Shown here piece by piece: positions 1 to 64,000 of a stretch of 64,000 bases of DNA. The stretch is from contig JADJEK010000007.1 of NCBI GenBank assembly GCA_016709145.1, positions 129,328 to 193,327 of the forward strand, in the 5' to 3' direction. The stretch is from Planctomycetota bacterium (GTDB lineage: Bacteria; Planctomycetota; B15-G4; JADJEK01). A program made the translations under genes and the position numbers. Positions within the stretch are counted from its first letter, which is position 1. Every line of letters starts with the position of its first letter. The notes under the pieces are model-generated. The model worked only from the letters and a program-made list of their open reading frames with translations, did not search any database and was not told the DNA's origin.

Positions 1-1108
1 CGCCGCCGCGGCCGCCGATCGGCTCGAGCAACGCCTTGAGTACCGCGGCTGCCGAAAGCGCATGATCTCCCCCGCACGCGATCGCGCATTGCGGCTTGTC
101 CCCACCACTGCACAGCACGGCGATCAGGTCCTTGCGCTGCGAACAGCCACGGGCGAGGTCTTGCAGTCCGTCGCGCTCGCTCGCGGGCACCAGCGTCACG
201 AGCAGACGACCCGCCCGCAGCGGTTCCGCGTCCGCGACGAGGCGATCGACGCGCGTCGGGATCAACTCGCGCTCGAGTTCGCGGCGCGCCTTGTCGAGGT
301 CCGCCGCGCGGGCGATGCGTTGCGCAACGGCGGCGAGCACGTCGGCCTCACCGACCGACAACGTCTTGACCAGGTCGCGGACGAGGCGCGACTTCGCGCG
401 GTGGTCGCGCCGCGCACGTCCACCGCAGACGAACGTGACGCGCAAGCGGTCGCCCGGGAGCTTCTCGTGGCGGACCAGCGCGATCGCACCGATTTCCGCG
501 GTACGGTCCACGTGGGTGCCGCCGCAAGCGCAGACGTCGTACTCGTCGATGGTGATCACGCGGAACGCGCCGTCGACGATTGGGATCTTGCGCAAATCGG
601 TTGGTCGCTCGGACGGATCGAGATAGAGCGCCGCGGTGACCTTGCGGTCGTCGCGGATCACGCGCGCCGCTTCGTCCTCGACGGCTTCGAATTGCCGATC
701 GGACAGTGCGGCCTTGTCGAGGTCGATCGTGGCGACGTCCGCGCCGAGATGGAACGACAGCGTGTTGGCACCTGCGACGCGGATGAACGCGCGCGTGAGC
801 AGGTGCTGACCGCTGTGCTGTTCGCGATGGTCCTGACGACGACCTGCGTCGACTCGACCGACGACGCGCGCGCCGACCTCGGGGGTCCGTCCCTCGACGA
901 CGTGCACGATCGCGCCGTCGGACTCCTGCACGTCGACGACGCGGCCGCCGCCGAGCTCCCCGCTGTCGGCCGGCTGGCCGCCGCCCTCGGGATAGAACGC
1001 GGTGCGGTCGAGCACGATCGCGTGGCCGCGTGCGTGCGGCGTGACGGCGATCACGCGCGCGTCGAACTCGAGCTCGTTGGCGTCGTGGAAGTAGAGGCGT
1101 TCGGTCAT
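1..1108 (-). CDS. AlaX-like alanyl-tRNA editing (trans-editing) protein, 5' part only; gene continues beyond window start
   Basis: Minus-strand translation from ATG (complement at ~1106-1108) gives MTERLYFHDANELEFDARVIAV...HxxxH (QHSGQHLL) and CxxxH (CACGGTHV) zinc motifs typical of AlaRS editing/AlaX second-additional-domain. No stop before window edge. The 62..1249(+) and 1105..2988(-) track ORFs are shadows. Confidence 0.7.
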   Translation of the reverse strand, partial: MTERLYFHDANELEFDARVIAVTPHARGHAIVLDRTAFYPEGGGQPADSGELGGGRVVDVQESDGAIVHVVEGRTPEVGARVVGRVDAGRRQDHREQHSGQHLLTRAFIRVAGANTLSFHLGADVATIDLDKAALSDRQFEAVEDEAARVIRDDRKVTAALYLDPSERPTDLRKIPIVDGAFRVITIDEYDVCACGGTHVDRTAEIGAIALVRHEKLPGDRLRVTFVCGGRARRDHRAKSRLVRDLVKTLSVGEADVLAAVAQRIARAADLDKARRELERELIPTRVDRLVADAEPLRAGRLLVTLVPASERDGLQDLARGCSQRKDLIAVLCSGGDKPQCAIACGGDHALSAAAVLKALLEPIGGRGG

Positions 1109-1317
1109 GGGCTCACTCGTCGGGGCTCGGAATGCCGATCCACGGAGTCGGCGTGGGCAGTCTCGCACCGCGTCGACGTGGTCACGCGAGCAGGTTCGGT
1201 CGCGGTCGACCGCGACCGGCACTTGCGATCGATGGGCTGGCTAACATAGGGCCCGGTCGCCCCCGAACCGACGCCTCGCGCGACTTCCGTCCCGCTGTCT
1301 CGCCGCTGGAGAACGCT

Positions 1318-2919
1318 GTGCTGCACGCCGCGCTCGTTTCCGTCGCCCTCGCGTTCGCGCCGCCGTCGACCGCGGCTTCGACGGAATTGCGCAAGTGGTT
1401 CGACGAGTACCGGCGCGGCGGCATCGATCTGCATCAGCCGGTCCCCGCCGCGATCGTGGTGCCCGCGGCATCGGACGCGAGCCCGAACGCGACCGAAGTG
1501 CGGTACTGCTCGAGCGCGGCGGTGGATGCCTTGCGCACCAAGGTCGACGCCGCGCGCCAAGAGGACTCGCTGGCCGCGGCGCGCGTGCTCGTCGACCTCG
1601 CGACCTACCAACCGATCACCGACGTCGAGGAAGAGCGGCGGCGGTTCGTGTCGCGCCAACCGTGGCTCGTGCGGAGACTCGGACTCGAAGCGCTGACGCA
1701 ACTGCGCGGGAGCGAAGCCCGCGAGTGGCTGACCAAGATCGCGCTGCATGACGGCGACGCCCTCGACGGCGTCCGCACGCGCGCGGCGGCTTGCCGCGCC
1801 CTGGGCGCCACGATGGACGACGCGTTGCTCGCGCCGCTCGCCGGCGCGCTGAACGACGGAGCGCCGACGGTGCGCGTCGAAGCCGCCGCCGCACTCGGCA
1901 TGCTCGGCTCGGCCCTGGCGTTGACGGCGCTCGAAGGAGCACTCGCCGATCCCGACGAGCGCGTGCGCCTCGAGAGCGTGCTCGCGATCGATCGCATCAC
2001 CGCGACCGCATCCGACCTCGTCGAGCGCCGTCGCGCCGCGCTCGCTCGCGCCATCGGCGACGCCGCGTGGCCGGTCCGGTTGGCCGCGGCGCGCATGCTC
2101 GGCCACGGGCACGATCGCGGCGCGATCCCGATCCTGATCGACGCGCTGATCGCCGAAGCGCCGGGCGGCGTCGGCCGTCCGGATGCGCGTCGCCGCGTGC
2201 GCACGCGGATCCGCGCATCGCTGATGGAGTTGACCGGCAAGGACTTCCCGTCCGATCGCGCGGCCGACTGGTCGGCGTGGTGGAAGGACTTGGCCGCCAC
2301 CTTCGAGATCGACCCCAGCGCGATCCACACGGCGGTCCCGGAGCAGGGACCTCGCTTCTTCGGCATCCCGCTCGAGACCGACGTCGTGTTGTTCCTCATC
2401 GACGGTTCCGGGTCGATGGAGCGTCCGGCACAGGGCAGCGATCCGCCATCGCGTCTGTTCTTGGCACAGTTCGAACTGAAGCGCTGCTTGAGCGCGCTCG
2501 ATCCGGGCACGCGCTTCAACATCGTCGTGTTCAACGACGAGCTGATGCCGTTCAAGCCGGCCGCCGTCGCCAAGGACGCCACGACGCTGCGCGAAGCGCT
2601 CGACTTCATCGCTCGCATCGAGGCGAAGGGTGGGACCGACTTGCATCGCGCGCTCGACTTCGCACTCGGGATCACCGACGGCGGACGCTCCGCGCGCGCG
2701 CGGGCCGAGCAGATCGACACCATCGTCCTGCTCTCCGACGGGGTGGCGTCGCGCGGCGCGGTGCTGCTGCCCGAGGAGTTGCTCGCGCAGACGATGGCCG
2801 CGAATCGTTCGCTGCAAGTCGCGCTCCACGGGGTCAATGCGTCGACGACTCCGAGCACGCTGCTCGATCGCTTGACTTCGGCTTGCGACGGCATCACCGC
2901 GGGTCTCGGCGCGAAGTAG
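1318..2919 (+). CDS. Secreted HEAT-repeat protein with C-terminal von Willebrand factor A (vWA) domain
   Basis: In-frame GTG at 1318 precedes hydrophobic signal-like segment LHAALVSVALAFAPPSTAAS. Repeated HEAT/PBS-lyase-like units (VRVEAAAALGMLG..., WPVRLAAARMLGHG...). C-terminal MIDAS-like DGSGSM followed by vWA-like region. Start codon choice uncertain. Confidence 0.6.
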   Translation: MLHAALVSVALAFAPPSTAASTELRKWFDEYRRGGIDLHQPVPAAIVVPAASDASPNATEVRYCSSAAVDALRTKVDAARQEDSLAAARVLVDLATYQPITDVEEERRRFVSRQPWLVRRLGLEALTQLRGSEAREWLTKIALHDGDALDGVRTRAAACRALGATMDDALLAPLAGALNDGAPTVRVEAAAALGMLGSALALTALEGALADPDERVRLESVLAIDRITATASDLVERRRAALARAIGDAAWPVRLAAARMLGHGHDRGAIPILIDALIAEAPGGVGRPDARRRVRTRIRASLMELTGKDFPSDRAADWSAWWKDLAATFEIDPSAIHTAVPEQGPRFFGIPLETDVVLFLIDGSGSMERPAQGSDPPSRLFLAQFELKRCLSALDPGTRFNIVVFNDELMPFKPAAVAKDATTLREALDFIARIEAKGGTDLHRALDFALGITDGGRSARARAEQIDTIVLLSDGVASRGAVLLPEELLAQTMAANRSLQVALHGVNASTTPSTLLDRLTSACDGITAGLGAK

Positions 2920-3074
2920 CGGGGCGACAAGTCGCCAGGAGCCGCTGCGGCCGGCCGTCGCGGGCGCGGAATCCTCGTCAGCGCTCACCGACGCCGTGCT
3001 TGATCGGCCCGGGGGCTTCGACTAGCTTCTCCCGTTTCCATCCACGGTCCGAAGTGAACCCTCCGGGAACGGCA

Positions 3075-5210
<2,136 letters not shown>

Positions 5211-5230
5211 GCCGCTGACAGGGTGGCCAT

Positions 5231-5272
5231 GCGACGAAGGCCGAGCGGAACGACTTCCGCTCGGCCTTCGTC
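5231..5272. terminator. Bidirectional intrinsic-terminator-like hairpin between convergent fusA and FG-GAP gene
   Basis: Perfect ~14-17 bp GC-rich inverted repeat cgacgaaggccgagcgg-aacgactt-ccgctcggccttcgtcg, located 20 nt after fusA stop and 60 nt after the convergent gene's stop. Confidence 0.5.
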
Positions 5273-5332
5273 GTTGCAGGTCGCGATGCGGAGGGCGAGT
5301 CGCGGACGACCGCGCCCTCGATCACGCGTCGA

Positions 5333-7957
5333 TCACTGGATCAAGACGCGCAACCCGTTCGAGGACACGAACCCGATCTCGGACGCGGGCTCGGCCTGGA
5401 AGTACTGCAGGTCGACCTCGAGCGGCGGCAGCCCCAGCGGGATCGGCGCTTCGATCGAGAGGAAGCCGTCGACCGCCGTCACGCCGAACACGGGGATCGT
5501 CACCGCCAGCACGAACGGCGGCGCGATGTAGATGCCGCATCCGGTCGACGTCGGCAGCGCGGCCGCTTGCGTGCCGAGCACAAGCAAGCCGACCGTGTTG
5601 CTCTTCGCGTGGCCGATCTTGAATCCGATCGTGGCCCCCGGCGTCGGGCAACCCGCGCCGAGCAAGCTCGGCGCCGCGCTCGTCGACGCGTAGCAGCCGG
5701 CGCCGATCGACTGGAAGCGGCCAGGGCACGCGACGTCGGGACGCGCGAACTCGACGTCACGATCGAAGTTCGAGAAGAACACGTCGGCGTGCTGATCGGC
5801 GTCGAGGTGGACGAGCCGCGGCGTCGCGCCGGACGAGGCGGTGTGGTGGTACGCGGTCGCGTCGCAGACCAGCACGCCGGTCCCGTCGTTGCGGAACACG
5901 GCGAAGTGTTGAGCCGACTCGTTGGTCGAAGAGCCGGTCGAAAGCGCCGCGACCACGTCGAGATCGCCGTCCTGTTCGACGTCGATCGCACGCGTCCAGC
6001 GCGGGAAACCGTGGCTCGTGCCCGGTTGGTAGCCGGCGAACCCGAAGTTGCCCGCTCCATCGCCGGTCCAGACGAACAGCCCGCCCGACACCGCACCGAT
6101 CGCCTGAACGCCCGCGGCGACGACGTCGACGTTGCCGTCCCCGTCGAAGTCGCCCGCGGCGACGCCCGACGTGACGAGCGCAGGGCCCAAGGGCTGCAGC
6201 AACGACGGCGCGGCGAACGTCTTGGCCGCGGTCCCGTGCCGTACGGCCACGACCGTGGTCCCCGAGCTCTGACCGAGCGAGATCAGATCGTCGCGGCCAT
6301 CGGAGTTCACGTCCGCCGCGGCGAGCGGATAGTGCAGCGGGAACCCACCGAGCGTGAGCGAGACGGGAGCCGTGAACCCGAACGCCCCGTCGCCGAACCA
6401 GACCTGCGCTTGGCAACCGCACGGATTCAGCAGATCGGTGCCGTAGGCCATGTCGAGACGGTTGTCGCCGTCGAAGTCCGCGGTCACGAACTTGTAGAGC
6501 GAGCTCGGCTGCGCACCCACGCCGACCGACCCGTTCGGCGCGGCTGCGAACCCGCCTCCGAGCAGCCCTCGCCGGATGCGCAACGAGCCGGCCCCGAGCG
6601 TCACGAGGTCGTCGATGCCATCCGCGTCGAAATCGGCGAGCTCGAGCACGAAGCCCTCGCCGGGCACGGCGACGTCGGGGCTCGCGGGCTGGAAGTGCCC
6701 GAACCCGTCGTTGCTCAGCGAGCGCGCGACGAACGGGATCGAACTGGTCAGCTTCACGACCAGATCTTCGTCGCCGTCCAGGTCGAAGTCGGTGGCCGCG
6801 ATCGCGCCCGGCGAGGCGTTCGGCAGCGCATGCAGCCCGAAGCCGTTCCCGGCGCCGTTCGACATGCGGATCGCGAGCGGCTGCTGCGTGCCGAGCGCGG
6901 CGAAGACGTCGTCGGCGCCATCGCCGTCGAGATCGCCGAGGGCGATCCCGTTCGCGATCGACGGGTACATGCCCAGTTCGCCGAGCGGCGAGAATAGACC
7001 GGTGCCGTTCCCGAACGTCGCGACGGCGTCGCTGAACTTCGGCCCGAACAAGGCGTCGACGAAACCGTCGCCGTTGATGTCGCCGATCTCGACGCGCACG
7101 GAGAACGACGCGGTCGGCAGCGCCGTCGGATCGACGAACGCACCCGAGCCATCGCCGCGCAACACGACGGGTTCGTCGAACTCGCCGACCCTGACGACGT
7201 CGTCGTCCCCGTCCGCATCGACGTCCGCGAGCGCGAGCGCATGCGTGTCGAACGCATTCGTCGCGGACGTCGTCGATGCGGTGAAGACTCCGTTCCCGTC
7301 GTTCGCGTAGAGCTGGAGCATCGGCGCGACGGTGCCGGCGAGGAGCTCCGCGGCGCCATCGCCGTCGAAGTCGCGCGACGCGACCGCCGTGATCGAGCTC
7401 GGGATCGCGTTCGCGAGCACCGGGGCGGAGAGTCCGAAGCCGGGCTGCGCGAAGGCGACATACAGCGCGTGATCGCGGACGACGACCAGATCGGTGCGGA
7501 CGTTCGCGTCGAGCTCGGCGCAATGCAGTTGCGACATCGGCATCGACGGCGATGCGCCGAACGTGAGTGTGCCGATCACGCCGAAGGACGCGCTGCCGAG
7601 GTTGCGGACGATCGTCACTTTGTCGGCGAACGTGTGTCCGACCACGGCGTCGAGGCGGCCGTCCGCGTCGAAATCACCGACCTCGAGGAGGTTCGGTGTG
7701 TCGATCGACGCGGGCGTCGCGACGAGAGTCGAACTCGCGATTTGGAGCGCGCCCGTTCCGTCCCCGACGAGCGCGATGAGCTGACGCCCCAGCGAATCGA
7801 GCACCAGGACGTCGAGGTCGCCGTCGAGATCGAAATCGGCGACTTCGACGGCATTCGCGCCCTGACCGAGGAACAGGCTGCGGCCGGGGAACTCTCCGCC
7901 GGCCGGTGCTGACTGCGCAACACCTACGGAGACCAGCAGCGCGGCGATCGTTCGCAT
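5333..7957 (-). CDS. Secreted FG-GAP/VCBS-repeat beta-propeller protein (paralog P1) with conserved ~70-aa C-terminal domain
   Basis: Start at M25 of track ORF (MRTIAALLVSVGVAQSAPAGG signal-like). Numerous D-x-D-G-D/FG-GAP repeats (ADFDLDGDLDVLV, GDFDADGRLDAVV, GDINGDGFVDAL...). C-terminal ...TGCGIYIAPPFVLAVTIPVFG...LPPLEVDLQYFQAEPASEIGFVSSNGLRVLIQ shared with paralogs at 8077.., 9119.. and 24277... Confidence 0.75.
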   Translation of the reverse strand: MRTIAALLVSVGVAQSAPAGGEFPGRSLFLGQGANAVEVADFDLDGDLDVLVLDSLGRQLIALVGDGTGALQIASSTLVATPASIDTPNLLEVGDFDADGRLDAVVGHTFADKVTIVRNLGSASFGVIGTLTFGASPSMPMSQLHCAELDANVRTDLVVVRDHALYVAFAQPGFGLSAPVLANAIPSSITAVASRDFDGDGAAELLAGTVAPMLQLYANDGNGVFTASTTSATNAFDTHALALADVDADGDDDVVRVGEFDEPVVLRGDGSGAFVDPTALPTASFSVRVEIGDINGDGFVDALFGPKFSDAVATFGNGTGLFSPLGELGMYPSIANGIALGDLDGDGADDVFAALGTQQPLAIRMSNGAGNGFGLHALPNASPGAIAATDFDLDGDEDLVVKLTSSIPFVARSLSNDGFGHFQPASPDVAVPGEGFVLELADFDADGIDDLVTLGAGSLRIRRGLLGGGFAAAPNGSVGVGAQPSSLYKFVTADFDGDNRLDMAYGTDLLNPCGCQAQVWFGDGAFGFTAPVSLTLGGFPLHYPLAAADVNSDGRDDLISLGQSSGTTVVAVRHGTAAKTFAAPSLLQPLGPALVTSGVAAGDFDGDGNVDVVAAGVQAIGAVSGGLFVWTGDGAGNFGFAGYQPGTSHGFPRWTRAIDVEQDGDLDVVAALSTGSSTNESAQHFAVFRNDGTGVLVCDATAYHHTASSGATPRLVHLDADQHADVFFSNFDRDVEFARPDVACPGRFQSIGAGCYASTSAAPSLLGAGCPTPGATIGFKIGHAKSNTVGLLVLGTQAAALPTSTGCGIYIAPPFVLAVTIPVFGVTAVDGFLSIEAPIPLGLPPLEVDLQYFQAEPASEIGFVSSNGLRVLIQ

Positions 7958-8076
7958 GTCGACTCCAGGCTTCGCAGGGTGCCGGGAGGATGCGCGGTGC
8001 AAGGTCGAAACGCAAGGTCGCCCGCGCACGAAGCCCCACGCGGAGTGGGGTCACGGCTCGCTCTCGGCTCGCGTTA

Positions 8077-9159
8077 TCACCGAATGACGGTGCGGAGACC
8101 GTTCGTGGCGGCGAAGCCGATCGGCGTCGCCTCGGGCTGCAGGAACTGCGTGTCGACCTCGAGCGGCGGAATTCCGTTCGGGATCGCGCCCGCGAGTTGG
8201 ACGGCGCCGGCAGTGGAGCCGGTCCCTTGAATCGGCAGCATCACGGCGATCGGGAACGGCGGCGCGACGTAGATCCCACAGCCACCGGGGAACGCGAAGG
8301 ACGCCGCGATGTCGACGAGACCATCGCCGGTGAAGTCACCGACCGCGAGCGTCGCTGCCGGTCGAACTCGTCGGGCCGGCGAGGATCGACGGCGCCGAGA
8401 CGGTGTCGTTCTGTGCGCCGCGGTGGACGCTGGCTCCGTTGGCGCGCGTCAACACGACGTCGGCGAAGAAGTCGCCGTCGACATCGGCGATCGCGAGAGG
8501 CGTGTCCCGATTCGTCGGGCCAGCGAACGAGATCGTGGTCGTGACGTGGAACGCGCCGTCGGTGAACAGGAGCCGCGCGGAACATCCGCATGCGGTTCCG
8601 CCGACGAACCAGATCCCGAGGTCGGCCTTGCCGTCGAAGTCGACGTCGCCCGTCTCCCTGCCGCCGATCAGGCCGGGCCCGAAGGGAATGGACACCGTCG
8701 CGGTGAGCGGCCCGAACGAGCCGTCGGCGAGCCCAGGCCGAATCCGAAGCTGCGGGCCGTCCGCGGTGATCGCATCGGGTCGTCCGTCGGAGTCGAGGTC
8801 CGCGAGACCAGCCAGTTCGTGAACGGCTCGATCGCGGTGGAGGCTCCGGCGAGGAGTGCGCCGCTGCCGTCGTTCAAGAACGTGCGAAGCGTCGGCGTCG
8901 GCAGGCTCTCGGAGACGATCAACGCGACGACGTCGACGTCACCGTCCAGATCCAGGTCCGCCGCAACGACCTCGGTCGCCCCGCCCACTCCGACGAAAGC
9001 GCGACCGGGGTACTCATCGCCTCCCCATGCAGAACCGATCAACAGGATGGAGACGGCCGCGTCGACGGTCGGAGTGGACCACCACACCAGTCGGTGGACA
9101 GTCGGCCCATCACGGGCATCAAGGCGTCGTGCCGCGCAGACCTTTGCTCGCCGAGACAC
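8077..9159 (-). pseudogene. Frameshifted FG-GAP repeat paralog (P2) with the same C-terminal domain
   Basis: Three partially overlapping minus-strand reading frames carry one continuous FG-GAP protein: signal-like/FG-GAP (8668..9159), FG-GAP (8336..8695), then the shared C-terminal domain in the first frame ending at the stop ~8077 (...GGCGIYVAPPFPIAVMLPIQG...IPPLEVDTQFLQPEATPIGFAATNGLRTVIR*). Nucleotide homology of 8060-8300 to 5333-5560 is obvious by eye. At least two frame changes are needed. Confidence 0.45.
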
Positions 9160-9388
9160 CCTGCGGCCCCGCGGGATCGAGGATCCAGTACTGGACCCAG
9201 AACTGCGCGCCCGACGGGACGCCGACCGGCATCGTGGTTCCGATCACGAGCACTCCGCTCGCGTCGAGCGGCAGGCCGGCCACGACGGTGTTCGGCGCCG
9301 GGACGAGCGTGCCACCCATGAACGGCGCATTCAGCTGCGAGAACCCGACGATGATCGCCGCGCTACTGCCGGGCTTCGCGTTGCGCAC
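9119..9388 (-). other. Orphan 89-aa ORF consisting only of the paralog-family C-terminal domain (possible gene remnant or stand-alone module)
   Basis: MRNAKPGSS...GGTLVPAPNTVVAGLPLDASGVLVIGTTMPVGVPSGAQFWVQYWILDPAGPQGVSASKGLRGTTP* matches the C-terminal domain pattern (G...IP..LP...L..Q......P.G...S.G). Lies between the kinase stop (9425) and the P2 pseudogene start. Confidence 0.3.
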
Positions 9389-9424
9389 CGCCAGCGACAG
9401 CGATGTCGGCGCCGCAGCCCGACA

Positions 9425-12400
9425 TCACTTGCTTCCGCTGGAGGTCGGTGTCGTGACCGCCGCTCGCGCCGCTTCCAACTCGATGCGCCATGCCGCGGCT
9501 TCGCTCGCGTTGCCGAGCGCTTCGTACAACTGCACGAGCCTCTCGAGCGCGTCGGGAATGGGCGTCGCGCCATGCGGCGGGATGCTTGCCTCGCGCTCCT
9601 TCAAGCCGCGGTAGCCGTCGTGCAGCAGCGGTTCCGCCTCGGCGAACCTCTTCTGCCCGAGCAGCGCCGCGCCGAGCAGCGATCGGGTGTTCCACGTCGT
9701 CCACGCCTCGGGCTGGGTCTTCTCGCGGATCGTCAGGCATTCGCGCAGCAGAACTTCGGCTTCGCCCCACTCCCTCACAATGAGCAGCGCCTGGCTGAAC
9801 GCCGCGAGCTGTCCCGCCAATTCGGGGCTGTCGTGGGGAAGTCCAGCTCGCGCGTCCGCGAGCATCTCCCGCACCAGCGCCGGGAGCTTGGCCACGCTTT
9901 CTGGATCCGCCTCGGCGGCCGCCTTCATGCTGGCGTCGAGGAGCGCCACGCCGATCCACGCCAGGGATGCGTCGAGCTTCCAGGCTCGATACGCCTCTTC
10001 GAGCAGCGGAATGGCCTCCGTGAACCGTCCGGCATCTCGGTAGTTCACCCCCAAATTGGCGATGGTCGTCAGCGTGTTGGGGTGATGTCTCCCGAGTTCC
10101 GCCTCCGACAGTCCAAGCAATTCCTCGAACATCGGGATCGATTGCTCGAGCTTGCCTTGCCGCCAGCAGAACTCTGCGAGGATGCCCAGCCGAGAGTGGA
10201 TGCCAGCTCGACCAGCGGGATCGGCCGCGCGACTGATCTCCAGCGCTTCGCGGTAGAGCTGTTCGGCCTCGGCGTACTTGCCCTGGGCGTCCAGGACTTC
10301 CCCGAGGACGTCCATCGCGGCGGCGATCCGCGGATCCCCGGCGGGGTGTGCCGCGCGGCGCAATTCCAACGTCTCGCGGCGAAGCGTTTCGGCCTCGGCC
10401 AGCTTGTTCTGGGCCTGCAGGAGCCACGCGAGGTTCCCGACGCCCAGGTCGATCTCCGGGTGTCCGGCGGGGAACGCCGCGCGCCGGATCGAGAGCGCTT
10501 CGCGCATCAGCGGCTCGGCCTCGCCAGGCTGATTCCGGGCCATGAGGAGTGTCGCGAGATTGTCCAGGCCCCTCGCGACGTGCGGGTGTCCGGCCGGCAG
10601 GGCCACTCGCGCGATCGCGAGCGCTTCGCGGAACAGCTCCTCGGCCTCGGTCAGCTTGTTCTGGGCCTGAAGCACCATTGCGAGATTGTTCAGGCCGGGT
10701 GCGATGTTCCGGTGGCCGGCGGGCAGCGCCGCGCGGTTGATCGCCAGCAACTCGCGGAACAGCGTCTCGGCCTCGGCGAGCCTTTGCTCACTTTGCAGCA
10801 GCACGCCGAGGCTGTTCAGGCTCGCACCGATGTCCGCGTGCCCGGCGGGCAGCGCCGCGCGGCGGATCGCCAGCGCTTCGCGGTGGAGCTGCTCGGCCTC
10901 GACCGGCTCGTTCCGAGCGAACAGCAGCAACCCGAGGTAGTTCAGGCTGAATGCGATCTGCAAGTCTCCAGCCGCCAGGACGTCGCGGCGGATCGCCAGC
11001 GACTTCCGCAAGTTCGGCTCGGCCTCGTCGTAGCGCCCCAACGCGAAGAGCGTCTTGCCGATCGCGTAGCGCACGCCAGCTTCCACCAGCGGCTGGTCCT
11101 TCAGCGAGCCCTCGTCGAGCAGCTTGATCGCGGCCGCCATCGCCTGCAGCACCGTCACCGTGTCCTTCAGCGGCTCCTTCGTCACCGGGTCCCTCGGCAA
11201 CTGGTCGGGATCGACCGCCGCGAGCATCTCGGTCTGGAACTTCGCGACCGCTTCGGCGATCGCGGCCTGCTTCTTCGCCTCGGCCTCCTGCTTCCGGGCT
11301 TCCTCCGCCTGCTTCGTCGCCTCGGCTTCCTGCGCTTGCGCGATGCCCTGCTGCTTCTGTGCCTCGGCGCGCGCAGCATCGGCGATCTTGCGCTGCTCCG
11401 CTTCGGAGTCCTTCGCGAGCACCGCCGCATCACGCTGCTCGCTCGCTTCCTTGGCCTGCCACGCGAACGCGACGACACCGAGCAGCAGCGCCACCACCAC
11501 CGCGCCGCCCGCGAGCACTTGCACGCGATTGCGCTTCACGAACTTGCGTAGCCGATAAGCCGCACTCGGCGCGCCCGCCGTTACCGGCTCGTCGTTGATG
11601 TGGCGCCGGATGTCGGCCGCGAGGCCGTTCGCCGTTTCGTAGCGGCGCGTGCGGTCCTTCTCGAGGCACTTCATCACGATCCAGTCGAGGTCGCCGCGCA
11701 GCAGCGCGTTGAGCTTCTTCAAGTCGACTTTGCGCTGCAGCGCCGTGCGCGTGCCGGTGTCGCCCAGCGACGAGATGCGCGTGCTCGGCTTGTGCGGCTC
11801 GACCTCGCGGATCGTACGCAGCATCTCGTTGAAGCCGCTCTCCAGCAACGCCTTCATGTCGAACGGCGTCGTGCCGGTGAGCAGCTCGTAGAGCAACACG
11901 CCGAGCGAGTAGATGTCGCTGCGCGTGTCGATGTCGAGGCCCGACAGCTCCGCTTGCTCGGGCGACATGTAGGCCGGTGTGCCGATCATCTGCCGATGCT
12001 CGGTGAACAGCGTCTTCGCCGTCAGCTCGCTGTTCGTCGCCTTGGCGATGCCGAAGTCGATCACCTTCGGCACCGGCACGCCGTCGTGCAGCGTGACCAG
12101 CACGTTCGACGGCTTGATGTCGCGGTGGATGATGCCCTTCTGGTGCGCGTGCTGGATCGCGTGGCAGACCGCACTGAACAGTTCGAGACGCGCCTCGGTG
12201 TCGAGCTTCTCCTGGTCGCAGTACTCGAGGATCGGAATGCCCTTGATGTACTCCATCACGAAGTACGGCCGCCCCGCCTCGGTCGCGCCGGCGTCGAACA
12301 CCTTCGCGATGTGCGCGTGGTCCATCATCGCCAGCGCCTGCCGCTCGGCTTCGAAGCGCGCGATCACCTGCTTCGTGTCCATGCCGAGCTTGATGATCTT

Positions 12401-12772
12401 CAGCGCGACGCGCCGCTTCACCGGCTCGCGCTGCTCCGCCATCCAGATCGTGCCCATGCCGCCTTCGCCGATCTGCTCGAGCAGCTTGTAGCGGCCGATC
12501 TGCGCGCCGGGTTGTTCGGCGACGGCGGACGTGTCATTCGTGACGAGGCCCTCGTGTGGCGGATCCGACGGCGCTCGCGGTGCCGTCGGTCTCGACAAGA
12601 ACCCACCCGCCGCGCGTTCCGCGCGCAGTAGCGCCAGGACCTCCGCACGCAGGCCGGCATCGCCGCCGCACGCGCGGTCCAGCGCGGAATCCCGCTCGGC
12701 CTCCGCGAGGTCGACGATCTCCATGAACAGCCGGCGCGCGTCCCGCCTCGCGTCGTGCCGATCCATTCGCAC
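9425..12772 (-). CDS. Transmembrane Ser/Thr protein kinase with C-terminal 42-residue TPR (TPR_10/12, kinesin-light-chain-like) array
   Basis: Hanks kinase motifs (GEGGMGTIWMA, VALKII, HRDIKPSNVL, DFGIAK, APE-like SPEQ). TM segment VLAGGAVVVALLLGVVAFAW, KQ/EA-rich coiled segment, then about 9 repeats of ...LPAGHP.IA..LNNLA.LLQAQ.KL.EAE.L.REAL.I.R... N-terminus (LFMEIVDLAEAERDSALDRACGGDAGLRAEV) is of the type seen in ECF-sigma-linked kinases. Confidence 0.85.
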   Translation of the reverse strand: MRMDRHDARRDARRLFMEIVDLAEAERDSALDRACGGDAGLRAEVLALLRAERAAGGFLSRPTAPRAPSDPPHEGLVTNDTSAVAEQPGAQIGRYKLLEQIGEGGMGTIWMAEQREPVKRRVALKIIKLGMDTKQVIARFEAERQALAMMDHAHIAKVFDAGATEAGRPYFVMEYIKGIPILEYCDQEKLDTEARLELFSAVCHAIQHAHQKGIIHRDIKPSNVLVTLHDGVPVPKVIDFGIAKATNSELTAKTLFTEHRQMIGTPAYMSPEQAELSGLDIDTRSDIYSLGVLLYELLTGTTPFDMKALLESGFNEMLRTIREVEPHKPSTRISSLGDTGTRTALQRKVDLKKLNALLRGDLDWIVMKCLEKDRTRRYETANGLAADIRRHINDEPVTAGAPSAAYRLRKFVKRNRVQVLAGGAVVVALLLGVVAFAWQAKEASEQRDAAVLAKDSEAEQRKIADAARAEAQKQQGIAQAQEAEATKQAEEARKQEAEAKKQAAIAEAVAKFQTEMLAAVDPDQLPRDPVTKEPLKDTVTVLQAMAAAIKLLDEGSLKDQPLVEAGVRYAIGKTLFALGRYDEAEPNLRKSLAIRRDVLAAGDLQIAFSLNYLGLLLFARNEPVEAEQLHREALAIRRAALPAGHADIGASLNSLGVLLQSEQRLAEAETLFRELLAINRAALPAGHRNIAPGLNNLAMVLQAQNKLTEAEELFREALAIARVALPAGHPHVARGLDNLATLLMARNQPGEAEPLMREALSIRRAAFPAGHPEIDLGVGNLAWLLQAQNKLAEAETLRRETLELRRAAHPAGDPRIAAAMDVLGEVLDAQGKYAEAEQLYREALEISRAADPAGRAGIHSRLGILAEFCWRQGKLEQSIPMFEELLGLSEAELGRHHPNTLTTIANLGVNYRDAGRFTEAIPLLEEAYRAWKLDASLAWIGVALLDASMKAAAEADPESVAKLPALVREMLADARAGLPHDSPELAGQLAAFSQALLIVREWGEAEVLLRECLTIREKTQPEAWTTWNTRSLLGAALLGQKRFAEAEPLLHDGYRGLKEREASIPPHGATPIPDALERLVQLYEALGNASEAAAWRIELEAARAAVTTPTSSGSK
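10300..10960 (-). repeat. Near-identical ~126-bp tandem coding repeats encoding the 42-aa TPR units of the kinase
   Basis: Successive units such as ...cagcttgttctgggcctgcaggagccacgcgaggtt... / ...cagcttgttctgggcctgaagcaccattgcgagattgttcag... / ...ctcactttgcagcagcacgccgaggctgttcag... share long identical nucleotide runs (gcgcttcgcg[ga/gt][ac]gagctgctcggcctcg, gtg[tc]ccggc[gc]gg[gc]a[ag]cgccgcgcg[gc]). Indicates recent expansion or concerted evolution. Confidence 0.5.
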
Positions 12773-12781
12773 CCCCGTCGT

Positions 12782-13357
12782 TCACGGCTCTTCGTTCAGG
12801 TCTCGAAACAGCGCGGCTCTCGCGTACGTCCACAGCCGCGCCGCCGTTCGCGGCGAGAGGCCGGCAGCCGCTGCCGCCTCGTCGACGCTGAGACCCGCGT
12901 AGAACCGCAGCCTGACGATCGCTGCCGCATCGGGGTCGTCGACCGCCAAGCGCTCGAGCGCGGCGTCGACTGCCAAAATTCTTTCGGGACCTGCATCGAG
13001 CAGGCCGGCGAGGTCACGGACGTCGTCGAGCGAGATCCGCGCACCGCCGCGCCGATCGCGCTTTCGGGCGTGATCGAGCAGGATGCGGCGCATGGCCTGC
13101 GCGGCCGACGCGTAGAAATGGGCGCGATTGGCCCAGGGGACTTCCCGCGGGCCGATCAGCTTCAAGTAAGCCTCGTGGACCAGCGCCGTCGCCGACAGCG
13201 TGTGATCCGAGCGCTCGCGCGCAAGCTGGAGTTGCGCGGCCCGGCGCAACTGCGCGTAGACGAGCGACAGCAAAGCGTCGACGGCTCCGCGGTCGCCAGA
13301 GGCTGCGGCAGCCATCAGTCGGGAAGCGTCATCGGGTTGCGGCGGTTCGGGCGGCAC
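12782..13357 (-). CDS. ECF-type RNA polymerase sigma factor (sigma-70 family, regions 2 and 4)
   Basis: 191 aa. Region-2-like LVHEAYLKL and region-4 HTH (YAGLSVDEAAAAAGLSPRTAARLWTYARAAL). Stop is 10 nt upstream of the kinase start on the same strand. Confidence 0.85.
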   Translation of the reverse strand: MPPEPPQPDDASRLMAAAASGDRGAVDALLSLVYAQLRRAAQLQLARERSDHTLSATALVHEAYLKLIGPREVPWANRAHFYASAAQAMRRILLDHARKRDRRGGARISLDDVRDLAGLLDAGPERILAVDAALERLAVDDPDAAAIVRLRFYAGLSVDEAAAAAGLSPRTAARLWTYARAALFRDLNEEP

Positions 13358-13489
13358 CGGCGGAGAGGCTACTGCCGAGTTGCGAACGCGAAGGCAAGAA
13401 AGTGCCCCTCGGTCGCGGCGACGACGGACAGCAATCGCCGCGGCGTCAGGGACAGGTGCTCACCCCATCCCCGTCGCCACTGCACCGTG

Positions 13490-14845
13490 TCAGTCGTCTT
13501 CCACCGCCGCCGCGCCGACCGCGTCGAAGCGCGCGAGGAACTCGGTGTTGCTGCGCGTTTCCTTCAGCTTGCGCACGAGCAGCTCCATCGCCTCGACGGG
13601 CTTCATGCGGTTCAGCACGCGACGCAGCAGTCCGATCTTGCGCAACGTCGCCTCGCCGAGCAGAAGCTCTTCGCGGCGCGTGCCCGACGCGTTGATGTCG
13701 ATCGCCGGATAGATGCGGCGGTCCGACAGCGTGCGGGACAGCACGAGCTCCATGTTGCCCGTGCCCTTGAACTCTTCGAAGATCACTTGGTCGAGGCGCG
13801 ACCCGGTGTCGATCAACGCGGTCGCGACGATCGTCAGCGAACCGCCACCTTCGCAGTTGCGCGCCGCGGCGAAGAACGCCTTCGGCTTCTCGAGCACCTT
13901 CGCGTCCAAACCACCCGACAGCGTGCGTCCCGAACCGCGGGTCTCGAGGTTGTAGGCGCGACCGAGTCGCGTCAGCGAGTCGATCAGCACCACCACGTGG
14001 CGACCGGTTTCGACCAAACGCTTGGCGCGCTCGTTCACGAGTTCGGCGACGCGCAGGTGGCGATCGCCGGCTTCGTCGTTCGTCGACGCGATCACTTCGG
14101 CCGGAGCCGGGACCGCGCGCTTGAAGTGCGTCGCTTCTTCGGGCCGCTCGTCGACGAGCGCGACCATCAGATGGACGTCGGGATATCCGCGCACGATGCG
14201 GTTCGCGATCTTCTCGAGGATCACCGTCTTGCCGGAACGCGGCGGCGCGACGATCAGCGCGCGCTGCCCGCGACCGAGCGGCGTCAACAGATCGATGATG
14301 CGCAGATTGATGTCGCCGTCGTCGCCTTCGAGCACGAAGCGGTCGCGCGGATCGATCGACGTCAATTGCTTGAACGTCGGCAAGCGCATCGCGTCGTCGA
14401 TCGGCAAGCCTTCGATCGAGTCGATGCGTTCGAGCATCGGCTTGCCTTGGCGACCGCGGCCTGGGATCGCCAGGCCCTTGATCATGCTGCCCGGGCGCAG
14501 CGCGTAGCGACGCGCGAGATTGGCGTGGATGAACGCATCGTTCGGCGTGTCGTCGAAGTCTTCTTTCACGGAGCGCAGGAAGCCGGCGTTGTCCTGCGTC
14601 GGCTCGAACACGCCTTCGACCATGATCGCGTTCGCGAGGTCACGCGGCGGTTGCTGTCCACCGCCGCCACCGCCATAACCACCAGGACCGCCTGGTCCAC
14701 CAGATCCACCAGGCCCACCGGGTCCGCCGGGACCACCGCCCCATCCGCCGCCGTACGAGCCTTGCCCGCCGCCTCCACCATCGAATCGATCGAAGCCACC
14801 GCGATTGCGCCCGCGGCGACGCCGCCCTCTACCGGATCGTCCCAT
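13490..14845 (-). CDS. rho: Transcription termination factor Rho with Gly/Arg-rich (RGG-like) N-terminal low-complexity region
   Basis: CSD-like RNA-binding region (GFLRS...), P-loop APPRSGKT, Q/R loops and C-terminal ATPase core align along the whole length with E. coli Rho. The first ~75 aa are RGRRRRGRNRGGFDRFDGGGGG...GGPGGPGGPGGSGGPGGPGGYGGGGGG instead of the usual N-terminal helix bundle. An in-frame TGA lies immediately upstream of the ATG. Confidence 0.9.
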   Translation of the reverse strand: MGRSGRGRRRRGRNRGGFDRFDGGGGGQGSYGGGWGGGPGGPGGPGGSGGPGGPGGYGGGGGGQQPPRDLANAIMVEGVFEPTQDNAGFLRSVKEDFDDTPNDAFIHANLARRYALRPGSMIKGLAIPGRGRQGKPMLERIDSIEGLPIDDAMRLPTFKQLTSIDPRDRFVLEGDDGDINLRIIDLLTPLGRGQRALIVAPPRSGKTVILEKIANRIVRGYPDVHLMVALVDERPEEATHFKRAVPAPAEVIASTNDEAGDRHLRVAELVNERAKRLVETGRHVVVLIDSLTRLGRAYNLETRGSGRTLSGGLDAKVLEKPKAFFAAARNCEGGGSLTIVATALIDTGSRLDQVIFEEFKGTGNMELVLSRTLSDRRIYPAIDINASGTRREELLLGEATLRKIGLLRRVLNRMKPVEAMELLVRKLKETRSNTEFLARFDAVGAAAVEDD

Positions 14846-15346
14846 GACCTCGTCTTCCGGGTCGCACCCTCGTGGAGAGAGCCGCGACCGTCATCCATTC
14901 CAACTCGAGCCGGCGCCGCACCGCCGATCGACGCGGCACACACGGCAGCGCGTCTTCGATTCCCTGTGCGGAGATCCTGCCGTCCGCGTGGACCGGACTC
15001 CGAGTACGGAGTGACGGCGAAGCGTCGACGGCGAGAAGCTGTGTTCGCAAGTCCTTCCGGGCGGTCCATCGACTTGCCGAAGACCTTGGACCCGGAATCG
15101 CCCTGCCCGTTCGTTTCGGGGGTCAGTCCGAACCGCGGCGGCGCTCGCGTTCGTGCGCGGCACTCGCTCTCGTGCGGCAGGGCCATCAACCAGACGGACG
15201 GAGGGTATTTCGTCGCAGGGGCGACTCCAACAGAAATTTCGACGCGAACACACCGAACGCGAATCCGGATCGCATCCGTCTCGCGACCGGTGCGCGCGCG
15301 GAATTCCTTTCACGCCACCATCGTGACGCGACTCTCATGATCGTCC

Positions 15347-17059
15347 TTGCCTCGGAGGTCGATCATGCTGTTCGTCGCCGCCTTCGTCCGTCCTGTCGTC
15401 CTCGCGCTCGCCAGCGCTACGGGCGAGAGCATCCCGATCGCCGCGGCGCTGCCGCAGGACGCACCCTTGCGCGCCGAGTGGAACGACGCCGCCGGCGCGC
15501 TCGACGCGTGGCTCGCATCACCGACGTGGTCGACGATCGAGCGCAGCTCGGCGTACGCCGAGCGCATGAAGCGCAAAGACATGCGCGACCTGCGAGGCGG
15601 CATCGCGATCGTGGCGGGCTTGCTGAAGGCGCCGGCGCAGCAAGCATTCGCGCAAGCGCTCGGTCGTGAGGTCGCCGCGGCCGCGCTGCCGCGCGATGGG
15701 ACGGACGAACCCGCAGTGATCCTCGCGACGCGCGCCGCGAGCCCCGCGCTGGCGGAGACGCTGGCGCAAGCCATCGAGACGCTGGCCGCGTTCACGCCCG
15801 GCGACGCGGCGGCGCAAGAGGACGACGACGGCGACGGCGTGCGCAGCACGAACGGCCGTGAGTTCCACGCGGTCGTCGGCGACGCCGTCCTGGTCGCGAA
15901 CGATCGCGCCTTGTTGGTCGAATCGATCGCGAGGCTGCGCGGCGCGCAAAGCGGCGCTCCGCGTGCTCCCGGGCTCCACATGCACGCCAACGTCGTCGCG
16001 CTGCGAACAGCCGGTCTGTGGAAGCCCGCACCCACGTCCTACGACAACGCCGTCGGCGCCTTGCTCGCGTACGGCATCGGCAACGCGTTGGAGCACGCCG
16101 AAGCGCTCGATCTCGAACTCGCCCATGGCCAGCGCAGCCTGCGCCTTCGCGTCGTGGCGACCCCGTTCTCGGTCGACGACGCCGCGGCGTGGTTCTTTCC
16201 GTCACGCGCGCAGAGCGTCCCGATCGCGTTGCCGCAGGACACGATCGCGAACCTCGCGCTCACGCGCGACTACCCACGCTTTTACTCCATGCGCAACGAA
16301 CTGCTCGATGCCGACCTCAAGGGTTCGATCGTCGAGTTCGACTCGATCATGGGCATCCTGTTCGGTGGTCGGTCGTTCGGCGACGAAGTGCTGCCCGCGT
16401 TCGGCGACAACGCGACGTTGATCGTCGGACCGCAGGACTACGCGGATCTCGGCACTCCTCCGGGCGTCCAGTACCCAGGCTTCACGCTCGTACTGCAGCG
16501 CAGCGAGGACGGCAAAGACCTGCTGAAGGCGCGCGATCTGTTGACGGCCTTCCAGACCACGCTCGGCGTCGTCAACGCCGATCGAGGTCAGAAGGGTCTC
16601 GAGTCGATGCTGCAGAACTCCGAGCGCGTCGACGGTATCGACGTGGTCAGCGCACGCTTCCTGCTGGACGAGGACGAAACCGGAGCGCCCGACGTGCGCT
16701 TCAACGCCGAGCCCGCGCTCGCCGTGACTCCGACGCACGTGTTCGTCTCGTCGGCGCGCTCGCACCTGCTCGCGCTGCTCGCCGCGCAACGCACGGCCAC
16801 GAGCGCGCAACCGGTCGCGGAACCGCATTCGCAAGTGCGTGTGGAGTTCCCCGCGTTGGTGTCCTTGCTCGGCGCGAACGAAGAGGCCCTGGTCGCGAAC
16901 CGCATGGTCGAACACGCCGAGGACGCGGAGACCGCGCGTGCCGCGATCCAGTTGTTCCTCGATCTCCTGCGTGGGCTCGACGCACTCGACGTCGCGATCG
17001 ACCCGGCGCAAGAAGGCGTGTCCCTGACCGCGGAACTGCGGACGCTGGGAGCGCTGTGA
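15347..17059 (+). CDS. Hypothetical secreted protein (first gene of DUF1800/DUF1501 operon)
   Basis: Signal-like N-terminus (alternative ATG at 15365: MLFVAAFVRPVVLALASA). No recognisable catalytic motif. Stop overlaps the next gene's start (GTGATG at 17057-17061). Confidence 0.5.
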   Translation: MPRRSIMLFVAAFVRPVVLALASATGESIPIAAALPQDAPLRAEWNDAAGALDAWLASPTWSTIERSSAYAERMKRKDMRDLRGGIAIVAGLLKAPAQQAFAQALGREVAAAALPRDGTDEPAVILATRAASPALAETLAQAIETLAAFTPGDAAAQEDDDGDGVRSTNGREFHAVVGDAVLVANDRALLVESIARLRGAQSGAPRAPGLHMHANVVALRTAGLWKPAPTSYDNAVGALLAYGIGNALEHAEALDLELAHGQRSLRLRVVATPFSVDDAAAWFFPSRAQSVPIALPQDTIANLALTRDYPRFYSMRNELLDADLKGSIVEFDSIMGILFGGRSFGDEVLPAFGDNATLIVGPQDYADLGTPPGVQYPGFTLVLQRSEDGKDLLKARDLLTAFQTTLGVVNADRGQKGLESMLQNSERVDGIDVVSARFLLDEDETGAPDVRFNAEPALAVTPTHVFVSSARSHLLALLAAQRTATSAQPVAEPHSQVRVEFPALVSLLGANEEALVANRMVEHAEDAETARAAIQLFLDLLRGLDALDVAIDPAQEGVSLTAELRTLGAL

Positions 17060-18384
17060 TGCTCGGCGACGCAACGTCACGGAACGCGCTCGCGCCGCGC
17101 GCGGACGACGCGCTCGACGAGCACGCCGCGGCGCACCTGCTGCGTCGAGCCGGCTTCGGCCAACCGCGCGTCGACGTCGAACGCGCGTGCGAACGCGGAC
17201 TCGAAGCGACGGTTTCGACGCTGACGACGCTCGACCCTCCGTGCGCCGCGGTGCGCGAGCTCGACGCGGTGCTGGACACCGTGGCGGCCGGCGAGTCCGA
17301 CGCGGTGGCGGCGTGGTGGGTCGCGCGCATGCTGCGTTCGGAGCAGCCGCTGCGCGAGAAACTCGCGCTGTTCTGGCACGGTCACTTCGCCACGTCCGAC
17401 GCGAAGGTCCAGGACGCGCGCCTGATGGCGACGCAATTGCGCACGTTCCTCGACCTCGGCGCCGGGCCGTTCCATGCCTTGCTGCACGCCATGACGCGCG
17501 ACGCCGCGATGTTGCTGTGGCTCGACGGCGAATTGAATCGCAAGGACCACCCGAACGAGAACTACGCGCGCGAGGTGTTCGAGCTGTTCACGCTCGGCAT
17601 CGGCAACTACGACGAACAGGACATCCGCGAGGCCGCGCGCGCTTTGACGGGCTTCCGCCGCGCCGGGGGTCGCACCGAGTTCGTGCGCGCGATGCATGAC
17701 GACGGCACGAAGACCGTGCTCGGCCACCGCGGCGCGCTGGCTGCCGACGACGTGGTCACTCTGTGCGCGAAACATCCAGCGACGGCGCGCCGCCTCGCCA
17801 CGCGCTTGCTGCAGATGTTCGCGCATCCGTCGCCGCCGAATGCGGTCATCGACGCCGCCTGCGCCGTGTACGCGGATGCGGGACTCGATCCGCTCGCGCT
17901 GTTGCGCGTGGTGTTGCGCTCGGAGTGGTTCCACTCCCCCGCCGTGGTCCGAGCGCGGATCGCGTCGCCGGTCGAGTTCGTCGTCGGCCATCTGCGTTCG
18001 ATCGGCGCTCGCGCGGATGCCAGCGCGTGCGTCCGCACGATGCGGGACATGGGCCAGTGGTTGCTTCGACCGCCGACGGTGAAGGGTTGGGACGGCGAGG
18101 ACGCCTGGCTGAACGCGGCCACGTTCGTCGCGCGAGCCGACTGCGCGCGACGCATCGCGCTCGGCGACGACGCCGGACTCGTGCGGGGTACGCCGAAGCT
18201 CGCCGCCGAAGTGCCCGGCGACGTACCGACGATCGTCGAGGTCATCGCCATGCGCGTCCTCGGAGCGCCGCTGCCTCGTGCCGTCGGCGAGGCGGTGGTC
18301 GCGACGGTCGCGGCGATCGGCGGCGACTCCAAAGCCGCCGCGCTCGGAGCGATCCTCGCGTTGCCCGAGGCCTCCGTCGTGTGA
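17059..18384 (+). CDS. DUF1800 family protein
   Basis: Begins MLGDATSRNALAPRADDALDEHAAAHLLRRAGFGQPR. The HLLRRAGFG motif is the hallmark N-terminal motif of DUF1800. ATG is residue 348 of the 16018..18384 track ORF (upstream part is Arg-rich shadow). Confidence 0.75.
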   Translation: MLGDATSRNALAPRADDALDEHAAAHLLRRAGFGQPRVDVERACERGLEATVSTLTTLDPPCAAVRELDAVLDTVAAGESDAVAAWWVARMLRSEQPLREKLALFWHGHFATSDAKVQDARLMATQLRTFLDLGAGPFHALLHAMTRDAAMLLWLDGELNRKDHPNENYAREVFELFTLGIGNYDEQDIREAARALTGFRRAGGRTEFVRAMHDDGTKTVLGHRGALAADDVVTLCAKHPATARRLATRLLQMFAHPSPPNAVIDAACAVYADAGLDPLALLRVVLRSEWFHSPAVVRARIASPVEFVVGHLRSIGARADASACVRTMRDMGQWLLRPPTVKGWDGEDAWLNAATFVARADCARRIALGDDAGLVRGTPKLAAEVPGDVPTIVEVIAMRVLGAPLPRAVGEAVVATVAAIGGDSKAAALGAILALPEASVV

Positions 18385-18468
18385 TGACGAGAAAACCGTG
18401 ACCGAACCGATCCCGAGCACCGAGTCCATGCCGCAACGATGCGGACCGACCGCCGAGGAGAGACGCGA

Positions 18469-19662
18469 ATGACGACGCGACGAACGTTCCTGAAGAGTTG
18501 CGCCGCGGCCGTTCCAGCGCTGGCCTGGAGCCGCTTCGCGATCGCCGGCTCCGGCGGCGGCGCTCCGCGTTGTTTGGTCGTCGTGCGCCTCGGTGGCGGC
18601 AACGACGGCCTCAACACCGTCGCGCCGATCGAGGACGACGTCTACCGCCGACTGCGTCCGTCCCTGGCGTTGACGAAAGCCGAGTCGCTACCGCTGTCGC
18701 GCCACGGGCTCGCGCTGCATCCGCGGCTGAAGGGACTGGCGGAGCATTACGACGCCGGCCGACTCGCCGTGGTGACGAACGTCGGCTATCCGCGGCCCGA
18801 TCGTTCGCACTTCCGCTCGATGGACATCTGGCACACGGCGTCGCTCGAACCCGAGCGCGCGCGAATCGGCGTGCACGGCGCCACGCTCGCGACGCTCGGA
18901 CGCGAGACGTCGGCTTCCGGCATCCCCGGCGTCGCGCTGCTCGACACCGAGATGCCGCTCGGCCTCGTCCATCCCGACGTCCCCGTCCCACTGCTCGCAT
19001 CGTTGGAGCAGGTGCGTCTGGACGAAGCGAAGCTGGTCCCGCTGCTCGAACTCGACCGCGACACGCCGGCGGCCTCGCCACTCGCGCGCGCCGTCGGCGC
19101 CGCGCACGCGGCCACGCGGCTCGCGCGTCGGCTCGAACACGTCGACCTCGCGGCGACGGCGAACGCGTTCCCGGCCACGGCGCTCGGCAAGCGCTTGGCC
19201 ACGTTGTTCACGCTGCTGCGTTCGGGACTCGACCTGCGCATCGCGTACGTCGCGCACGACGGCTTCGACACCCACACGCGCCAGAAGGACAATCACGCCG
19301 CATTGCTGCTCGAACTCGGCGATGCGCTGGCGGCGTTCCAGACCGCGCTGGTGAAGGATGGGCTCGATCGCGACGTCGTCACGCTGACGTTCTCCGAGTT
19401 CGGGCGCCGCGTCGAGGAGAACGGATCGAAAGGCACCGACCACGGCGCGGCCGCGCCGTTGTTCGTGCTCGGTTCGGCGGTGACGGGCGGCGTGTTCGGC
19501 GAAGCGCCGAATCTCACCGATCTCGAGGACGGTGACGTGCGCTACGAGACCGACTTCCGCCAGGTCTACGCGACGTTGCTCGAACGCTGGTTCGGCGTGG
19601 ATTCGCGACCGGTCCTGGGGGGTTCGTTCGCGCCGCTTCCGTTCTTGCCTGCGATCGTCTGA
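18469..19662 (+). CDS. DUF1501 family protein (sulfatase/alkaline-phosphatase-like fold) with twin-arginine signal
   Basis: MTTRRTFLKSCAAAVPALAW Tat-type signal. Conserved DGFDTH and GTDHG motifs typical of DUF1501. Confidence 0.8.
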   Translation: MTTRRTFLKSCAAAVPALAWSRFAIAGSGGGAPRCLVVVRLGGGNDGLNTVAPIEDDVYRRLRPSLALTKAESLPLSRHGLALHPRLKGLAEHYDAGRLAVVTNVGYPRPDRSHFRSMDIWHTASLEPERARIGVHGATLATLGRETSASGIPGVALLDTEMPLGLVHPDVPVPLLASLEQVRLDEAKLVPLLELDRDTPAASPLARAVGAAHAATRLARRLEHVDLAATANAFPATALGKRLATLFTLLRSGLDLRIAYVAHDGFDTHTRQKDNHAALLLELGDALAAFQTALVKDGLDRDVVTLTFSEFGRRVEENGSKGTDHGAAAPLFVLGSAVTGGVFGEAPNLTDLEDGDVRYETDFRQVYATLLERWFGVDSRPVLGGSFAPLPFLPAIV

Positions 19663-19721
19663 CTCCGGCGGAGCCGACGAGCACGGCTCGATTCGCCGCC
19701 GGGTCTCTACACTTCCGCCCC

Positions 19722-20495
19722 ATGCTCGCGATCCTCGAAGCCTGGGGAGTTGACGTCCAACGCCGCTGCGGCGCGTTCCTGCGCGACTTGCAGGGGATCG
19801 GCGAGATCCTCGGCCGCATCGTCACCTCGACGCTCGGGATGTCGTCGGGAGCGCGACGACTTCTGCGCCGCCACATCGGCATGCAGATCTACTTCACGGG
19901 CGTCCAAGCCGTCCCGGTCGCAGGCCTGCTCGCGTTCCTGGTCGGTTACGGCTTCGGCCAATTGATCGCGACGAACCAGATCTTCTTCCTGATCCCGATC
20001 TTCCTCGACCGCATCATCCTGCAAAACGTCGCGCCGCTGATCGCCGCGATCGTCGTGGTCGCGCGCACGTCGTCGGCCGTGGCCGTCGAGCTCGGCAACA
20101 TGACGGTCGCGCGCGAAGTCGAGATGCTCGAGGGCTTCGGCATCGATCCGTATCGCCATCTCGCGCTTCCGCGTTTGTTCGGCATCGTGGTCGGCACCAT
20201 GTGCCTGACGCTGATCGTGGCCGCGATCGCGATGCTGTCGTTGTTCTCGGTCATGCAGGAATACCCGCAATCGGGCGGCATCGACCTGCTGCTGAAGGTT
20301 TCGCCGAGCACCGGCTCGCATCTGGTCGCGCTCGGGCTCGCGTACGGAATCGTGATCGCCATCGTCGCGCTGCGCCAAGGCTTCGGACTCGATCCGTACT
20401 TCACCGAAGTCCCGAAGGCCGCGAGTCGCGCGGTCATCAAGAGCATCGTGATGTGCGCGGTCGCGAGCGCGCTGGTCTCGGTGATGGCCGGATGA
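19722..20495 (+). CDS. mlaE: MlaE/YrbE-family ABC transporter permease
   Basis: 257 aa multi-TM protein with MlaE-like topology and conserved central region (VARTSSAVAVELGNM...EVEMLEGFGIDPYRHL). Stop overlaps the next start (ATGA). Confidence 0.8.
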   Translation: MLAILEAWGVDVQRRCGAFLRDLQGIGEILGRIVTSTLGMSSGARRLLRRHIGMQIYFTGVQAVPVAGLLAFLVGYGFGQLIATNQIFFLIPIFLDRIILQNVAPLIAAIVVVARTSSAVAVELGNMTVAREVEMLEGFGIDPYRHLALPRLFGIVVGTMCLTLIVAAIAMLSLFSVMQEYPQSGGIDLLLKVSPSTGSHLVALGLAYGIVIAIVALRQGFGLDPYFTEVPKAASRAVIKSIVMCAVASALVSVMAG

Positions 20496-21151
20496 GCGAG
20501 ACCGTATTCACGTGCGAAGGGGTGTCCTTCCAACACGGAGCAGCGACGATCACGCTGCCCGCGGTGAAGGTCGACGTCGGCTCCACGCTCGCGATCCGGT
20601 TCGAGACCATCGACCAAGCGCATCTCGCGGCGCGGCTCATCGTCGGGTTCGACGTCCCGACCCACGGCACGATCACGCTGTTTCGCAAGAACACGAGCAC
20701 CACGCCGCGCGGTGACGCGTTGCGAGCACGACGTCGCCTCGGCTACGCCGCCGCGCAGCCCGCGTTCCTGTCGACGGTGCCATTGCCCGAAAACGTCGCG
20801 ATCCCGCTGCGCGACCGCTCGCCGCGCGGCGAGGACGACGTGCTGCGCGAGAGCACCGCGTTCCTGGCCAAGCTCGGCGTCGTGTTCGAAGGGCGCGTCC
20901 TCCCGCAGCAGGCATCGCCGGCGATCCGATACCTCAGCGGAGTCGCGCGCGCGCTGGCGCCGGATCCGCTGTTCGCGGTCGTCGAAGAGCCGCCGGCGGT
21001 CCTGACGGCCGCGCAGTCCACGACGTTGCGCGCGGTCCTCGACGAGCGCTCGCGCAAACCCGACGCCGCTATGATCCTGCTCGTCGCCGACACGCTCGCC
21101 GGGGGGAAGCTCTCGTGTCCGTGCGTCGACGCGATGGTCCGGCACCAATGA
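20492..21151 (+). CDS. Degenerate MlaF-like ABC ATPase homolog lacking Walker A, Walker B Asp and LSGGQ signature (probable pseudo-ATPase)
   Basis: MSETVFTCEGVSFQHGAATITLPAV... aligns with MlaF but P-loop position reads AIRFETIDQAHLAARLIVG (no GxxGxGK[ST]). Signature region LSGVARALAPDPLFAVVEEPP (LSGG->LSGV; DEP->EEP). ATG is residue 98 of the 20201..21151 track ORF. Confidence 0.6.
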   Translation: MSETVFTCEGVSFQHGAATITLPAVKVDVGSTLAIRFETIDQAHLAARLIVGFDVPTHGTITLFRKNTSTTPRGDALRARRRLGYAAAQPAFLSTVPLPENVAIPLRDRSPRGEDDVLRESTAFLAKLGVVFEGRVLPQQASPAIRYLSGVARALAPDPLFAVVEEPPAVLTAAQSTTLRAVLDERSRKPDAAMILLVADTLAGGKLSCPCVDAMVRHQ

Positions 21152-21179
21152 ACTCCTTCGACGGGTCGACGACGCACGC

Positions 21180-22334
21180 ATGAACAAGAAGGTCATCGAC
21201 ACGCTGGTCGGGCTGTTCCTGCTCGCCGCCGTCCTGCTCGGCCTGCTCGCGCTGGTGTCGCGCACGACGCTGCGTTCGCTGTTCACGAAGACGTCGGTCG
21301 TCGAGACCTGGCTGCCGCGCTCGTTGGTCACCGAAGGCAGCGCGGTCTACTTCCGCAGCTACCGCGTCGGCAGCGTGCTGCGCGTCGAACCGCGCTTCTT
21401 CAACACCACGCCCGGCGAGGACTGGTTCCGCGTCGACCTCGCGATCGACCCCGAGTTCAGCGGCGCGATCACCGACCAGTTCGTCACGACGATCGAATCC
21501 GGACCGCTCGGCAACATCACCGGCGCGAACTTGCTGCTGATCGCACCCGGTGAAGAAGGTTCGGGGATCGAGGGTCCCGTGTCGAAGGCGGGCACGCCGC
21601 TCGCCGCGCTCGAAGGCCGCAAGGTCGTGCTGCGCTACAACAACCCGACCTCGCTCGTCGACTCGTTGAAGGCGCAATTCGACGAGCTCATGCCGTTCAT
21701 CAAGCAAGCGATCCAGAGCGGCACCAAGTTGATCGACCAACTCGCCGATCCGCAGGGCGACTTGATGCGCTCGGTCGCCGAACTGCGACGCGCGGCCGAA
21801 GATCTGAACCGCGACGAAGGCCCGTTGCGCCGATCCTTGAACCAACTGCTCGATCTGACGCAGAAGCTGAACCAGGACGACGGACCGGTGCTCGGCGCGC
21901 TCGGCAAGGTCGACAGCGTCGTGTCGCACGTCGACGGCATCCTCGCGGGTCTCGAGCGCGGCGAGGGCATCGCCGGCGGCCTGCTGAAGGATCCGAAGAT
22001 GAAGGACGAGCTGCTCGCGACGATGACCGAACTGCGCGGCATCGCCGAGCAGACGCGCAAGCTGCTCGAGGAAGCGCATCCCACACTCGGCAACGTCGAG
22101 AAGACCACCGCGGAATTGCCGGTGATGATGAAGAAGATCACGTCGATCCTGGAACGACTCGACGCCGCATCGCGCGACCTGCCCGGCATCGCGCAGGAAG
22201 TCCAAGCGCTGCTGGTGGAGACCGACGAGACGCTGCGCGCGGTCCAGAAGCTGCCGTTCGTGCGCGACTACGTCGCCACTCCGGACGAAGTCGTCCCGCC
22301 CGTGCTGCCGGCCTCCGGCGGAGGTGGTTCGTGA
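21180..22334 (+). CDS. MlaD-like MCE-domain protein with long C-terminal helical region
   Basis: N-terminal TM (LVGLFLLAAVLLGLLALV), MCE-domain core (SAVYFRSYRVGSVLRVEP...VDLAIDPE), then about 200 aa of heptad-like helical sequence. Stop overlaps the next GTG start. Confidence 0.75.
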   Translation: MNKKVIDTLVGLFLLAAVLLGLLALVSRTTLRSLFTKTSVVETWLPRSLVTEGSAVYFRSYRVGSVLRVEPRFFNTTPGEDWFRVDLAIDPEFSGAITDQFVTTIESGPLGNITGANLLLIAPGEEGSGIEGPVSKAGTPLAALEGRKVVLRYNNPTSLVDSLKAQFDELMPFIKQAIQSGTKLIDQLADPQGDLMRSVAELRRAAEDLNRDEGPLRRSLNQLLDLTQKLNQDDGPVLGALGKVDSVVSHVDGILAGLERGEGIAGGLLKDPKMKDELLATMTELRGIAEQTRKLLEEAHPTLGNVEKTTAELPVMMKKITSILERLDAASRDLPGIAQEVQALLVETDETLRAVQKLPFVRDYVATPDEVVPPVLPASGGGGS

Positions 22335-23266
22335 ACGCGCTCCGTTCGTTGCGCAGCGGCCTCTGCGCGCTCGCGGCACTCCACGCGATCGGCTGCTCGA
22401 GCCCGCAGCCGTCGTTCGAGGACAAGCGCGCGCAGTACCACTTGCGCGTGGGGTCCGATGCGTTCCGGCGCGGCGACCTGAATGCCGCGGCGCTCGGATT
22501 CGAACGCGCGCTCGAAGTCGCGCGCGGTCTCGCCGACGAACGCACCGAAGCCGACGCGCTGCTGCAACTCGGCGCGGTGTTCGACACGCTCGGCAACGCT
22601 TCGCGCGCGGCCGAGCTGTACGACGAGGGCATCGCCGCCTCGAGTCGCGGCGAGTCGCACTACGACCGCGGCGTCCTGGCCGGGCACCTGAATCGCGCGC
22701 GCCAGTGCGTGGCGGCGAACGCGCTCGAGCAGGCCGTGACCCACATCGACGCCGCGCGCGCCGCGGCCGAGCGCATCGGTGGACGCTCCGAGCGCGCCGC
22801 GGTGCTGCGCCACGAAGCGATCGTGCTCGAACACGAGAGCCGATGGGACGACGCCGCCGATCGCGCCAACGAAGCGGAACAACTCGACGCATTGGCGCCG
22901 CGTTCACCCGAGACACTCGCGGGGCGCGCCGACGCCCACTTGATCCTGGGCCGCGTGCTGCGCGCGAAGGGCGACGCCGTGGCGGCGGTCACGCACTTCA
23001 AAGAAGCGGAGCGCCTGGCGCGCGAGCTGTCCGACCGCACGCTCATCGCATTCGCACTCGAATCGAGCGGGACGACGCTGTTCGAACAAGGCCGCTTCAC
23101 CGACGCCCGCGTGTTCTTCCGCCGCGCGTTCGACGTGAACGCGCGCATCCCACGAGCCGACCGAGCGCTCGCCAACGTGGAGTGGCTGAAGCGCATCGCC
23201 GAGAAGACCGGCGAAGCCGGAGACCTCGAGGCGGTGAGCGCTGAAGCGGAGGCTCCGCCTCCGTAG
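22331..23266 (+). CDS. TPR-repeat lipoprotein (last gene of Mla-like operon)
   Basis: Lipobox LAALHAIGC|S. Several TPR-like helix pairs (YHLRVGSDAFRRGDLNAAALGFERALEVAR...). GTG start overlaps the MlaD stop. Confidence 0.6.
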   Translation: MNALRSLRSGLCALAALHAIGCSSPQPSFEDKRAQYHLRVGSDAFRRGDLNAAALGFERALEVARGLADERTEADALLQLGAVFDTLGNASRAAELYDEGIAASSRGESHYDRGVLAGHLNRARQCVAANALEQAVTHIDAARAAAERIGGRSERAAVLRHEAIVLEHESRWDDAADRANEAEQLDALAPRSPETLAGRADAHLILGRVLRAKGDAVAAVTHFKEAERLARELSDRTLIAFALESSGTTLFEQGRFTDARVFFRRAFDVNARIPRADRALANVEWLKRIAEKTGEAGDLEAVSAEAEAPPP

Positions 23267-24276
23267 GCCAGGCCCGGGGGCGCTTCGCTTGACGCCGAAG
23301 GCGAAGGCGGGGGGAACTTCGTTCCCCCGCACCCCCCTCGTTCGACCGCTCGCGGTCGAACGACCAAAGGGGGGCTTCACAAACGAGCAAAGCCCCCCTT
23401 TGGGAACCCCCGTGCCCTTGAGTCGCTCGTGAGACTTGACGCGAAGGGACGTCGAGACCTGCTCTCGCTGCGGCCGTTCAAAGCCGCAGGGGTGGCTTGT
23501 CGAGGGCGTGAAGAGCGACCCCTGTCCATTTCACGCCAGGTGACGTACTGACGAGACGCGTAGAGCGGATCGCCACAGCTGCGGCGGGCTGCTGAACGGC
23601 CGCAGCGAGAGCAGGTCTCGACGTCCCTAGGCGACGGAGTGGTTACTCGGGCACGCACGAGCTTGAACCCGAGGGAGAACTCCGGGTCGCGCTTCGCGCT
23701 CCGCGGTGGCGATTGAAGGAGTGGGGACAGAGCAGATGAGGGGACTGTCCCCACCCGAGCTCGACGGCCATGACGGGGACGGAGGCGGGTCTGTCCCCGA
23801 TGTGTCCCCCGTGACCGCACGCCGTTACCCGGCAGTCGCCGTTCGCACTCCATTCGTTCGACACAATTGCGCAAGTCCTTGGCCCGTCGTCGTGTAGCCC
23901 GCGTGCTTTTGCCGCCGGCAATCGCGCGCGGGTACCCGCGTCGGATTGCCGGCGGCAAATGCACGCGGGCTGCCGTCCCACCCTTGCCCCCGGGGCAACC
24001 GGCTCCCGCGCCGTCGTCACCGCTTTCCATTGTCCCGTTCACGTTCTCGGCCTCCGGTTCGGTCGTCGCCCGCTCGATGCATGGATCGAACGCTCATCCG
24101 GACCCAGTCGCCGGCGACTCCTTCCTCCGGATCGCCGGTCGTTGCCGCGGGAGCTCGGAGTGCCTCGACTCGGCGGTAGCCACTCGCATTGCGTTCGGGT
24201 TAAGCTCCGCCCGCCCCGCTCGCTCTCTCCCGTCCCTTCGCCTAGGGATCGTCCCCCATCTTCGGAGTTCCACCCG
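23267..24276. repeat. Composite structured intergenic repeat, copy A (shares modules with copies at ~47100-47990 and ~60600-61475)
   Basis: Modules in order: G/C hairpins (ttcgaccgctcgcggtcgaa; ggggggcttc...aagcccccc). A ~200-bp element bounded by 35-bp inverted terminal repeats (gacgtcgagacctgctctcgctgcggccgttca ... tgaacggccgcagcgagagcaggtctcgacgtc, ~23434-23634). A ggggacag...ctgtcccc hairpin block (>98 % identical to the inverted copy at 60880-61060). A 76-bp near-palindrome centred on GGGTACCC (~23886-23961) plus a conserved 85-bp tail (23962-24045) shared with copy B. Confidence 0.7.
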
Positions 24277-26142
24277 ATGTCGGCCCCAGCCACACCGGTC
24301 GTGCGTGCGCTCGTGCTCGCGCTGACCTGCTCGCCGCTCGCTTCGGCTCAATTGTTCACCGACGTGACCGCGACGTCCGGAGCTAGCTCCGAGAAGGGCT
24401 ACAGCGCCGCGCCCTGCGACTACGACAACGACGGCGATCTCGACTTCGCGTTGACGAGTTCCTCGAACAACGCGTTCAAGATGTATCGCAACCTCGGCAA
24501 CGGCACGATCCAGTTCACGAACGCGACTTCGGCCTCCGGGTTCTCGACCAGCCTCGGCAGCGGGCGCACCGTGACGTTCGCCGACTACGACAACGACGGC
24601 GACCCGGACCTGTTCATGGGACGCGAGATCGGCTTCTCCGGCAGCAACAACCGGCTGTACCAGAACAACGGATCCGGCGTGTACGCGGAGGTCACCGCCG
24701 CTGCGGGACTGACCGCGACGAACACCGATCCGCGCGGGTCGGTGTGGTTCGACTACGACCACGACGGCGATCTCGACCTCTATCTCGCGAACGCGCGCGA
24801 CTTCAACGGCACGCGTGACGCGATGTGGAGCAACAACGGCAACGGCACGTTCTCCGACGTGACGAACGCTGCGGGCTTGCCGACGACGAACGACCCGTCG
24901 TTCGGTAGCTCGACCGCGGACTTCGACGGCGACGGCGACCTCGACCTCTACGTCGAGACCGGACAGATCGGCACCAGCGGCACGACGCCGTGGCCGAACA
25001 AGCTGTTGCGCAGCAACCTGATCGAGACCGGATCGCCGACGTTCACGGACGTCGCGCCGTCGCTCGGGGTCGACCGCAAGGGCGAAGGCTACGCGACGTT
25101 CTGGTTCGACTACGACAACGACCACGACTTCGACCTCTATCACGCCGTGTTCACGAACGGACTCGACGTGTTCGGTCAAGCGAACGCGTTGTTCCGCAAC
25201 AACGGCGACGCGACGTTCACGGACATCTCGGTGTCGGCCGGCGTGCAGCACGCGCTCGAGGACAACGGCGCGCAGCAGTTCGACTTCGACTACGACGGGC
25301 TCGAGGACTTCTACGTCTCGTCGTTCTCGGCCAACAACCCGCTGTACCGCAACAACGGCAACCAGACGTTCTCGGTGCCCGCGAACGCGGGCACGCCGGG
25401 CAACAGCGGCGGCTCGAACATCCTGCCGGGCGACTTCGACGCCGACGGCGACGTCGACCTGATCTACGTCTCGTTCACGGCGAACAAGGCCTACCGCAAC
25501 AACGGCAGCGGACTCGGTCACTACCTCAAGATCAACCTGGTCGGCACGCAGTCGAACCGCGACGGCGTCGGCGCCGTGATCCGCGTCGTCACCGCCGACG
25601 GCGTCTCGCGTCGGTTCCAGCGTTCGATCGGTTCGGGCTACGGCTCGATGGTGCCGAAGACGTTCGCGGTCGGACTCGGGTCGAACACCGTCGCCGAGAC
25701 CGTTGAAGTCGTGTGGCCGAAGTCGCGGATCGTCCAAGTGCTGACGAACGTGGCCGCCGACCAGACGATCACGATCACCGAGAGCGGCTTGGCGACGTCG
25801 ATCCTCTCGATCGCGTCGAACCACTCGGTCGGCAATCCGCTGACGTTCAATCTCCGTGGTTCGCCGAACGCGTCGGCGACGATCCTGATGTCGCTCGGCG
25901 ACGGACCGGTCGCGCTGTTCCCGTACGGCACGCTGCTGCAGGAGCCGACGTTCTTCCTGTTCCTGCTGAACGGCACGTCGGGCTTCGGACCGTTCCTCGA
26001 CGCGACCGGCAAGCTGTCGATCCCGACCGCGCTGCCGAACGACCCGTTCTTGGTCGGTCTGAAGATCGCGTTCCAGAGCGCGGAGACCGCGGCCGGCGTC
26101 ACCACGCTCGGCAACGGCGTGCCCTTCGACATCCGACCGTGA
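24277..26142 (+). CDS. Secreted FG-GAP/VCBS-repeat protein (paralog P3) with the family C-terminal domain
   Basis: MSAPATPVVRALVLALTCSPLASAQ signal. Repeats DYDNDGDLDFAL, DYDNDGDPDLFM, DYDHDGDLDLYL, DFDGDGDLDLYV etc. C-terminal ...LSIPTALPNDPFLVGLKIAFQSAETAAGVTTLGNGVPFDIRP. ATG is residue 107 of the 23959..26142 track ORF. Confidence 0.75.
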   Translation: MSAPATPVVRALVLALTCSPLASAQLFTDVTATSGASSEKGYSAAPCDYDNDGDLDFALTSSSNNAFKMYRNLGNGTIQFTNATSASGFSTSLGSGRTVTFADYDNDGDPDLFMGREIGFSGSNNRLYQNNGSGVYAEVTAAAGLTATNTDPRGSVWFDYDHDGDLDLYLANARDFNGTRDAMWSNNGNGTFSDVTNAAGLPTTNDPSFGSSTADFDGDGDLDLYVETGQIGTSGTTPWPNKLLRSNLIETGSPTFTDVAPSLGVDRKGEGYATFWFDYDNDHDFDLYHAVFTNGLDVFGQANALFRNNGDATFTDISVSAGVQHALEDNGAQQFDFDYDGLEDFYVSSFSANNPLYRNNGNQTFSVPANAGTPGNSGGSNILPGDFDADGDVDLIYVSFTANKAYRNNGSGLGHYLKINLVGTQSNRDGVGAVIRVVTADGVSRRFQRSIGSGYGSMVPKTFAVGLGSNTVAETVEVVWPKSRIVQVLTNVAADQTITITESGLATSILSIASNHSVGNPLTFNLRGSPNASATILMSLGDGPVALFPYGTLLQEPTFFLFLLNGTSGFGPFLDATGKLSIPTALPNDPFLVGLKIAFQSAETAAGVTTLGNGVPFDIRP

Positions 26143-26158
26143 TCGGCGGAGCTCGCGC

Positions 26159-27277
26159 TTGATCGCTGCAGTCGCGCTCGTCGTCGCCGCGCTCGCTTTC
26201 GTCCAAGACGGAGGCCGCGCGGCGACGGCACGATTGCAGGACGACGCGATCGAGGCGAAGGCACCGCCGACACCGCCGACGTTGCGCGAGGTCGGCCAGG
26301 GCGTGCTCGAACGTTCGCGCAGCGACGGGTTCGCGGCCGTGCGTGAGGACGTGGCGCGCTTCGTCGACGATGTGATCGCCGCGAACGTCTACGAGTCCCC
26401 GCCGGACATCGTTCTCGGTGACGTGCTGGACGCGCTGCTCGAGCAACAGATCACGCTCGCCGCAGCACTCCAGGACCACGAGCTGATGACCAGCACCGCC
26501 GTCGCGTTGGCACTGGTCGGCAGCGGGGAACGCGGCGTGGCTCGACTCGAAGCCGCGGTCGCCATGCACGACGCGACGTTCGCGTGCGTGCTCGCCGCGG
26601 GTCACGTCCGCTCCGCGCGCGATGACGCAAATGGCGCGCTCGAGCTCTACGAACGCGCGAGCGCTCTGCGCCCCGACTCGTCGCTGCCGTGGCACGACCG
26701 CGGCGCCACGCTCGGACGATTGGGTCGCTTCCCGCAAGCGCTCGAAGCGTTCGACGCGGCATTACGCATCGACCCGACGAATGCGGGAGCGCAGTTCAAC
26801 CGCGCGATCGTGTTGGAGAAGCTCGATCGCGCCGGTGACGCCGAGCAGGCGTATCGGACGTTGGCGTCGGGCGACACGCCGTACGCGCCGCGCGCCGCGT
26901 TGAATCTCGGCACGATCCTCGTGCGTCGCGGCGATCGCGAGGGCGCTCGCACCGCGTACGAGCGCTGCGTGGAACTCGATCCGGATTCTGCATCGGGCCG
27001 GCACAACCTCGGCGCGCTGCTCGTCGAGCTCGGCGAGGACGCCGCCGCGAAACCGCATCTCGAGCGCGCGGCGACCTTGCGCCCGAACGATCCCCGCCCG
27101 CTCGCACTGCTCGGGCAGATCGCCGACGACGCCGGCGACGTCGAGACCGCCGAGCGCCACCTGCGCGCGGCGCTGCGCTGCGATCCGCGCTTCCAGAGCG
27201 CTCGCTATCGCTTGGCTCAACTGCTGCGCCGAAGCGGCCGCGCGGAGGCCGCCAAGGAGTTCGAGGACGCGTCATGA
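26159..27277 (+). CDS. TPR-repeat protein with N-terminal signal/anchor
   Basis: MIAAVALVVAALAFV hydrophobic N-terminus. At least 6 TPR units (e.g. AQFNRAIVLEKLDRAGDAEQAYRTLA; GRHNLGALLVELGEDAAAKPHLERAATLRP). Stop overlaps the next gene's start. Confidence 0.7.
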   Translation: MIAAVALVVAALAFVQDGGRAATARLQDDAIEAKAPPTPPTLREVGQGVLERSRSDGFAAVREDVARFVDDVIAANVYESPPDIVLGDVLDALLEQQITLAAALQDHELMTSTAVALALVGSGERGVARLEAAVAMHDATFACVLAAGHVRSARDDANGALELYERASALRPDSSLPWHDRGATLGRLGRFPQALEAFDAALRIDPTNAGAQFNRAIVLEKLDRAGDAEQAYRTLASGDTPYAPRAALNLGTILVRRGDREGARTAYERCVELDPDSASGRHNLGALLVELGEDAAAKPHLERAATLRPNDPRPLALLGQIADDAGDVETAERHLRAALRCDPRFQSARYRLAQLLRRSGRAEAAKEFEDAS

Positions 27278-28947
27278 CGTCCTGGCTCGCGGCCTGCTGC
27301 GTCGCGTGGCTGTGCGCGCCGCAGGCGCCGACCGCACCTTGGTTCGTCGAGCGTCCTGCTCCCGCGTTCGTCGACCACCACGGCCGCGTGGGACTCGCGA
27401 AGCGCTCGATCACCGAAGTGAACGGCGGCGGCGTCGGTCTGTTCGACCTCGAAGGGGACGGCGACCTCGATCTGTTCTTCGCGCAGGGAGATCCCCACGA
27501 CGGCAGCGGGCCACGACCGTCGCAGGTGTTCCGCAACGACGGCGCGTTCCGCTTCGAGGACGTCACGACGGCCTGTGGACTCGATCTCGCGATCGACGCC
27601 TGCGGCGTCGCGGTCGGCGACGTCGACGACGACGGGGACGACGACCTCTACGTCACGGCGATCGGCGACGACGCGCTGCTGCGCAACGACGGCGGCAAGT
27701 TGGTCCGCGTCGACGGCGCTGCCGGCGCCAGCGATCCGCTCTGGAGCACGTCGGCGTGCCTCTGCGATCTCGACGGCGACGGCGACCTCGACCTCTACGT
27801 GTGCAACTACCTCGCGCTCGACGAGACCGCGGACTCACTGACGCGCGCAGGCGCGACGTTCCGCGGCATGCCCGTATTGGCCGGCCCGCTCGGGTTCAAC
27901 GCCGTGCCCGATCGGCTCTACCGCAACCGACTGCGTGAGGACGGCACGCTGCGCTTCGAGCCGATCGACGACGCGGCGATCGGACCGCCTGCGTTCGCGC
28001 TCGGCCTGCTCGCGCTCGACGCCGACGGCGACCGCGATCTCGACCTCTACGTGGCCAACGACTCGCAGCCGAATCAGTTGTTGCGCAACGACGGCGACCT
28101 GAAGTTCGTCGACATCGGACTCGAAGCCGGCGTCGCGCTCGGAGCCGCCGGAAACGCGCAGGCCGGCATGGGAGTCGCCGCGGGCGACCTCGACGGCGAT
28201 CGCGTCGACGACCTGTTCGTGACCAACTTTTCGCACGACACCAACACGCTGTACCGCGGGCTCGGCGGCGCGGCGTTCAAGGACACTTCGCGCACGTCGG
28301 GACTCGGGCCGCCTTCGTTCGCGCACCTCGGCTTCGGTTGCGCGTTCGTCGACGCCGATCTCGACGGCGCCCTCGACGTCGTGATCGCCAACGGGCACGT
28401 CTATCCGAACGTCGAAGCGAGTGCGCTGCAGACCAGCTACCGCCAGCCGCTGACGGCGTTCGCGAACGACGGGCGCGGTCGCTTCAAGCCGTTCGGCGCT
28501 GCCTTCGCCACCGAGCCTTGCGTCGGCCGCGGCCTCGCGGTCGGCGATCTCGACGGCGATGGCGCGCAAGATCTCGTCGTCACGCGCCTCGACGAAGCGC
28601 CACTCGTGCTCGGCAACACGAATGCGACGACGGCCCGCATCGTGCTGCGCTTGATCGGCGCGGTGCGCAGCGGTCGCGATGCGATCGGCGCTCGAGTCAC
28701 GCTCGAACTCGAGGACGGCACGCGCCGCGTGCGTTCGATCGTCGGTGGTGGCTCGTTCCAGTCGGCGAGCGCGCGCGAGCTCGTGTTCGGGCTCTGCGAG
28801 AGCGACGCGTCGGCCACGCTCACCGTCGATTGGCCTTCGGGCGCGAGTCGGACCCTCACGGCAGAACCGTGGACGCGGTCGACGCTGACCGAGGGCGTCG
28901 ACGCGATCGAACGCGTCGTACTGCCTCGACCCGGGTCGCTGCGCTGA
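27274..28947 (+). CDS. ASPIC/UnbV (CRTAC1-like) FG-GAP repeat protein
   Basis: FG-GAP repeats (FDLEGDGDLDLFF, GDVDDDGDDDLYV, CDLDGDGDLDLYV, GDLDGDRVDDLFV, GDLDGDGAQDLVV). C-terminal UnbV_ASPIC-like segment (RIVLRLIG...GRDAIGARVTLELEDGTRRVRSIVGGGSFQSASARELVFGL). Overlapping start with upstream TPR gene. Confidence 0.8.
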   Translation: MTSWLAACCVAWLCAPQAPTAPWFVERPAPAFVDHHGRVGLAKRSITEVNGGGVGLFDLEGDGDLDLFFAQGDPHDGSGPRPSQVFRNDGAFRFEDVTTACGLDLAIDACGVAVGDVDDDGDDDLYVTAIGDDALLRNDGGKLVRVDGAAGASDPLWSTSACLCDLDGDGDLDLYVCNYLALDETADSLTRAGATFRGMPVLAGPLGFNAVPDRLYRNRLREDGTLRFEPIDDAAIGPPAFALGLLALDADGDRDLDLYVANDSQPNQLLRNDGDLKFVDIGLEAGVALGAAGNAQAGMGVAAGDLDGDRVDDLFVTNFSHDTNTLYRGLGGAAFKDTSRTSGLGPPSFAHLGFGCAFVDADLDGALDVVIANGHVYPNVEASALQTSYRQPLTAFANDGRGRFKPFGAAFATEPCVGRGLAVGDLDGDGAQDLVVTRLDEAPLVLGNTNATTARIVLRLIGAVRSGRDAIGARVTLELEDGTRRVRSIVGGGSFQSASARELVFGLCESDASATLTVDWPSGASRTLTAEPWTRSTLTEGVDAIERVVLPRPGSLR

Positions 28948-29066
28948 ATCGCGCACTCTCGAGCATCCGGAACTCGACCGACCCGCTTCAAGATCGGGCC
29001 CCGAATCGGCCGATGCCGGATCGACGCTGCGGCCGGCCCCCATCCCCGTCGACCATCGAGAAGACC

Positions 29067-29810
29067 ATGCAAGGACCGCTCGAACGCACGCAGGATCCCG
29101 ACGCGCGCCGCGGCACGTTGCTGCTGCGTCGCGATCTCGTGGTGCAGGCGTTCGACCCCGTGTTCGCCGCGTGGACCGGTGTGGCGCCCGAGCACGCCGA
29201 GGGCAAGAACCTCGCGCTGTTCCTCCCGAACCTGCTCTTGGCCGACACCAGCGCGGTGCGTCGCGTGTTCGAGGAAGGCCGAGAAAGCCGGTTCTGCGCC
29301 ACGCTCGACGTGCGCTCCGGGGACGAGCTCGAACCCGTCCGGGTCGTGGTCGATCTCGCCCCCGTCCGCGTCGACGGCCAGACCCTGGCGCGGTTCTCTG
29401 CCACGCGCATCGACCGCGCCGGCCTCGACGCGCAACGCGACGCCGCGGAGGACAGGTCGCACGAAGCCTGCGCCGTGCGCGAGCGACTCGAAATGCTCGG
29501 CCTGTTCGACGATCCGCGAGCGCTGGACGACGCGCTGTGCAGCTTGGCCATGAGCGTGCGCGAGTGCCGCGGCCTGCTCACCGACGCGGTCCGTCGCGGC
29601 GACGTCACGACGGCCGCGGCCACCGCGCACCGTCTGAAAGGCGCGGCTTCGAACCTCGGCGCCGCGCGATTGACGGCGTCGGCGTTCGCGCTCGAACTCG
29701 CCCTGCGCAGCGCGGCCAGCGACGTGACGCACTTGCTGGCCGACGCCAGCGCCGCGATCGACCACGTGCTGTCGATCTGCCAACAGTTGCGCGGCGCCGC
29801 CACCGCCTGA
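29067..29810 (+). CDS. PAS-like/Hpt (histidine phosphotransfer) domain protein
   Basis: C-terminal four-helix Hpt signature with phospho-His context AHRLKGAASNLGAARL. N-terminal ~130 aa sensory-like. ATG is residue 244 of the 28338..29810 track ORF. Confidence 0.6.
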   Translation: MQGPLERTQDPDARRGTLLLRRDLVVQAFDPVFAAWTGVAPEHAEGKNLALFLPNLLLADTSAVRRVFEEGRESRFCATLDVRSGDELEPVRVVVDLAPVRVDGQTLARFSATRIDRAGLDAQRDAAEDRSHEACAVRERLEMLGLFDDPRALDDALCSLAMSVRECRGLLTDAVRRGDVTTAAATAHRLKGAASNLGAARLTASAFALELALRSAASDVTHLLADASAAIDHVLSICQQLRGAATA

Positions 29811-30029
29811 CGCATCGAGCGGTGCGCCTGCGGGCACTCGAGCCGAAGTCGTTCGCGGTCTTCTCGGCCGACGCGTGGATCGACCCCGCCCATCGCCGCC
29901 ACCGCGAGCCCCACGGAGTCCGTCGACCCCGTCGTGCGTCACATCGCCGCAGAACCCGCGGTGGACCGCGAACCAGCCGGCCCGATACCATGCCGCGCTC
30001 CGCATGCGGCTCCCCACCCGATGGGTTCC

Positions 30030-30932
30030 ATGAAGGTCGGATCCGAGACCATCGCCCGCGATCCTTCGTTCGCGACGTTGCTCGCCGACATCGGCGAGTT
30101 GACGAAGTTCCGCATCGGGTTCCTCGTGCTGGTGACGACCGCGGTCGCTTGGTTCTGGACCGCATCGGGTCCGTTCGACCCGACGGTCCTGCTCGCGACG
30201 ATGTTCGGCACCGCGCTGACGGCCTCGGGCGCCAACACGCTGAACCAATTGCTCGAACGCGACGTCGACGCCCGCATGGAGCGCACGCGCAACCGCCCGC
30301 TGCCGACGGGACGCTGGTCGCCGCTCGAAGCGTTGGTGTTCGGCTGCGGCCTGACGCTGGTCGGAGTCGCGCTGCTCGCGTACGCCGTGAACCCTCTGAC
30401 GGCCGCGATCGGCTTGTTCTCGGTGCTGTCGTACGTGCTGATCTACACGCCGTCGAAACGCAAGACGCCGCACAGCACGCTGATCGGCGCCGTGCCCGGC
30501 GCGCTGCCCGTGGTCATGGGCGTGACGGCCGCGACCGGCGGCGCCGACGTGCGTGCCGTCGTGCTGTTCTTGATCCTCACGCTCTGGCAATTGCCGCACT
30601 TCTACGCCATCGCCTGGCTGTACCGCGACGACTACGCGCGCGGCGGCTTCCCGATGCTGCCCGTCATCGACACGGACGGCCGCCGCACGGCATCCGCGAG
30701 CCTGATGGCGCTGTCGGCACTGATCCCGGTCACGCTGGCGCCGACGCTGCTCGGACTCGCCGGTTGGTCGTACTTCGTCGCCGCGCTCGTGCTCGGTGTG
30801 CTCTACGGAGTCACGGTGGTGCGCTTCGCGAAGACGCGCTCGCGCGAGGACGCGCGCTTCTCGTTCTTCGCGTCGATCGTGTACTTGCCACTGGTCCTGA
30901 CGCTGCTCGTGTTCGATCGCCTACAGGCGTGA
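30030..30932 (+). CDS. ctaB: Protoheme IX farnesyltransferase (heme O synthase)
   Basis: UbiA-family polytopic protein with conserved NQLLERDVDARMERTRNRPLPTGR and WQLPHFYAIAW motifs. Alternative start at 30021. Confidence 0.85.
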   Translation: MKVGSETIARDPSFATLLADIGELTKFRIGFLVLVTTAVAWFWTASGPFDPTVLLATMFGTALTASGANTLNQLLERDVDARMERTRNRPLPTGRWSPLEALVFGCGLTLVGVALLAYAVNPLTAAIGLFSVLSYVLIYTPSKRKTPHSTLIGAVPGALPVVMGVTAATGGADVRAVVLFLILTLWQLPHFYAIAWLYRDDYARGGFPMLPVIDTDGRRTASASLMALSALIPVTLAPTLLGLAGWSYFVAALVLGVLYGVTVVRFAKTRSREDARFSFFASIVYLPLVLTLLVFDRLQA

Positions 30933-30940
30933 GCGACGCG

Positions 30941-31357
30941 ATGTTCGACGTGCGTGATCTGCCGGGCGTGAACGCGGTGCTGAACGCCACGGCAGCGACT
31001 CTGCTCGTGATCGGCTACGTCCTGATCAAGAACCGCCGCGAGGCCGCGCACAAGGCCTGCATGCTGGCGGCCACCGTCTGTTCGGCGTTGTTCCTGATCA
31101 GTTACCTCGTCTACCACGCGCAAGTCGGCTCGGTGAAGTTCCAGGGCCAAGGCACGATCCGCACGGTCTACTTCGCGATCCTGCTCAGCCACACCGTGCT
31201 CGCGGTCGTGAACGTGCCGCTCGTGATCCTGACGCTCGTGCGCGCGTTCAAGGGCGATCGCGAACGGCACAAGAAGATCGCGCGCATCACGCTGCCGCTG
31301 TGGATCTACGTCTCGATCACGGGCATCGTCGTCTACTGGATGCTCTACCGGATGTGA
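30941..31357 (+). CDS. DUF420-family small membrane protein
   Basis: 138 aa, four predicted TM helices. Conserved layout MFD...LPGVNAVLNATAA...KNRREAAHKACMLAA...YFAILLSHTVLA typical of DUF420 (YozB-like), which is frequently found beside ctaA/ctaB. Confidence 0.7.
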   Translation: MFDVRDLPGVNAVLNATAATLLVIGYVLIKNRREAAHKACMLAATVCSALFLISYLVYHAQVGSVKFQGQGTIRTVYFAILLSHTVLAVVNVPLVILTLVRAFKGDRERHKKIARITLPLWIYVSITGIVVYWMLYRM

Positions 31358-31362
31358 GAGGT

Positions 31363-32889
31363 ATGGGCGAACGCGCGCGCGGCTCGTTGCGGGAAGTTCG
31401 ACGACGCGCGTGGTTCTGCCTCGTCGTGGTCGTGGTGCTCGTACGCCTCGCGTTGCTCGCGTTCGGCCGCGTGCCGCCCGTCGACGCCTTCTACTTGAAC
31501 GGTGCGCTGCAGCTCGCGCACGGCCGAGCGCCGTACGAGGACTTCACGCACGTCGCGTTCCCGTGCGTCGAGTGGTGCTATGCGCTGCTGTTCCGGTGCT
31601 TCGACGCGCGCCTCTGCGCGGCCTCGGCTTTGACCGGTGTGGTCGTGCTGCTGACGGTCGCGCTGTGGTTCAAGGCGCTCGTACCGCGCGTCGGCGCTCG
31701 CGCCGCGGCGATCGGTTGCGCGCTGTACGCGACCTGCGCGCCGCTCGTCGCGTTCGCGCCGTTCCAGCGCGAAGTGTGGACGAACCTGCTGCTCGCGGCC
31801 GCGTTCGAGCGCGCATTGCGACGCAAGGCCACGGGCGACGCGGATTCCGCCGTCGCCGGCGCCTGGCTCGCGGGGGCGTTGTTGGCGAAGTTGACGGCGG
31901 GCGTCGGCGCGATCGCGCTCGCGCTCGAATGGCTCGCGAGTCGGCGCCCGCGACTCGCGCTCGTCGCGGGCGGCGTCGCGGCGCTCGTGCTCGCGACGTT
32001 CAGCGCCGCGTGCTTCGCGCGCTGGGAAGGCGAGTTCGCGGCGCAGGTGTTCGCGTTCTACGCGTTCAAGGGCGAGGCCGGTTCGGCCTCCGAACGCGCG
32101 ATCGCGATCCTGCGCTCGCTCGACCCTTGCCTCGCGCTCGGCGTGTTCGGCATCGGCTTCGCGGCTGTCACGCGACGACTCCGAGCGGCGCGACCGTTCG
32201 TGCTGCTGCTCTGCCTCTGGCTCGCGCACTACGTCTTCGTCTCGCCGTCGTTCTGGGACCACAACGCGATCGACCTCGCGCTGCCGGCCGCGGCGCTGGC
32301 CGCGTTCGCGATCCGCGCGCTCACGATCCGTCGGCGCCGCACCCTCGCGATCGCGGCGTGCGTCGTCGCCATCTGCGTCGGCGCGCGCGGGGCCGCTGGC
32401 GATCGCCCGGCGTGGTTCCCGCACGGCTTCGGCGGCGGTGTCGATCGGACCACGTCGAGCGCGATCTCGACCAAAGTGCGCGAGGCCGGCACGCCGGACC
32501 AACTGGTCGTGACCGGGACCCCGCTGCATGCGCTCGAGTCCGGTCGAACGCCGCTGGTCTCCGACTTCGAACTCGAACCGGTCGCTCGCGGCGTTCTGCT
32601 CGAGTTGCGTCGCTTCGGCATCCGCGCGGCGTTCGCGCGCAAAGGCGAGGGCGTGCTGCTCGGCGTGCCGATCGAGCAACGCATGCCCGCCCCACCGGGA
32701 TCGCTGTTCGCGCAACGCGTATTCGGCAACGCGCTGCATCACGTCTTGCCGCGCATGCTCGACGCGATCGACCGTCGCGAGGTCGCCGCGGTCCACCTCC
32801 CGGGCGGCCTGCCTGGACTCACCGAGCGCTTGACCAAGCGCGGCTACGTCCTCGCCGACGTCGACCTCTGGCTGATCGGCGCGCCTTGA
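31363..32889 (+). CDS. Polytopic membrane protein, possibly GT-C-type (PMT/ArnT-like) glycosyltransferase
   Basis: About 10 hydrophobic segments in first 330 aa, then a soluble C-terminal domain. Assignment by architecture only; no catalytic motif verified. Confidence 0.4.
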   Translation: MGERARGSLREVRRRAWFCLVVVVVLVRLALLAFGRVPPVDAFYLNGALQLAHGRAPYEDFTHVAFPCVEWCYALLFRCFDARLCAASALTGVVVLLTVALWFKALVPRVGARAAAIGCALYATCAPLVAFAPFQREVWTNLLLAAAFERALRRKATGDADSAVAGAWLAGALLAKLTAGVGAIALALEWLASRRPRLALVAGGVAALVLATFSAACFARWEGEFAAQVFAFYAFKGEAGSASERAIAILRSLDPCLALGVFGIGFAAVTRRLRAARPFVLLLCLWLAHYVFVSPSFWDHNAIDLALPAAALAAFAIRALTIRRRRTLAIAACVVAICVGARGAAGDRPAWFPHGFGGGVDRTTSSAISTKVREAGTPDQLVVTGTPLHALESGRTPLVSDFELEPVARGVLLELRRFGIRAAFARKGEGVLLGVPIEQRMPAPPGSLFAQRVFGNALHHVLPRMLDAIDRREVAAVHLPGGLPGLTERLTKRGYVLADVDLWLIGAP

Positions 32890-32929
32890 ACGGATCGCAA
32901 CGAGGGCTCGGTCCGATAGGATCCCGCCC

Positions 32930-34078
32930 ATGATCCCCCGTGAGATCGCGCAAGCCCGCGAACGCCGCACGCTCGAGCCCTACGCCCTGTTCTCGGGCGA
33001 CTCGCGCGGACGGCGGCACGCCGAACCCGACGACGAATTCCGCACCTGTTGGCAACGCGATCGCGATCGCGTGATCCACTCCACGGCGTTCCGCCGGCTC
33101 GAATACAAGACGCAGGTGTTCGCGAACCACGAGGGCGACTACTACCGCACGCGCCTCACGCACTCGCTCGAGGTCGCGCAGATCGCGCGTTCGGTGGCGC
33201 ATGCGCTGGGCCTGAACGAAGGCTTCGTCGAGTGCCTGTCGCTCGCGCACGACCTCGGTCATCCGCCGTTCGGCCACGCCGGCGGTGAAGCGCTGCATGC
33301 GCGCATGGCCGACCACGGCGGCTTCGAGCACAACGTGCAAGGGCTGCGCATCGTCGATCGACTGGAGCAGCGCTACCCGAACTTCCCGGGCTTGAACCTC
33401 ACGTTCGAGATCCGCGAAGCGATCCTGAAGCACGGACCGACCGGCCCGGACGCCAAGGCGCCCGAGTTCACGCCGATGCGCCCGCCCGCGCTCGAGACGC
33501 AGCTCGTCGATCTCGCCGACTTCGCCGCGTACCAACACCACGATCTCGACGACGGTCTGCGCAGCGGCATGCTGCAGCTCGAGCCGATGGCGCGCGAAGT
33601 TCGCCTGGTCGGTGAAGCACTCACTGCGGCGCGACGCGATCATCCGCGCGCGGAAGGCCGCACGCTGCATCGCTTGGTCGTCGGGGCGGTCGTGAAGCGC
33701 TCGATCGTCGACTTGATCAAAACCTCGGCGGAGCGCCTTGCCGAGGCCGCGCCCAAGGACTCCGACGCCGCTCGCGCGCAAGTCGGATTGATCGCGTTCT
33801 CGCCGGCCATCGCGACGGCGCAGGACGAGCTGCACGAATGGCTGTTCACGCACTTCTACCGCCACGGTCACGTGGTCCGCATGATGGAGAAGGCGAAGCG
33901 CCTGCTGTCCGAGATGTTCGACGTCTACGTCGATGCGCCCGAACTGCTGCCGCAGAACTTCCAGGAATGGGTCGAGCGCGAGGGCGCGCATCGCGCCGTC
34001 TGCGATTACCTCGCGGGGATGACCGATCGTTACGCGGAGAAGGACTGGCGCGACCTGTTCTTCCCTTCGGGTCGCTGA
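32930..34078 (+). CDS. dgt: dGTP triphosphohydrolase-like HD-domain protein
   Basis: RDRDRVIHSTAFRRLEYKTQVF, RLTHSLEVAQIAR, HDLGHPPFGH. HD motif and dGTPase family organisation. Confidence 0.85.
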   Translation: MIPREIAQARERRTLEPYALFSGDSRGRRHAEPDDEFRTCWQRDRDRVIHSTAFRRLEYKTQVFANHEGDYYRTRLTHSLEVAQIARSVAHALGLNEGFVECLSLAHDLGHPPFGHAGGEALHARMADHGGFEHNVQGLRIVDRLEQRYPNFPGLNLTFEIREAILKHGPTGPDAKAPEFTPMRPPALETQLVDLADFAAYQHHDLDDGLRSGMLQLEPMAREVRLVGEALTAARRDHPRAEGRTLHRLVVGAVVKRSIVDLIKTSAERLAEAAPKDSDAARAQVGLIAFSPAIATAQDELHEWLFTHFYRHGHVVRMMEKAKRLLSEMFDVYVDAPELLPQNFQEWVEREGAHRAVCDYLAGMTDRYAEKDWRDLFFPSGR

Positions 34079-34083
34079 GGCGT

Positions 34084-34836
34084 ATGGATCCCCACGCCGA
34101 CGAAGCCGCCAAGGAGAACGCGCTGCGACTCGATCGCTGCGAGAAGGCGGTCGGATATCGCTTCACCGATCGCTCGTTGCTCGAACTCGCGCTGACGCAC
34201 TCGAGCCTGCGCGATCCGTGGACCGAATCGAACGAACGCCTCGAGTACCTCGGCGACGCCGTGGTCGGCTTGGTGGTGTCCGAACACTTGTTCTGCGCGC
34301 ACCCGAAGTCGCAAGAAGGCGAACTCACTCGCTTGCGTTCGTTGATCGTGTCGCGCGACTCGCTCGCGAACGTCGCGAAAGAACTCGACCTGCGCGCGTA
34401 CCTGCGCGTCGGCAAGGGCATGAAGCACGGCAAGTCGCTGCCGCCCTCGCTGCTGACGAACACCGTCGAAGCACTGATCGGCGCGATCTACCTCGACGCC
34501 GGCTTCGAGGCCGCGCGCGCCGTCGTGTTGACGTGGCTCGAGAACCACATCCTGAAGGCCCAACGCAAGCGCGCGATCGAGAACTTCAAAGCGGAGTTCC
34601 AGCACGTCGCGCAGGTGCGTACCGGCAAGACGCCGACTTACGACCTGATCGAGAGCATCGGTCCCGACCACAAGAAGAGGTTCGTGGTGAAGGCGCACTT
34701 GCAAGAGCGCGAGTTCCCCCCGGCGACGGGCTCGTCGAAGAAGCAAGCCGAACAGCGCGCGGCCAAGGAAGCCCTGAAGCTGTTCCGATCCGAAGCGAGC
34801 GTCGATGTCCCGACTGCCGATCCCACCGCTTCCTGA
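34084..34836 (+). CDS. rnc: Ribonuclease III
   Basis: RNase III signature ERLEYLGDAV and C-terminal dsRBD (KTPTYDLIE...KRFVV...GSSKKQAEQRAAKEAL). Length 250 aa confirmed by codon count from the track ORF. Confidence 0.9.
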   Translation: MDPHADEAAKENALRLDRCEKAVGYRFTDRSLLELALTHSSLRDPWTESNERLEYLGDAVVGLVVSEHLFCAHPKSQEGELTRLRSLIVSRDSLANVAKELDLRAYLRVGKGMKHGKSLPPSLLTNTVEALIGAIYLDAGFEAARAVVLTWLENHILKAQRKRAIENFKAEFQHVAQVRTGKTPTYDLIESIGPDHKKRFVVKAHLQEREFPPATGSSKKQAEQRAAKEALKLFRSEASVDVPTADPTAS

Positions 34837-37800
34837 CGCGTCGCTCGCGTTCCTCGAGCGAGGACGCGCGCAGCGGATCGCGCTCGGCGGCGTCTACGGC
34901 TCGATGAAGGCGCTGCTGTTGGCCGAGGCCGCGCAGCGTGGCCCCGTGTTCGCGATCGTGCCCGACGTGGTCGAGGCCGAAGCGATCGAGGACGACCTGC
35001 GCGCGTTCGCGGCGGGCGTCGACGCGGTGGTGTTCCGCCCCGCGGACCAAGAAGCCGAGAACAGCGCCGAAGCGCGCGCGGAAGCCTCCGAACGCCTCGC
35101 GCAACTGCTGCGGCTGTGCGATCCGAAGCGCGGCGCGATCGTCGTCGCGCCGGTCGCGGTCCTGCTCGAAGCACTGCCGCAGCGCGCGTCGATCGACGAA
35201 CACACGCGACGCTTCGCCGTCGGCGAACGACTCGACGTGGCGGAACTGCGCCGCCTCGCGATGCTCGCGGGCTTCATGCTGGTGCCGATGGTCGCGTCGC
35301 CGGCCGAACTCTCGATCCGCGGCGACATCGTCGACGTGTTCCCGCTCGGCGAGGACAAACCGCTGCGCGTCGAGCTGTTCGACGACGTCATCGAGTCGAT
35401 CCGTGTGTTCGATCCCGAGACGCAGCGCTCGCAGGAACAGCGCCGCGAGTTCCGCCTGCCGCTGCTGAAGCCGGGCGCGATGGCGCGCGCGGTGGAGCGC
35501 CGCAGCTTCCTCGATCAAGAGCTCGCGCCCCACACCCTGGTGATGCGCTTCGAGCCCGACGCACTGCGCGACCGCCTCAGCGAACACGCGTTCGCGTTCG
35601 AGGTCGACAAGGGCGCGCGCGTACGCGCCGAGACGGTGTTGCGCGAAGGCATCGGGATCGACGTGTTCGGCCCACGCGTCGCCGAGGGCGATCTCGGCGC
35701 GAACCTCGACGTATTGTCCGTGCAAGGATTCGGCGGTGGCATCGACCTCCTGCCGCAATCGGTCGCGACGCTGCGGCAACACGTCGATCGCGTCGTGCTG
35801 TTCGCCGAGACCGACGGTGAACTCAAGCGCATCGCGAAGCTGCTCGCCGAACGCGATCTCATGAGCGACGCGATCGTGTTGCGTCGTGGTCGCCTGCGAC
35901 ACGGCTTCCAGGACCGCCAACGCCGCGTCGCCGTGCTCAACTTCCACGAGCTGCTCGGCAAGCCGCGCATCTGGCGGCCCAAGCCGAAGAAGCCCGCCGT
36001 CCCGGCGCGCGCGATCTCGAACCTGCTCGAGCTGAACGAAGGCGACTACGTCGTCCACCTCACGCACGGCATCGCGCGCTATCGCGGTCTGATCCGCATG
36101 AAGCGCGATCTCGGCGAGGAGGACTTCCTCGTCCTCGAGTTCGACGGCGGCACGACGTACTACCTGCCCGCCGCGAAGATCGACCTCGTGCAGCGCTACA
36201 TCGGCACCGGCGCCGAAGCTCCGAAGCTCGACAAGATCGGCGGCAAGTCGTGGGCGAACAAGAAGGCGAAGGTCCAGACCGCCCTGCTCGAGATCGCCGA
36301 TCGCCTGCTCGAAGTGCAGGCCGCGCGCGAGCTGCGCCCGGGACTCGTGCATCGACGCGACGATCCGTTGGTCGAGGAGTTCGAGCGTTCGTTCCCGTTC
36401 GTCGACACGCCGGACCAGGCGCGCACGATGCGCGAGGTCCACGCCGACTTCGACGGCGACAAGCCGATGGACCGCTTGCTGTGCGGCGACGTCGGTTTCG
36501 GCAAGACCGAGATGGCATTGCGCGCCGCGTTCCGCGTCGTGCTCGGCGGTCGCCAGGTCGCGGTGCTCGTGCCGACCACGCTGCTCGCCGAGCAGCACTA
36601 CCAGACGATCGCCTCGCGCTTCGCGAACTACCCGATCCGAGCCGCGGTGCTGTCGCGCTTCCAGTCGGCAAAGGCGCAGAAGGCCGCGGCCGAAGGGGCG
36701 CGCGCCGGCACGATCGACATCCTCGTCGGCACGCATCGCTTGCTGTCGAAGGACGTGGACTTCAAGAACCTCGGCCTCGTCGTCATCGACGAGGAGCAGC
36801 GCTTCGGCGTCAAGGCCAAGGAAGCGCTGAAAGCGCTGCGCGCGAACGTCGACGTGCTCACGCTGACCGCGACTCCGATCCCGCGCACGCTGCACATGGC
36901 GATGGTCGGCATCCGCGCGATCTCGTCGCTGAACACGCCGCCCGCGGGGCGCAGGCCCGTGCGCACCGAGATCCGCCGCTTCGACGACGACTTCGTCCGC
37001 CGCGCGATCTTGCACGAGCAGAACCGCGGGGGTCAGGTGTTCTTCGTCCACAACCGCGTGGCGCACCTCGAGCGCATCGCCGAGCGCTTGCTGAAGGTCG
37101 CACCGTCGTGCCGCCCCGTGCTCGCGCACGGCCAGATGGACGAACGCTCGCTCGAGGACGCGCTGCGCGCGTTCGCGGCCGGTGAGGCCGACGTGCTCGT
37201 GTCGACGAACATCATCGAGGCCGGTCTCGACCTGCCGCGGGCGAACACGATCTTCATCGATCGTCCGGAGATGTTCGGGCTCGCCGACCTGCATCAGTTG
37301 CGCGGACGCGTCGGGCGCTCGGACAAGCAGGCGTATTGCTACCTGCTGGTCGGCGACGGGCCGCTGCAAGACGACGCCGAGCGGCGATTGAAAGCGGTCG
37401 AGGAACTCGCGCACCTCGGCGCCGGCTACGACCTGTCGATCCGCGACCTCGAGATCCGCGGCGCCGGCAACCTCGTCGGCGCCGAGCAGAGCGGCACGAT
37501 CGCCGCGGTCGGTTACGACCTCTACGTGCAACTCCTGCGGCGCGCGATCCACAAGGCCAAGGGCACGCCCCCGCCGCCCGAGCCCGTCGACACCGACATC
37601 GACCTTGGCGTCGACGCGTTCCTCCCGGTCGAATACGTGCCGGATTCGGCGCAGCGCATGGAACTGTTGCGGCGCCTCGGCGCGCCCGACGGTCCGCCGC
37701 TCGCCGAGATGGAGGCGGAACTGCGCGATCGCTTCGGCCGCGTGCCGAAGGCGGCTCGCCAGTTGTTGATCGTGTTCGCACTGAAGCGACGACTGCGCGA

Positions 37801-38026
37801 GCTCGGCGTGCGTCGCATGCTCTACCCGGGTGGTCGGTTCGTGTTCCTCGACGTCGACTCGATGAAGCGGTTCCAGAAGGACTCGCCGTTCCAGGCCAAC
37901 GAGCTGGTGCCGCAGAGCGCCGCGCTGATCCACTTGCGCTTGCCGCAGGTGGTGACCACGAACGAGCAGATCCTGACCTGGCTCGCGCAGCGCATGTTCG
38001 CTCGGCCCGAGGCGGGCGTGCGATGA
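34805..38026 (+). CDS. mfd: Transcription-repair coupling factor
   Basis: 1073 aa. UvrB-homology N-terminus, RNAP-interaction domain, superfamily-2 translocase motifs (GDVGFGKTEMA, DEEQRFG, TATPIPRTL, VHNRV, QLRGRVGRS) and C-terminal TRG motif region. Overlaps the rnc 3' end by 32 nt. Confidence 0.95.
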   Translation: MSRLPIPPLPDASLAFLERGRAQRIALGGVYGSMKALLLAEAAQRGPVFAIVPDVVEAEAIEDDLRAFAAGVDAVVFRPADQEAENSAEARAEASERLAQLLRLCDPKRGAIVVAPVAVLLEALPQRASIDEHTRRFAVGERLDVAELRRLAMLAGFMLVPMVASPAELSIRGDIVDVFPLGEDKPLRVELFDDVIESIRVFDPETQRSQEQRREFRLPLLKPGAMARAVERRSFLDQELAPHTLVMRFEPDALRDRLSEHAFAFEVDKGARVRAETVLREGIGIDVFGPRVAEGDLGANLDVLSVQGFGGGIDLLPQSVATLRQHVDRVVLFAETDGELKRIAKLLAERDLMSDAIVLRRGRLRHGFQDRQRRVAVLNFHELLGKPRIWRPKPKKPAVPARAISNLLELNEGDYVVHLTHGIARYRGLIRMKRDLGEEDFLVLEFDGGTTYYLPAAKIDLVQRYIGTGAEAPKLDKIGGKSWANKKAKVQTALLEIADRLLEVQAARELRPGLVHRRDDPLVEEFERSFPFVDTPDQARTMREVHADFDGDKPMDRLLCGDVGFGKTEMALRAAFRVVLGGRQVAVLVPTTLLAEQHYQTIASRFANYPIRAAVLSRFQSAKAQKAAAEGARAGTIDILVGTHRLLSKDVDFKNLGLVVIDEEQRFGVKAKEALKALRANVDVLTLTATPIPRTLHMAMVGIRAISSLNTPPAGRRPVRTEIRRFDDDFVRRAILHEQNRGGQVFFVHNRVAHLERIAERLLKVAPSCRPVLAHGQMDERSLEDALRAFAAGEADVLVSTNIIEAGLDLPRANTIFIDRPEMFGLADLHQLRGRVGRSDKQAYCYLLVGDGPLQDDAERRLKAVEELAHLGAGYDLSIRDLEIRGAGNLVGAEQSGTIAAVGYDLYVQLLRRAIHKAKGTPPPPEPVDTDIDLGVDAFLPVEYVPDSAQRMELLRRLGAPDGPPLAEMEAELRDRFGRVPKAARQLLIVFALKRRLRELGVRRMLYPGGRFVFLDVDSMKRFQKDSPFQANELVPQSAALIHLRLPQVVTTNEQILTWLAQRMFARPEAGVR

Positions 38027-39048
38027 AGCGCGTCGTGCTCGCGATCGCGCTGATCGCACCGCTCTCGTTCGCGCAGGAGCGCAAGCGCTACGACTCCGTG
38101 CTGGCCACGGTGAACGGAGCCGCGATCACCGAGAGCGAAGTCGACGAGTTCGCGCAGGTGCTCGGACCGAACGCGGGGCCGACCGACGCGATCGTGCGGG
38201 AGCTCGTGTTGACACGACTCGAGGCCGATGCCGCGGCGGCGGCCGGCGTCAAAGTCCCCGACGACGTGTTGAACGACGAGATGGACCGACGCGCGGCCGC
38301 GCTCGGGGGGACGGAGGCCTATCGCAAGGCACTGATCGGCTTCGGCCGCTCGGCCGAGCAGGATCGCGAGTTCGTTCGCAAGCGACTCGCCGCCCGCGCG
38401 TGGGTCGACGCGACGGTGGGCTTGGTCCCGAACTCGCCGCTGCTGCGTCCTGAACTCGCGCGTTCGGTGCGCGTGTCTCCCGAGGAAGTGCGCGCGTTCT
38501 TCGAGACCAATCGCGCGACGCTGCAGACGGCGCGCGTGCGGACCGTCGCCTACGTCGTGCTCCACAAGGGTGACTTCGACCGTGATGCGGAGGCCCTTGC
38601 CAGCGCACGTGCGCTGCGGGAGCGCGTGACGCCGACCTGCGACCTCGCGGCGACCGCAGCGAAGGCCGGGATCGCCCGCTGCGGGACTTGGACTTTCCGC
38701 GGCGACGACACGCTCGGGCTCCGGGCGGAGGTCGTTCGCGCGGCCTGGACGCTTCCGGTCGGCGAGGTCGCTGCACCGGTGGACCAAGGCAAGACCCTGC
38801 TCCTGCTCCACGTGCTGAGCGAAGAAGGCGGGACCACCGTGGCGTTCGAGGACGTCCAGGACGCCATCCAACGGCATCTGATCGGCCAGAAACGGGCTTC
38901 CGCGCGAGCGGCGCTCGACCGCGACCTGCTCGAACGGGCGACCGTGCACCCCGCGGACCTGTTCGGGGCGACCCCAGCCCCGCCGGCGCCCGCCAGCAAG
39001 GGTGTCCCGGAGCGGGAGGCCGCGTCCGCAGCCTCCGACGGCGGCTGA
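38023..39048 (+). CDS. SurA-like periplasmic chaperone / parvulin-type PPIase-domain protein
   Basis: Signal peptide MKRVVLAIALIAPLSFAQE. SurA-N-like helical domain and degenerate PpiC-like region. ATGA overlap with the mfd stop. Confidence 0.55.
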   Translation: MKRVVLAIALIAPLSFAQERKRYDSVLATVNGAAITESEVDEFAQVLGPNAGPTDAIVRELVLTRLEADAAAAAGVKVPDDVLNDEMDRRAAALGGTEAYRKALIGFGRSAEQDREFVRKRLAARAWVDATVGLVPNSPLLRPELARSVRVSPEEVRAFFETNRATLQTARVRTVAYVVLHKGDFDRDAEALASARALRERVTPTCDLAATAAKAGIARCGTWTFRGDDTLGLRAEVVRAAWTLPVGEVAAPVDQGKTLLLLHVLSEEGGTTVAFEDVQDAIQRHLIGQKRASARAALDRDLLERATVHPADLFGATPAPPAPASKGVPEREAASAASDGG

Positions 39049-39276
39049 TGCGGAAGCGCGGACCGGGGCTCGCGGCGCCGGCGCGGATTCCCACCTCGGG
39101 AATGCATGAAGTCGGTGACCCCGAGGTCCTTGCGCGGTATCCGTCGCCACCTAGAATCCGAAAACTTCCGAACCGTCCTCTACTTGCACCGTTCGAGCGG
39201 TGACGTCGAACTCCATCGTGCCCCAGTCCGGTGCGACGTGCGTTCGACCTTCATCCAGCTCGCGGGAGACCTAGGA

Positions 39277-40824
39277 ATGAGCGAAGCACAGATCCCCGTC
39301 CCCCAGATCCAGGCCACGCGCGCCCATCCGGGCCTCGAAGAGCAATCCTTCGAGGACGCGCTGCGCGAACAACTGCGCAAGGCGCCCTGGCTGATGGTGT
39401 CGATCGGTCTCCACGTGCTGATCGGCCTGATCATGAGCCAGTTCATGACGGGCACGGTCAAGATCAAGAAAGAGACACTCTCGATCCAGGCCAAGATGGC
39501 GGACGAAGAGATCGATCCGATCGAGCCCGAGAAGCCGCCGGAGCCGGAAGAGCAAAAGCCCGAAGAGACGGAGACGGAAGTCGACGACCCGATCGTGCAA
39601 GAAGACGTGGTCGAGACCGAAGAGGTCGCCGACACCACCAACGATCAACCGCTGTCCGACGCCCCGTTCGAGGGCAAGGGCAAGAACGACGTGCTCGGCG
39701 TCGGCGGCGGCGCCGGTGGTCGCTCGGGCGGCAAGTACGGTCGTCGCGGCGGTGGCAAGGGCGGCGGCAAGGCCTCGCAGAAGGCCGTCGACGCCGGTCT
39801 GGAATGGCTGAAGCGCCACCAGAACGAGAAGGGCTACTGGTCGGCCGACGGCTTCTCGCAGATGTGCACGACGAACAAGTGCGACGGCGAAGGTGAGCAG
39901 ATGCACAGCGTCGGCGTCACCGGACTCGCGCTGCTCGCGTTCCTCGGCGCCGGCAACACCGTCAACAACGGCAAGTACAAGAACGTCGTCAAGAAAGGTC
40001 TGAAGTACCTGGTCGACATCCAGGACCAGGAGACCGGCTGCTTCGGCGAGGTCAACTCGCACCAGGCGTTCCTGTACGACCACTCGATCGCGACGCTCGC
40101 GGTCACCGAAGGCTACGGCCTGTCGAAGTGGCCGATCCTGAAGGACCCGGCGCAGAAGGGCGTGCGCTTCATCCAGCAGGCGCGCAACCCCTACAAGGCT
40201 TGGCGCTACGCGTATCCGCCCGATGGCCAGAACGACGTCTCGGTCACGGGCTGGATGGTCATGGTGTTGAAGTCCGCGGAAGACTTCGGCCTGCAGGTCG
40301 ACCATGCCGCGATCGACGGCGCCAAGATGTTCGTCGACGAGATGACCGACGAGAACTCGTGGCGAACCGGCTACATCCAGAAGGGTGGCTACTCGGCGCG
40401 CGAACCCGGCATGGCCGAGCGTTGGCCGGAGCAGAAGACCGAAGCCATGACCGCGGTCGGCATGCTCTGCCGCGTGTTCACGGGTGAGGACACCGAGAAG
40501 AGCCCCGCGTTGCGCGGTGGCGCCGACCTGCTGCGCAAGCAGCTCCCGACCTGGGACGAGAAGGAAGGCACCATCGATTACTACTACTGGTATTACGGCT
40601 CGTACGCGATGTTCCAGATGGCCGGCCAGGACTGGGACAAGTGGCAGGTGAAGATGCTCGACGCGGTCGTCAAGACGCAGCGTCAGGACGGTTGCGAACA
40701 GGGTTCGTGGGACCCGCAGTTCGATCCGTGGGGTCACCGCGGTGGTCGCGTCTACTCGACGGCGATCATGACGCTGTGCCTCGAGGTCTACTACCGCTAC
40801 GACAAGGTCCTCGGCTCGCGCTGA
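39277..40824 (+). CDS. TM-anchored QW-repeat protein (prenyltransferase/squalene-cyclase-like alpha/alpha-toroid domain), paralog 1
   Basis: Cytoplasmic N-terminus, single TM (APWLMVSIGLHVLIGLIMSQF), Pro/Glu-rich linker (PEKPPEPEEQKPEETETE), Gly-rich stretch, then QW-type repeats (LEWLKRHQNEKGYWS; QDQETGCFG; WRTGYIQKGG; CEQGSWDP). ATG is residue 58 of the track ORF. Confidence 0.7.
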   Translation: MSEAQIPVPQIQATRAHPGLEEQSFEDALREQLRKAPWLMVSIGLHVLIGLIMSQFMTGTVKIKKETLSIQAKMADEEIDPIEPEKPPEPEEQKPEETETEVDDPIVQEDVVETEEVADTTNDQPLSDAPFEGKGKNDVLGVGGGAGGRSGGKYGRRGGGKGGGKASQKAVDAGLEWLKRHQNEKGYWSADGFSQMCTTNKCDGEGEQMHSVGVTGLALLAFLGAGNTVNNGKYKNVVKKGLKYLVDIQDQETGCFGEVNSHQAFLYDHSIATLAVTEGYGLSKWPILKDPAQKGVRFIQQARNPYKAWRYAYPPDGQNDVSVTGWMVMVLKSAEDFGLQVDHAAIDGAKMFVDEMTDENSWRTGYIQKGGYSAREPGMAERWPEQKTEAMTAVGMLCRVFTGEDTEKSPALRGGADLLRKQLPTWDEKEGTIDYYYWYYGSYAMFQMAGQDWDKWQVKMLDAVVKTQRQDGCEQGSWDPQFDPWGHRGGRVYSTAIMTLCLEVYYRYDKVLGSR

Positions 40825-40847
40825 GCCGCGAACGAGACTGAACGACC

Positions 40848-40888
40848 GAAGAGGCCCGCGTCGATCCACGATCGACGCGGGCCTCTTC
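40848..40888 (+). terminator. Intrinsic-terminator-like hairpin after QW-repeat paralog 1
   Basis: Perfect 19-bp inverted repeat gaagaggcccgcgtcgatc-cac-gatcgacgcgggcctcttc beginning ~24 nt after the stop. No U-tract (common in high-GC genomes). Confidence 0.5.
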
Positions 40889-41075
40889 GCTTGCATCACG
40901 GTGCGCGCGCCCGAAGTCGGCCACACACAGAACCGCTCGTTCGAACGAATCTCGCGATCCTGCGTGAACCCGTCGCACGACGACCGCGTTGGTTCCACTC
41001 ATCCAAACGGGCGCACATCGACCGCGGCGATGGGAGCACCCGAGGCTTCGAACCCTCGACCTCAGGGAGGACCCC

Positions 41076-42617
41076 ATGCATCGACCTCACGTCCCGGCCC
41101 AAATTCCGTCCCTCGCGCTCCCCCACGACCCAGCGTCGTTCGAGAGCGCCTTGCGCGAGCAGATGCGGCGTGCGCCGTGGCTGCTCGTGTCGATCGGCGC
41201 GCACGCGTTGCTCGGACTCGTCATGAGTCAATTCATGACCGGTGTCGTCCGCGTCAAGCCGACGATGCCCGCGATCATCGCGCAGCTCGAAGACACGGCG
41301 ATCGATCCATTCGAGCCTCCCGAGCCACCGACTCCGCCGGAGACTACGGTGACGCCGACCATGGACGAGCCGACGATCGAGCCCGAGGTCAACGACCAGC
41401 CGACCGACGAACCGACGGTCGCCTCCGATCATCCGAGCGACTCGCCGATCGACGCGCCGTTCGAAGGAACGGGCAAGAACGACGTGCTCGGTGTCGGCGG
41501 CGGAGGCGGCGGTCACGGGCGCCCGGGGAAATACAGCAGATGCACTGCGAGTAGAGATCGAACGACTTCGCAGCGCGCCGTCGAAGCCGGCCTGGACTGG
41601 CTGAAGCGCCACCAGAACGAGAAGGGCCACTGGTCGGCCGCGGACTTCTCGGACGCTTGCGCGACGAACCGCTGCGACGGCGCGGGCGACGCGATGCATG
41701 ACGTCGGCGTGACTGGCCTCGCGCTACTCGCGTTCCTCGGAGCCGGCCACGGCCCCAACGCAGGTCGCTACCAAGGCGTCGTGAAGAAGGGCCTCAAGTT
41801 CCTCGTCGACCACCAGGACGGCGAGACCGGTTGCTTCGGCGAGCCGAACTCGCACCAGGCTTTCCTGTACGACCACGCGATCGCGTCGCTCGCGGTGATG
41901 GAAGGCTACGGCTTGTCGCAGTGGCCGATCCTGAAGGCGCCCGCGCAACGCGGCGTGCGCTTCATCCAGAGCGCGCGCAATCCGTACAAGGCGTGGCGTT
42001 ACGCATTCCCGCCCGATGGGACGAACGACGTCTCGGTGACCGGATGGATGGTCATGGCGCTGAAGTCCGCGCAGGACTTCGGACTCGACGTCGACTCGTC
42101 CGCACTCGACGGAGCCCGTGTCTACCTCGAGGAGATGACCGACGAGCAGTCCTATCGGACGGGTTACCTCGCACGCGGTGGGTACTCGGCGCGCGAACCG
42201 GGGCTCGCCGAGCGCTGGCCGGAGCAAAAGACCGAGGCGATGACCGCCGTCGCGATGCTCTGCCGCGTCTTCGCGGGCGAAGACACCAGTTCGAGTCCGG
42301 CCCTTCGCGGCGGCGCCGACCTCCTGCGCAAGCAGTTGCCGACGTGGGACGAGAAGGCCGGGACGATCGATTTCTACTACTGGTACTACGGCTCCTACGC
42401 CATGTACCAGATGGCCGGCCGCGACTGGGACGCGTGGCAGCCGCGCATGCTGGCGGCGGTCGTGAAAACGCAACGCGACGACGGCTGCGAGAAGGGCTCG
42501 TGGGATCCGCAATTCGATCCCTGGGGCCATCGCGGTGGACGCGTGTACGCGACGGCGACCATGACGCTCTGCCTCGAGGTCTATTACCGCTACGACCGCG
42601 TCCTCGGCGCGCGCTGA
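41076..42617 (+). CDS. TM-anchored QW-repeat protein, paralog 2 (tandem duplicate of 39277..40824)
   Basis: Same architecture. TM region nearly identical to paralog 1 (SFESALREQMRRAPWLLVSIGAHALLGLVMSQFMTG vs SFEDALREQLRKAPWLMVSIGLHVLIGLIMSQFMTG). About 65-70 % identity by eye in the toroid domain (LDWLKRHQNEKGHWS...). Linker differs (Thr/Pro-rich). Confidence 0.7.
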   Translation: MHRPHVPAQIPSLALPHDPASFESALREQMRRAPWLLVSIGAHALLGLVMSQFMTGVVRVKPTMPAIIAQLEDTAIDPFEPPEPPTPPETTVTPTMDEPTIEPEVNDQPTDEPTVASDHPSDSPIDAPFEGTGKNDVLGVGGGGGGHGRPGKYSRCTASRDRTTSQRAVEAGLDWLKRHQNEKGHWSAADFSDACATNRCDGAGDAMHDVGVTGLALLAFLGAGHGPNAGRYQGVVKKGLKFLVDHQDGETGCFGEPNSHQAFLYDHAIASLAVMEGYGLSQWPILKAPAQRGVRFIQSARNPYKAWRYAFPPDGTNDVSVTGWMVMALKSAQDFGLDVDSSALDGARVYLEEMTDEQSYRTGYLARGGYSAREPGLAERWPEQKTEAMTAVAMLCRVFAGEDTSSSPALRGGADLLRKQLPTWDEKAGTIDFYYWYYGSYAMYQMAGRDWDAWQPRMLAAVVKTQRDDGCEKGSWDPQFDPWGHRGGRVYATATMTLCLEVYYRYDRVLGAR

Positions 42618-42763
42618 AGGAACGGCCCGCCGACAGGTCGCTTGACCGTTCGTTCGCTGGAGAATCCGCGGGATCCCCTTGGGATTCCGCGGATTCGCGC
42701 TCGATGAAGGCCCCCGCGCATCCGACTGATTCACGCGAGGCCCGAGCGGATCTCCATGCCATC

Positions 42764-45262
42764 ATGCCGCCCATCATGACCCGCTCTCTCCAAGCCCTCC
42801 TCCTGCTCGCCCTCTCGTTCTCCCCCGCCGTGGCCGCCGACGACGATCGCTCGGCGCGCTTCCCGGTCAACGTGGTCCTGAACGGCGACTTCGAACTCGC
42901 CGCGGACACCTCCGTGTCGCCGGCGAAGTACGGCGCTTACTGGAAGAACGCGTTCGAATACGCCAAAGGCACGTCGACGAGTCAGGTCGCCGAACTCGCC
43001 CCTGGCCAACACGCGCTACGGCTCGAGCCCGGCCGCGACCTCGTTCGCCAAGCGTTGACGCTGTACGGACCGCACGCCGACCAGTTCGAGTTGCGCCTGC
43101 GCTTGAAGCGCCCCGCGCCGGACGTGCTCGCGCACCTCCTGGTGCGGTCCGGCGTGAACTTCGATCTGCACTACGTGCTCGGTGACGTCGCCGAGATGCC
43201 GGACGTTTCGACCAAGCCGATCCGCGTCGCGGCCGAGTCGCCCGCGGACGCCGACGGCTTCGCGACCTATCGCATCGAGATCGCTCGAGACTTCGGCGCC
43301 TACCACCAAGTGCGTCCGGGTCCGTGGCTCGAACTCCAATTCGGCGCCGAACGCGGCATCGCTCTGCTCGACGACGTCGTCGGCGTGCATTGGCTGCCAC
43401 GCGTGTCGCCGCGTGAACTGCGCGCCATGCTGCTCGACGAAGTTCGCGCCATGTTGTGGATGTACTTCGGCTCGAAGGACGGCTCGCCGAAGTCCGGACT
43501 CGAGTTCGTCGATCCCGTGACCGGATACCAGGTCGTCGGGCGCTACGACTGCAACTCGGGCAAGCCGACGCAGCTCGAAGGCGCGGTCGGGATCGCCGGC
43601 ATCCACGAAGTCGCGCTGCGTTATTGCCACGTCGCCGACGACGCCGAGGACGCCGCCGCGCTGCGGGAACTCCTGCGGACTCGCTTGCGCGCCCACCTCG
43701 AAAGCCTGTTGCGCCACAACGTGCATCCGGACACGCAGCTCTACTCGTTCGTCGATCCGAAGACGTTTACGCCGAAGCTCGAGCTCGCCGTCGCCCCGTC
43801 GCACTACATCCACCACACGCTCGACGTCGCCGCGCTGTTCCAAGACGATGCCGACCTCGCGGCCCGCGTGCGCGCGCGTGTGGTCGCCATGGCCGACGCT
43901 TTGGTGAAGATCCGCGCCGACCACGACCTCCCGCACACGGTCCAGTTCGGGCGCGAGGCCGGCGGCAACTGGTTCGGCCGCATGCCGGAGAAGTTCCATC
44001 CGGACGGGCGACTCGACCAACCACGTACGTACAACCAAGCCTGGGCGATCTCGCAGAATCGCTCGTGGTACTACGACTTCCAGACCGCGCATGGACTGAT
44101 GCGCGCGTGGAGCCTCGAGCCGAAGGAGGAGTACCTCCAGACCGCGCTCGGCGCGATCGCGCGCTTCGATCGCAAGTTCGACGCGCAGCGCTTCGACCTC
44201 GAGAACGACACCGACGACCATTACGGCTTCAACGTCGAATCACTGCTGAAGGCCTACGACGCCAGCGGCCGCAAGATCAGCGCGTTCCTCGAGACCGCCC
44301 AGACGTTCACCGACTACCGCCTGCCGCGGGACGCGGCATGGGACGCGAACCTGTGGATCGAAGGCGTGCGTCTCGGGTCGTTCTGCGCCGGAGACCAACC
44401 GCGGGCGTACCGCGGACCGGCCGGGCTCTACTTGCTCGATGCGAAGGCGAACCCGATCACGTCGGGATTCGAGCCGTACTTGTTCGCCGTGCGTGAACTC
44501 GCTCGCGGCGACATGAAGCACCGACTGCTCGACGACGGCTTCACGCAAGACGCGAGTGCCTACATGTGGACGATGATCTCGGCCTGCTACAAGAGCGACT
44601 TCATCGGGCCGTGCTCGATGAACCTCAAGTGGGAAGGCGACATGGGCGACTTGTTCGCCGGGCCGGCCAGCAACGGCTTCCGCGCGTTGGCGCGAGGGCT
44701 CGAGATCGGCGGCGGCGGTGGTCGACTCGAGTTCGCAGCGTGGTACGGGGTCGTCTTCGACCACACGATGGCGCTGTTCCGCAAGCCGTTCGGCTACCGC
44801 TACGGCATGAGCGTCGAGACCGGCAAGCGCTACGGCATTCCCGAGCGCTACCTCGAAGGCTTCGCCGACGACAATCCCTACGGGATCGGTTGCGTCCTCG
44901 TCCACGCCGATCTGGTCGAGAGTGGCGCGCTCGACGTCGATCCGCCGCGGATCGCGGGACTCGACGTGAAGCGCGCGGACGACGGCATGCTGTCGATCGA
45001 CGTCACGGGCCCGGCGGGAGCCGCGCTGCGCGTGCGCGCCGCGACGACCGCGTCGCCACGCCAACTGCATGCGGTCGATTGGCGGTTGCGCTGGATCTCC
45101 GATCCTGGGGCCGCCTCCGCGGCGGTCACGCTCGACGCCAACGGCGCCGCGTGCGTCGTCCTGCCCGTACACGCGAAGGGCCGCGTCCTCGTCGAGGCGG
45201 AACTCGACGCGAACGGGCCCTTCGTCGCGGACCTCGTCACCCTCGAACGAACGTTCGAGTGA
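42764..45262 (+). CDS. Large secreted hypothetical protein (832 aa)
   Basis: MPPIMTRSLQALLLLALSFSPAVAADD signal peptide. ATG is residue 312 of the 41831..45262 track ORF. No family recognised from sequence. Aromatic-rich central region (NQAWAISQNRSWYYDFQTAHG). Confidence 0.6.
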   Translation: MPPIMTRSLQALLLLALSFSPAVAADDDRSARFPVNVVLNGDFELAADTSVSPAKYGAYWKNAFEYAKGTSTSQVAELAPGQHALRLEPGRDLVRQALTLYGPHADQFELRLRLKRPAPDVLAHLLVRSGVNFDLHYVLGDVAEMPDVSTKPIRVAAESPADADGFATYRIEIARDFGAYHQVRPGPWLELQFGAERGIALLDDVVGVHWLPRVSPRELRAMLLDEVRAMLWMYFGSKDGSPKSGLEFVDPVTGYQVVGRYDCNSGKPTQLEGAVGIAGIHEVALRYCHVADDAEDAAALRELLRTRLRAHLESLLRHNVHPDTQLYSFVDPKTFTPKLELAVAPSHYIHHTLDVAALFQDDADLAARVRARVVAMADALVKIRADHDLPHTVQFGREAGGNWFGRMPEKFHPDGRLDQPRTYNQAWAISQNRSWYYDFQTAHGLMRAWSLEPKEEYLQTALGAIARFDRKFDAQRFDLENDTDDHYGFNVESLLKAYDASGRKISAFLETAQTFTDYRLPRDAAWDANLWIEGVRLGSFCAGDQPRAYRGPAGLYLLDAKANPITSGFEPYLFAVRELARGDMKHRLLDDGFTQDASAYMWTMISACYKSDFIGPCSMNLKWEGDMGDLFAGPASNGFRALARGLEIGGGGGRLEFAAWYGVVFDHTMALFRKPFGYRYGMSVETGKRYGIPERYLEGFADDNPYGIGCVLVHADLVESGALDVDPPRIAGLDVKRADDGMLSIDVTGPAGAALRVRAATTASPRQLHAVDWRLRWISDPGAASAAVTLDANGAACVVLPVHAKGRVLVEAELDANGPFVADLVTLERTFE

Positions 45263-45265
45263 CGC

Positions 45266-45547
45266 TTACTTCTTGGCGCCAGCGCGCTCGAGGTTGCGCA
45301 GCTTCACCGACAGCGACGACTTGCGGCGCGAGGCGGTGTTCGGGTGGATCGTGCGGTGCTTCGCCGCCTTGTCGATCTTCTGCATCGCGGCCGCGATCTC
45401 GGTCTTCGCCTTGGCGACGTCGCCGGCTTCGAGGGCGCTCATCGCCTTCTTGATCTGCGACTTCATCGCGGACATGCGCGTCGTGTTCTCGAGATGACGC
45501 TTCTGGCTCTGACGGTGACGCTTCGCGGCTTGCTTGATGTGGGGCAT
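45266..45547 (-). CDS. rpsT: 30S ribosomal protein S20
   Basis: MPHIKQAAKRHRQSQKRHLENTTRMSAMKSQIKKA... Canonical S20 sequence, 93 aa. Convergent with upstream gene, 3-nt gap. Confidence 0.9.
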   Translation of the reverse strand: MPHIKQAAKRHRQSQKRHLENTTRMSAMKSQIKKAMSALEAGDVAKAKTEIAAAMQKIDKAAKHRTIHPNTASRRKSSLSVKLRNLERAGAKK

Positions 45548-45574
45548 GGTCTTCCTTCGGGGACTCGGTCGGAC

Positions 45575-47095
45575 TCAGTCTTTGAAACCGTAAATGGGAT
45601 CGCCGCCCGCGTCGTTCGCCGGCGGTTGCGGCGATTGCGTGGCAGGCGCCGCGGGAGTGGGAGGAGCGGCCGGCGGAGCCGGACGCATGGCTGCGGGCGC
45701 GGGTGACGGCGGCGTGCTCGGGGCAGACGCGGCCGCGGGCTTCGCGGCGCGCAGTCGCGCCACGCGCTCGCCGACGTCACGGAAGTGGATGTTCTTCTCG
45801 TAGATCGACTCGAAGCGCGCGAGCGCGGCGGTGATGTCGCCGGTCCGCTCGAGCAGGACCGCCAGTCGGTACGTGATCTCGGTCGAGCGCTCGGTCTCGC
45901 CTTCGATGCCTTCGAGGGCGGTTTCGAATTGCTTGCGCGCGAGATCGACCAAGCCCTTGGCCTGGAATGCCGCGCCGAGGCCGATCAACGCATCGACGCG
46001 ACGACGCGGATCCTTCACGGCGTACTGGAAATGCTCGATCGCGTCGTCGACGCGGCCGGCTTCGAGCACGAGTTGCCCGATGCGATAACGCAAGCCGAGG
46101 TCGGTCGGATGCTCGCGCACGCGGCGCTCGACTTCCGCGAGTTCGAGTTCCTTGAACTCGCGCTCGAGATCGACCACGTCCGTCGCGGCGCCGACGTCAC
46201 CCGCCGCGGCACGGGACTTCGCATCGCGCAATTGCTGCTCGATGCCCATCAGCCGCACTTCGCCGAGCCGGTCCTTGAACTCGGTCAGTTCCGGTTCGTG
46301 GCGCAGATGATCTTCGAGCGTCGCCACTGCGGCGTCGAACTGACGCGCACGCACGAACAGGTCGATCAACTCGCGACGCGCGCGCTTGTCGGTCGGCGTG
46401 GCCGCGAGCTCGCGCTCGAGCGCGGTCTGCCGCAGCTTGCGCTGGTCGTCGGTCGTGACGATGCGCTGTTCGAGTTCGAGCTGTTGCGCCTTGCCCTTGT
46501 CGCGAGCCAAGTCACGCGACGAGCGCGTCGGGTCGTACGAGCCGGAGGACAGCACGCCCTCGGCCGCGAGGTTCTTGCGCGCCTTCTCGGCTTCGGAGTC
46601 GCGCGGCGAACGCTTGAGCACGGCCTCGTAGCACGCGAGCGCCTGCTCCATTTTCTTGAGCTGGTAGTAGAGGCCGCCGGCCTTCTTCAGCGCGTAGTCG
46701 CCCAGCTCTTCGTCGTCGCCGAGGAACTCGAACACCGCGACCGCGGAGTTCAAGTAGTTCGCCTTCTCGAGCGCTTCGGCGAGCTGCAGGTTGACCTTGC
46801 GGTTCCGGGGGTCGTTGACGAGGTACTTCTCGGCCGACAGCGCGACTTGGTCGGGCTTGCCGCCGATGCCGCTCGTCATCATCGACATGCGGCTGAACAG
46901 ACCGGACGCGGCGCCGAGGGTCGGGTTGAGCTTCTTGGCTTCCGCGCGCTTGACCAGGACTTGGCGCAACTCGCGCCGGGCCTCGCCATGGTCGGGCTTG
47001 AGCTGCAATACCTGGTGGTAGAGCTCGACGGCGTAGTCGAAGTTCTTCTTGCGGACCGCTTCGGCCGCTTTTTCCAGGTGCTTCGCTACGTCCAT
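45575..47095 (-). CDS. TPR-repeat protein with Pro/Ala-rich C-terminus
   Basis: Start taken at M97 of the 45575..47383 track ORF (MDVAKHLEKAAEAVRKKNFDYAVELYHQVLQLKPDH...). Upstream 96 codons lie in the repeat element and look non-coding. Multiple TPR-like helix pairs. C-terminal PAAASAPSTPPSPAPAAMRPAPPAAPPTPAAP. Confidence 0.6.
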   Translation of the reverse strand: MDVAKHLEKAAEAVRKKNFDYAVELYHQVLQLKPDHGEARRELRQVLVKRAEAKKLNPTLGAASGLFSRMSMMTSGIGGKPDQVALSAEKYLVNDPRNRKVNLQLAEALEKANYLNSAVAVFEFLGDDEELGDYALKKAGGLYYQLKKMEQALACYEAVLKRSPRDSEAEKARKNLAAEGVLSSGSYDPTRSSRDLARDKGKAQQLELEQRIVTTDDQRKLRQTALERELAATPTDKRARRELIDLFVRARQFDAAVATLEDHLRHEPELTEFKDRLGEVRLMGIEQQLRDAKSRAAAGDVGAATDVVDLEREFKELELAEVERRVREHPTDLGLRYRIGQLVLEAGRVDDAIEHFQYAVKDPRRRVDALIGLGAAFQAKGLVDLARKQFETALEGIEGETERSTEITYRLAVLLERTGDITAALARFESIYEKNIHFRDVGERVARLRAAKPAAASAPSTPPSPAPAAMRPAPPAAPPTPAAPATQSPQPPANDAGGDPIYGFKD

Positions 47096-47099
47096 CGCC

Positions 47100-47990
47100 G
47101 GTGCTTCCGCGCACGATCCTCGTTGGAAATCACGCAAACCCGAGAAGTTACCGGTGGTGAGGAGAACGGTCAACGCTCCGGGCGCATGGCCCGATGCCCG
47201 CTCGGCCTTCGGCCGAGATACGAAGGCTCTGCCTCCGTAGGCCAGGCCGGGGCCACAGGCCCCGGGCCCCATCGAACAGACGCCGTAGGCGCACCGCCTT
47301 GCTTGCGATCGAGCCCGCAGGACGAGGCGGGGGGCCTTCCCTTGGGAGTCCCTTCCGCCCTTGGGCCGCTCGGGGGACTTCACGCGAAGGGACGTCGTGG
47401 TTTTGAACCGCGAGCGTGCGGCCTGAAACCGAGGAAGGGTGACGGTTCTCGCTCCGCGCCATCGCTCGAACGACGTTTGGCGCGTTCAGCGTCTGGACGC
47501 GATCGCGCAAGTCGTGGAGCACTCGCGATGTAGCCCGCGTGCGATGACCGCCGGTAATCCGACGCGGGTACCCGCGTCGGATTACCGGCGGTCATCGCAC
47601 GCGGGCTGCCGTCCCACCCTTGCCCCCGGAGCCACCGGCTCCCGCGCCGCCGTCACCGTTTCCCATTGTCCCGTTCACGTTCACGGCCACCGGCGCGCTC
47701 CGTGCTCGCTCGCCGGTGAACCGCTCTCCAACCCTTCGACACGTTCGCGCAAGTCCTTGGCCCGTCGTGGTGTAGCCCGAACTCGTTTGCCGCCGGCAAT
47801 CGCGTTCGGGTAACCGGACGCGGTTGCCGGCGGTGATCGCGTTCGGGCTGGGTCTCGGTCACCGCCTCCTTGGCAACCGCCTCGACTCCGGGTTGGCCGG
47901 CTCCTTGCTCCGCCGGGGCTTTGGCGTTATTCAGGGGCTCGTGGATTCGGCCATCGGCCCGAAGTGCCCCGCGTTCGTCTCCGAGGATCT
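47100..47990. repeat. Composite structured intergenic repeat, copy B
   Basis: Shares ctccgtaggccaggcc block and G/C hairpins with copy A. Contains a perfect 76-bp palindrome agcccgcgtgcgatgaccgccggtaatccgacgcgggtacccgcgtcggattaccggcggtcatcgcacgcgggct (~47522-47597) followed by the 85-bp tail conserved with copy A (47598-47681), and a second imperfect ~90-bp palindrome centred on GGGTAACC (~47757-47846). Confidence 0.65.
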
Positions 47991-47993
47991 TGC

Positions 47994-48485
47994 ATGGACG
48001 TCGTCACCTACCCGAACCCTTCGCTGACGAAGAAGACCACTCCCGTGGATACGGTCGATGATGCGACGCGGGTCCGGATCACCGAGATGTTCGATCTCAT
48101 GCACAAGTCGCGAGGGGTCGGCTTGGCCGCGCCCCAGGTCGGCTGGAGCGTACGCCTGTTGGTGCTGAACCCCGGCGACGATCGCGCCCAGGACGAAGTG
48201 ATGATCAACCCGGTCATCAAGAAGAAGCGCGGGCGCGTGCTCGGTGAGGAAGGCTGCTTGTCCTTCCCTGGCATCTACGTCCAAGTCGAGCGTGCGAAGG
48301 AGATCGAGGTGGAATTCACCGATGCGACCGGCGCACGGCGCAGCGAGACTCGCTCGGACTTCGTCGCTCGGATCATCCAGCACGAAGTCGATCACCTCGA
48401 CAACATCCTGCTGGTGCACCGGATGACTCCGGCCGACCGCGTTCGCGTGAAGCGCGAACTCGAGACGCTGGCCGACCGCGGCTGA
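47994..48485 (+). CDS. def: Peptide deformylase
   Basis: Motifs GVGLAAPQVG, EGCLSFPG, HEVDHL. ATG at residue 11 of the track ORF. Confidence 0.9.
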   Translation: MDVVTYPNPSLTKKTTPVDTVDDATRVRITEMFDLMHKSRGVGLAAPQVGWSVRLLVLNPGDDRAQDEVMINPVIKKKRGRVLGEEGCLSFPGIYVQVERAKEIEVEFTDATGARRSETRSDFVARIIQHEVDHLDNILLVHRMTPADRVRVKRELETLADRG

Positions 48486-48495
48486 TCGCGCCGCC

Positions 48496-49449
48496 GTGCT
48501 GATCACCCGCCCCGAGCGCCTCGACGTCGACCTCGGAGTCGCGCGCGGTGGCGTCGCCACGCTCGGCGTGTTCGACGGAGTCCACCTCGGCCATCAGTTG
48601 ATCCTGCGGCGCGTGGTCGAGACCGCGCGTGCCGCGCGCGCACCGGCGGTGGTGCTGACGTTCGCCGTCCACCCCGTCGTCGTCGTCAAAGGATTACGAC
48701 CTCGACTGATCACGTCGCTCGAGCATCGGTTGGCGTTGTTCGCGGCGATCGGCATCGATGCTTGCGTCGTCCTGCCGTTCGACGCCGCGGTACGCGAGCT
48801 CACGGCAGAGCAGTTCGCGCAGCGCGTCTTCGTCGACGCACTCGCGCTGCGAGGACTCGTGCTCGGTAAGGACGCACACATTGGGCGCGACCGCGGCGGG
48901 GACACCGCGTTCCTCAGCGCATTCTGCGCGCGCCACACGATTACGTTCGAAACGATCGAGGACTTCACGGTCAGCGGCCATCGCGTGTCGAGCACCGCGA
49001 TTCGCGCCGCGATCGCGGACGGAGACCTCGGACGCGCGGAGCTCTTGCTCGGCCGCGCTGTCGCTCTGTTCGGCACGGTCGTGCGCGGCGACGGCCGCGG
49101 CCGGCAACTCGGGTTCGCCACCGCGAACCTCGACTTGCACCACGAGATCCGACCTCCTGCCGGCGTCTGGGCCGTCCGCGTGCGCATCGGTTCGATCTGG
49201 GTCCCCGCGGTGCTGAACATCGGGATCCGCCCCACCTTCGGGCCCGACGGCGACCTCACCGTGGAAGCCCACCTGCTCGACTTCTCCGGCGATCTGTACG
49301 GGCAGACGCTCGAAGTCCGCCTCGTCGCGCGTTTGCGGGAAGAGCTTCGATTCCCGTCCCGGGATGCTCTCGTGCTGCAGATCGGACGCGACGTCGAGGC
49401 CGCCCGGAGCCTCTTGGTTCGACCGACACCCGGCCCCACGGCCCCGTGA
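48496..49449 (+). CDS. ribF: Bifunctional riboflavin kinase / FMN adenylyltransferase
   Basis: N-terminal FAD-synthetase nucleotidyltransferase region (GVFDGVHLGHQ) and C-terminal riboflavin kinase (GRQLGFATANL...PTFG). Confidence 0.9.
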   Translation: MLITRPERLDVDLGVARGGVATLGVFDGVHLGHQLILRRVVETARAARAPAVVLTFAVHPVVVVKGLRPRLITSLEHRLALFAAIGIDACVVLPFDAAVRELTAEQFAQRVFVDALALRGLVLGKDAHIGRDRGGDTAFLSAFCARHTITFETIEDFTVSGHRVSSTAIRAAIADGDLGRAELLLGRAVALFGTVVRGDGRGRQLGFATANLDLHHEIRPPAGVWAVRVRIGSIWVPAVLNIGIRPTFGPDGDLTVEAHLLDFSGDLYGQTLEVRLVARLREELRFPSRDALVLQIGRDVEAARSLLVRPTPGPTAP

Positions 49450-49588
49450 CCGCGGCCGAGGGCGTGGTCGGGCCGCGCGTGGAGCGCGAGCCGAATCCCC
49501 CCGAGTCGTCCCTCGAGCTGCTTGTTGCGGACGAGCGCTTGCCGCGCCCGCTTCGGCCGTGTACAAGGTTCGCCCTCGCATTTGCCAT

Positions 49589-49663
49589 GGGCGGGTAGCT
49601 CAGTGGTAGAGCACGCGCCTGAAAAGCGCGGTGTCGTTGGTTCAATCCCGACCCTGCCCACCA
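49589..49663 (+). tRNA. tRNA-Phe (anticodon GAA), CCA encoded
   Basis: gggcgggtagctcagtggtagagcacgcgcctgaaaagcgcggtgtcgttggttcaatcccgaccctgcccacca. 7-bp acceptor stem (one G-U), D-loop AGCTCAGTGGTAGAGC, anticodon loop cT-GAA-Aa, T-loop GGTTCAATCC. Confidence 0.9.
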
Positions 49664-49748
49664 TCCATCGCCCCGCGGCCTTCAAAAGGTCGCGGGGCGT
49701 TCTTCGTTCCAGGGACTACTCTGTCGGCCGTGGGCGAGGAGACACGGC

Positions 49749-51281
49749 ATGACGACGTCGGATCGTGAGCGCCCGGGCAGGGCTTGGCCTGCCCTCGTGG
49801 TGAGTGCCTTGGTGACGCTCGCGTCGTTCGCGGCACGGGATGCGGATGCGACGTCGATCGACCTGGTCGTGGTCGACGCGAACTGCGATGCGCAGTTCGT
49901 CTCAGCTGCTCACCTGCTCGCGGCAGCCGACTCGGCCGTCGTCGCGACGGTCGATCTCCACGATCGCGATGCCCTCGCGGTGACCCTGCGCGAGCACGAA
50001 CCGCACGACGTCGTGTTCATGGTCGAACCGCGGCGCCTCGACCTCGACCTCACCCACCGCGTGATCGAACTCTCGACGCTCGTGGACTCCGACCCATTCC
50101 CCGACTTCGCGCACGGCTTCGTGACCGGGCTCGATGGCGCGGCCGCACGCCGCTTCGTGCAATCCATGCTCGCCGCGCGCGATGCGCAACGCGGTCGACG
50201 TCTCGGCGTCCTTGGAGTCAGTGAGGGTGCGACGCCGGCTCCACGACCGCTCGGCGCCGAGCTCGCGCGCGCATGCGGATTCTCGTTCGCGTTCGAAGGC
50301 CTGCCCGGCGTGGACGCGAGCGCGCGTCGCCGACGCGATGCGCTCGAGCGCCTGTCGCGTTCCGATCTGCTGATGTTGTTCTCGCACGGCGAACCCGACC
50401 GCATGGTCGGCGCATTCCGCGGCGAAGAGCTGCGCTCGTGGTCGATCGATCTCGACGGCCGTGTCGTCGTCAATTGCGCGTGCTTCAACGGTTCGATGTG
50501 TACGGCCACGCTGCCGGGCGTCGGCGGACTCGAGCGGCGCGAGACCGCGCCGGAGAGCACCGTGGCACTCGCGCTGCTCGACACCGGTGTGTCCGCGTAC
50601 GTGGCGGGCATGGACGCGTGGCACGGTCCACTCGCCGTCCAAGTGACGCTTGAACTCAGCGACACCGGCGCCACGCTCGGCGCGGCGGCGCGATTGCCGA
50701 TCGACCGCTTGGTGATGACGCAACTCGATCGCCCCCTGCGATTCCCCGCGCAGGACGCGGCGGACGCGCGCTTCAGTGCGGAGCCCGGCGCGTATGCGCG
50801 CGGCAATGCCGCCGGCGGCGTGCTGTTCGGCGATCCCTCGTTCGCGCCGTTTTCGGACGCGGCGCCGCGGTCGTTCCGCGCCACGCTCGATTCCGACTCG
50901 GCCAAGCCGACGGTGCGCATCGAACTCGAACCGCTGGTGGACGCGATCGGTGGCTACGAGTCGCTGTTGCTGCTCCCGCGCATCCTCGCGTACTTCGAAC
51001 CGCTGCCGTCGCCGCCGACGAGTCTGCCACTCGAGCTCTACCGCGTCGTCGACTGGCCCGCCGACGCACCGCGACGGAACGCTTGGCGCGTCGCATCGGC
51101 CACGACCGGCGACACCGAGGTCGATTGCGGCGAAGTGCTCACGGCCTACGAGGAGACGCCGCGCGGCCCGCGTCTGCACGTGGTCGTGCCGCTCGCGAAC
51201 CAGACCGGGATCGCCGCGTTCCAGTTGCGCGACCGACTCGCGCGCTTCGGTGCGGCGATCGTGCTCGAACCTGACGGGTGA
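49749..51281 (+). CDS. Secreted hypothetical protein with caspase-like (clan CD-type) His...Cys spacing
   Basis: Signal-like AWPALVVSALVTLASFAA. Candidate dyad LLMLFSHGEPDRM ...(35 aa)... VVVNCACFNGS, resembling the His-Gly/Cys arrangement of gingipain/CHAT/caspase-fold peptidases. Assignment tentative. Confidence 0.45.
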   Translation: MTTSDRERPGRAWPALVVSALVTLASFAARDADATSIDLVVVDANCDAQFVSAAHLLAAADSAVVATVDLHDRDALAVTLREHEPHDVVFMVEPRRLDLDLTHRVIELSTLVDSDPFPDFAHGFVTGLDGAAARRFVQSMLAARDAQRGRRLGVLGVSEGATPAPRPLGAELARACGFSFAFEGLPGVDASARRRRDALERLSRSDLLMLFSHGEPDRMVGAFRGEELRSWSIDLDGRVVVNCACFNGSMCTATLPGVGGLERRETAPESTVALALLDTGVSAYVAGMDAWHGPLAVQVTLELSDTGATLGAAARLPIDRLVMTQLDRPLRFPAQDAADARFSAEPGAYARGNAAGGVLFGDPSFAPFSDAAPRSFRATLDSDSAKPTVRIELEPLVDAIGGYESLLLLPRILAYFEPLPSPPTSLPLELYRVVDWPADAPRRNAWRVASATTGDTEVDCGEVLTAYEETPRGPRLHVVVPLANQTGIAAFQLRDRLARFGAAIVLEPDG

Positions 51282-51353
51282 CGTCGTGATCGGGAGATCC
51301 AGGAGTCGCATCGACCGCCGATGACCGCGCATCGCGGCGCAAGGGTCGTTGCG

Positions 51354-52433
51354 TCACGGCGGCGCGAGTTCGAGCAGTCGATACAGCTCCGCGAGCGCGA
51401 CTTCGGTCGCTCGACCCGGGTTGTAGAACAGCAAGCGCGCGCGTTCCTTGCGCTCCGCCGAGCGTTCTCGTGGATGCGCGAGCGCGCGCTCCACGGCCGG
51501 CACGAGAGCTTCCGCACTCGGCACCACGTCACCCGCCGCGCGCATCCAATCGAACGACGCGTCGTCGTCATCGCCGAATCGGCGCTGCGCCGACGACTTG
51601 ATCTTCGCTTCGTGCTCGGGCGTCGACAGATAGAGGACCGGCGCATCGCGCAGCAGGAACTCGTTGGCGACGCTCGAGAGGTCCGACACCAGGACGTCGG
51701 CGGCTTGCAACACCGGCACGACGTCGTGCGCTCGAACGATGCGGACGCGACCCGTGCGATGACGCGCTTCGATCTCGGCCGCGTAATCGCGCGTGAGTTT
51801 GGCTCGGAACCGTCGGTCCGAGCGATCGTGCAGTTTCACGAGGACGTTCACGGGCAGCGTGGCCAGCAGATCGATCGCCTCGAGACCGAATCCCTCGAGC
51901 GACGATCCAGCCGACCCCGAGCGCGTCGGCGCGTACGCGACCGTCGGCAACGATGCGTCGAGTCCGAGCCGCGCGAGCAACTCCATCCCGGCCGTGCGCG
52001 GGCCCAACAGCGCGTCGGTCTTCGGCATCCCGACGCGCAGCACGCGCGGGTCGTCCTCCCGCGCGAGCCCGGCCTTCACCAACTTGCGGCGGTGGTACTC
52101 GCCGATCACCATCCAGCGCTGGAACGCGAGCACGTCGTCGGAGACGGCGTAATTCTTGAACGACACGCCGTGGAACATTTGCACGCGCAGGCGAGCTCGC
52201 CCGTGCCGGTAATGAAAGCCGGGACAAAGAGCGAGATCCGCCTTCGCGAAACGCGCGAACGCGCGGTGGACGTAGCGCACCGGCCGATCGAGACACTGCT
52301 CGGCGAGTTCTCGACCACCGTGACGCGCACTGACCATGAGTTCGATCCGCGCATCCGCGGCGAGTCGGACCCACAACGGCGCGACGACCGCGTACGACAA
52401 CGGCGTCGACGCCGGCAGCAAGATCGTCTTCAC
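51354..52433 (-). CDS. CDP-glycerol glycerophosphotransferase (TagB/TagF) family protein
   Basis: TagF-like C-terminal motifs (MFHGVSFK; LVSDLSSVANEFLLRDAPVLYL). 359 aa. Confidence 0.55.
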   Translation of the reverse strand: MKTILLPASTPLSYAVVAPLWVRLAADARIELMVSARHGGRELAEQCLDRPVRYVHRAFARFAKADLALCPGFHYRHGRARLRVQMFHGVSFKNYAVSDDVLAFQRWMVIGEYHRRKLVKAGLAREDDPRVLRVGMPKTDALLGPRTAGMELLARLGLDASLPTVAYAPTRSGSAGSSLEGFGLEAIDLLATLPVNVLVKLHDRSDRRFRAKLTRDYAAEIEARHRTGRVRIVRAHDVVPVLQAADVLVSDLSSVANEFLLRDAPVLYLSTPEHEAKIKSSAQRRFGDDDDASFDWMRAAGDVVPSAEALVPAVERALAHPRERSAERKERARLLFYNPGRATEVALAELYRLLELAPP

Positions 52434-52754
52434 GCTTCGGTTTCCCGCGGTCGCTACGAACGCGCAGAGCGTACTGATCCAGACGTTGAACGACGCGTGG
52501 CAGCCTTGAAACGCCGCTGAAACATGCTGGCTGGGAGGCTGTCAGTCTGAAACACCGAAGCTAGAGTTCGCACTCGTCGACTGCCCCGCTAGACGTCGAC
52601 GACAGAATCTCGAGAAGCGAGCGTCGAGTGAAGCCTGCGCCAGCATCCGGCGGGATGAGGCTTCCAGGATCGAGTTCGAACCGGAAACGGGTCGCCTCGT
52701 GAACTGTGCGTCGGGTCGCGCCGCCGCACTCGGAACTTCGAAGAGGGGGTCTTC

Positions 52755-54065
52755 GTGACTCTCAACGTGCTCGTCGTGGACGATATGGCGACGGTGCGGG
52801 ACACCGTCATCCGGATGCTGCGCAAAGCCGGAATGCGCGCCACTCCCGCAGTGTCGGGGACCGAGGCGCTGAACGAGCTCACGCAACGGCAGTTCGACAT
52901 CGCGCTCGTCGACCTCAAGATGGGATCGATGGACGGCATCGAACTGCTGCGTCGCATCCGTGCACGCTGGCCGAAGATCGGTGTGGTCGTGATGTCGGCT
53001 TACGCGACGGTCGGCGTCGCGGTCGAGGCCATGCGCAACGGCGCCTCCCACGTGCTCGAGAAGCCGTTCACGATGGAAGCGCTGCTCGACGCCATCCAAC
53101 TCGCGTCGCACTCGTCCGCACCCGGCGACGGCACGCCCGCGGGCTCACCGTTCGAGGAGCTGGTCGGCCACAGCCGCGAGTTCCTCGACGCGGTCGATCT
53201 CGCGCGCCGCGCCGCGGAGAACGACAAGCCGCTGTTGATCGTCGGCGAGCCCGGCACGGGCAAGGAAGCGTTCGCTCGCGCGATCCACAGCGGCAGCACG
53301 CGCCGCGCGGGACCGTTCGTGGTCCAACGCTGTGCCGGCGGTTCGATCGGAGTGATCGCCGAACTGTTCGGCGTCACCGGCGGCTCGCTCGGTCGCATCG
53401 CGGATGCGGATCGCGGCACGCTGTTCATCGACGAGATCGGTGATCTGCCCGCCGAAGCGCAGGCACGCCTGCTGCGCTTCCTCGCCGACGGCGAGATCGT
53501 GCGCGAGGCCGGACTACCGACGTCGCGCGCCGACGTCCGCGTGATCGCGGCGACCGCGAAGGACCTCGACGTCGAAGTGCGCGCCGGCCGCTTCCGCAAC
53601 GATTTGCTGCTGCGACAGCGCACGTTGCTGCTGCGCTTGCAACCGCTGCGCGAGCGCAAGGCGGACTTGCAGAAGTTGCTCGCGCACTACGCCAAGAAGA
53701 ACCGGCCGCGCGGCGGCAGCGCACCGCGCTTCTCGCGGGACGCGGTGCGCGTGCTCATGACGCACGACTTCCCCGGCAACCTGCGTGAGCTCGAGAACCT
53801 GATCGAGCAAGCTTCGAGCATGTGCGTCGGCGCGGAGATCGGGCCCGAAGTCTTCGAGCGCCTCGGCCTGCGCGGCATCGACGAACCGATCGACACCGAC
53901 GGCGGCGCGATCAAGAACCGCATCGAGGGCGAGGAGCGACGCGCGGTCGAGGAAGCCGTCCAACGCAACCCGCGCAATCTCGCACGCGCGGCGTCCGAGC
54001 TCGGCATCTCTCGCACCACGTTGTGGCGCAAGATGAAGAAGTACGGACTACTCGAAGGCGAGTGA
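52755..54065 (+). CDS. NtrC-family response regulator (receiver + AAA+ sigma-54-interaction-type domain + Fis-type HTH) with degenerate GAFTGA loop
   Basis: Receiver residues DD (VVDDMA), phospho-Asp (ALVDLKM), S (MSAY), K (EKPF). AAA+ Walker A GEPGTGKE, Walker B LFIDEI, arginine finger region. HTH ISRTTLWRKMKKYGL. Loop where GAFTGA is expected reads ELFGVTGGSLG. GTG start. Confidence 0.85.
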   Translation: MTLNVLVVDDMATVRDTVIRMLRKAGMRATPAVSGTEALNELTQRQFDIALVDLKMGSMDGIELLRRIRARWPKIGVVVMSAYATVGVAVEAMRNGASHVLEKPFTMEALLDAIQLASHSSAPGDGTPAGSPFEELVGHSREFLDAVDLARRAAENDKPLLIVGEPGTGKEAFARAIHSGSTRRAGPFVVQRCAGGSIGVIAELFGVTGGSLGRIADADRGTLFIDEIGDLPAEAQARLLRFLADGEIVREAGLPTSRADVRVIAATAKDLDVEVRAGRFRNDLLLRQRTLLLRLQPLRERKADLQKLLAHYAKKNRPRGGSAPRFSRDAVRVLMTHDFPGNLRELENLIEQASSMCVGAEIGPEVFERLGLRGIDEPIDTDGGAIKNRIEGEERRAVEEAVQRNPRNLARAASELGISRTTLWRKMKKYGLLEGE

Positions 54066-54102
54066 GCCGGACGGCCGACACGCCGTCGAACGAGCGGCAC
54101 GT

Positions 54103-54151
54103 GGAACGAGCCTGCCCGCGATCGCCGTGAACGATCGCGGGCAGGCTCGTT
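54103..54151. terminator. Bidirectional terminator-like hairpin between convergent regulator and dehydrogenase genes
   Basis: Perfect 21-bp inverted repeat gaacgagcctgcccgcgatcg-ccgtgaa-cgatcgcgggcaggctcgttc centred in the 104-bp convergent intergenic gap. Confidence 0.55.
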
Positions 54152-54169
54152 CCGCGTTCCGCTCGTCGT

Positions 54170-55219
54170 TCAGAGGGACTTGGCGACCATCGTGCCGATC
54201 TCGTCGGTGGGCAGGACGCCCGCGTTCAGCGACGGGATCTTGCCGCTGACGATCGCCGTCTCGACCGACTTCTCGATCGCGGCCGCGGCGTTCTCTTGGC
54301 CGACGTAGTCGAGCAGCATCGACACGGCCATGATCGACGCGATCGGGTTGGCCTTGTTCAGGCCCTTGTACTTCGGCGCCGAACCGTGGATCGGCTCGAA
54401 CATCGAGACCTGGCCCGGATGCAAGTTGCCCGACGCCGCGATGCCGAGTCCGCCTTGGATCATCGCGCCGAGGTCCGTGATGATGTCGCCGAAGATGTTC
54501 GGCGAGACGGCGACGTCGAACCACTCGGGGTTCTTGATCATCCACATGCACGCCGCGTCGATGTACGCGTGGTCGGTCCGGATGTCGGGGTACTCCTTCG
54601 CGACGTCGGCGAAGGTCCGCGTCCAAATGTCCTGCGCGCGGATCGCGTTGGCCTTGTCGATCAGCGTGACCTTCTTCTGCTTGTTGCGCTTGCGCGCGAC
54701 TTCGAATGCGTAGCGGATCGCGCGCTCACAGCCCTTGCGCGTGTACAGCATCGTCGCGATCGCGACTTCGTCGGGCGTGCTCTGCTTGAAGATGCCACCG
54801 ATGCGCGTGTACGCGTCCTCGGTGTTCTCCCGCACGAACACCATGTCGACGTCTTTCGGCCCCTTGTCCTTCAGCGGGCACAGGCGCTCGTGCAAGAGCT
54901 TCACCGGCCGCAGGTTCACGTAGAGGTCGAGCTTGAAGCGGATGCCGCCGATGATCGCGTGCTCGAGCATGCCGGTCTCGATGCGCGGATCGCCGATCGC
55001 GCCGAGGAAGATCGCGTTCATCTGGCGCAGCTCGGAGAAAACGCTCTCGGGCATCGTCTCCGTCGTCTTCAGGTAGTGCTCGGCGCCGAACGGGTAGACG
55101 ATCTTCTCGTAGTCGAAACCGAACTTCTCGGCCGCGGCGTGCAGCACCTTCATCGCCTCGCGCGTCACTTCCTCACCGATGCCGTCACCCGGAATCACCG
55201 CGACGCGCAGCTTGCCCAT
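54170..55219 (-). CDS. Isopropylmalate/tartrate/isocitrate dehydrogenase-family NAD(P)-dependent decarboxylating dehydrogenase (LeuB-like)
   Basis: MGKLRVAVIPGDGIGEEV N-terminal nucleotide/substrate motif. NIFGDIITDLGA, HGSAPKYKG... motifs. 349 aa, start at M25 of track ORF. Confidence 0.8.
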   Translation of the reverse strand: MGKLRVAVIPGDGIGEEVTREAMKVLHAAAEKFGFDYEKIVYPFGAEHYLKTTETMPESVFSELRQMNAIFLGAIGDPRIETGMLEHAIIGGIRFKLDLYVNLRPVKLLHERLCPLKDKGPKDVDMVFVRENTEDAYTRIGGIFKQSTPDEVAIATMLYTRKGCERAIRYAFEVARKRNKQKKVTLIDKANAIRAQDIWTRTFADVAKEYPDIRTDHAYIDAACMWMIKNPEWFDVAVSPNIFGDIITDLGAMIQGGLGIAASGNLHPGQVSMFEPIHGSAPKYKGLNKANPIASIMAVSMLLDYVGQENAAAAIEKSVETAIVSGKIPSLNAGVLPTDEIGTMVAKSL

Positions 55220-55371
55220 GTCCGCTCCGACTCGATCGTCTTGGCCGATGCCGCGCTCGCGATCGTGCATCTCGCACGGAACCTCGCACACGCGGCGGAA
55301 GCGCGGGATTGTGCGGAATCACCGATGCGACGGCAAGCACCGGCTCGGTTCACCGCGCCGCGCGACCTGCG

Positions 55372-56631
55372 TCAAACCGTCTCACGCAAGCGCCGCAGCA
55401 CTTCGTCCGGATGACCGATGCGGCCGAGCACGGCCGAGGCGATCGCGACGGCGCTGCCCGAGAGCAACGCGTGCACGCCGTCGGGAACACCGACCGGACG
55501 CGTGGTGAACAGCCAGCGATCGCCGGGCGCTCCGACGAATCCGCGCGGGCCCGAGAACAGCCCCGCCGACGGTTGCGCGATCAGCGCCCCGGCACGCACG
55601 AGCACGGTCAACAGACCTTCCTCGGCCGCGTGCTGCAGAGCGCGCTGGCTGCCGGGCACGATGATCAACGTCAGCTCGTCCGCGATCGGATGTTCCTTCA
55701 ACAGCCGGACCGCGAGCCGCAGGTCGTCGATGCGACCGCCGTGCTCGCCCCCGAGCACGACGCCCGACAGCGCGAGCGTCGGCAAGTTCGCGACGGGCTT
55801 TGGCGCGACCTCGGGCGCGCACGAGCGCACCACCGGATCGACTCCGTCGACGTCGACGTCGATCGATCGCGACAACACGGCGCCGTGGTCTTGCACGATC
55901 GGTCGCACCAGCCGCGCGCAGCGCGCGCGCGTCCATGCCAACGCGCGTTCGTCGGGAACGCAGACGATGCCACGCGCCCCCACCGCGACGAACGCGTCCG
56001 CGAGCGCCATGCGCTCGGGCAATTCCAACTCGGCGTACGCGACGCCTTCGAGCTGCACCACAGCGTCGACACACGCCTCGCCCGCGACCGCGATCGCGCG
56101 CTCGCCGAGGTCGCGGCCCGAGCTCCAGCGCCCCGGCTTGCCGTGCAACGTGACCCTCACAGTGCGTGGGACCTCGACGTCGAACGCGGGATCCCGCACG
56201 AGTCCTTCGAGCGCGACGACGTTCGGCTCGAGCACGAACGCGCCGAGGACACCGAGCACACGCGCGCCGCGTGCGCTCGAGACGACCAGATCGCCGGGCC
56301 CGACGAGCCCGCGGTCCGCGAGTTCGACGACTTGCGCGCCGCCGCGTCCCGCGGCGACGAACGTGGCGCCGACCTCGCGGGCGAATGCCCTCGCGGCGCG
56401 ATCGAGCGCACGCCAACGTCCGTCGACGTCGGCCCGGAAGCCCTCCTCGAACACGACGATGCGCCGCCCGTCGACGACCGCCCCAGGCGCCAGCGCATCG
56501 AGCTTCGACAAAACGACCGCGTCTTCGTCCAACGCGACGACTTTCGGCGACACACGCACACGCTCGCCGACCGCGACGACGTCGCGGCCGGCGTGTTGAG
56601 CGAGGATCTTCTCGACGAGCGTGAGCGGCAT
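55372..56631 (-). CDS. LeuC-like aconitase-family protein lacking Fe-S cluster cysteine ligands (probable pseudo-enzyme)
   Basis: MPLTLVEKILAQHAG... N-terminus and two long blocks align with archaeal-type LeuC/homoaconitase large subunit (e.g. ...[23 protein letters not shown].IADDV...NPSCSACMGS... corresponds to ...LSGVVLGGEHGGRIDDLRLAVRLLKEHPIADEL...AQPSAGLFSG...). The CTNG and CSAC cysteines and a GxDSHT motif are absent. Confidence 0.55.
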   Translation of the reverse strand: MPLTLVEKILAQHAGRDVVAVGERVRVSPKVVALDEDAVVLSKLDALAPGAVVDGRRIVVFEEGFRADVDGRWRALDRAARAFAREVGATFVAAGRGGAQVVELADRGLVGPGDLVVSSARGARVLGVLGAFVLEPNVVALEGLVRDPAFDVEVPRTVRVTLHGKPGRWSSGRDLGERAIAVAGEACVDAVVQLEGVAYAELELPERMALADAFVAVGARGIVCVPDERALAWTRARCARLVRPIVQDHGAVLSRSIDVDVDGVDPVVRSCAPEVAPKPVANLPTLALSGVVLGGEHGGRIDDLRLAVRLLKEHPIADELTLIIVPGSQRALQHAAEEGLLTVLVRAGALIAQPSAGLFSGPRGFVGAPGDRWLFTTRPVGVPDGVHALLSGSAVAIASAVLGRIGHPDEVLRRLRETV

Positions 56632-56659
56632 CAGGCCACCACCGCCGCGCACCGCGAGG

Positions 56660-57868
56660 TCATTTCGCCTCGACGAGGATGGCGATGCCCTGCCCGCCGC
56701 CGATGCACGCCGACGCGATGCCGGTCTTCTTGCCGCTCGCCTTCAGCGCGTTCAACAGGGTCAGCGTGATGCGCGTGCCGGTCGCTCCGAGCGGGTGCCC
56801 GAGTGCGATCGCGCCGCCGTTCACGTTGACCTTCGAGCGGTCGAGCCCGAGGTCCTTCTCGACCGCGAGGTATTGCGCCGAGAACGCCTCGTTGATCTCG
56901 AACAGATCGATCTTGTCGACGCCGATGCCGGCGCGCTCGCAGACCTGACGGATCGCAGGCGCCGGACCGATGCCCATCTCCGACGGCTCGACGCCGACGA
57001 TCGACCACGCCACGATGCGACCGAGCGGCTTCACACCGAGTTCCTTCGCGCGCGTCGCCGACGCGACGATGACCGCGGCCGCGCCGTCGACGATGCCCGA
57101 CGCGTTGCCGGCCGTCACGGTGCCGTCCTTGCCGAACGCCGCCGGCAGGCCCGCGAGGCCGGCCAACGTCGTCTCCGGCTTGATGTGGTCGTCGAGGTCG
57201 ACCTTGATCACGCCCTTGCGCGTCTGGATCTCGACCGGGACGATCTCGGCGGCGAAGCGACCGCTTTTCACGGCCTCCGCTCCGAGTTGGTGCGAGCGCA
57301 GCGCGAACTCGTCCTGCGCCTCGCGCGTGATGCCCCACTTCTTGGCGATCTTCTCGGCCGTCTGCGCCATGAACAGGCCGCACATCGGGTCCTGCAGGGA
57401 CGAGAACAGCAGGTCCTCGAGTTCGGTCTTCGCGCCGAAGCGCAAGCCGGTGCGCGCACCGCGCAGGACGTGCGGAGCTTGGCTCATGCTCTCCATGCCG
57501 CCGGCGGCGACGACGTGCGCTTCACCGCAGCGGATCATTTGCGCCGCGGACACGATCGACTGGATGCCCGAGCCGCACAGCCGATTCACGGTCAACGCGG
57601 GCTTGTCGATCGGCACGCCGGCCTTCAGCGCGACGTGGCGCGCGCCGTAGATCGAATACTCCGTCGTCTGCAGCGCATTGCCGATCACGGTGTGGTCGAT
57701 CTGCTCGGGTTTGATGCCGGTCCTGGCCAGCGCGCCCTTCAGCGCCCAGGCGCCGAGATCCATCGCGCCGACGTCCTTGAGCTTGCCGAAACCCGGCGTG
57801 CCCGAGTATTCGGCCATCGCCGTGCGTGCGCCACCGAGGATCCAAAGTTCGTCCGTTGCGGTCGTCAT
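56660..57868 (-). CDS. Acetyl-CoA C-acetyltransferase (thiolase II)
   Basis: Thiolase active-site regions NRLCGSGIQS (Cys), ...GNASGIVDGAAA..., NVNGGAIALGHPLGATG (His), IGGGQGIA (Cys). Confidence 0.9.
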   Translation of the reverse strand: MTTATDELWILGGARTAMAEYSGTPGFGKLKDVGAMDLGAWALKGALARTGIKPEQIDHTVIGNALQTTEYSIYGARHVALKAGVPIDKPALTVNRLCGSGIQSIVSAAQMIRCGEAHVVAAGGMESMSQAPHVLRGARTGLRFGAKTELEDLLFSSLQDPMCGLFMAQTAEKIAKKWGITREAQDEFALRSHQLGAEAVKSGRFAAEIVPVEIQTRKGVIKVDLDDHIKPETTLAGLAGLPAAFGKDGTVTAGNASGIVDGAAAVIVASATRAKELGVKPLGRIVAWSIVGVEPSEMGIGPAPAIRQVCERAGIGVDKIDLFEINEAFSAQYLAVEKDLGLDRSKVNVNGGAIALGHPLGATGTRITLTLLNALKASGKKTGIASACIGGGQGIAILVEAK

Positions 57869-57937
57869 CGTCGCTCGTCCTTCAAGAGTCTTCGCGCGTC
57901 GCGCGAGGTTGCGTTGTGTCGATGGAGCGGCGCGAAC

Positions 57938-58720
57938 TCAAGCGCCGGTGAAGCGTGCGGGACGCTTCTCGAGGAATGCCTTCAAGCCTTCGCGCGTGTC
58001 GGCCGTCGAACCGATCAGCCCGAACAGTGCGGCTTCGAGCGCGAGTCCCTCGCCAAGCGCGAGATCCTGGCCTCGCGTCGCCGCGTCGAGGATGAACCGC
58101 GTCGCGACCGGCGCCTTGCTCGCGAGCTTCGTCGCGATCTTCGTCGCCGCGTCCTGGAGCTGATCGGGTTCGAACACCTTGTTCACGAGCCCGAGGCGAC
58201 AGGCCTCGTTCGCGTCGATCGGATCGCCGGTCAGCACCATCTCGAGCGCCGGCCCACGGCCGACCAAGCGCGGCAAGCGTTGCGTACCGCCGTAGCCCGG
58301 CATGATGCCGAGATTGATCTCGGGCAAACCGAGCTTCGCGTTCGACGACGCGTAGCGGAACGTGCACGACAGCGCGAGTTCGAGCCCGCCACCCAGCGCG
58401 AAGCCGTTGATCGCCGCGATCACGGGCTTGCCGAGCGTCTCGATGCGGCGGAACACGGCTTGGCCGTACGCGGCCGTCGCGCCGAGCTTCGCCGGTGACG
58501 CGCCGTCGAGTTCGGCGATGTCGGCGCCGGCGACGAAGAACTTGGGGCCGGCTCCGGTCAACACCACCGTGCGCACCGACGCGTCGGTCGCGAGACCCGT
58601 GAACACGCAATCGAGTTCACCGATCAGCGCGGCATTCAGGGCGTTGCCCTTGTCCTGGCGATCGATCGTGACGACCGCGACGCCGTCGTGCGTCGCGACG
58701 CGCAGGAACTGCAGCGTCAT
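57938..58720 (-). CDS. Enoyl-CoA hydratase (crotonase family)
   Basis: Start at M191 of the 57938..59290 track ORF (MTLQFLRVATHDGVAVVTIDRQDKGNAL). Crotonase oxyanion-hole motifs GAGPKFFVAGADI and INGFALGGGLELAL. 260 aa. Confidence 0.85.
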   Translation of the reverse strand: MTLQFLRVATHDGVAVVTIDRQDKGNALNAALIGELDCVFTGLATDASVRTVVLTGAGPKFFVAGADIAELDGASPAKLGATAAYGQAVFRRIETLGKPVIAAINGFALGGGLELALSCTFRYASSNAKLGLPEINLGIMPGYGGTQRLPRLVGRGPALEMVLTGDPIDANEACRLGLVNKVFEPDQLQDAATKIATKLASKAPVATRFILDAATRGQDLALGEGLALEAALFGLIGSTADTREGLKAFLEKRPARFTGA

Positions 58721-59724
58721 CGACCACCGTCCTTCTTTTCGGGCGAAGGAGCCGGGGCGCCCGACTCGGCCACTGTGCGCATGCCGGGCACCAGCGTCGC
58801 CTTGTCGATTTTGATCGGGTCGACGGGCATCGACGGTTCGCCGCTCATCGGGTTCGGACCGACCGGAGCCGTCGCGATCTTGTCGACGACGTCCATGCCG
58901 TTCACGACCTTGCCGTACGCCGTGTACTTCTCGTCGAGGAACGACGCGTCGCCATGACACAGGAAGAACTGCGAGCCACCGGAGTTCGCGAACTTCGCTT
59001 CGGGTCGCGCGCCGAGGCGCTCGCGCGGATCGCCGATGCGCGCCATCGACAGCACGCCGGGCTCGTGCTTGCGCGAGTTGAACTCGGCTTCGATCGAGTA
59101 CCCGGGACCACCCGAGCCGTCGCCCTTCGGATCGCCGCCCTGGATCATGAAGCCCTTCATCACGCGATGGAACTTCAGTCCGTCGTAGTAGCCACGTGCC
59201 ACGAGATTGGCGATGTGCAGACCGGTCGCCGGAGCGACGTCGGTCCAGAACTCGACGTCCATGGCGCCGCTCTTCGTCTCCATGTGCCACAGCAGCGAGT
59301 CCATGCCGTCCTTGCCTTCGACGGCGATCGACTTCGCTTCACCGCGCACCGGCGCGTCGCCACCGTTCCAGATCGGCGTGAACGTCCACGTCCCGGCGGT
59401 CGGGATCACGAGCGCGTGTTCGAACGTCAGCGTCGCCCCTTGCGCGAGGTCCTGGCCCTTCAGCGTCGAAGGCTGGTACGAAGCCGGGTGATAGGCCGTG
59501 TACTTCGAGGCCTTGCCGTCGCCGAACGTCAGTTCGAACTCGAACGAGCGCGCGTCGAGCATCGGTTCACGCACGGTCGCCGCCTTGCCGGAGTTCTTCA
59601 CGGCCACGACCAGCTTCGCGCTCTCCCCGAGAGCAACGCGGTCGGGCGCGGTGAAGCTCACGGCGAAATCGCCCGCGATCGGCGCGGCGGCGAACAGGAC
59701 GGTCGTCAGAGTCAGAGCGATCAT
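58717..59724 (-). CDS. Secreted cyclophilin-type peptidyl-prolyl isomerase with ~130-aa N-terminal extra domain
   Basis: MIALTLTTVLFAAAPIAG signal. C-terminal cyclophilin core (HRVMKGFMIQGGDP...GGSQFFLCHGDASFLDEKYTAYGKV). Start/stop overlaps with both neighbours (4-nt). Confidence 0.8.
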   Translation of the reverse strand: MIALTLTTVLFAAAPIAGDFAVSFTAPDRVALGESAKLVVAVKNSGKAATVREPMLDARSFEFELTFGDGKASKYTAYHPASYQPSTLKGQDLAQGATLTFEHALVIPTAGTWTFTPIWNGGDAPVRGEAKSIAVEGKDGMDSLLWHMETKSGAMDVEFWTDVAPATGLHIANLVARGYYDGLKFHRVMKGFMIQGGDPKGDGSGGPGYSIEAEFNSRKHEPGVLSMARIGDPRERLGARPEAKFANSGGSQFFLCHGDASFLDEKYTAYGKVVNGMDVVDKIATAPVGPNPMSGEPSMPVDPIKIDKATLVPGMRTVAESGAPAPSPEKKDGGR

Positions 59725-60596
59725 TTCTTCTTGTCTCCTTCCCACTCGTAGAAGCCGCGGCCGGACTTCCGGCCCAGATGTCCCTTCGCGACCATGTCGC
59801 GCAGGAGTTGCGGCACCTTGAACGTGGGATCGTTGGGGAAGCGGTCGGCCCAGCCCTGCAGGATCGACAACGTCGTGTCGAGCTCGACGTAATCGAGCAA
59901 CGTGATCGGTCCCATCGGATGGCCGCAGCCGAGCTGCATGCCGGCGTCGATGTCTTCCTTGGAGGCGTCGCCGCGTTCGAGCATGCGGATCGCTTCGCCG
60001 AGGTAAGGCACGAGCAGGCGGTTCACGACGAAGCCCGGCGTGTCCTTCGCCATCACGGGCTGCTTGCCGACGGCCTTCGCGAATCCCTTCACGGCCTCGA
60101 ACACGTCGGCCGCGGTCTGTTCGGTGCGCACGACTTCGACCAGCGCCATCAACTGGACCGGATTGAAGAAGTGCAACCCCACCATGCGCGCCGGCCGGCC
60201 CGAGGCCTCACCCATCGCGGCGATCGGGAACGACGACGTGTTCGACCCGAAGATCGTCGCGGGCTTGCAGAGGCCGCCGAGTTCCTTCAGCAGTGCGCTC
60301 TTCGCACCGAGGTCCTCGACGATCGCTTCGATCACGAGGTCGCAATCGGCGAGGTCCGCGACCTTCGTCGACGACGTCAGCTTCGCCAGCGCCAACTCCT
60401 GCGTGGCCTGGCTCAACTTCCCCTTCTCGACCAGCTTCGCCAGCGAACCCTTGATGCGGCCGAGCCCCTTGTCGAGGAACGCTTGCTCCTTCTCGACGGC
60501 GATCACATCGAGGCCCGCCATCGCACAGATCTGCGCGATCCCGGACCCCATCAAGCCGAGTCCCACGACGCCCACTTTGCGAATCTCGGTGCCCAA
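59721..60596 (-). CDS. hbd: 3-hydroxybutyryl-CoA dehydrogenase
   Basis: Rossmann VGVVGLGLMGSGIA, 3HCDH signature region, C-terminal dimerisation domain. 291 aa. Confidence 0.9.
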   Translation of the reverse strand: MGTEIRKVGVVGLGLMGSGIAQICAMAGLDVIAVEKEQAFLDKGLGRIKGSLAKLVEKGKLSQATQELALAKLTSSTKVADLADCDLVIEAIVEDLGAKSALLKELGGLCKPATIFGSNTSSFPIAAMGEASGRPARMVGLHFFNPVQLMALVEVVRTEQTAADVFEAVKGFAKAVGKQPVMAKDTPGFVVNRLLVPYLGEAIRMLERGDASKEDIDAGMQLGCGHPMGPITLLDYVELDTTLSILQGWADRFPNDPTFKVPQLLRDMVAKGHLGRKSGRGFYEWEGDKKK

Positions 60597-60599
60597 GGG

Positions 60600-61475
60600 G
60601 ATGCAACCTCCGATCGAAGAGTGAAGCGCGGGATTTCAGCGGGAGCCGGGCTGGCGCGCAACTGCGGGAACGGGGGAATGGAGGTCGGGGGATTGGCGCG
60701 ACGTACTTTCACCCGCGCGAGCGGAGCGCGGACCGGGTCAGAAGACGTGAACGTGAACGGAACTCTGGAAAACGGTGACGGCGGCGCGGTACCCGGCGGC
60801 ACGAGCGAAGCGGTGGAACGACCTGAACAAGAATGCCGCCGGCAATCCTGTTCGGCCAGCCGGACAAGAACGCCGCCGGGGGACACATCGGGGACAGACC
60901 CGCCTCCGTCCCCGTCATGGCCGTCGAGCTCGGGTGGGGACAGTCCCCTCATCTGCTCTGTCCCCACTCCTTCAATCGCCACCGCGGAGCGCGAAGCGCG
61001 ACCCGGAGTTCTCCCTCGGGTCCAAGCTCGCGCGTGCCCGAGTAACCACTCCGTCGCCAAGGGACGTCGAGACCTGCTCTCGCTGCGGCCGTTCACTCGC
61101 CCGCCGCAGCTGTGGCGATCCGCTGTACGAGTCCCGTCAGTACGTCACCCGGGGCGAAATGGACAGGGGTCGTAAGTCGCAAGCTCAGCAAGCCACCCCT
61201 GCGCCCCTGTGAGAAGGCGAACGGCCGCCGCGAGAGCCCGTTCTCGACGTCCCTTCGCGTGAAGTCTCACGCGCGACTCAAGGGCGCGGGGGTTCCCAAA
61301 GGGGGGCTTCGCTCGTTTGTGAAGCCCCCCTTTGGTCGTTCGACCGCGAGCGGTCGAACGAGGGTGTGGGGGCCTTCGGCCCCCACCTCGCCTTCGGCGT
61401 CTGTGTGACGGGGCCCGGGGGCCGCTGGCCCCCAGCTGCGTGGATGGTCAGCACCATCCGGCCCCGCGGCCCGAG
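60600..61475. repeat. Composite structured intergenic repeat, copy C (inverted orientation relative to copy A)
   Basis: Reverse complement of 60880-61060 is >98 % identical to 23640-23830. 61060-61270 is the 35-bp-TIR element (right TIR degenerate). 61270-61400 matches the G/C hairpin block of copy A. 60740-60880 carries the tail and a degenerate half-palindrome (tgccgccggcaat). Fills essentially the whole 880-bp gap between hbd and the second thiolase. Confidence 0.65.
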
Positions 61476-61477
61476 CG

Positions 61478-62656
61478 TCAGCTTCTTTCGAACGCCACGC
61501 TCATCCCCATGCCGCCGCTGATGCACAGCGACGCTAGGCCGCGCGGCGATTCCAGGCGCTCCATCTCGTGGAGCATCGTCACGACGATGCGGGCGCCGGT
61601 CGCGCCGATCGGATGACCCAGCGCGATCGAGCCGCCGTTCGGGTTCACGCGGTCCATCGGCAAGTTCATCTCGCGGTTGCACGCGATCACTTGCGCGGCG
61701 AACGCTTCGTTGAGTTCGATCACGTCGAAGTCGTAGAGCTCGACGCGGCCGCCCATCTTCTTGAACAGGTTCTTCGTCGCGGGCACCGGGCCCAAGCCCA
61801 TGACCTTCGGATCGACTCCGCCCGAGGCCCACGCCTGCACGCGCGCGAGCGGCTTCAGCTTCAGCTCGGCGAGCCTCTTCTCGCTGACGAGCACGAGCGC
61901 GGCCGCGCCGTCCGTCACTCCCGACGAGTTGCCGGCGTGGACGCTGCCGTCCTTCTTGAACACCGCGGGCAGCTTCGCCATCTGCTCCGCGGTCACCCCA
62001 TCGCGCGGGTGCTCGTCGGTGTCGAACACCTTCGCGACCCCCTTCTTGTCGACGATCGTGACCGGCGCGATCTCGCGCTTGAAGCGCCCCGCCTTGCGCG
62101 CCAGTTCGCATTTGCGCTGCGACGCCGCGGCGAACTCGTCCTGCTCTTCGCGCGTGATCTTGTACTGCTCGGCCAACGTCTCCGCGGTGCGACCCATCAA
62201 CTGGTCCGCGATCGGACAGAAGAAGCCGTCGCGGAAGTTGCCGTCGTGCACCGTCGCGTGCCCGAGCCGGAAGCCCTGGCGCAGATCGAGTTCGAACGGC
62301 ACGCGCGTCATCGATTCCGTACCGCCGGCAACGACGACGTCGGCTTCGCCGCAGTCGATCACGCGCGCCGCCTGGACGATCGCTTCGAGTCCCGAGCCGC
62401 ACGCCTTGTTCAGCGTCACACCGATCGCGGTCTGCGGCAGGCCGGCCTTGATCAGGATCTGGCGCGCCGGGTTCGGCCCGCCGCCGGCTTGACGCGCGTT
62501 GCCGAAGAACACGTCTTCGACGAGCGCGGCGTCGACCCGCGCGCGTTCGAGCGCGGCCTTGACCGCGTGGACGCCGAGATCGACGGCCGAGAGTTCGGAG
62601 AACTGGCCGAAGAACGCGCCGATCGGAGTGCGGCACGCGGAGACGATGAATGCCAT
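61478..62656 (-). CDS. Acetyl-CoA C-acetyltransferase (thiolase II), second copy
   Basis: [10 protein letters not shown] (Cys), [17 protein letters not shown] (His), ISGGMGMS (Cys). 392 aa. Confidence 0.9.
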
Positions 62657-62699
62657 GGCTGCTGTCCTTCGAAGGCGCGCGATTCCGCGCGCGACGCGC

Positions 62700-63872
62700 T
62701 CACTTCAGGATCTGACGCGAGATCACGAGACGCTGCACTTCGCTCGTGCCTTCGCCGATCGTGCACAGCTTGGCGTCGCGCCAGAAGCGCTCGACCTCGT
62801 ACTCGGTCGAATAGCCGTAACCGCCGAGCACCTGGATCGCGTCGTAGGTGACCTTCATCGCGACTTCGGACGCGTGCAACTTCGCCATCGCCGACTCGAA
62901 GCCGAACGGGCGGCCCGCGTCCTTCAATCGCGCCGAGTGGTAGACGAGGTGGCGCGCGCACTGGATGCCGACCGCCATGTCCGCGAGCTTGAACGCGATC
63001 GCTTGGTGATCCGCGATGCGCTTGCCGAACGTGACGCGTTCCTTCGCGTACTTCTTCGCGCGCTCGTACGCGCCTTGCGCCAGACCGAGAGCCATCGCTC
63101 CGATCGAGATGCGGCCGCCGTCGAGCGTCTTCATGAAGGTCTTGAAGCCTTCGCCCTCGGCGCCGACGCGGTTCTCGACCGGGACTTCGCAGTCCTCGAA
63201 GATCAATTCGGCCCAATCGGAGCCGCGCGTGCCGAGCTTCTCGAGCTTCTGCCCGAGGCGGAAACCCTTGTACGCCTTCTCGACGATGAACGCCGAGATA
63301 CCGCGGCCGCCGGGCTCGTCGCTGGTCTTCGCCGTGGCGATGAACGTCTCGCCGATGTTGGCGTTCGTGATGAAGATCTTGGTGCCGTTCAGCACGTAGC
63401 GATCGCCCTTGCGGACCGCCGTCGTCTGCGTGCCGCCGGAGTCCGAACCCGCGTTCGGCTCGGTCAGGCCGAACGAGCCGAGTTTCTTGCCCGACGCGAG
63501 ATCGGGCACGTACTTGCGGCGCTGCTCGTCGCTGCCGAACGCGAAGATCGGATACGTGCACAACGACACATGCGCCGCGAGCGTCAACGCGGTCGAGCCG
63601 CACACACGCGCGAGTTCCTCGATCGTGAGGATGTAGGACATCGTGTCCATGCCCGCGCCGCCGAGCTCGGCCGGGATCGGAACGCCGGTCAGGCCGAGCT
63701 CACGCATCTGCGCCCACAGGCTCATGTCGAACGTGGACGTCTTGTCCATCGTCATGGCGCGTGGCGCGACTTCCTCCTCCGCGAAGCGACGAACGGTGTC
63801 GCGCAGGAGCGTCTGCTCCTCGCTGAGGTCGAGATTGAACGCGGTGGAGTCGGTCGTGGTGTCGGTCATCAA
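62700..63872 (-). CDS. Acyl-CoA dehydrogenase (short/butyryl-chain type)
   Basis: ACAD N-, middle beta- and C-terminal domains. [10 protein letters not shown], catalytic Glu context ([27 protein letters not shown]). Confidence 0.9.
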
Positions 63873-64000
63873 TCTTCCTCGAACGCCATTTCGTGGTCGG
63901 CCCGCTTCCTGGTCGGAGGCTGCGTCGGTGCGGGCGGTGTGGAATGCAGGTGTGGCTGCGCAGGGGCTCGCCGTGGAGTCGCGTCGCGCAGGGAGCGCGT

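Follow-up and report, generated by a model that had tools for sequence, protein, structure and literature searches.

To our knowledge, the large subunits of the aconitase family are textbook obligate [4Fe-4S] enzymes. The locus described here raises the question of why a bacterium would keep such a subunit once every residue that should hold the cluster is gone. We analysed a 64,000-nt stretch of DNA from a Planctomycetota bacterium (the window), in which an ORF at 55372..56631 on the minus strand encodes a protein with the fold of the large subunit of 3-isopropylmalate or homoaconitate dehydratase (LeuC/HacA), without cluster ligands or catalytic residues, which we refer to as pLeuC and read as a pseudo-enzyme. 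PGAP annotates the product as 'hypothetical'. A preliminary description of the locus had placed the ORF correctly and given its length as 420 aa; the protein has 419 aa, followed by a stop codon. The ATG at 56631 agrees with the N-termini of all homologues, making a GTG at 56652 an unlikely start. Long shadow ORFs overlap pLeuC on the opposite strand, as might be expected if the ORF were a mis-called frame in high-GC DNA and not a gene. Nevertheless, pLeuC is homologous to LeuC over its full length in this frame, its GC content at the three codon positions follows a coding pattern, and purifying selection acts specifically on this frame. The homology and the frame-specific selection refute a mis-called frame, to which we attach practically no weight. 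The protein is rich in Arg (10%) and poor in Lys (1.4%), and its GC1 is 0.80, compared to 0.58–0.68 in the neighbouring genes.

Several lines of evidence place pLeuC in the aconitase superfamily. It matched the Pfam Aconitase family (PF00330) at 53.2 bits, above the cut-off of 28.7, and an HMM alignment to the solved LeuC of M. jannaschii (4KP1/4NQY) gave an E-value of 5e-23. An AF2 model of the protein (pLDDT 89.9, pTM 0.89) retained the three-domain fold of aconitase large subunits; the chain stops after domain 3, with no domain 4. Foldseek matched this model to 4KP1 at an E-value of 2e-37 with a TM-score of 0.88, and to aconitase B (1L5J) and mitochondrial aconitase with TM-scores, normalised by query length, of 0.82–0.83. 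Thus, the LeuC-like fold proposed in the preliminary description is confirmed by both the Pfam match and the structural superposition. With the archaeal-type LeuC/HacA proteins (MJ0499, 4KP1/4NQY; MJ1003, 4KP2), pLeuC shares a length of ~420 aa, end-to-end alignment, an N-terminal TLVEKIL motif, a GGRIxDLR helix, a PGSQ strand and a GRIxxP end. Unlike canonical LeuC/HacA, however, pLeuC scored less than half of every curated NCBIfam cut-off for a functional large subunit, despite aligning end to end with the models (PRK00402, 176 bits against 385; TIGR02083, 160 against 611; TIGR01343, 153 against 386; TIGR02086, 144 against 410).

We read the substitutions in pLeuC from the HMM alignment to M. 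jannaschii LeuC and from three multiple alignments. At the three columns of the [4Fe-4S] ligands, which hold Cys in 100% of 19 canonical sequences, pLeuC has Glu296, Ala356 and Phe359. The first lies in GGEHGGR (residues 294–300; 55732..55752, minus strand), a degenerate form of GSCTNGR; the second and third lie in PSAGLF (residues 354–359; 55555..55572, minus strand), a degenerate form of PxCxxC. Loss of all three cysteines had been proposed from an alignment by eye. The loss holds, and the cysteines are absent, not merely shifted; the register of that alignment was one or two residues off, since SCTNG pairs with GEHGG and not with LGGEH. The catalytic GADSHT has degenerated to SSARGA (residues 118–123; 56263..56280, minus strand), which agrees with the earlier observation that pLeuC has no GxDSHT motif.

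The losses extend well beyond the cluster. The canonical DH is replaced by EG at residues 63–64, DSH(T) by ARGA at 120–123, a His by Val101, an Asn by Asp212 and a Glu by Ala216; the residues of the NRNFxGRMG block are substituted or missing. We take these columns to correspond to the numbered catalytic residues of aconitase. Altogether, the degenerate clades described below depart from the 19 canonical LeuC sequences at ~45 columns where the latter show 95–100% conservation. pLeuC has four remaining Cys residues (187, 224, 238 and 271); we rejected an alternative cluster site built from them, because none is conserved in the family. These substitutions support the conclusion that pLeuC would be able neither to bind a cluster nor to catalyse dehydration, as far as sequence can tell.

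We searched for relatives of pLeuC with a profile against 1.84 billion representative sequences, and recovered ~15 clusters of a clade A, which includes pLeuC, and ~10 clusters of a sister clade B, in which LeuC is also degenerate; a scan of genome contigs covered 80 of 205 relatives. Clades A and B were monophyletic in 100/100 neighbour-joining bootstraps, such that the degenerate proteins form one group; its branch is long, falls among the archaeal-type LeuC sequences of bacteria and has no resolved sister group. Eight other genomes that carry a pLeuC gene are JAEUIB01, JBPOIU01, CAZYQW01, JAZDLC01, JAUIEL01, JBICIB01, DYIW01 and JACQZJ01. All named members among the matches listed are from Planctomycetota, and the sequences suggest a small, undescribed family that, among these matches, is seen only there. 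Full-text literature searches found no description of Cys-less or pseudo-enzyme LeuC/aconitase homologues. One or two of the cysteines survive in some members, which represent intermediate states. Within clade A, 50 columns are invariant, including a C-terminal tail with the pattern GRxAHPDEVLRxxREAV. In pLeuC, this tail reads GRIGHPDEVLRRLRETV (55375..55425, minus strand); it is family-specific and predicted to be helical. Canonical Planctomycetota LeuC proteins end in GRIAHPDEV(AR), and the tail of pLeuC reaches ~8 residues past that end, adding a conserved helix, LRRxRExV, that canonical LeuC lacks. Within the tail, clade A shows no variation at R404, H407, P408, D409, E410, R413, R416, E417 and V419. 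Residues conserved specifically across the two degenerate clades are few (D106, R159, W169, R305, Q329, H334 and R413), so no clear new site emerges.

A functional LeuC/HacA large subunit has a small subunit encoded next to it or fused to it. The preliminary description had noted that no LeuD-like gene adjoins pLeuC, and a tblastn search extended this absence to the whole 64 kb. We also found no LeuD in any of 11 related clade A loci, whereas LeuD is adjacent in ~37 canonical loci. Nor does the window contain a second LeuC or, by Pfam annotation, any other leucine gene among 23 further ORFs. Among the best 120 matches to a Phycisphaerae LeuC (down to 76% identity), none of 10 candidates checked was a canonical LeuC of the metagenome-assembled genome to which the window belongs (MBK69413xx).

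An Fe-S-independent role had been suggested for pLeuC, and the protein could be an enzyme that hydrates or isomerises another hydroxy-acid without a cluster, or one whose small subunit is encoded elsewhere. The well-conserved fold and domain 3 crevice would fit such an enzyme. So would two uncharacterised metagenomic proteins, P0015 and P0018, that resemble pLeuC in having lost the cysteines (GSCTNGR to GGHGG(G/A)R, CxxC to STGS) but keep DH, GSDSHT and RNFPGR. Both fall outside the family formed by clades A and B, and their genes adjoin one or two Aconitase_C small-subunit genes and, at one locus (L085), a second large subunit as well. Given these motifs and neighbouring subunits, P0015 and P0018 may still belong to a working hydro-lyase complex, and loss of the cluster alone need not mean loss of activity. 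Unlike these proteins, however, the family of pLeuC lacks DH, His, DSH, Asn, Glu and the arginines of NRNFxGR as well, with no conserved set of polar residues replacing them across its members. Moreover, model confidence is lowest in the former active-site loops (residues 61–70 and 360–363), and no small subunit is encoded within 64 kb. Given that residues for acid/base chemistry and substrate binding have been lost together with the cluster, we consider Fe-S-independent catalysis very unlikely.

We next asked how pLeuC evolves. Among four relatives at 78–81% identity, the gene had a dN of 0.11–0.15, a dS of 0.71–0.94 and an omega of 0.12–0.18, falling to 0.06 over codons 281–350. The ORF is intact and full-length in all relatives found, down to 37% identity. 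These values support the conclusion that pLeuC is maintained by purifying selection and is not a decaying pseudogene. Nonetheless, pLeuC is the fastest-evolving gene of its block: identity across clade A genomes is 37–42% for pLeuC, compared to 78–80% for LeuB, 80% for the thiolase, 65% for the 3-hydroxyacyl-CoA dehydrogenase (Hbd) and 50–54% for the cyclophilin. Relative to canonical LeuC, the evolutionary rate of pLeuC is two to three times higher. This rate, a dS above that of the neighbouring genes, a drift to GC-rich codons with weaker codon bias (GC3 0.86, against 0.91–0.94 in the neighbours) and the loss of every catalytic residue might be expected of a slowly decaying relic without function, persisting by chance or because its translation protects the downstream leuB message. 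Such a relic is difficult to reconcile with an omega far from 1, with 50 invariant columns that include the new C-terminal tail, or with the absence of any frameshift or stop from full-length copies, both in relatives with as little as 37% identity and in clade B. In addition, the degenerate LeuC gene of one clade B locus (L088) is the last in its unit, so protection of a downstream gene cannot explain its retention. We therefore regard a decaying relic as improbable. Since the catalytic residues are lost and the gene is nevertheless kept intact by selection, we conclude that pLeuC is a conserved pseudo-enzyme, combining a homologous fold, loss of the machinery and purifying selection, with inactivity deduced from its residues. 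We are highly confident that the fold has been kept, that the ligands and active site have been lost, that no small subunit lies nearby, that selection is purifying and that the family has been found only in Planctomycetota.

The gene downstream of pLeuC, at 54170..55219 on the minus strand, encodes an intact 3-isopropylmalate dehydrogenase (LeuB) of the actinobacterial/tartrate dehydrogenase-like subtype, as expected from its earlier description as a well-preserved, co-oriented dehydrogenase. It scored 432 bits against the NCBIfam equivalog model NF002898 (cut-off 393) and 321 against the tartrate dehydrogenase model TIGR02089, below the cut-off of 470. Its best PDB match was M. tuberculosis LeuB (1W0D; 6e-79), and the alignment to 1W0D contains the LRF, NLRP, VRE, Y, K, DAA and GDIITD motifs, with the catalytic Arg, Tyr, Lys and Asp retained. 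PGAP also names the product 3-isopropylmalate dehydrogenase. pLeuC thus lies upstream of leuB, as do LeuC genes in leuCDB operons.

Upstream of pLeuC, all on the minus strand, are genes for a thiolase (acetyl-CoA C-acetyltransferase; 56660..57868), an enoyl-CoA hydratase (crotonase; 57938..58720), a cyclophilin-type PPIase that carries a hydrophobic segment near its N-terminus and an additional domain of ~150 aa (58717..59745), and Hbd (59721..60596). The operon probably begins with hbd; the 880 nt upstream of hbd contain no convincing gene. The pLeuC-leuB pair had been described as lying immediately upstream of a β-oxidation/butanoate operon. On the coding strand, the order is the reverse: the pair forms the 3′ end of the hbd-cyclophilin-crotonase-thiolase operon, with pLeuC starting 28 nt past the thiolase stop codon. 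This 28-nt spacer (56632..56659, minus strand) has the same length in three related loci (L001–L003), and implies that pLeuC is co-transcribed with the acyl-CoA genes. A sigma-54-dependent response regulator of the NtrC type (52755..54065, plus strand) converges on the operon. Pfam annotation assigned the 23 further ORFs to FG-GAP/ASPIC and TPR proteins, a Ser/Thr kinase, Rho, Mfd, def, ribF and the like.

The spacer between pLeuC and leuB (55220..55371, minus strand; 152 nt) contains a promoter-like element, TTGCCG-N17-CACAAT, and a leader hairpin, CCGTGC...GCACG, both conserved. Base-pairing is also predicted between a CGCTTCC block of the spacer and the GGAGCG region at the ribosome-binding site of leuB. 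A scan with the strict sigma-70 consensus returned zero promoters and did not detect the promoter-like element, and the predicted fold of the spacer was no better than that of shuffled sequences. The corresponding spacer in distant relatives is 46–95 nt long and has GGAG at its end. A long, near-perfect hairpin (54089..54167) separates leuB from the convergent gene of the sigma-54 regulator; the 116-nt stretch that contains it (54060–54175) has an MFE of -85.4 kcal/mol (z = -9.6). This hairpin is probably a bidirectional terminator that closes the transcription unit. A consensus search found no sigma-54 promoter near the operon, a terminator scan found no excess over shuffled sequences, and Rfam returned nothing for 53900–57000 but spurious miRNA or miRNA-precursor matches to the long hairpin.

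Comparison of gene context across the loci of homologues bears on which neighbour, if any, pLeuC works with. LeuB adjoins pLeuC in 11/11 related clade A loci, but is found in 0/5 clade B loci. In the five clade B loci, the degenerate LeuC follows a cyclophilin or enoyl-CoA hydratase gene, behind two ACAD genes, and is itself followed by a sigma-54 regulator, SIR2 or a tRNA synthetase. Hence, the preliminary view of pLeuC as retained beside its usual partner dehydrogenase does not extend to the whole family, and a LeuB-specific role cannot be the general function of the family. In clade A, LeuB would be the candidate to consider first; that it is the specific partner of pLeuC we consider doubtful.

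It is equally doubtful, in our judgement, that pLeuC has a function linked to the short-chain acyl-CoA operon (a scaffold, for example, or a sensor of acyl-CoA or hydroxy-acid intermediates), with the adjacency to LeuB in clade A being historical. The 28-nt gap to the thiolase gene would fit this function, as would the ACAD/cyclophilin block followed by a degenerate LeuC, an arrangement common to clades A and B. The crotonase and the convergent sigma-54 regulator recur in two clade B loci (L088 and L089), clade B lacks LeuB, and leuB has its own conserved promoter-like element in the subclade of the window. Synteny of the sigma-54 regulator extends through clade A and to some of clade B, and among the upstream neighbours of the degenerate LeuC, the cyclophilin is the one that recurs most consistently in both clades. 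On the other hand, the immediate upstream neighbour varies between thiolase, crotonase and cyclophilin, and pLeuC has no pattern of CoA- or nucleotide-binding residues beyond the glycine-rich GxxxGGR loop inherited from GSCTNGR. The block is also mixed, with a cyclophilin that has an N-terminal hydrophobic segment and with a tRNA synthetase or SIR2 at some loci. Given such functionally mixed neighbours (a probably exported cyclophilin, acyl-CoA enzymes and a tRNA synthetase), the synteny may reflect inherited gene order and not shared function.

The account that we favour, with some reservation, is that pLeuC is a folded, catalytically dead LeuC/HacA paralogue, a relic of a leuCDB unit, kept for a non-catalytic, binding-type role. 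pLeuC would descend from the leuC of an ancestral leuC-leuD-leuB unit, from which leuD would have been deleted as the isomerase function moved to another leuCD copy. Consistent with this origin, one Planctomycetia locus (L052) has overlapping leuC-leuD-leuB-asd genes with a LeuB of the same subtype (54% identity), clade A loci have pLeuC followed by leuB across a gap of 46–160 nt with no leuD between them, and some family members show intermediate cysteine states. In this genome, pLeuC would be made from the tail of the hbd-cyclophilin-crotonase-thiolase transcript. The retained protein may serve as an accessory or regulatory subunit or as a ligand-binding module, using the strongly constrained domain 3 (residues ~281–350) and the family-specific C-terminal helix. 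The binding or regulatory repurposing raised in the preliminary description is plausible.

Non-catalytic roles have precedent in the superfamily. IRP1/IRP2 and apo-aconitases are cluster-free members with non-enzymatic, RNA-binding roles. They retain both domain 4 and the cysteines of the cluster, and their RNA-binding site is the cleft that separates domain 4 from domains 1–3. Foldseek returned these proteins only as distant matches to pLeuC, and we set aside an IRP-like, RNA-binding reading of pLeuC, whose chain lacks domain 4 and has a mildly acidic pI of 6.1. HisZ provides a working analogy: it is a catalytically dead paralogue of HisRS that acts as the regulatory subunit of ATP-phosphoribosyltransferase, and thus a dead housekeeping-enzyme paralogue kept as a non-catalytic subunit in an amino-acid-biosynthesis neighbourhood. 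Its fold is unrelated to that of pLeuC, and its partner, HisG, and function are demonstrated, whereas those of pLeuC are putative. By this analogy, pLeuC might be the first described member of the aconitase superfamily to have lost both the Fe-S cluster and catalysis for good, kept in a lineage of Planctomycetota as a HisZ-like regulatory or accessory subunit for leucine biosynthesis (LeuB) and/or the adjoining short-chain acyl-CoA pathway; we consider this specific combination speculative, and rather unlikely as a whole.

A fold that long outlasts its cluster, its catalytic residues and its small subunit would provide a clean natural example of how pseudo-enzymes evolve in bacterial core metabolism, and a partner, if found, could reveal new regulation of leucine or short-chain acyl-CoA metabolism in Planctomycetota. 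There is also a consequence for annotation. JGI pipelines label several proteins of this family '3-isopropylmalate/(R)-2-methylmalate dehydratase large subunit', a label that would wrongly credit their genomes with a step of the leucine pathway in metabolic reconstructions.

The gene for the LeuC-like protein (pLeuC) occupies positions 55372-56631 of the minus strand and encodes 419 residues; the preliminary description gave these coordinates correctly, but counted 420 residues. We take the ATG at 56631 as the real start, since all homologues open with M-x-(L/T)-T-L-V-E-K-I there, and the frame has the expected coding signature (GC1/2/3 of 0.80/0.49/0.86). The protein (MBK6941385.1, on a 332-kb contig) is labelled 'hypothetical protein' by PGAP. 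Its score for the Pfam Aconitase family is 53 bits (cut-off 28.7), and NCBIfam LeuC/HacA large-subunit models span it from residue 1-4 to 405-411, with scores less than half of their cut-offs (PRK00402, 176 versus 385; TIGR02083, 160 versus 611). The nearest solved structures are the large subunits of M. jannaschii isopropylmalate isomerase (E 5e-23) and homoaconitase (5e-19). An AlphaFold2 model from a 16-sequence input was confident (pLDDT 89.9, pTM 0.89); superposition gave a TM of 0.88 for 4KP1 and a query-normalised TM of ~0.82-0.83 for aconitase B (1L5J) and for mitochondrial aconitase. Confidence was lowest at residues 61-70 and 360-363, the loops of the former active site. Given this model and its superpositions, the earlier assignment of pLeuC to the aconitase family with a LeuC fold is sound, and the modelling shows a predicted stable LeuC-fold protein.

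Pairwise HMM alignment and three multiple alignments agreed on the substitutions in pLeuC. The canonical cluster-binding motifs GSCTNGR and PxCxxC are replaced by GGEHGGR (residues 294-300) and PSAGLF (residues 354-359), GADSHT by SSARGA (residues 118-123), and DH by EG (residues 63-64). An invariant His is Val101, the canonical Asn and Glu are Asp212 and Ala216, and the NRNFxGRMG block is replaced or deleted. The by-eye alignment reported previously was out of register by one or two residues, but was right that all cluster cysteines are lost; the profile-based alignments likewise give ligand loss. The four cysteines that pLeuC does contain (187, 224, 238 and 271) are not conserved in its family, so an alternative cluster site is absent. 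We compared 15 sequences of clade A, the degenerate group that includes pLeuC, with 18 of its sister clade B and 19 canonical ones: of the columns with 95-100% conservation in canonical LeuC, ~45 are not retained in the degenerate clades. Only a handful of residues are specific to and conserved in both clades (D106, R159, W169, R305, Q329, H334 and R413), and on inspection of these no new site can be named. Judged on its sequence, pLeuC is thus shown to be a protein that would be incapable of cluster binding or dehydration catalysis.

Such a gene might be a decaying pseudogene. However, copies 78-81% identical to pLeuC are present on three metagenomic contigs in the same thiolase-pLeuC-LeuB order, with dN of 0.11-0.15 and dS of 0.71-0.94, hence omega of 0.12-0.18 (Nei-Gojobori); constraint is strongest at codons 281-350 (omega 0.06). 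The omega values argue against decay, and the codon comparisons show purifying selection on pLeuC. The neighbouring LeuB has dN of ~0.015 and dS of 0.17-0.37; therefore, the pLeuC protein changes ~8 times faster and its synonymous constraint is weaker. In the same genome pairs, synonymous divergence of pLeuC is 2-4 times that of LeuB or thiolase. Its composition is also unusual for the genome, being shifted toward GC-rich codons (GC1 of 0.80, versus 0.58-0.68 in the neighbours; Arg 10%, Lys 1.4%). The high synonymous divergence and odd composition suggest low expression or weak codon bias, and rate and composition together fit relaxed but real constraint.

The minus-strand gene order is ACAD (62700-63872), thiolase 2 (61478-62656), 3-hydroxyacyl-CoA dehydrogenase (hbd; 59721-60596), a cyclophilin-type PPIase with an N-terminal extension (58717-59745), enoyl-CoA hydratase (57938-58720), thiolase 1 (56660-57868), pLeuC after a 28-nt gap, and LeuB (54170-55219) after a 152-nt gap; a sigma-54 response regulator (52755-54065) is convergent with LeuB. 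Thus, pLeuC is the penultimate gene of the acyl-CoA operon, and the earlier placement of pLeuC and LeuB upstream of a beta-oxidation operon does not hold. A strong hairpin lies directly 3′ of thiolase 2 (~61285-61335; AAAGGGGGGCTTC...GAAGCCCCCCTTT), and no convincing gene occurs in the ~880 nt that separate thiolase 2 from hbd (60597-61477); the acyl-CoA genes are therefore probably transcribed as two units. Neither a sigma-54 nor a sigma-70 consensus promoter was detected in this stretch. A near-perfect long hairpin (54089-54167) separates the stop codons of leuB and the convergent regulator gene; the 116-nt stretch containing it gave -85.4 kcal/mol (z = -9.6 versus shuffles). Since it has no U-tract, it is probably a bidirectional terminator. 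All Rfam matches to it were to miRNA precursors and spurious. The PPIase, whose N-terminus carries a hydrophobic segment, also has an additional domain of ~150 aa; it is probably exported, and lies amid a cytoplasmic acyl-CoA operon, a placement kept in distant Planctomycetota loci. As called, the PPIase start and the hbd stop overlap by 25 nt.

No small-subunit gene had been seen adjacent to pLeuC, and a tblastn search with a Planctomycetia LeuD probe bore this out: neither the 64-kb window nor any of the related pLeuC loci gave a match. The same probe placed LeuD beside LeuC in ~37 canonical loci. The window contains no second LeuC, and a Pfam scan of 23 further window ORFs found no leuA or ilv genes.

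Searching 1.84 billion cluster representatives with a profile, and then classifying by motif, yielded two related degenerate LeuC groups. Clade A (the window protein, P0002-5, P0021-29, P0036, P0039 and P0160) lacks DSH and the three cysteines, two fragments retaining one cysteine; it has 50 invariant columns overall and an invariant C-terminal tail, GRxAHPDEVLRxxREAV. Clade B (P0030, 32-35, 37, 43, 50, 60, 64 and P0307-P0318) likewise lacks DH, DSH and NRNF, has a different, basic tail, and includes one subgroup that retains the first two of the three cysteines. The partly Cys-retaining members are intermediate states, suggesting that catalysis disappeared ahead of the final ligands. All 100 NJ bootstraps unite clades A and B as a monophyletic group, which sits on a long branch within bacterial archaeal-type LeuC; long-branch attraction is possible. 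All named members are Planctomycetota. Among the 80 loci retained, of 205 relatives in a species-level genome collection, eight are clade A, all from Planctomycetota or Phycisphaerae MAGs except one labelled only 'bacterium'. We conclude that this is a small family of aconitase-superfamily pseudo-enzymes restricted to some Planctomycetota. In full-text literature searches, no cluster-less, catalytically dead homologue of LeuC or aconitase was found described, and specialists would be surprised by a LeuC that is under selection while permanently free of Fe-S and without LeuD. The JGI label on several members, '3-isopropylmalate/(R)-2-methylmalate dehydratase large subunit', is misleading. P0018 (locus L084, 2128-3402) and P0015 (L085, 2248-3498) are Cys-less LeuC-like proteins of another kind, with cluster ligands replaced by GGHGG(G/A)R and PSTGSN and with DH, GSDSHT and RNFPGR retained. 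Their genes adjoin one or two Aconitase_C small-subunit genes, L085 also having a second large subunit; these proteins could be heteromeric hydro-lyase subunits or an Fe-S-independent hydratase.

Distant clade A genomes keep the gene order described above, with identities of 78-80% for LeuB, 80% for thiolase, 65-66% for Hbd, 62-67% for crotonase, 50-54% for cyclophilin and ~50% for the regulator; pLeuC is only 37-42% identical, and in locus L007 directly follows cyclophilin. Five clade B loci (L086-L090) carry the degenerate LeuC gene at 8001-9300/9362 (5913-7253 in L087), at the end of a string of PyrK-like reductase, ACAD, ACAD, (metallo-beta-lactamase), cyclophilin and (enoyl-CoA hydratase/crotonase); SIR2, a tRNA synthetase or a convergent sigma-54 regulator lies 3′ of it. 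LeuB is absent from all five, and therefore the family-wide constant is the gene string rather than LeuB. Retention of pLeuC beside its usual partner, as described initially, applies to clade A but is weakened by clade B. An ORF kept solely for expression of downstream leuB is likewise ruled out, because the degenerate LeuC gene of clade B locus L088 is the last of its unit.

The pLeuC-leuB spacer is 46-95 nt, ending in GGAG, in distant clade A relatives, and ~150-160 nt in the window's subclade. In the latter (55220-55371 and counterparts in loci L001-L005) it has a conserved TTGCCG-N17-CA(C/A)AAT element, and the leuB leader has conserved blocks, GCTTGCCGTC and CA(C/A)AATCCC(A/G)CGCTT(C/T)CG, and a conserved hairpin, CCGTG(C/T)...(G/A)CACGG, with one compensatory pair. 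Overall, the leader fold energy is no better than that of shuffles. Pairing is predicted between a CGCTTCC block and the GGAGCG region at the ribosome-binding site of leuB, and might sequester that site.

Overlapping leuC-leuD-leuB-asd genes occur in a Planctomycetia genome, whose LeuB belongs to the same subtype (54% identity) and whose LeuC ends ...GRIAHPDEV; in a Phycisphaerae genome, a canonical and highly conserved LeuC is found alone beside trpD. We infer, as the simplest reading of these sequences, that pLeuC is a relic of leuC-leuD-leuB: an ancestor would have had these genes at the pLeuC position, leuD would have been deleted, another leuCD copy would have provided the isomerase, and the old leuC would have lost its chemistry yet been retained, leuB later moving away in clade B lineages. 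The retained protein may act by binding, either as a ligand-binding module or as a subunit with an accessory or regulatory role, through its tightly constrained Rossmann-like domain 3 and family-specific C-terminal helix. LeuB is the first candidate partner in clade A, with the acyl-CoA enzymes as an alternative. HisZ, a dead HisRS paralogue, regulates HisG, and would be the nearest conceptual precedent, by analogy only. With no domain 4 and a pI of 6.1, pLeuC is unlikely to bind RNA in the manner of IRPs. The original observation is confirmed, and its interpretation as a repurposed protein partly supported.

Elsewhere in the window, four large ORFs (15347-17059, 21180-22334, 31300-32889 and 49749-51281) have no Pfam match. 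Positions 1-52500 otherwise have typical Planctomycetota content, including several FG-GAP/ASPIC repeat proteins, TPR proteins and a Ser/Thr kinase with TPR repeats, together with DUF1501, Rho, Mfd, def, ribF, UbiA and two proteins with weak squalene-hopene-cyclase-like repeats.

Follow-up and report, generated by a model that had tools for sequence, protein, structure and literature searches.

The three largest intergenic gaps in a 64,000-nt stretch of a Planctomycetota genome (referred to here as the window) contain related, hairpin-rich DNA, which raises the question of what kind of element occupies them and how it came to be there. The composite unit found in these gaps is non-coding, measures about 0.7–1 kb and belongs to an uncultured Planctomycetota clade. 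The best reading, and one that we regard as reasonably probable, is a lineage-specific family of large, ordered, BIME/REPIN-like mosaic intergenic repeats, shaped by gene conversion and by hairpin-mediated turnover of modules. Repeats of the REP/BIME/REPIN type have been much studied in proteobacteria and hardly in Planctomycetota; the present family makes up ∼4% of the window and is unusually large and ordered.

The gaps, designated A (23267-24276), B (47174-47993) and C (60597-61477), measure about 1034, 820 and 881 nt, respectively. A preliminary description of the window had placed the same element in all three, and this was borne out at about the positions given there, with the bounds of B corrected to those above (TPR start 47173; def ATG 47994). 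Copies A and C lie in opposite orientations, and a gapped alignment joined A 23291-23811 to C 61401-60877 at 89.3% identity over 534 nt (E=0), with gapless blocks of 327 nt at 93% and 123 nt at 97%. The earlier figure of >98% over ∼190 bp for this pair agrees with the 98.9% obtained over 181 nt (A 23631-23811 vs. C 61057-60877); where similarity had been claimed over ∼700 bp, the alignable total is about 610 nt when a further 79-nt core match at 78% is counted. Copy B matched A in direct orientation over 217 nt at 82% (23860-24076 vs. 47496-47712). The 5′ block and palindrome previously ascribed to B were recovered, the first as the 32-nt ctccgtaggccaggcc (91% identical to A) and the second as a 76-nt palindrome (83% identical to A); an 84-nt match joins B and C.

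The modules of the composite follow one another in the order left GC hairpins, long hairpin (∼200 nt), mid block, GGGGAC hairpins, palindromes with a GCCGCCGGC loop, and an unstructured core of ∼115 nt. This order was the same in copies A, C, L007, L008 and L013, and ordered modules were seen in a 10-copy alignment. Short GC hairpins come directly after the upstream gene, the GGGGAC…GTCCCC hairpins number one to three per copy, and REP-like stem-loops or inverted doublets with the conserved GCCGCCGGC loop, some of them GTAG-headed, are optional modules. The features of the window copies are as follows.

23267..24090, + strand: copy A composite, bounded on one side by the TPR stop codon (23264-23266) and on the other by native DNA preceding the FG-GAP/ASPIC gene (start 24277)
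23307..23403, + strand: copy A left-end hairpins, 97% identical to C 61242-61364, with GCGGGGGGAACTTCGTTCCCCCGC, a perfect 24-nt palindrome CGTTCGACCGCTCGCGGTCGAACG (23339-23362) and a hairpin with a 13-bp stem, CCAAAGGGGGGC...GCCCCCCTTTGG (23364-23403)
23440..23633, + strand: copy A long hairpin, 41-nt arms (23440-23480 and 23593-23633; 95%) around a 112-nt interior
23634..23719, + strand: copy A mid block, …GGAGTGGTT…AGCTTGAACCCGAGGGAGAAC…GCGATTGAAGG, conserved and non-palindromic
23721..23811, + strand: copy A, two GGGGAC…GTCCCC hairpins, whose GGGGACAG units fit the GGGGWSAS TIR motif (PMC3733652)
23894..23973, + strand: copy A REP-like inverted doublet, 38-nt arms (89%), absent from L014; GTAG-CCCGCGTGC-(loop with GCCGCCGGC)-GCGCGCGGG, then a mirror unit ending CTGC
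23976..24090, + strand: copy A core, with the invariant 28-mer GTCACCGnTTnCCAnnGTnCCGTTCACG at 24016-24043
47174..47850, + strand: copy B composite, flanked by the divergently oriented TPR gene (start 47173, - strand) and def (start 47994)
47530..47609, + strand: copy B REP-like doublet 1, GTAG head, perfect 76-nt palindrome, 43-nt arms (100%)
47612..47712, + strand: copy B core, 86% identical to that of A, 28-mer at 47652-47679
47772..47850, + strand: copy B REP-like doublet 2, GTAG-CCCGAAC… / …GTTCGGGCTGG
60717..61477, - strand: copy C composite, bounded on one side by the thiolase stop codon (61478) and on the other by native DNA preceding the 3-hydroxyacyl-CoA dehydrogenase gene (start 60596)
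61043..61269, - strand: copy C long hairpin, left arm chimeric, with an arm variant seen in MAG-32
60877..61057, - strand: copy C mid block and two GGGGAC hairpins, 98.9% identical to A 23631-23811
60717..60879, - strand: copy C degenerate GCCGGCGGC-loop palindromes (60822-60879) and core (60717-60800; 28-mer 60752-60779)

Copy B is without the long hairpin, and a junction of GGGACGTCG and TGGTTTT lies near 47397; its positions 47332-47399 are 98.5% identical to L017. The left-end stem recurs as the variant GGAAGGCCC/GGGCCTTCC in L017, L020 and copy B, with pairing kept. Copy C is situated inside a conserved row of fatty-acid beta-oxidation-type genes, an operon-like setting in which an effect on transcription of the downstream genes would be expected.

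Mechanical ORFs of 124–221 aa cross all three gaps, and the reverse strand of the core carries a start-codon-like NTG-GAAAAC motif, features that could be taken to mean that the gaps hide duplicated protein-coding genes or decayed pseudogenes. We assign this explanation an almost negligible probability. Coding potential was absent in all six frames of the three gaps, with codon log-likelihoods of about -0.5 to +0.14 compared to +0.55±0.27 for true frames; none of the mechanical ORFs crossing the gaps had a Pfam match at E≤1; and reading frames were unconserved between copies and contained stops. The earlier judgment that the gaps hold no credible gene is upheld. A Gly-rich reverse-strand ORF in the core (NTG-GAAAAC…) was considered and rejected, as its frames diverge after about 20 codons, stops occur in several copies and the putative start codon varies among ATG, TTG and CTG.

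The folding z-score of the 834-nt composite A was -11.9 for the + strand and -13.5 for the - strand, which bears out the remark in the preliminary description that the modules are dense in GC hairpins; since both strands fold alike, the folding is without strand signal. The long hairpin of copy A had a minimum free energy of -142 kcal/mol (z=-10.7 and -12.0 on the + and - strands, respectively), and the arms of this module were perfectly complementary in five of eight copies. In its helix 2, nine of the 22 pairs were changed on both sides and none on one side; 95.8% of cells were paired, compared to 30–52% with slid partner columns, and 0 of 500 shuffles reached the observed value. The swaps were all Watson-Crick and mostly transversions (GC<->CG, AU<->UA, GC<->UA), with no G-U intermediates.

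The smaller palindromes behave similarly. A total of 21 REP-like units were scored, with perfect stems of 6–12 bp and loops of 9–21 nt around GCCGCCGGC. A loop of this type was present in 20 of them (the remaining unit, in L020, had the loop GTCGCCGGC), carried on at least five different self-complementary stems; the stems thus differ between units yet stay self-complementary. A GTAG head was found on four scored units, two of them in L020 and two in the window (at 47530 and 47772), and, by eye, also on the copy A unit at 23894. GCAG was present on two other units and CTAG on one, and no MAG-32 unit had GTAG. Inverted doublets occur at 23894-23973, 47530-47609 (100% complementary) and 47772-47850.

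Such observations invite the interpretation that the composites, or their long hairpins, belong to a family of sizeable structured ncRNA genes or of RNA elements acting in cis; transcribed from one strand, they would work as folded RNAs, for example in processing or stability or as a nucleoid-associated RNA like the E. coli REP325-derived naRNA4. Their extreme folding energy (z about -11 to -13), the significant covariation in the long hairpin and the behavior of the small hairpins, whose loops are conserved and whose stems covary, would all fit, as would a mild co-orientation bias (12 of 18 copies with the downstream gene; four of five assembled cases with the upstream gene). A passage in PMC4550694 also reports most E. 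coli REPs as transcribed. We nevertheless consider an RNA gene or element unlikely. Swaps that are mostly transversions and lack G-U intermediates are atypical for compensation at the RNA level and, together with equal folding of both strands, are explained equally well by a palindrome maintained in DNA. The 12:6 orientation bias is not significant, module content differs greatly between orthologous copies, and perfect stems of 36–41 bp would be substrates for RNase III, a gene for which is present in the window. The preliminary description had proposed a check against Rfam and for covariation. No Rfam family reached threshold: over the whole window only tRNA-Phe was detected, and permissive scans of A, B and C returned generic hairpin models of the miRNA-precursor type, far below their cut-offs. 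The long hairpin showed strong covariation and the core none; the core had neither a conserved secondary structure in 17 copies nor a conserved reading frame.

It is this conservation of the core as primary sequence without structure that could instead mark a protein-binding or regulatory cassette, the tandem CGTTCA hexamers forming a shared operator, promoter or nucleoid-protein site placed ahead of many genes. The hexamers vary in number between copies, a related 9-mer array stands in place of the core in L017, and in all three window copies, as in 12 of 18 overall, the core shares the orientation of a gene whose start lies 120–320 nt downstream. Against a cassette, the other six of the 18 have a core that points toward the 3′ end of a convergent gene, the flanking genes are functionally unrelated, and ∼85–95% identity over >100 nt goes far beyond the needs of an operator; we therefore hold it to be decidedly unlikely. 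A search for a promoter within the core was likewise negative for a sigma-70-like site, and a sigma-54-like TGGCAC…GC was rejected because its spacing in the direct reading is GG-N8-GC, not N10, and the motif is unconserved. A strict rule that the element always precedes a gene in the same orientation was also discarded: it applies to 3/3 window copies, but 12/18 overall does not make a rule.

Distribution of the family was assessed with short diagnostic sequences. The core 28-mer matched 16 contigs, all from ‘Planctomycetota bacterium new MAG-32’, so that at least 16 composite copies exist in that genome in addition to the three in the window. The true contig end lay ≤576 nt upstream of the core in 13 of these 16 contigs, as expected for a repeat that breaks assemblies. 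A metagenome scan with the core 28-mer returned 0 matches, and one with the long-hairpin junction returned a single contig, L020. No match to the repeat was found in phage, plasmid or viral collections, or by blastn against 5,426 E. coli genomes. Every copy observed was intergenic. The occurrence of the element in at least 16 contigs of a related MAG establishes the genuine dispersed, modular, non-coding and structured family that the preliminary description had inferred from three copies.

Near identity of copies had led that description to suggest either recent, MITE-like spread or gene conversion. The first possibility corresponds to a non-autonomous transposable element, whether MITE-like or a REPIN/TIR dimer mobilized by a Y1 transposase, that entered the three gaps recently as a single unit. 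The scatter of copies over unrelated intergenic contexts, the close similarity of A and C, the presence or absence of modules between close relatives, the long hairpin with its 41-nt inverted repeats (missing from copy B), and GTAG heads and GGGGACAG units resembling published RAYT/TIRYT substrates are all compatible with it. The composite, however, has no terminal inverted repeats; all its inverted repeats are internal, and only the long-hairpin sub-unit has inverted arms. The statement that no transposase or integrase lies nearby was confirmed among the 45 window gene calls with a Pfam match (eight further calls had none), and a search for RAYTs and other transposases in the window, in 19 genes next to other copies and in ∼60 kb of annotated DNA from relatives yielded none; a mobilizing enzyme is thus hypothetical.

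Comparison of orthologous loci, another of the checks proposed earlier, addressed the age of the insertions. L014 represents locus A of MAG-32, with a flanking protein 95% identical and the gene 93% identical at the nucleotide level. Locus C is filled in L017 (92%), L022-25 (93%) and L021 (89%), and locus B in L026 (a 92% relative), a contig that starts inside REP-like doublet 2. The orthologous gap at locus C measured 827 nt in L017 and 177 nt in L018. Sites were therefore filled in relatives with 89–95% identical flanking proteins, while in a ∼70% relative, too diverged for junction definition, the B and C gaps were short (190 and 177 nt) and without modules. No target-site duplication or clean empty site was definable at the loci examined. 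Since genomes 7–10% diverged at the nucleotide level carry the element at the positions of loci A and C, these insertions are not recent, and the copies are old residents at fixed intergenic sites common to related genomes. Recent insertion as a mobile unit is accordingly quite unlikely, and of the two suggestions gene conversion is the one that the evidence favors.

The case for conversion comes from a 157-nt block that is 96% identical between window copies A and C, compared to 87% between window A and its ortholog L014. L014 was in turn 92–97% identical to other MAG-32 copies, and the variants in this block are diagnostic for each genome. Greater identity of A to C than to its own ortholog points to conversion rather than new insertion. 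From this one clean positional ortholog pair, together with clustering of copies by genome, it appears that copies are homogenized within a genome by gene conversion.

Superimposed on this homogenization is a turnover of modules. Relative to L014, window A has an extra 41-nt hairpin (the first GGGGAC hairpin) and a ∼170-nt insert with the REP doublet, both absent from the ortholog. In L017, the core is replaced by 9-mer arrays, and an extra 277-nt mosaic stands where the window has 43 nt. Between close relatives, then, single palindromic modules are gained, lost, duplicated or swapped. The long hairpin was also considered as a MITE in its own right, with copy B as the empty site; this was rejected as copy B retains one arm fragment and shows only a 3-nt (GTG) microhomology, which looks like a slippage deletion and not an empty site.

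Under the mosaic-repeat reading, turnover of modules would proceed via single-stranded hairpin intermediates, arising from replication slippage across the palindromes, from an HUH/Y1 (RAYT/TIRYT-type) transposase encoded elsewhere, or from both. Arm-to-arm templated correction could then keep the stems perfectly Watson-Crick. An array transcribed from the upstream gene might act as a 3′-end barrier, terminator or mRNA stabilizer, and may also insulate neighboring transcription units. Intrinsic terminators as such were not enriched: each copy had a single weak terminator-like site, which does not exceed the number in shuffled sequence.

A further alternative is that the composite is itself a functional unit, not piled-up selfish hairpins, to which we give a low probability even with its two versions taken jointly. 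In the first version, an ordered ‘super-REP’ of ∼0.7–0.9 kb may be transcribed and processed to hairpin RNAs, or bound by nucleoid proteins and organize the chromosome. In the second, a dedicated HUH transposase may mobilize the element piecewise as ssDNA, with core and mid block as recognition or priming sites; arm-to-arm templated repair would in that event explain the perfectly Watson-Crick covariation. The family would then be a large domesticated mosaic element of a new class in Planctomycetota.

Taken as mosaic repeats, the composites offer a clear natural example of concerted evolution in dispersed non-coding DNA. Palindrome arms that remain perfectly complementary despite many substitutions are relevant to the persistence of such repeats, and to the question of what drives them, a Y1 transposase or replication and repair. 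There are practical consequences as well: the repeat breaks short-read assemblies across the clade, at least 13 contigs of MAG-32 and contigs from five independent Logan assemblies terminating within it, and recognition of the family should improve MAG assembly and annotation in this lineage and avoid spurious ORF calls in the gaps.

With respect to known systems, MITEs, of which the Correia elements of Neisseria are an example, share with the composite a non-coding, dispersed, intergenic and inverted-repeat-rich nature. The composite differs from them in the absence of terminal inverted repeats and target-site duplications, in its stability at orthologous sites and in a size above the usual MITE range. 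TIRYT-associated TIRs are closer at the level of parts (PMC3733652): the GGGGACAG units fit GGGGWSAS and occur as inverted dimers and clusters, although this is a match to an 8-nt motif only, and the long hairpin resembles a TIR dimer with spacer but has arms without the motif.

The preliminary description had held the element to be unlike any known REP, a claim that proved only half right, since the palindromes are REP/REPIN-like, some are GTAG-headed, and the overall design is a BIME-like mosaic. GTAG REPs have been defined as stem-loops with a stem of 5–13 bp and a loop of 2–20 nt, bearing a conserved GTAG (or CGTC) tetranucleotide at one end; they are present in the PVC superphylum, and GGGGWSAS TIRs flank RAYT-like genes (PMC3733652); compensatory changes are common in REPIN arms (PMC3116915). 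The present stem-loops of ∼35 nt, with 6–12-bp stems, compensatory arm changes, GTAG heads on window and L020 units, inverted doublets forming one long hairpin and occurrence in the PVC group, are alike in these respects. Differences are the lack of the GTAG head in 17 of 21 units, the long loops (9–21 nt), conservation of the loop (GCCGCCGGC) and not the stem, and the placement of units inside a larger composite. Gene conversion has long been proposed for REP evolution (Higgins 1988, as cited in a passage of PMC3116915).

The BIMEs of enterobacteria (PMC2817692, PMC3333891) are likewise extragenic, often follow gene 3′ ends, and are assembled, with a variable number of modules, from alternately oriented palindromic units and other conserved motifs. 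The composite has no sequence similarity to E. coli DNA and, with regard to the BIME-binding proteins IHF, DNA gyrase and Pol I, no IHF consensus was evident in its core by inspection. BIMEs are short (tens to a few hundred bp) and loosely built, whereas the composite extends over 0.7–1 kb, has a fixed order over ∼700 nt between genomes, and holds two long non-palindromic conserved blocks and a ∼200-nt hairpin. The mid block and core (∼200 nt together) lack palindromes and find no explanation in ordinary REP/BIME biology. Similar mosaic repeats include the RIMEs of rhizobia and the BOX elements of pneumococci. Set beside the REP/BIME and REPIN-cluster repeats of proteobacteria, the family is best read as an analogue that is bigger and more strictly ordered.

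Three copies (A, B and C) of one hairpin-rich non-coding composite were found in the window, each between ordinary genes:

Locus A, 23267-24276: between a TPR protein gene and an FG-GAP/ASPIC protein gene
Locus B, 47174-47993: between a TPR protein gene and a peptide deformylase gene (def), which are divergently transcribed
Locus C, 60597-61477: between co-directional thiolase and 3-hydroxyacyl-CoA dehydrogenase (Hbd) genes, in the row acyl-CoA dehydrogenase / thiolase / Hbd / PPIase / enoyl-CoA hydratase / thiolase

Gene calling with a codon model, for which the window's own genes served as the training set, gave 45 calls, and the three largest intergenic gaps (1034, 820 and 881 nt) were exactly loci A, B and C. 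In a self-comparison of the window, A (23291-23811) matched the reverse complement of C (60877-61401) with 89.3% identity over 534 aligned positions (E=0), with gapless blocks of 327 nt at 93% and 123 nt at 97%; a 181-nt segment (23631-23811 vs 61057-60877) was 98.9% identical. Copy B matched A in direct orientation (82% over 217 nt; 47496-47712 vs 23860-24076), had a 76-nt palindrome and a 32-nt 5' block in common with it, and gave an 84-nt match to C. The same element is therefore truly present at three loci, with A and C inverted, as the preliminary description proposed.

The best six-frame codon scores inside the gaps were about -0.5 to +0.14, below the level of true frames (+0.55 ± 0.27). 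Mechanical ORFs of 124-221 aa do span the gaps, as chance ORFs are expected to at the window's G+C content of 68%, and none had a Pfam match even at E≤1. The repeat family is non-coding, and the earlier view that the gaps hold no credible gene stands. No transposase or integrase occurred among the Pfam-matched gene calls of the window (8 of the 45 calls have no Pfam match), consistent with the statement that none is nearby.

A scan of 185,579 species-representative genomes with a 28-mer core common to A, B and C (GTCACCGnTTnCCAnnGTnCCGTTCACG) found it in 16 contigs, all from a single related assembly, "Planctomycetota bacterium isolate new MAG-32" (JAEUIB01); metagenome and viral collections gave no match to it. 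The junction pattern of the long hairpin matched one ENA contig (L020) and no viral contig, and blastn of the repeat against plasmids, phages and E. coli genomes returned nothing. In 13 of these MAG-32 contigs, with cores oriented alike, a true contig end lay no more than 576 nt upstream of the core, a hallmark of repeats at which short-read assemblies break. One MAG-32 locus, L007, spans a whole gap.

Module order, read from an alignment of ten copies, is fixed:

Module i: several short GC hairpins directly past the upstream stop codon, then a perfect palindrome (CGTTCGACCGCTCGCGGTCGAACG) and a hairpin with a 13-bp stem (CCAAAGGGGGGC…GCCCCCCTTTGG)
Module ii: the long hairpin, ~200 nt, with 41-nt arms
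Module iii: the mid block, about 85 nt, non-palindromic
Module iv: one to three GGGGAC…GTCCCC hairpins
Module v: optional stem-loops with a conserved GCCGCCGGC loop
Module vi: the core, about 115 nt; beyond it lies the native DNA upstream of the next gene

L007 has the same order as A and C. Copy B is without the long hairpin, and its mid-block variant is that of L020 and of a relative's contig, L017. In the window, the module v stem-loops are inverted doublets of 76-80 nt starting with GTAG. Tandem CGTTCA/CGTTCT hexamers on the 3' side of the core number 2 to 4 among copies (e.g. L010 at ~500-530, L002, and L014, which is locus A of MAG-32), a variation that looks like slippage.

Against shuffled controls, composite A (834 nt) gave folding z-scores of -11.9 and -13.5 on the two strands, and the long hairpin alone -10.7 and -12.0, bearing out its characterization as highly structured and dense in hairpins. 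Among eight copies of the long hairpin, its 22-bp helix 2 had nine pairs changed on both sides and none on one side only; 95.8% of cells were paired, versus 30-52% with partner columns slid, and the observed covariation was reached in 0 of 500 shuffles. The swaps (GC<->CG, AU<->UA, GC<->UA, CG<->UA) were mostly transversions, with no G-U intermediates. The arms were perfectly complementary in five of the eight copies, though they differ between copies, and those of copy C and L007 are chimeras of two variants. The small stem-loop units carried the GCCGCCGGC loop in 20 of 21 cases on at least five different stems, each self-complementary. Across 17 copies the core had no conserved structure (consensus energy -7 kcal/mol, no compensatory pairs). 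A functional RNA or a protein scaffold is a possible but less probable reading of the repeat. For the stems, perfect Watson-Crick maintenance together with strand symmetry leads us to favor a DNA-level palindrome process over RNA-level selection. Such a process could act through a single-stranded hairpin intermediate or, alternatively, through arm-to-arm templated correction. The window also has an RNase III gene (34084-34836), which is relevant here: any transcript of the repeat would present its perfect 36-41-bp stems as substrates for RNase III.

Other features of the window were recorded:

9425-12766 (-): Ser/Thr-kinase + TPR_10/TPR_12 gene with six tandem 126-nt units (10177-11030, 63-73% identity), which are 42-aa TPR repeats at the DNA level, ordinary in appearance
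13490-15364: rho gene (ORF up to 14845, - strand), then a divergent gap of ~520 nt with no similarity to the repeat family; next gene at 15365
39130-42617: two adjoining paralogous genes with weak SQHop_cyclase_C matches and a common 300-nt direct repeat (39775-40074 vs 41568-41867, 78%)
49589-49663: tRNA-Phe (GAA), the sole Rfam or ARAGORN match in the window
54090-54166: inverted repeat (35 nt, 94% complementary, 7-nt loop) with no sequence relationship to the repeat family, probably a bidirectional terminator, exactly between convergent genes for a sigma-54 activator (52755-54065, +) and an isocitrate/isopropylmalate dehydrogenase (54170-55270, -)

The gene that neighbors L014 is orthologous to the one downstream of A (95% amino-acid and 93% nucleotide identity), and the repeat lies upstream of it as well; compared with L014, A carries one more GGGGAC hairpin (41 nt) and an insert of ~170 nt that contains the REP doublet. 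Relatives were also compared at locus C:

Locus C in the window and in relatives, with Hbd identity to the window
Window C, thiolase-Hbd gap: Hbd 100%; 881 nt; full composite
L022-L025 (four Logan assemblies): Hbd 93%; contigs all break 283 nt upstream, within a GGGGAC hairpin; palindrome and core variant
L017, thiolase-Hbd gap: Hbd 92%; 827 nt; left hairpins, long hairpin, then 9-mer array
L021: Hbd 89%; contig break 321 nt upstream; other hairpins
L018, thiolase-Hbd gap: Hbd 71%; 177 nt; unrelated sequence

In L017 more than 12 TCCCGTTCA/TCCCGCGCA 9-mers in a degenerate tandem array (~9830-9960) take the place of the core; the 9-mers resemble the core motif GTCCCGTTCA. The short spacer of L018 (9824-10000; a ~70% relative) holds two copies of an unrelated ~55-nt direct repeat of its own. 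At locus B, the contig of a 92% relative (L026) begins inside a REP unit 171 nt upstream of def, and in a ~70% relative (L027) the gap is 190 nt long and devoid of modules. The acyl-CoA dehydrogenase-thiolase spacer is only 43 nt in the window (62657-62699) but a 277-nt mini-mosaic in L017 (7719-7994; a GGGGAC hairpin dimer, four GCGCACGACGG units and a GC hairpin), indicating a module-invasion polymorphism. The comparisons at the three loci show that the composites have long resided at fixed sites in a narrow clade and that their modules turn over fast, possibly by a hairpin-mediated or Y1-transposase mechanism. The window Hbd was 100% identical to a protein annotated "MAG: Planctomycetes bacterium" and, in this single-protein comparison, only 65-67% identical to those of cultured Saltatorellus-clade strains (Pla163, Engelhardtia, Poly30).

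Identity was further compared in a 157-nt block comprising the right half of the long hairpin and the mid block. Window copies A and C were 96% identical, while A and its positional ortholog L014 were only 87% identical; L014 was 92-97% identical to other MAG-32 copies, and diagnostic variants were specific to each genome. Flanking genes of the source genome and MAG-32 were 93% identical. That paralogs are closer than orthologs is characteristic of gene conversion between dispersed copies, and the copies thus evolve in concert. Of the two origins initially offered for their near identity, conversion is upheld for these loci and recent spread is not.

Based on the codon model and Pfam, the core end faces the start of a co-oriented gene in 12 copies, whereas in 6 it meets a convergent gene at its 3' end, a bias that is not significant. 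Flanking genes are diverse (MoaA, ECF sigma factor, peptidase S9, AnmK, ABC ATPase, GDSL lipase and others), which makes a shared promoter or operator less likely. Any effect on neighboring genes might be that of a terminator, stabilizer or insulator.

The repeat is ordered and dispersed, occupies orthologous sites, and shows both module turnover and covariation in its stems. The most fitting classification is a genuine lineage-specific family of mosaic palindromic intergenic repeats of the REP/BIME/REPIN kind, of which the literature searched gave no earlier description. According to Bertels and Rainey (2011, PMC3116915), REPINs consist of REPs paired in inverted orientation that fold into a hairpin, and compensatory changes on its two sides are "common"; BIMEs combine REPs with other motifs in a mosaic (PMC2817692, PMC3333891). 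The present family has these design principles in common with them, yet differs in its size, its fixed long-range order, its two long non-palindromic blocks and its conservation of the loop rather than the stem. GTAG-tagged REPs have stems of 5-13 bp and loops of 2-20 nt, are commonly dimers, are RAYT-associated and occur in the PVC superphylum (Di Nocera et al. 2013, PMC3733652); here, the GTAG head is inconsistent (4 of 21 units). The TIRs flanking RAYT-like "TIRYT" genes have the common motif GGGGWSAS (PMC3733652), which the GGGGACAG units of the present family fit.
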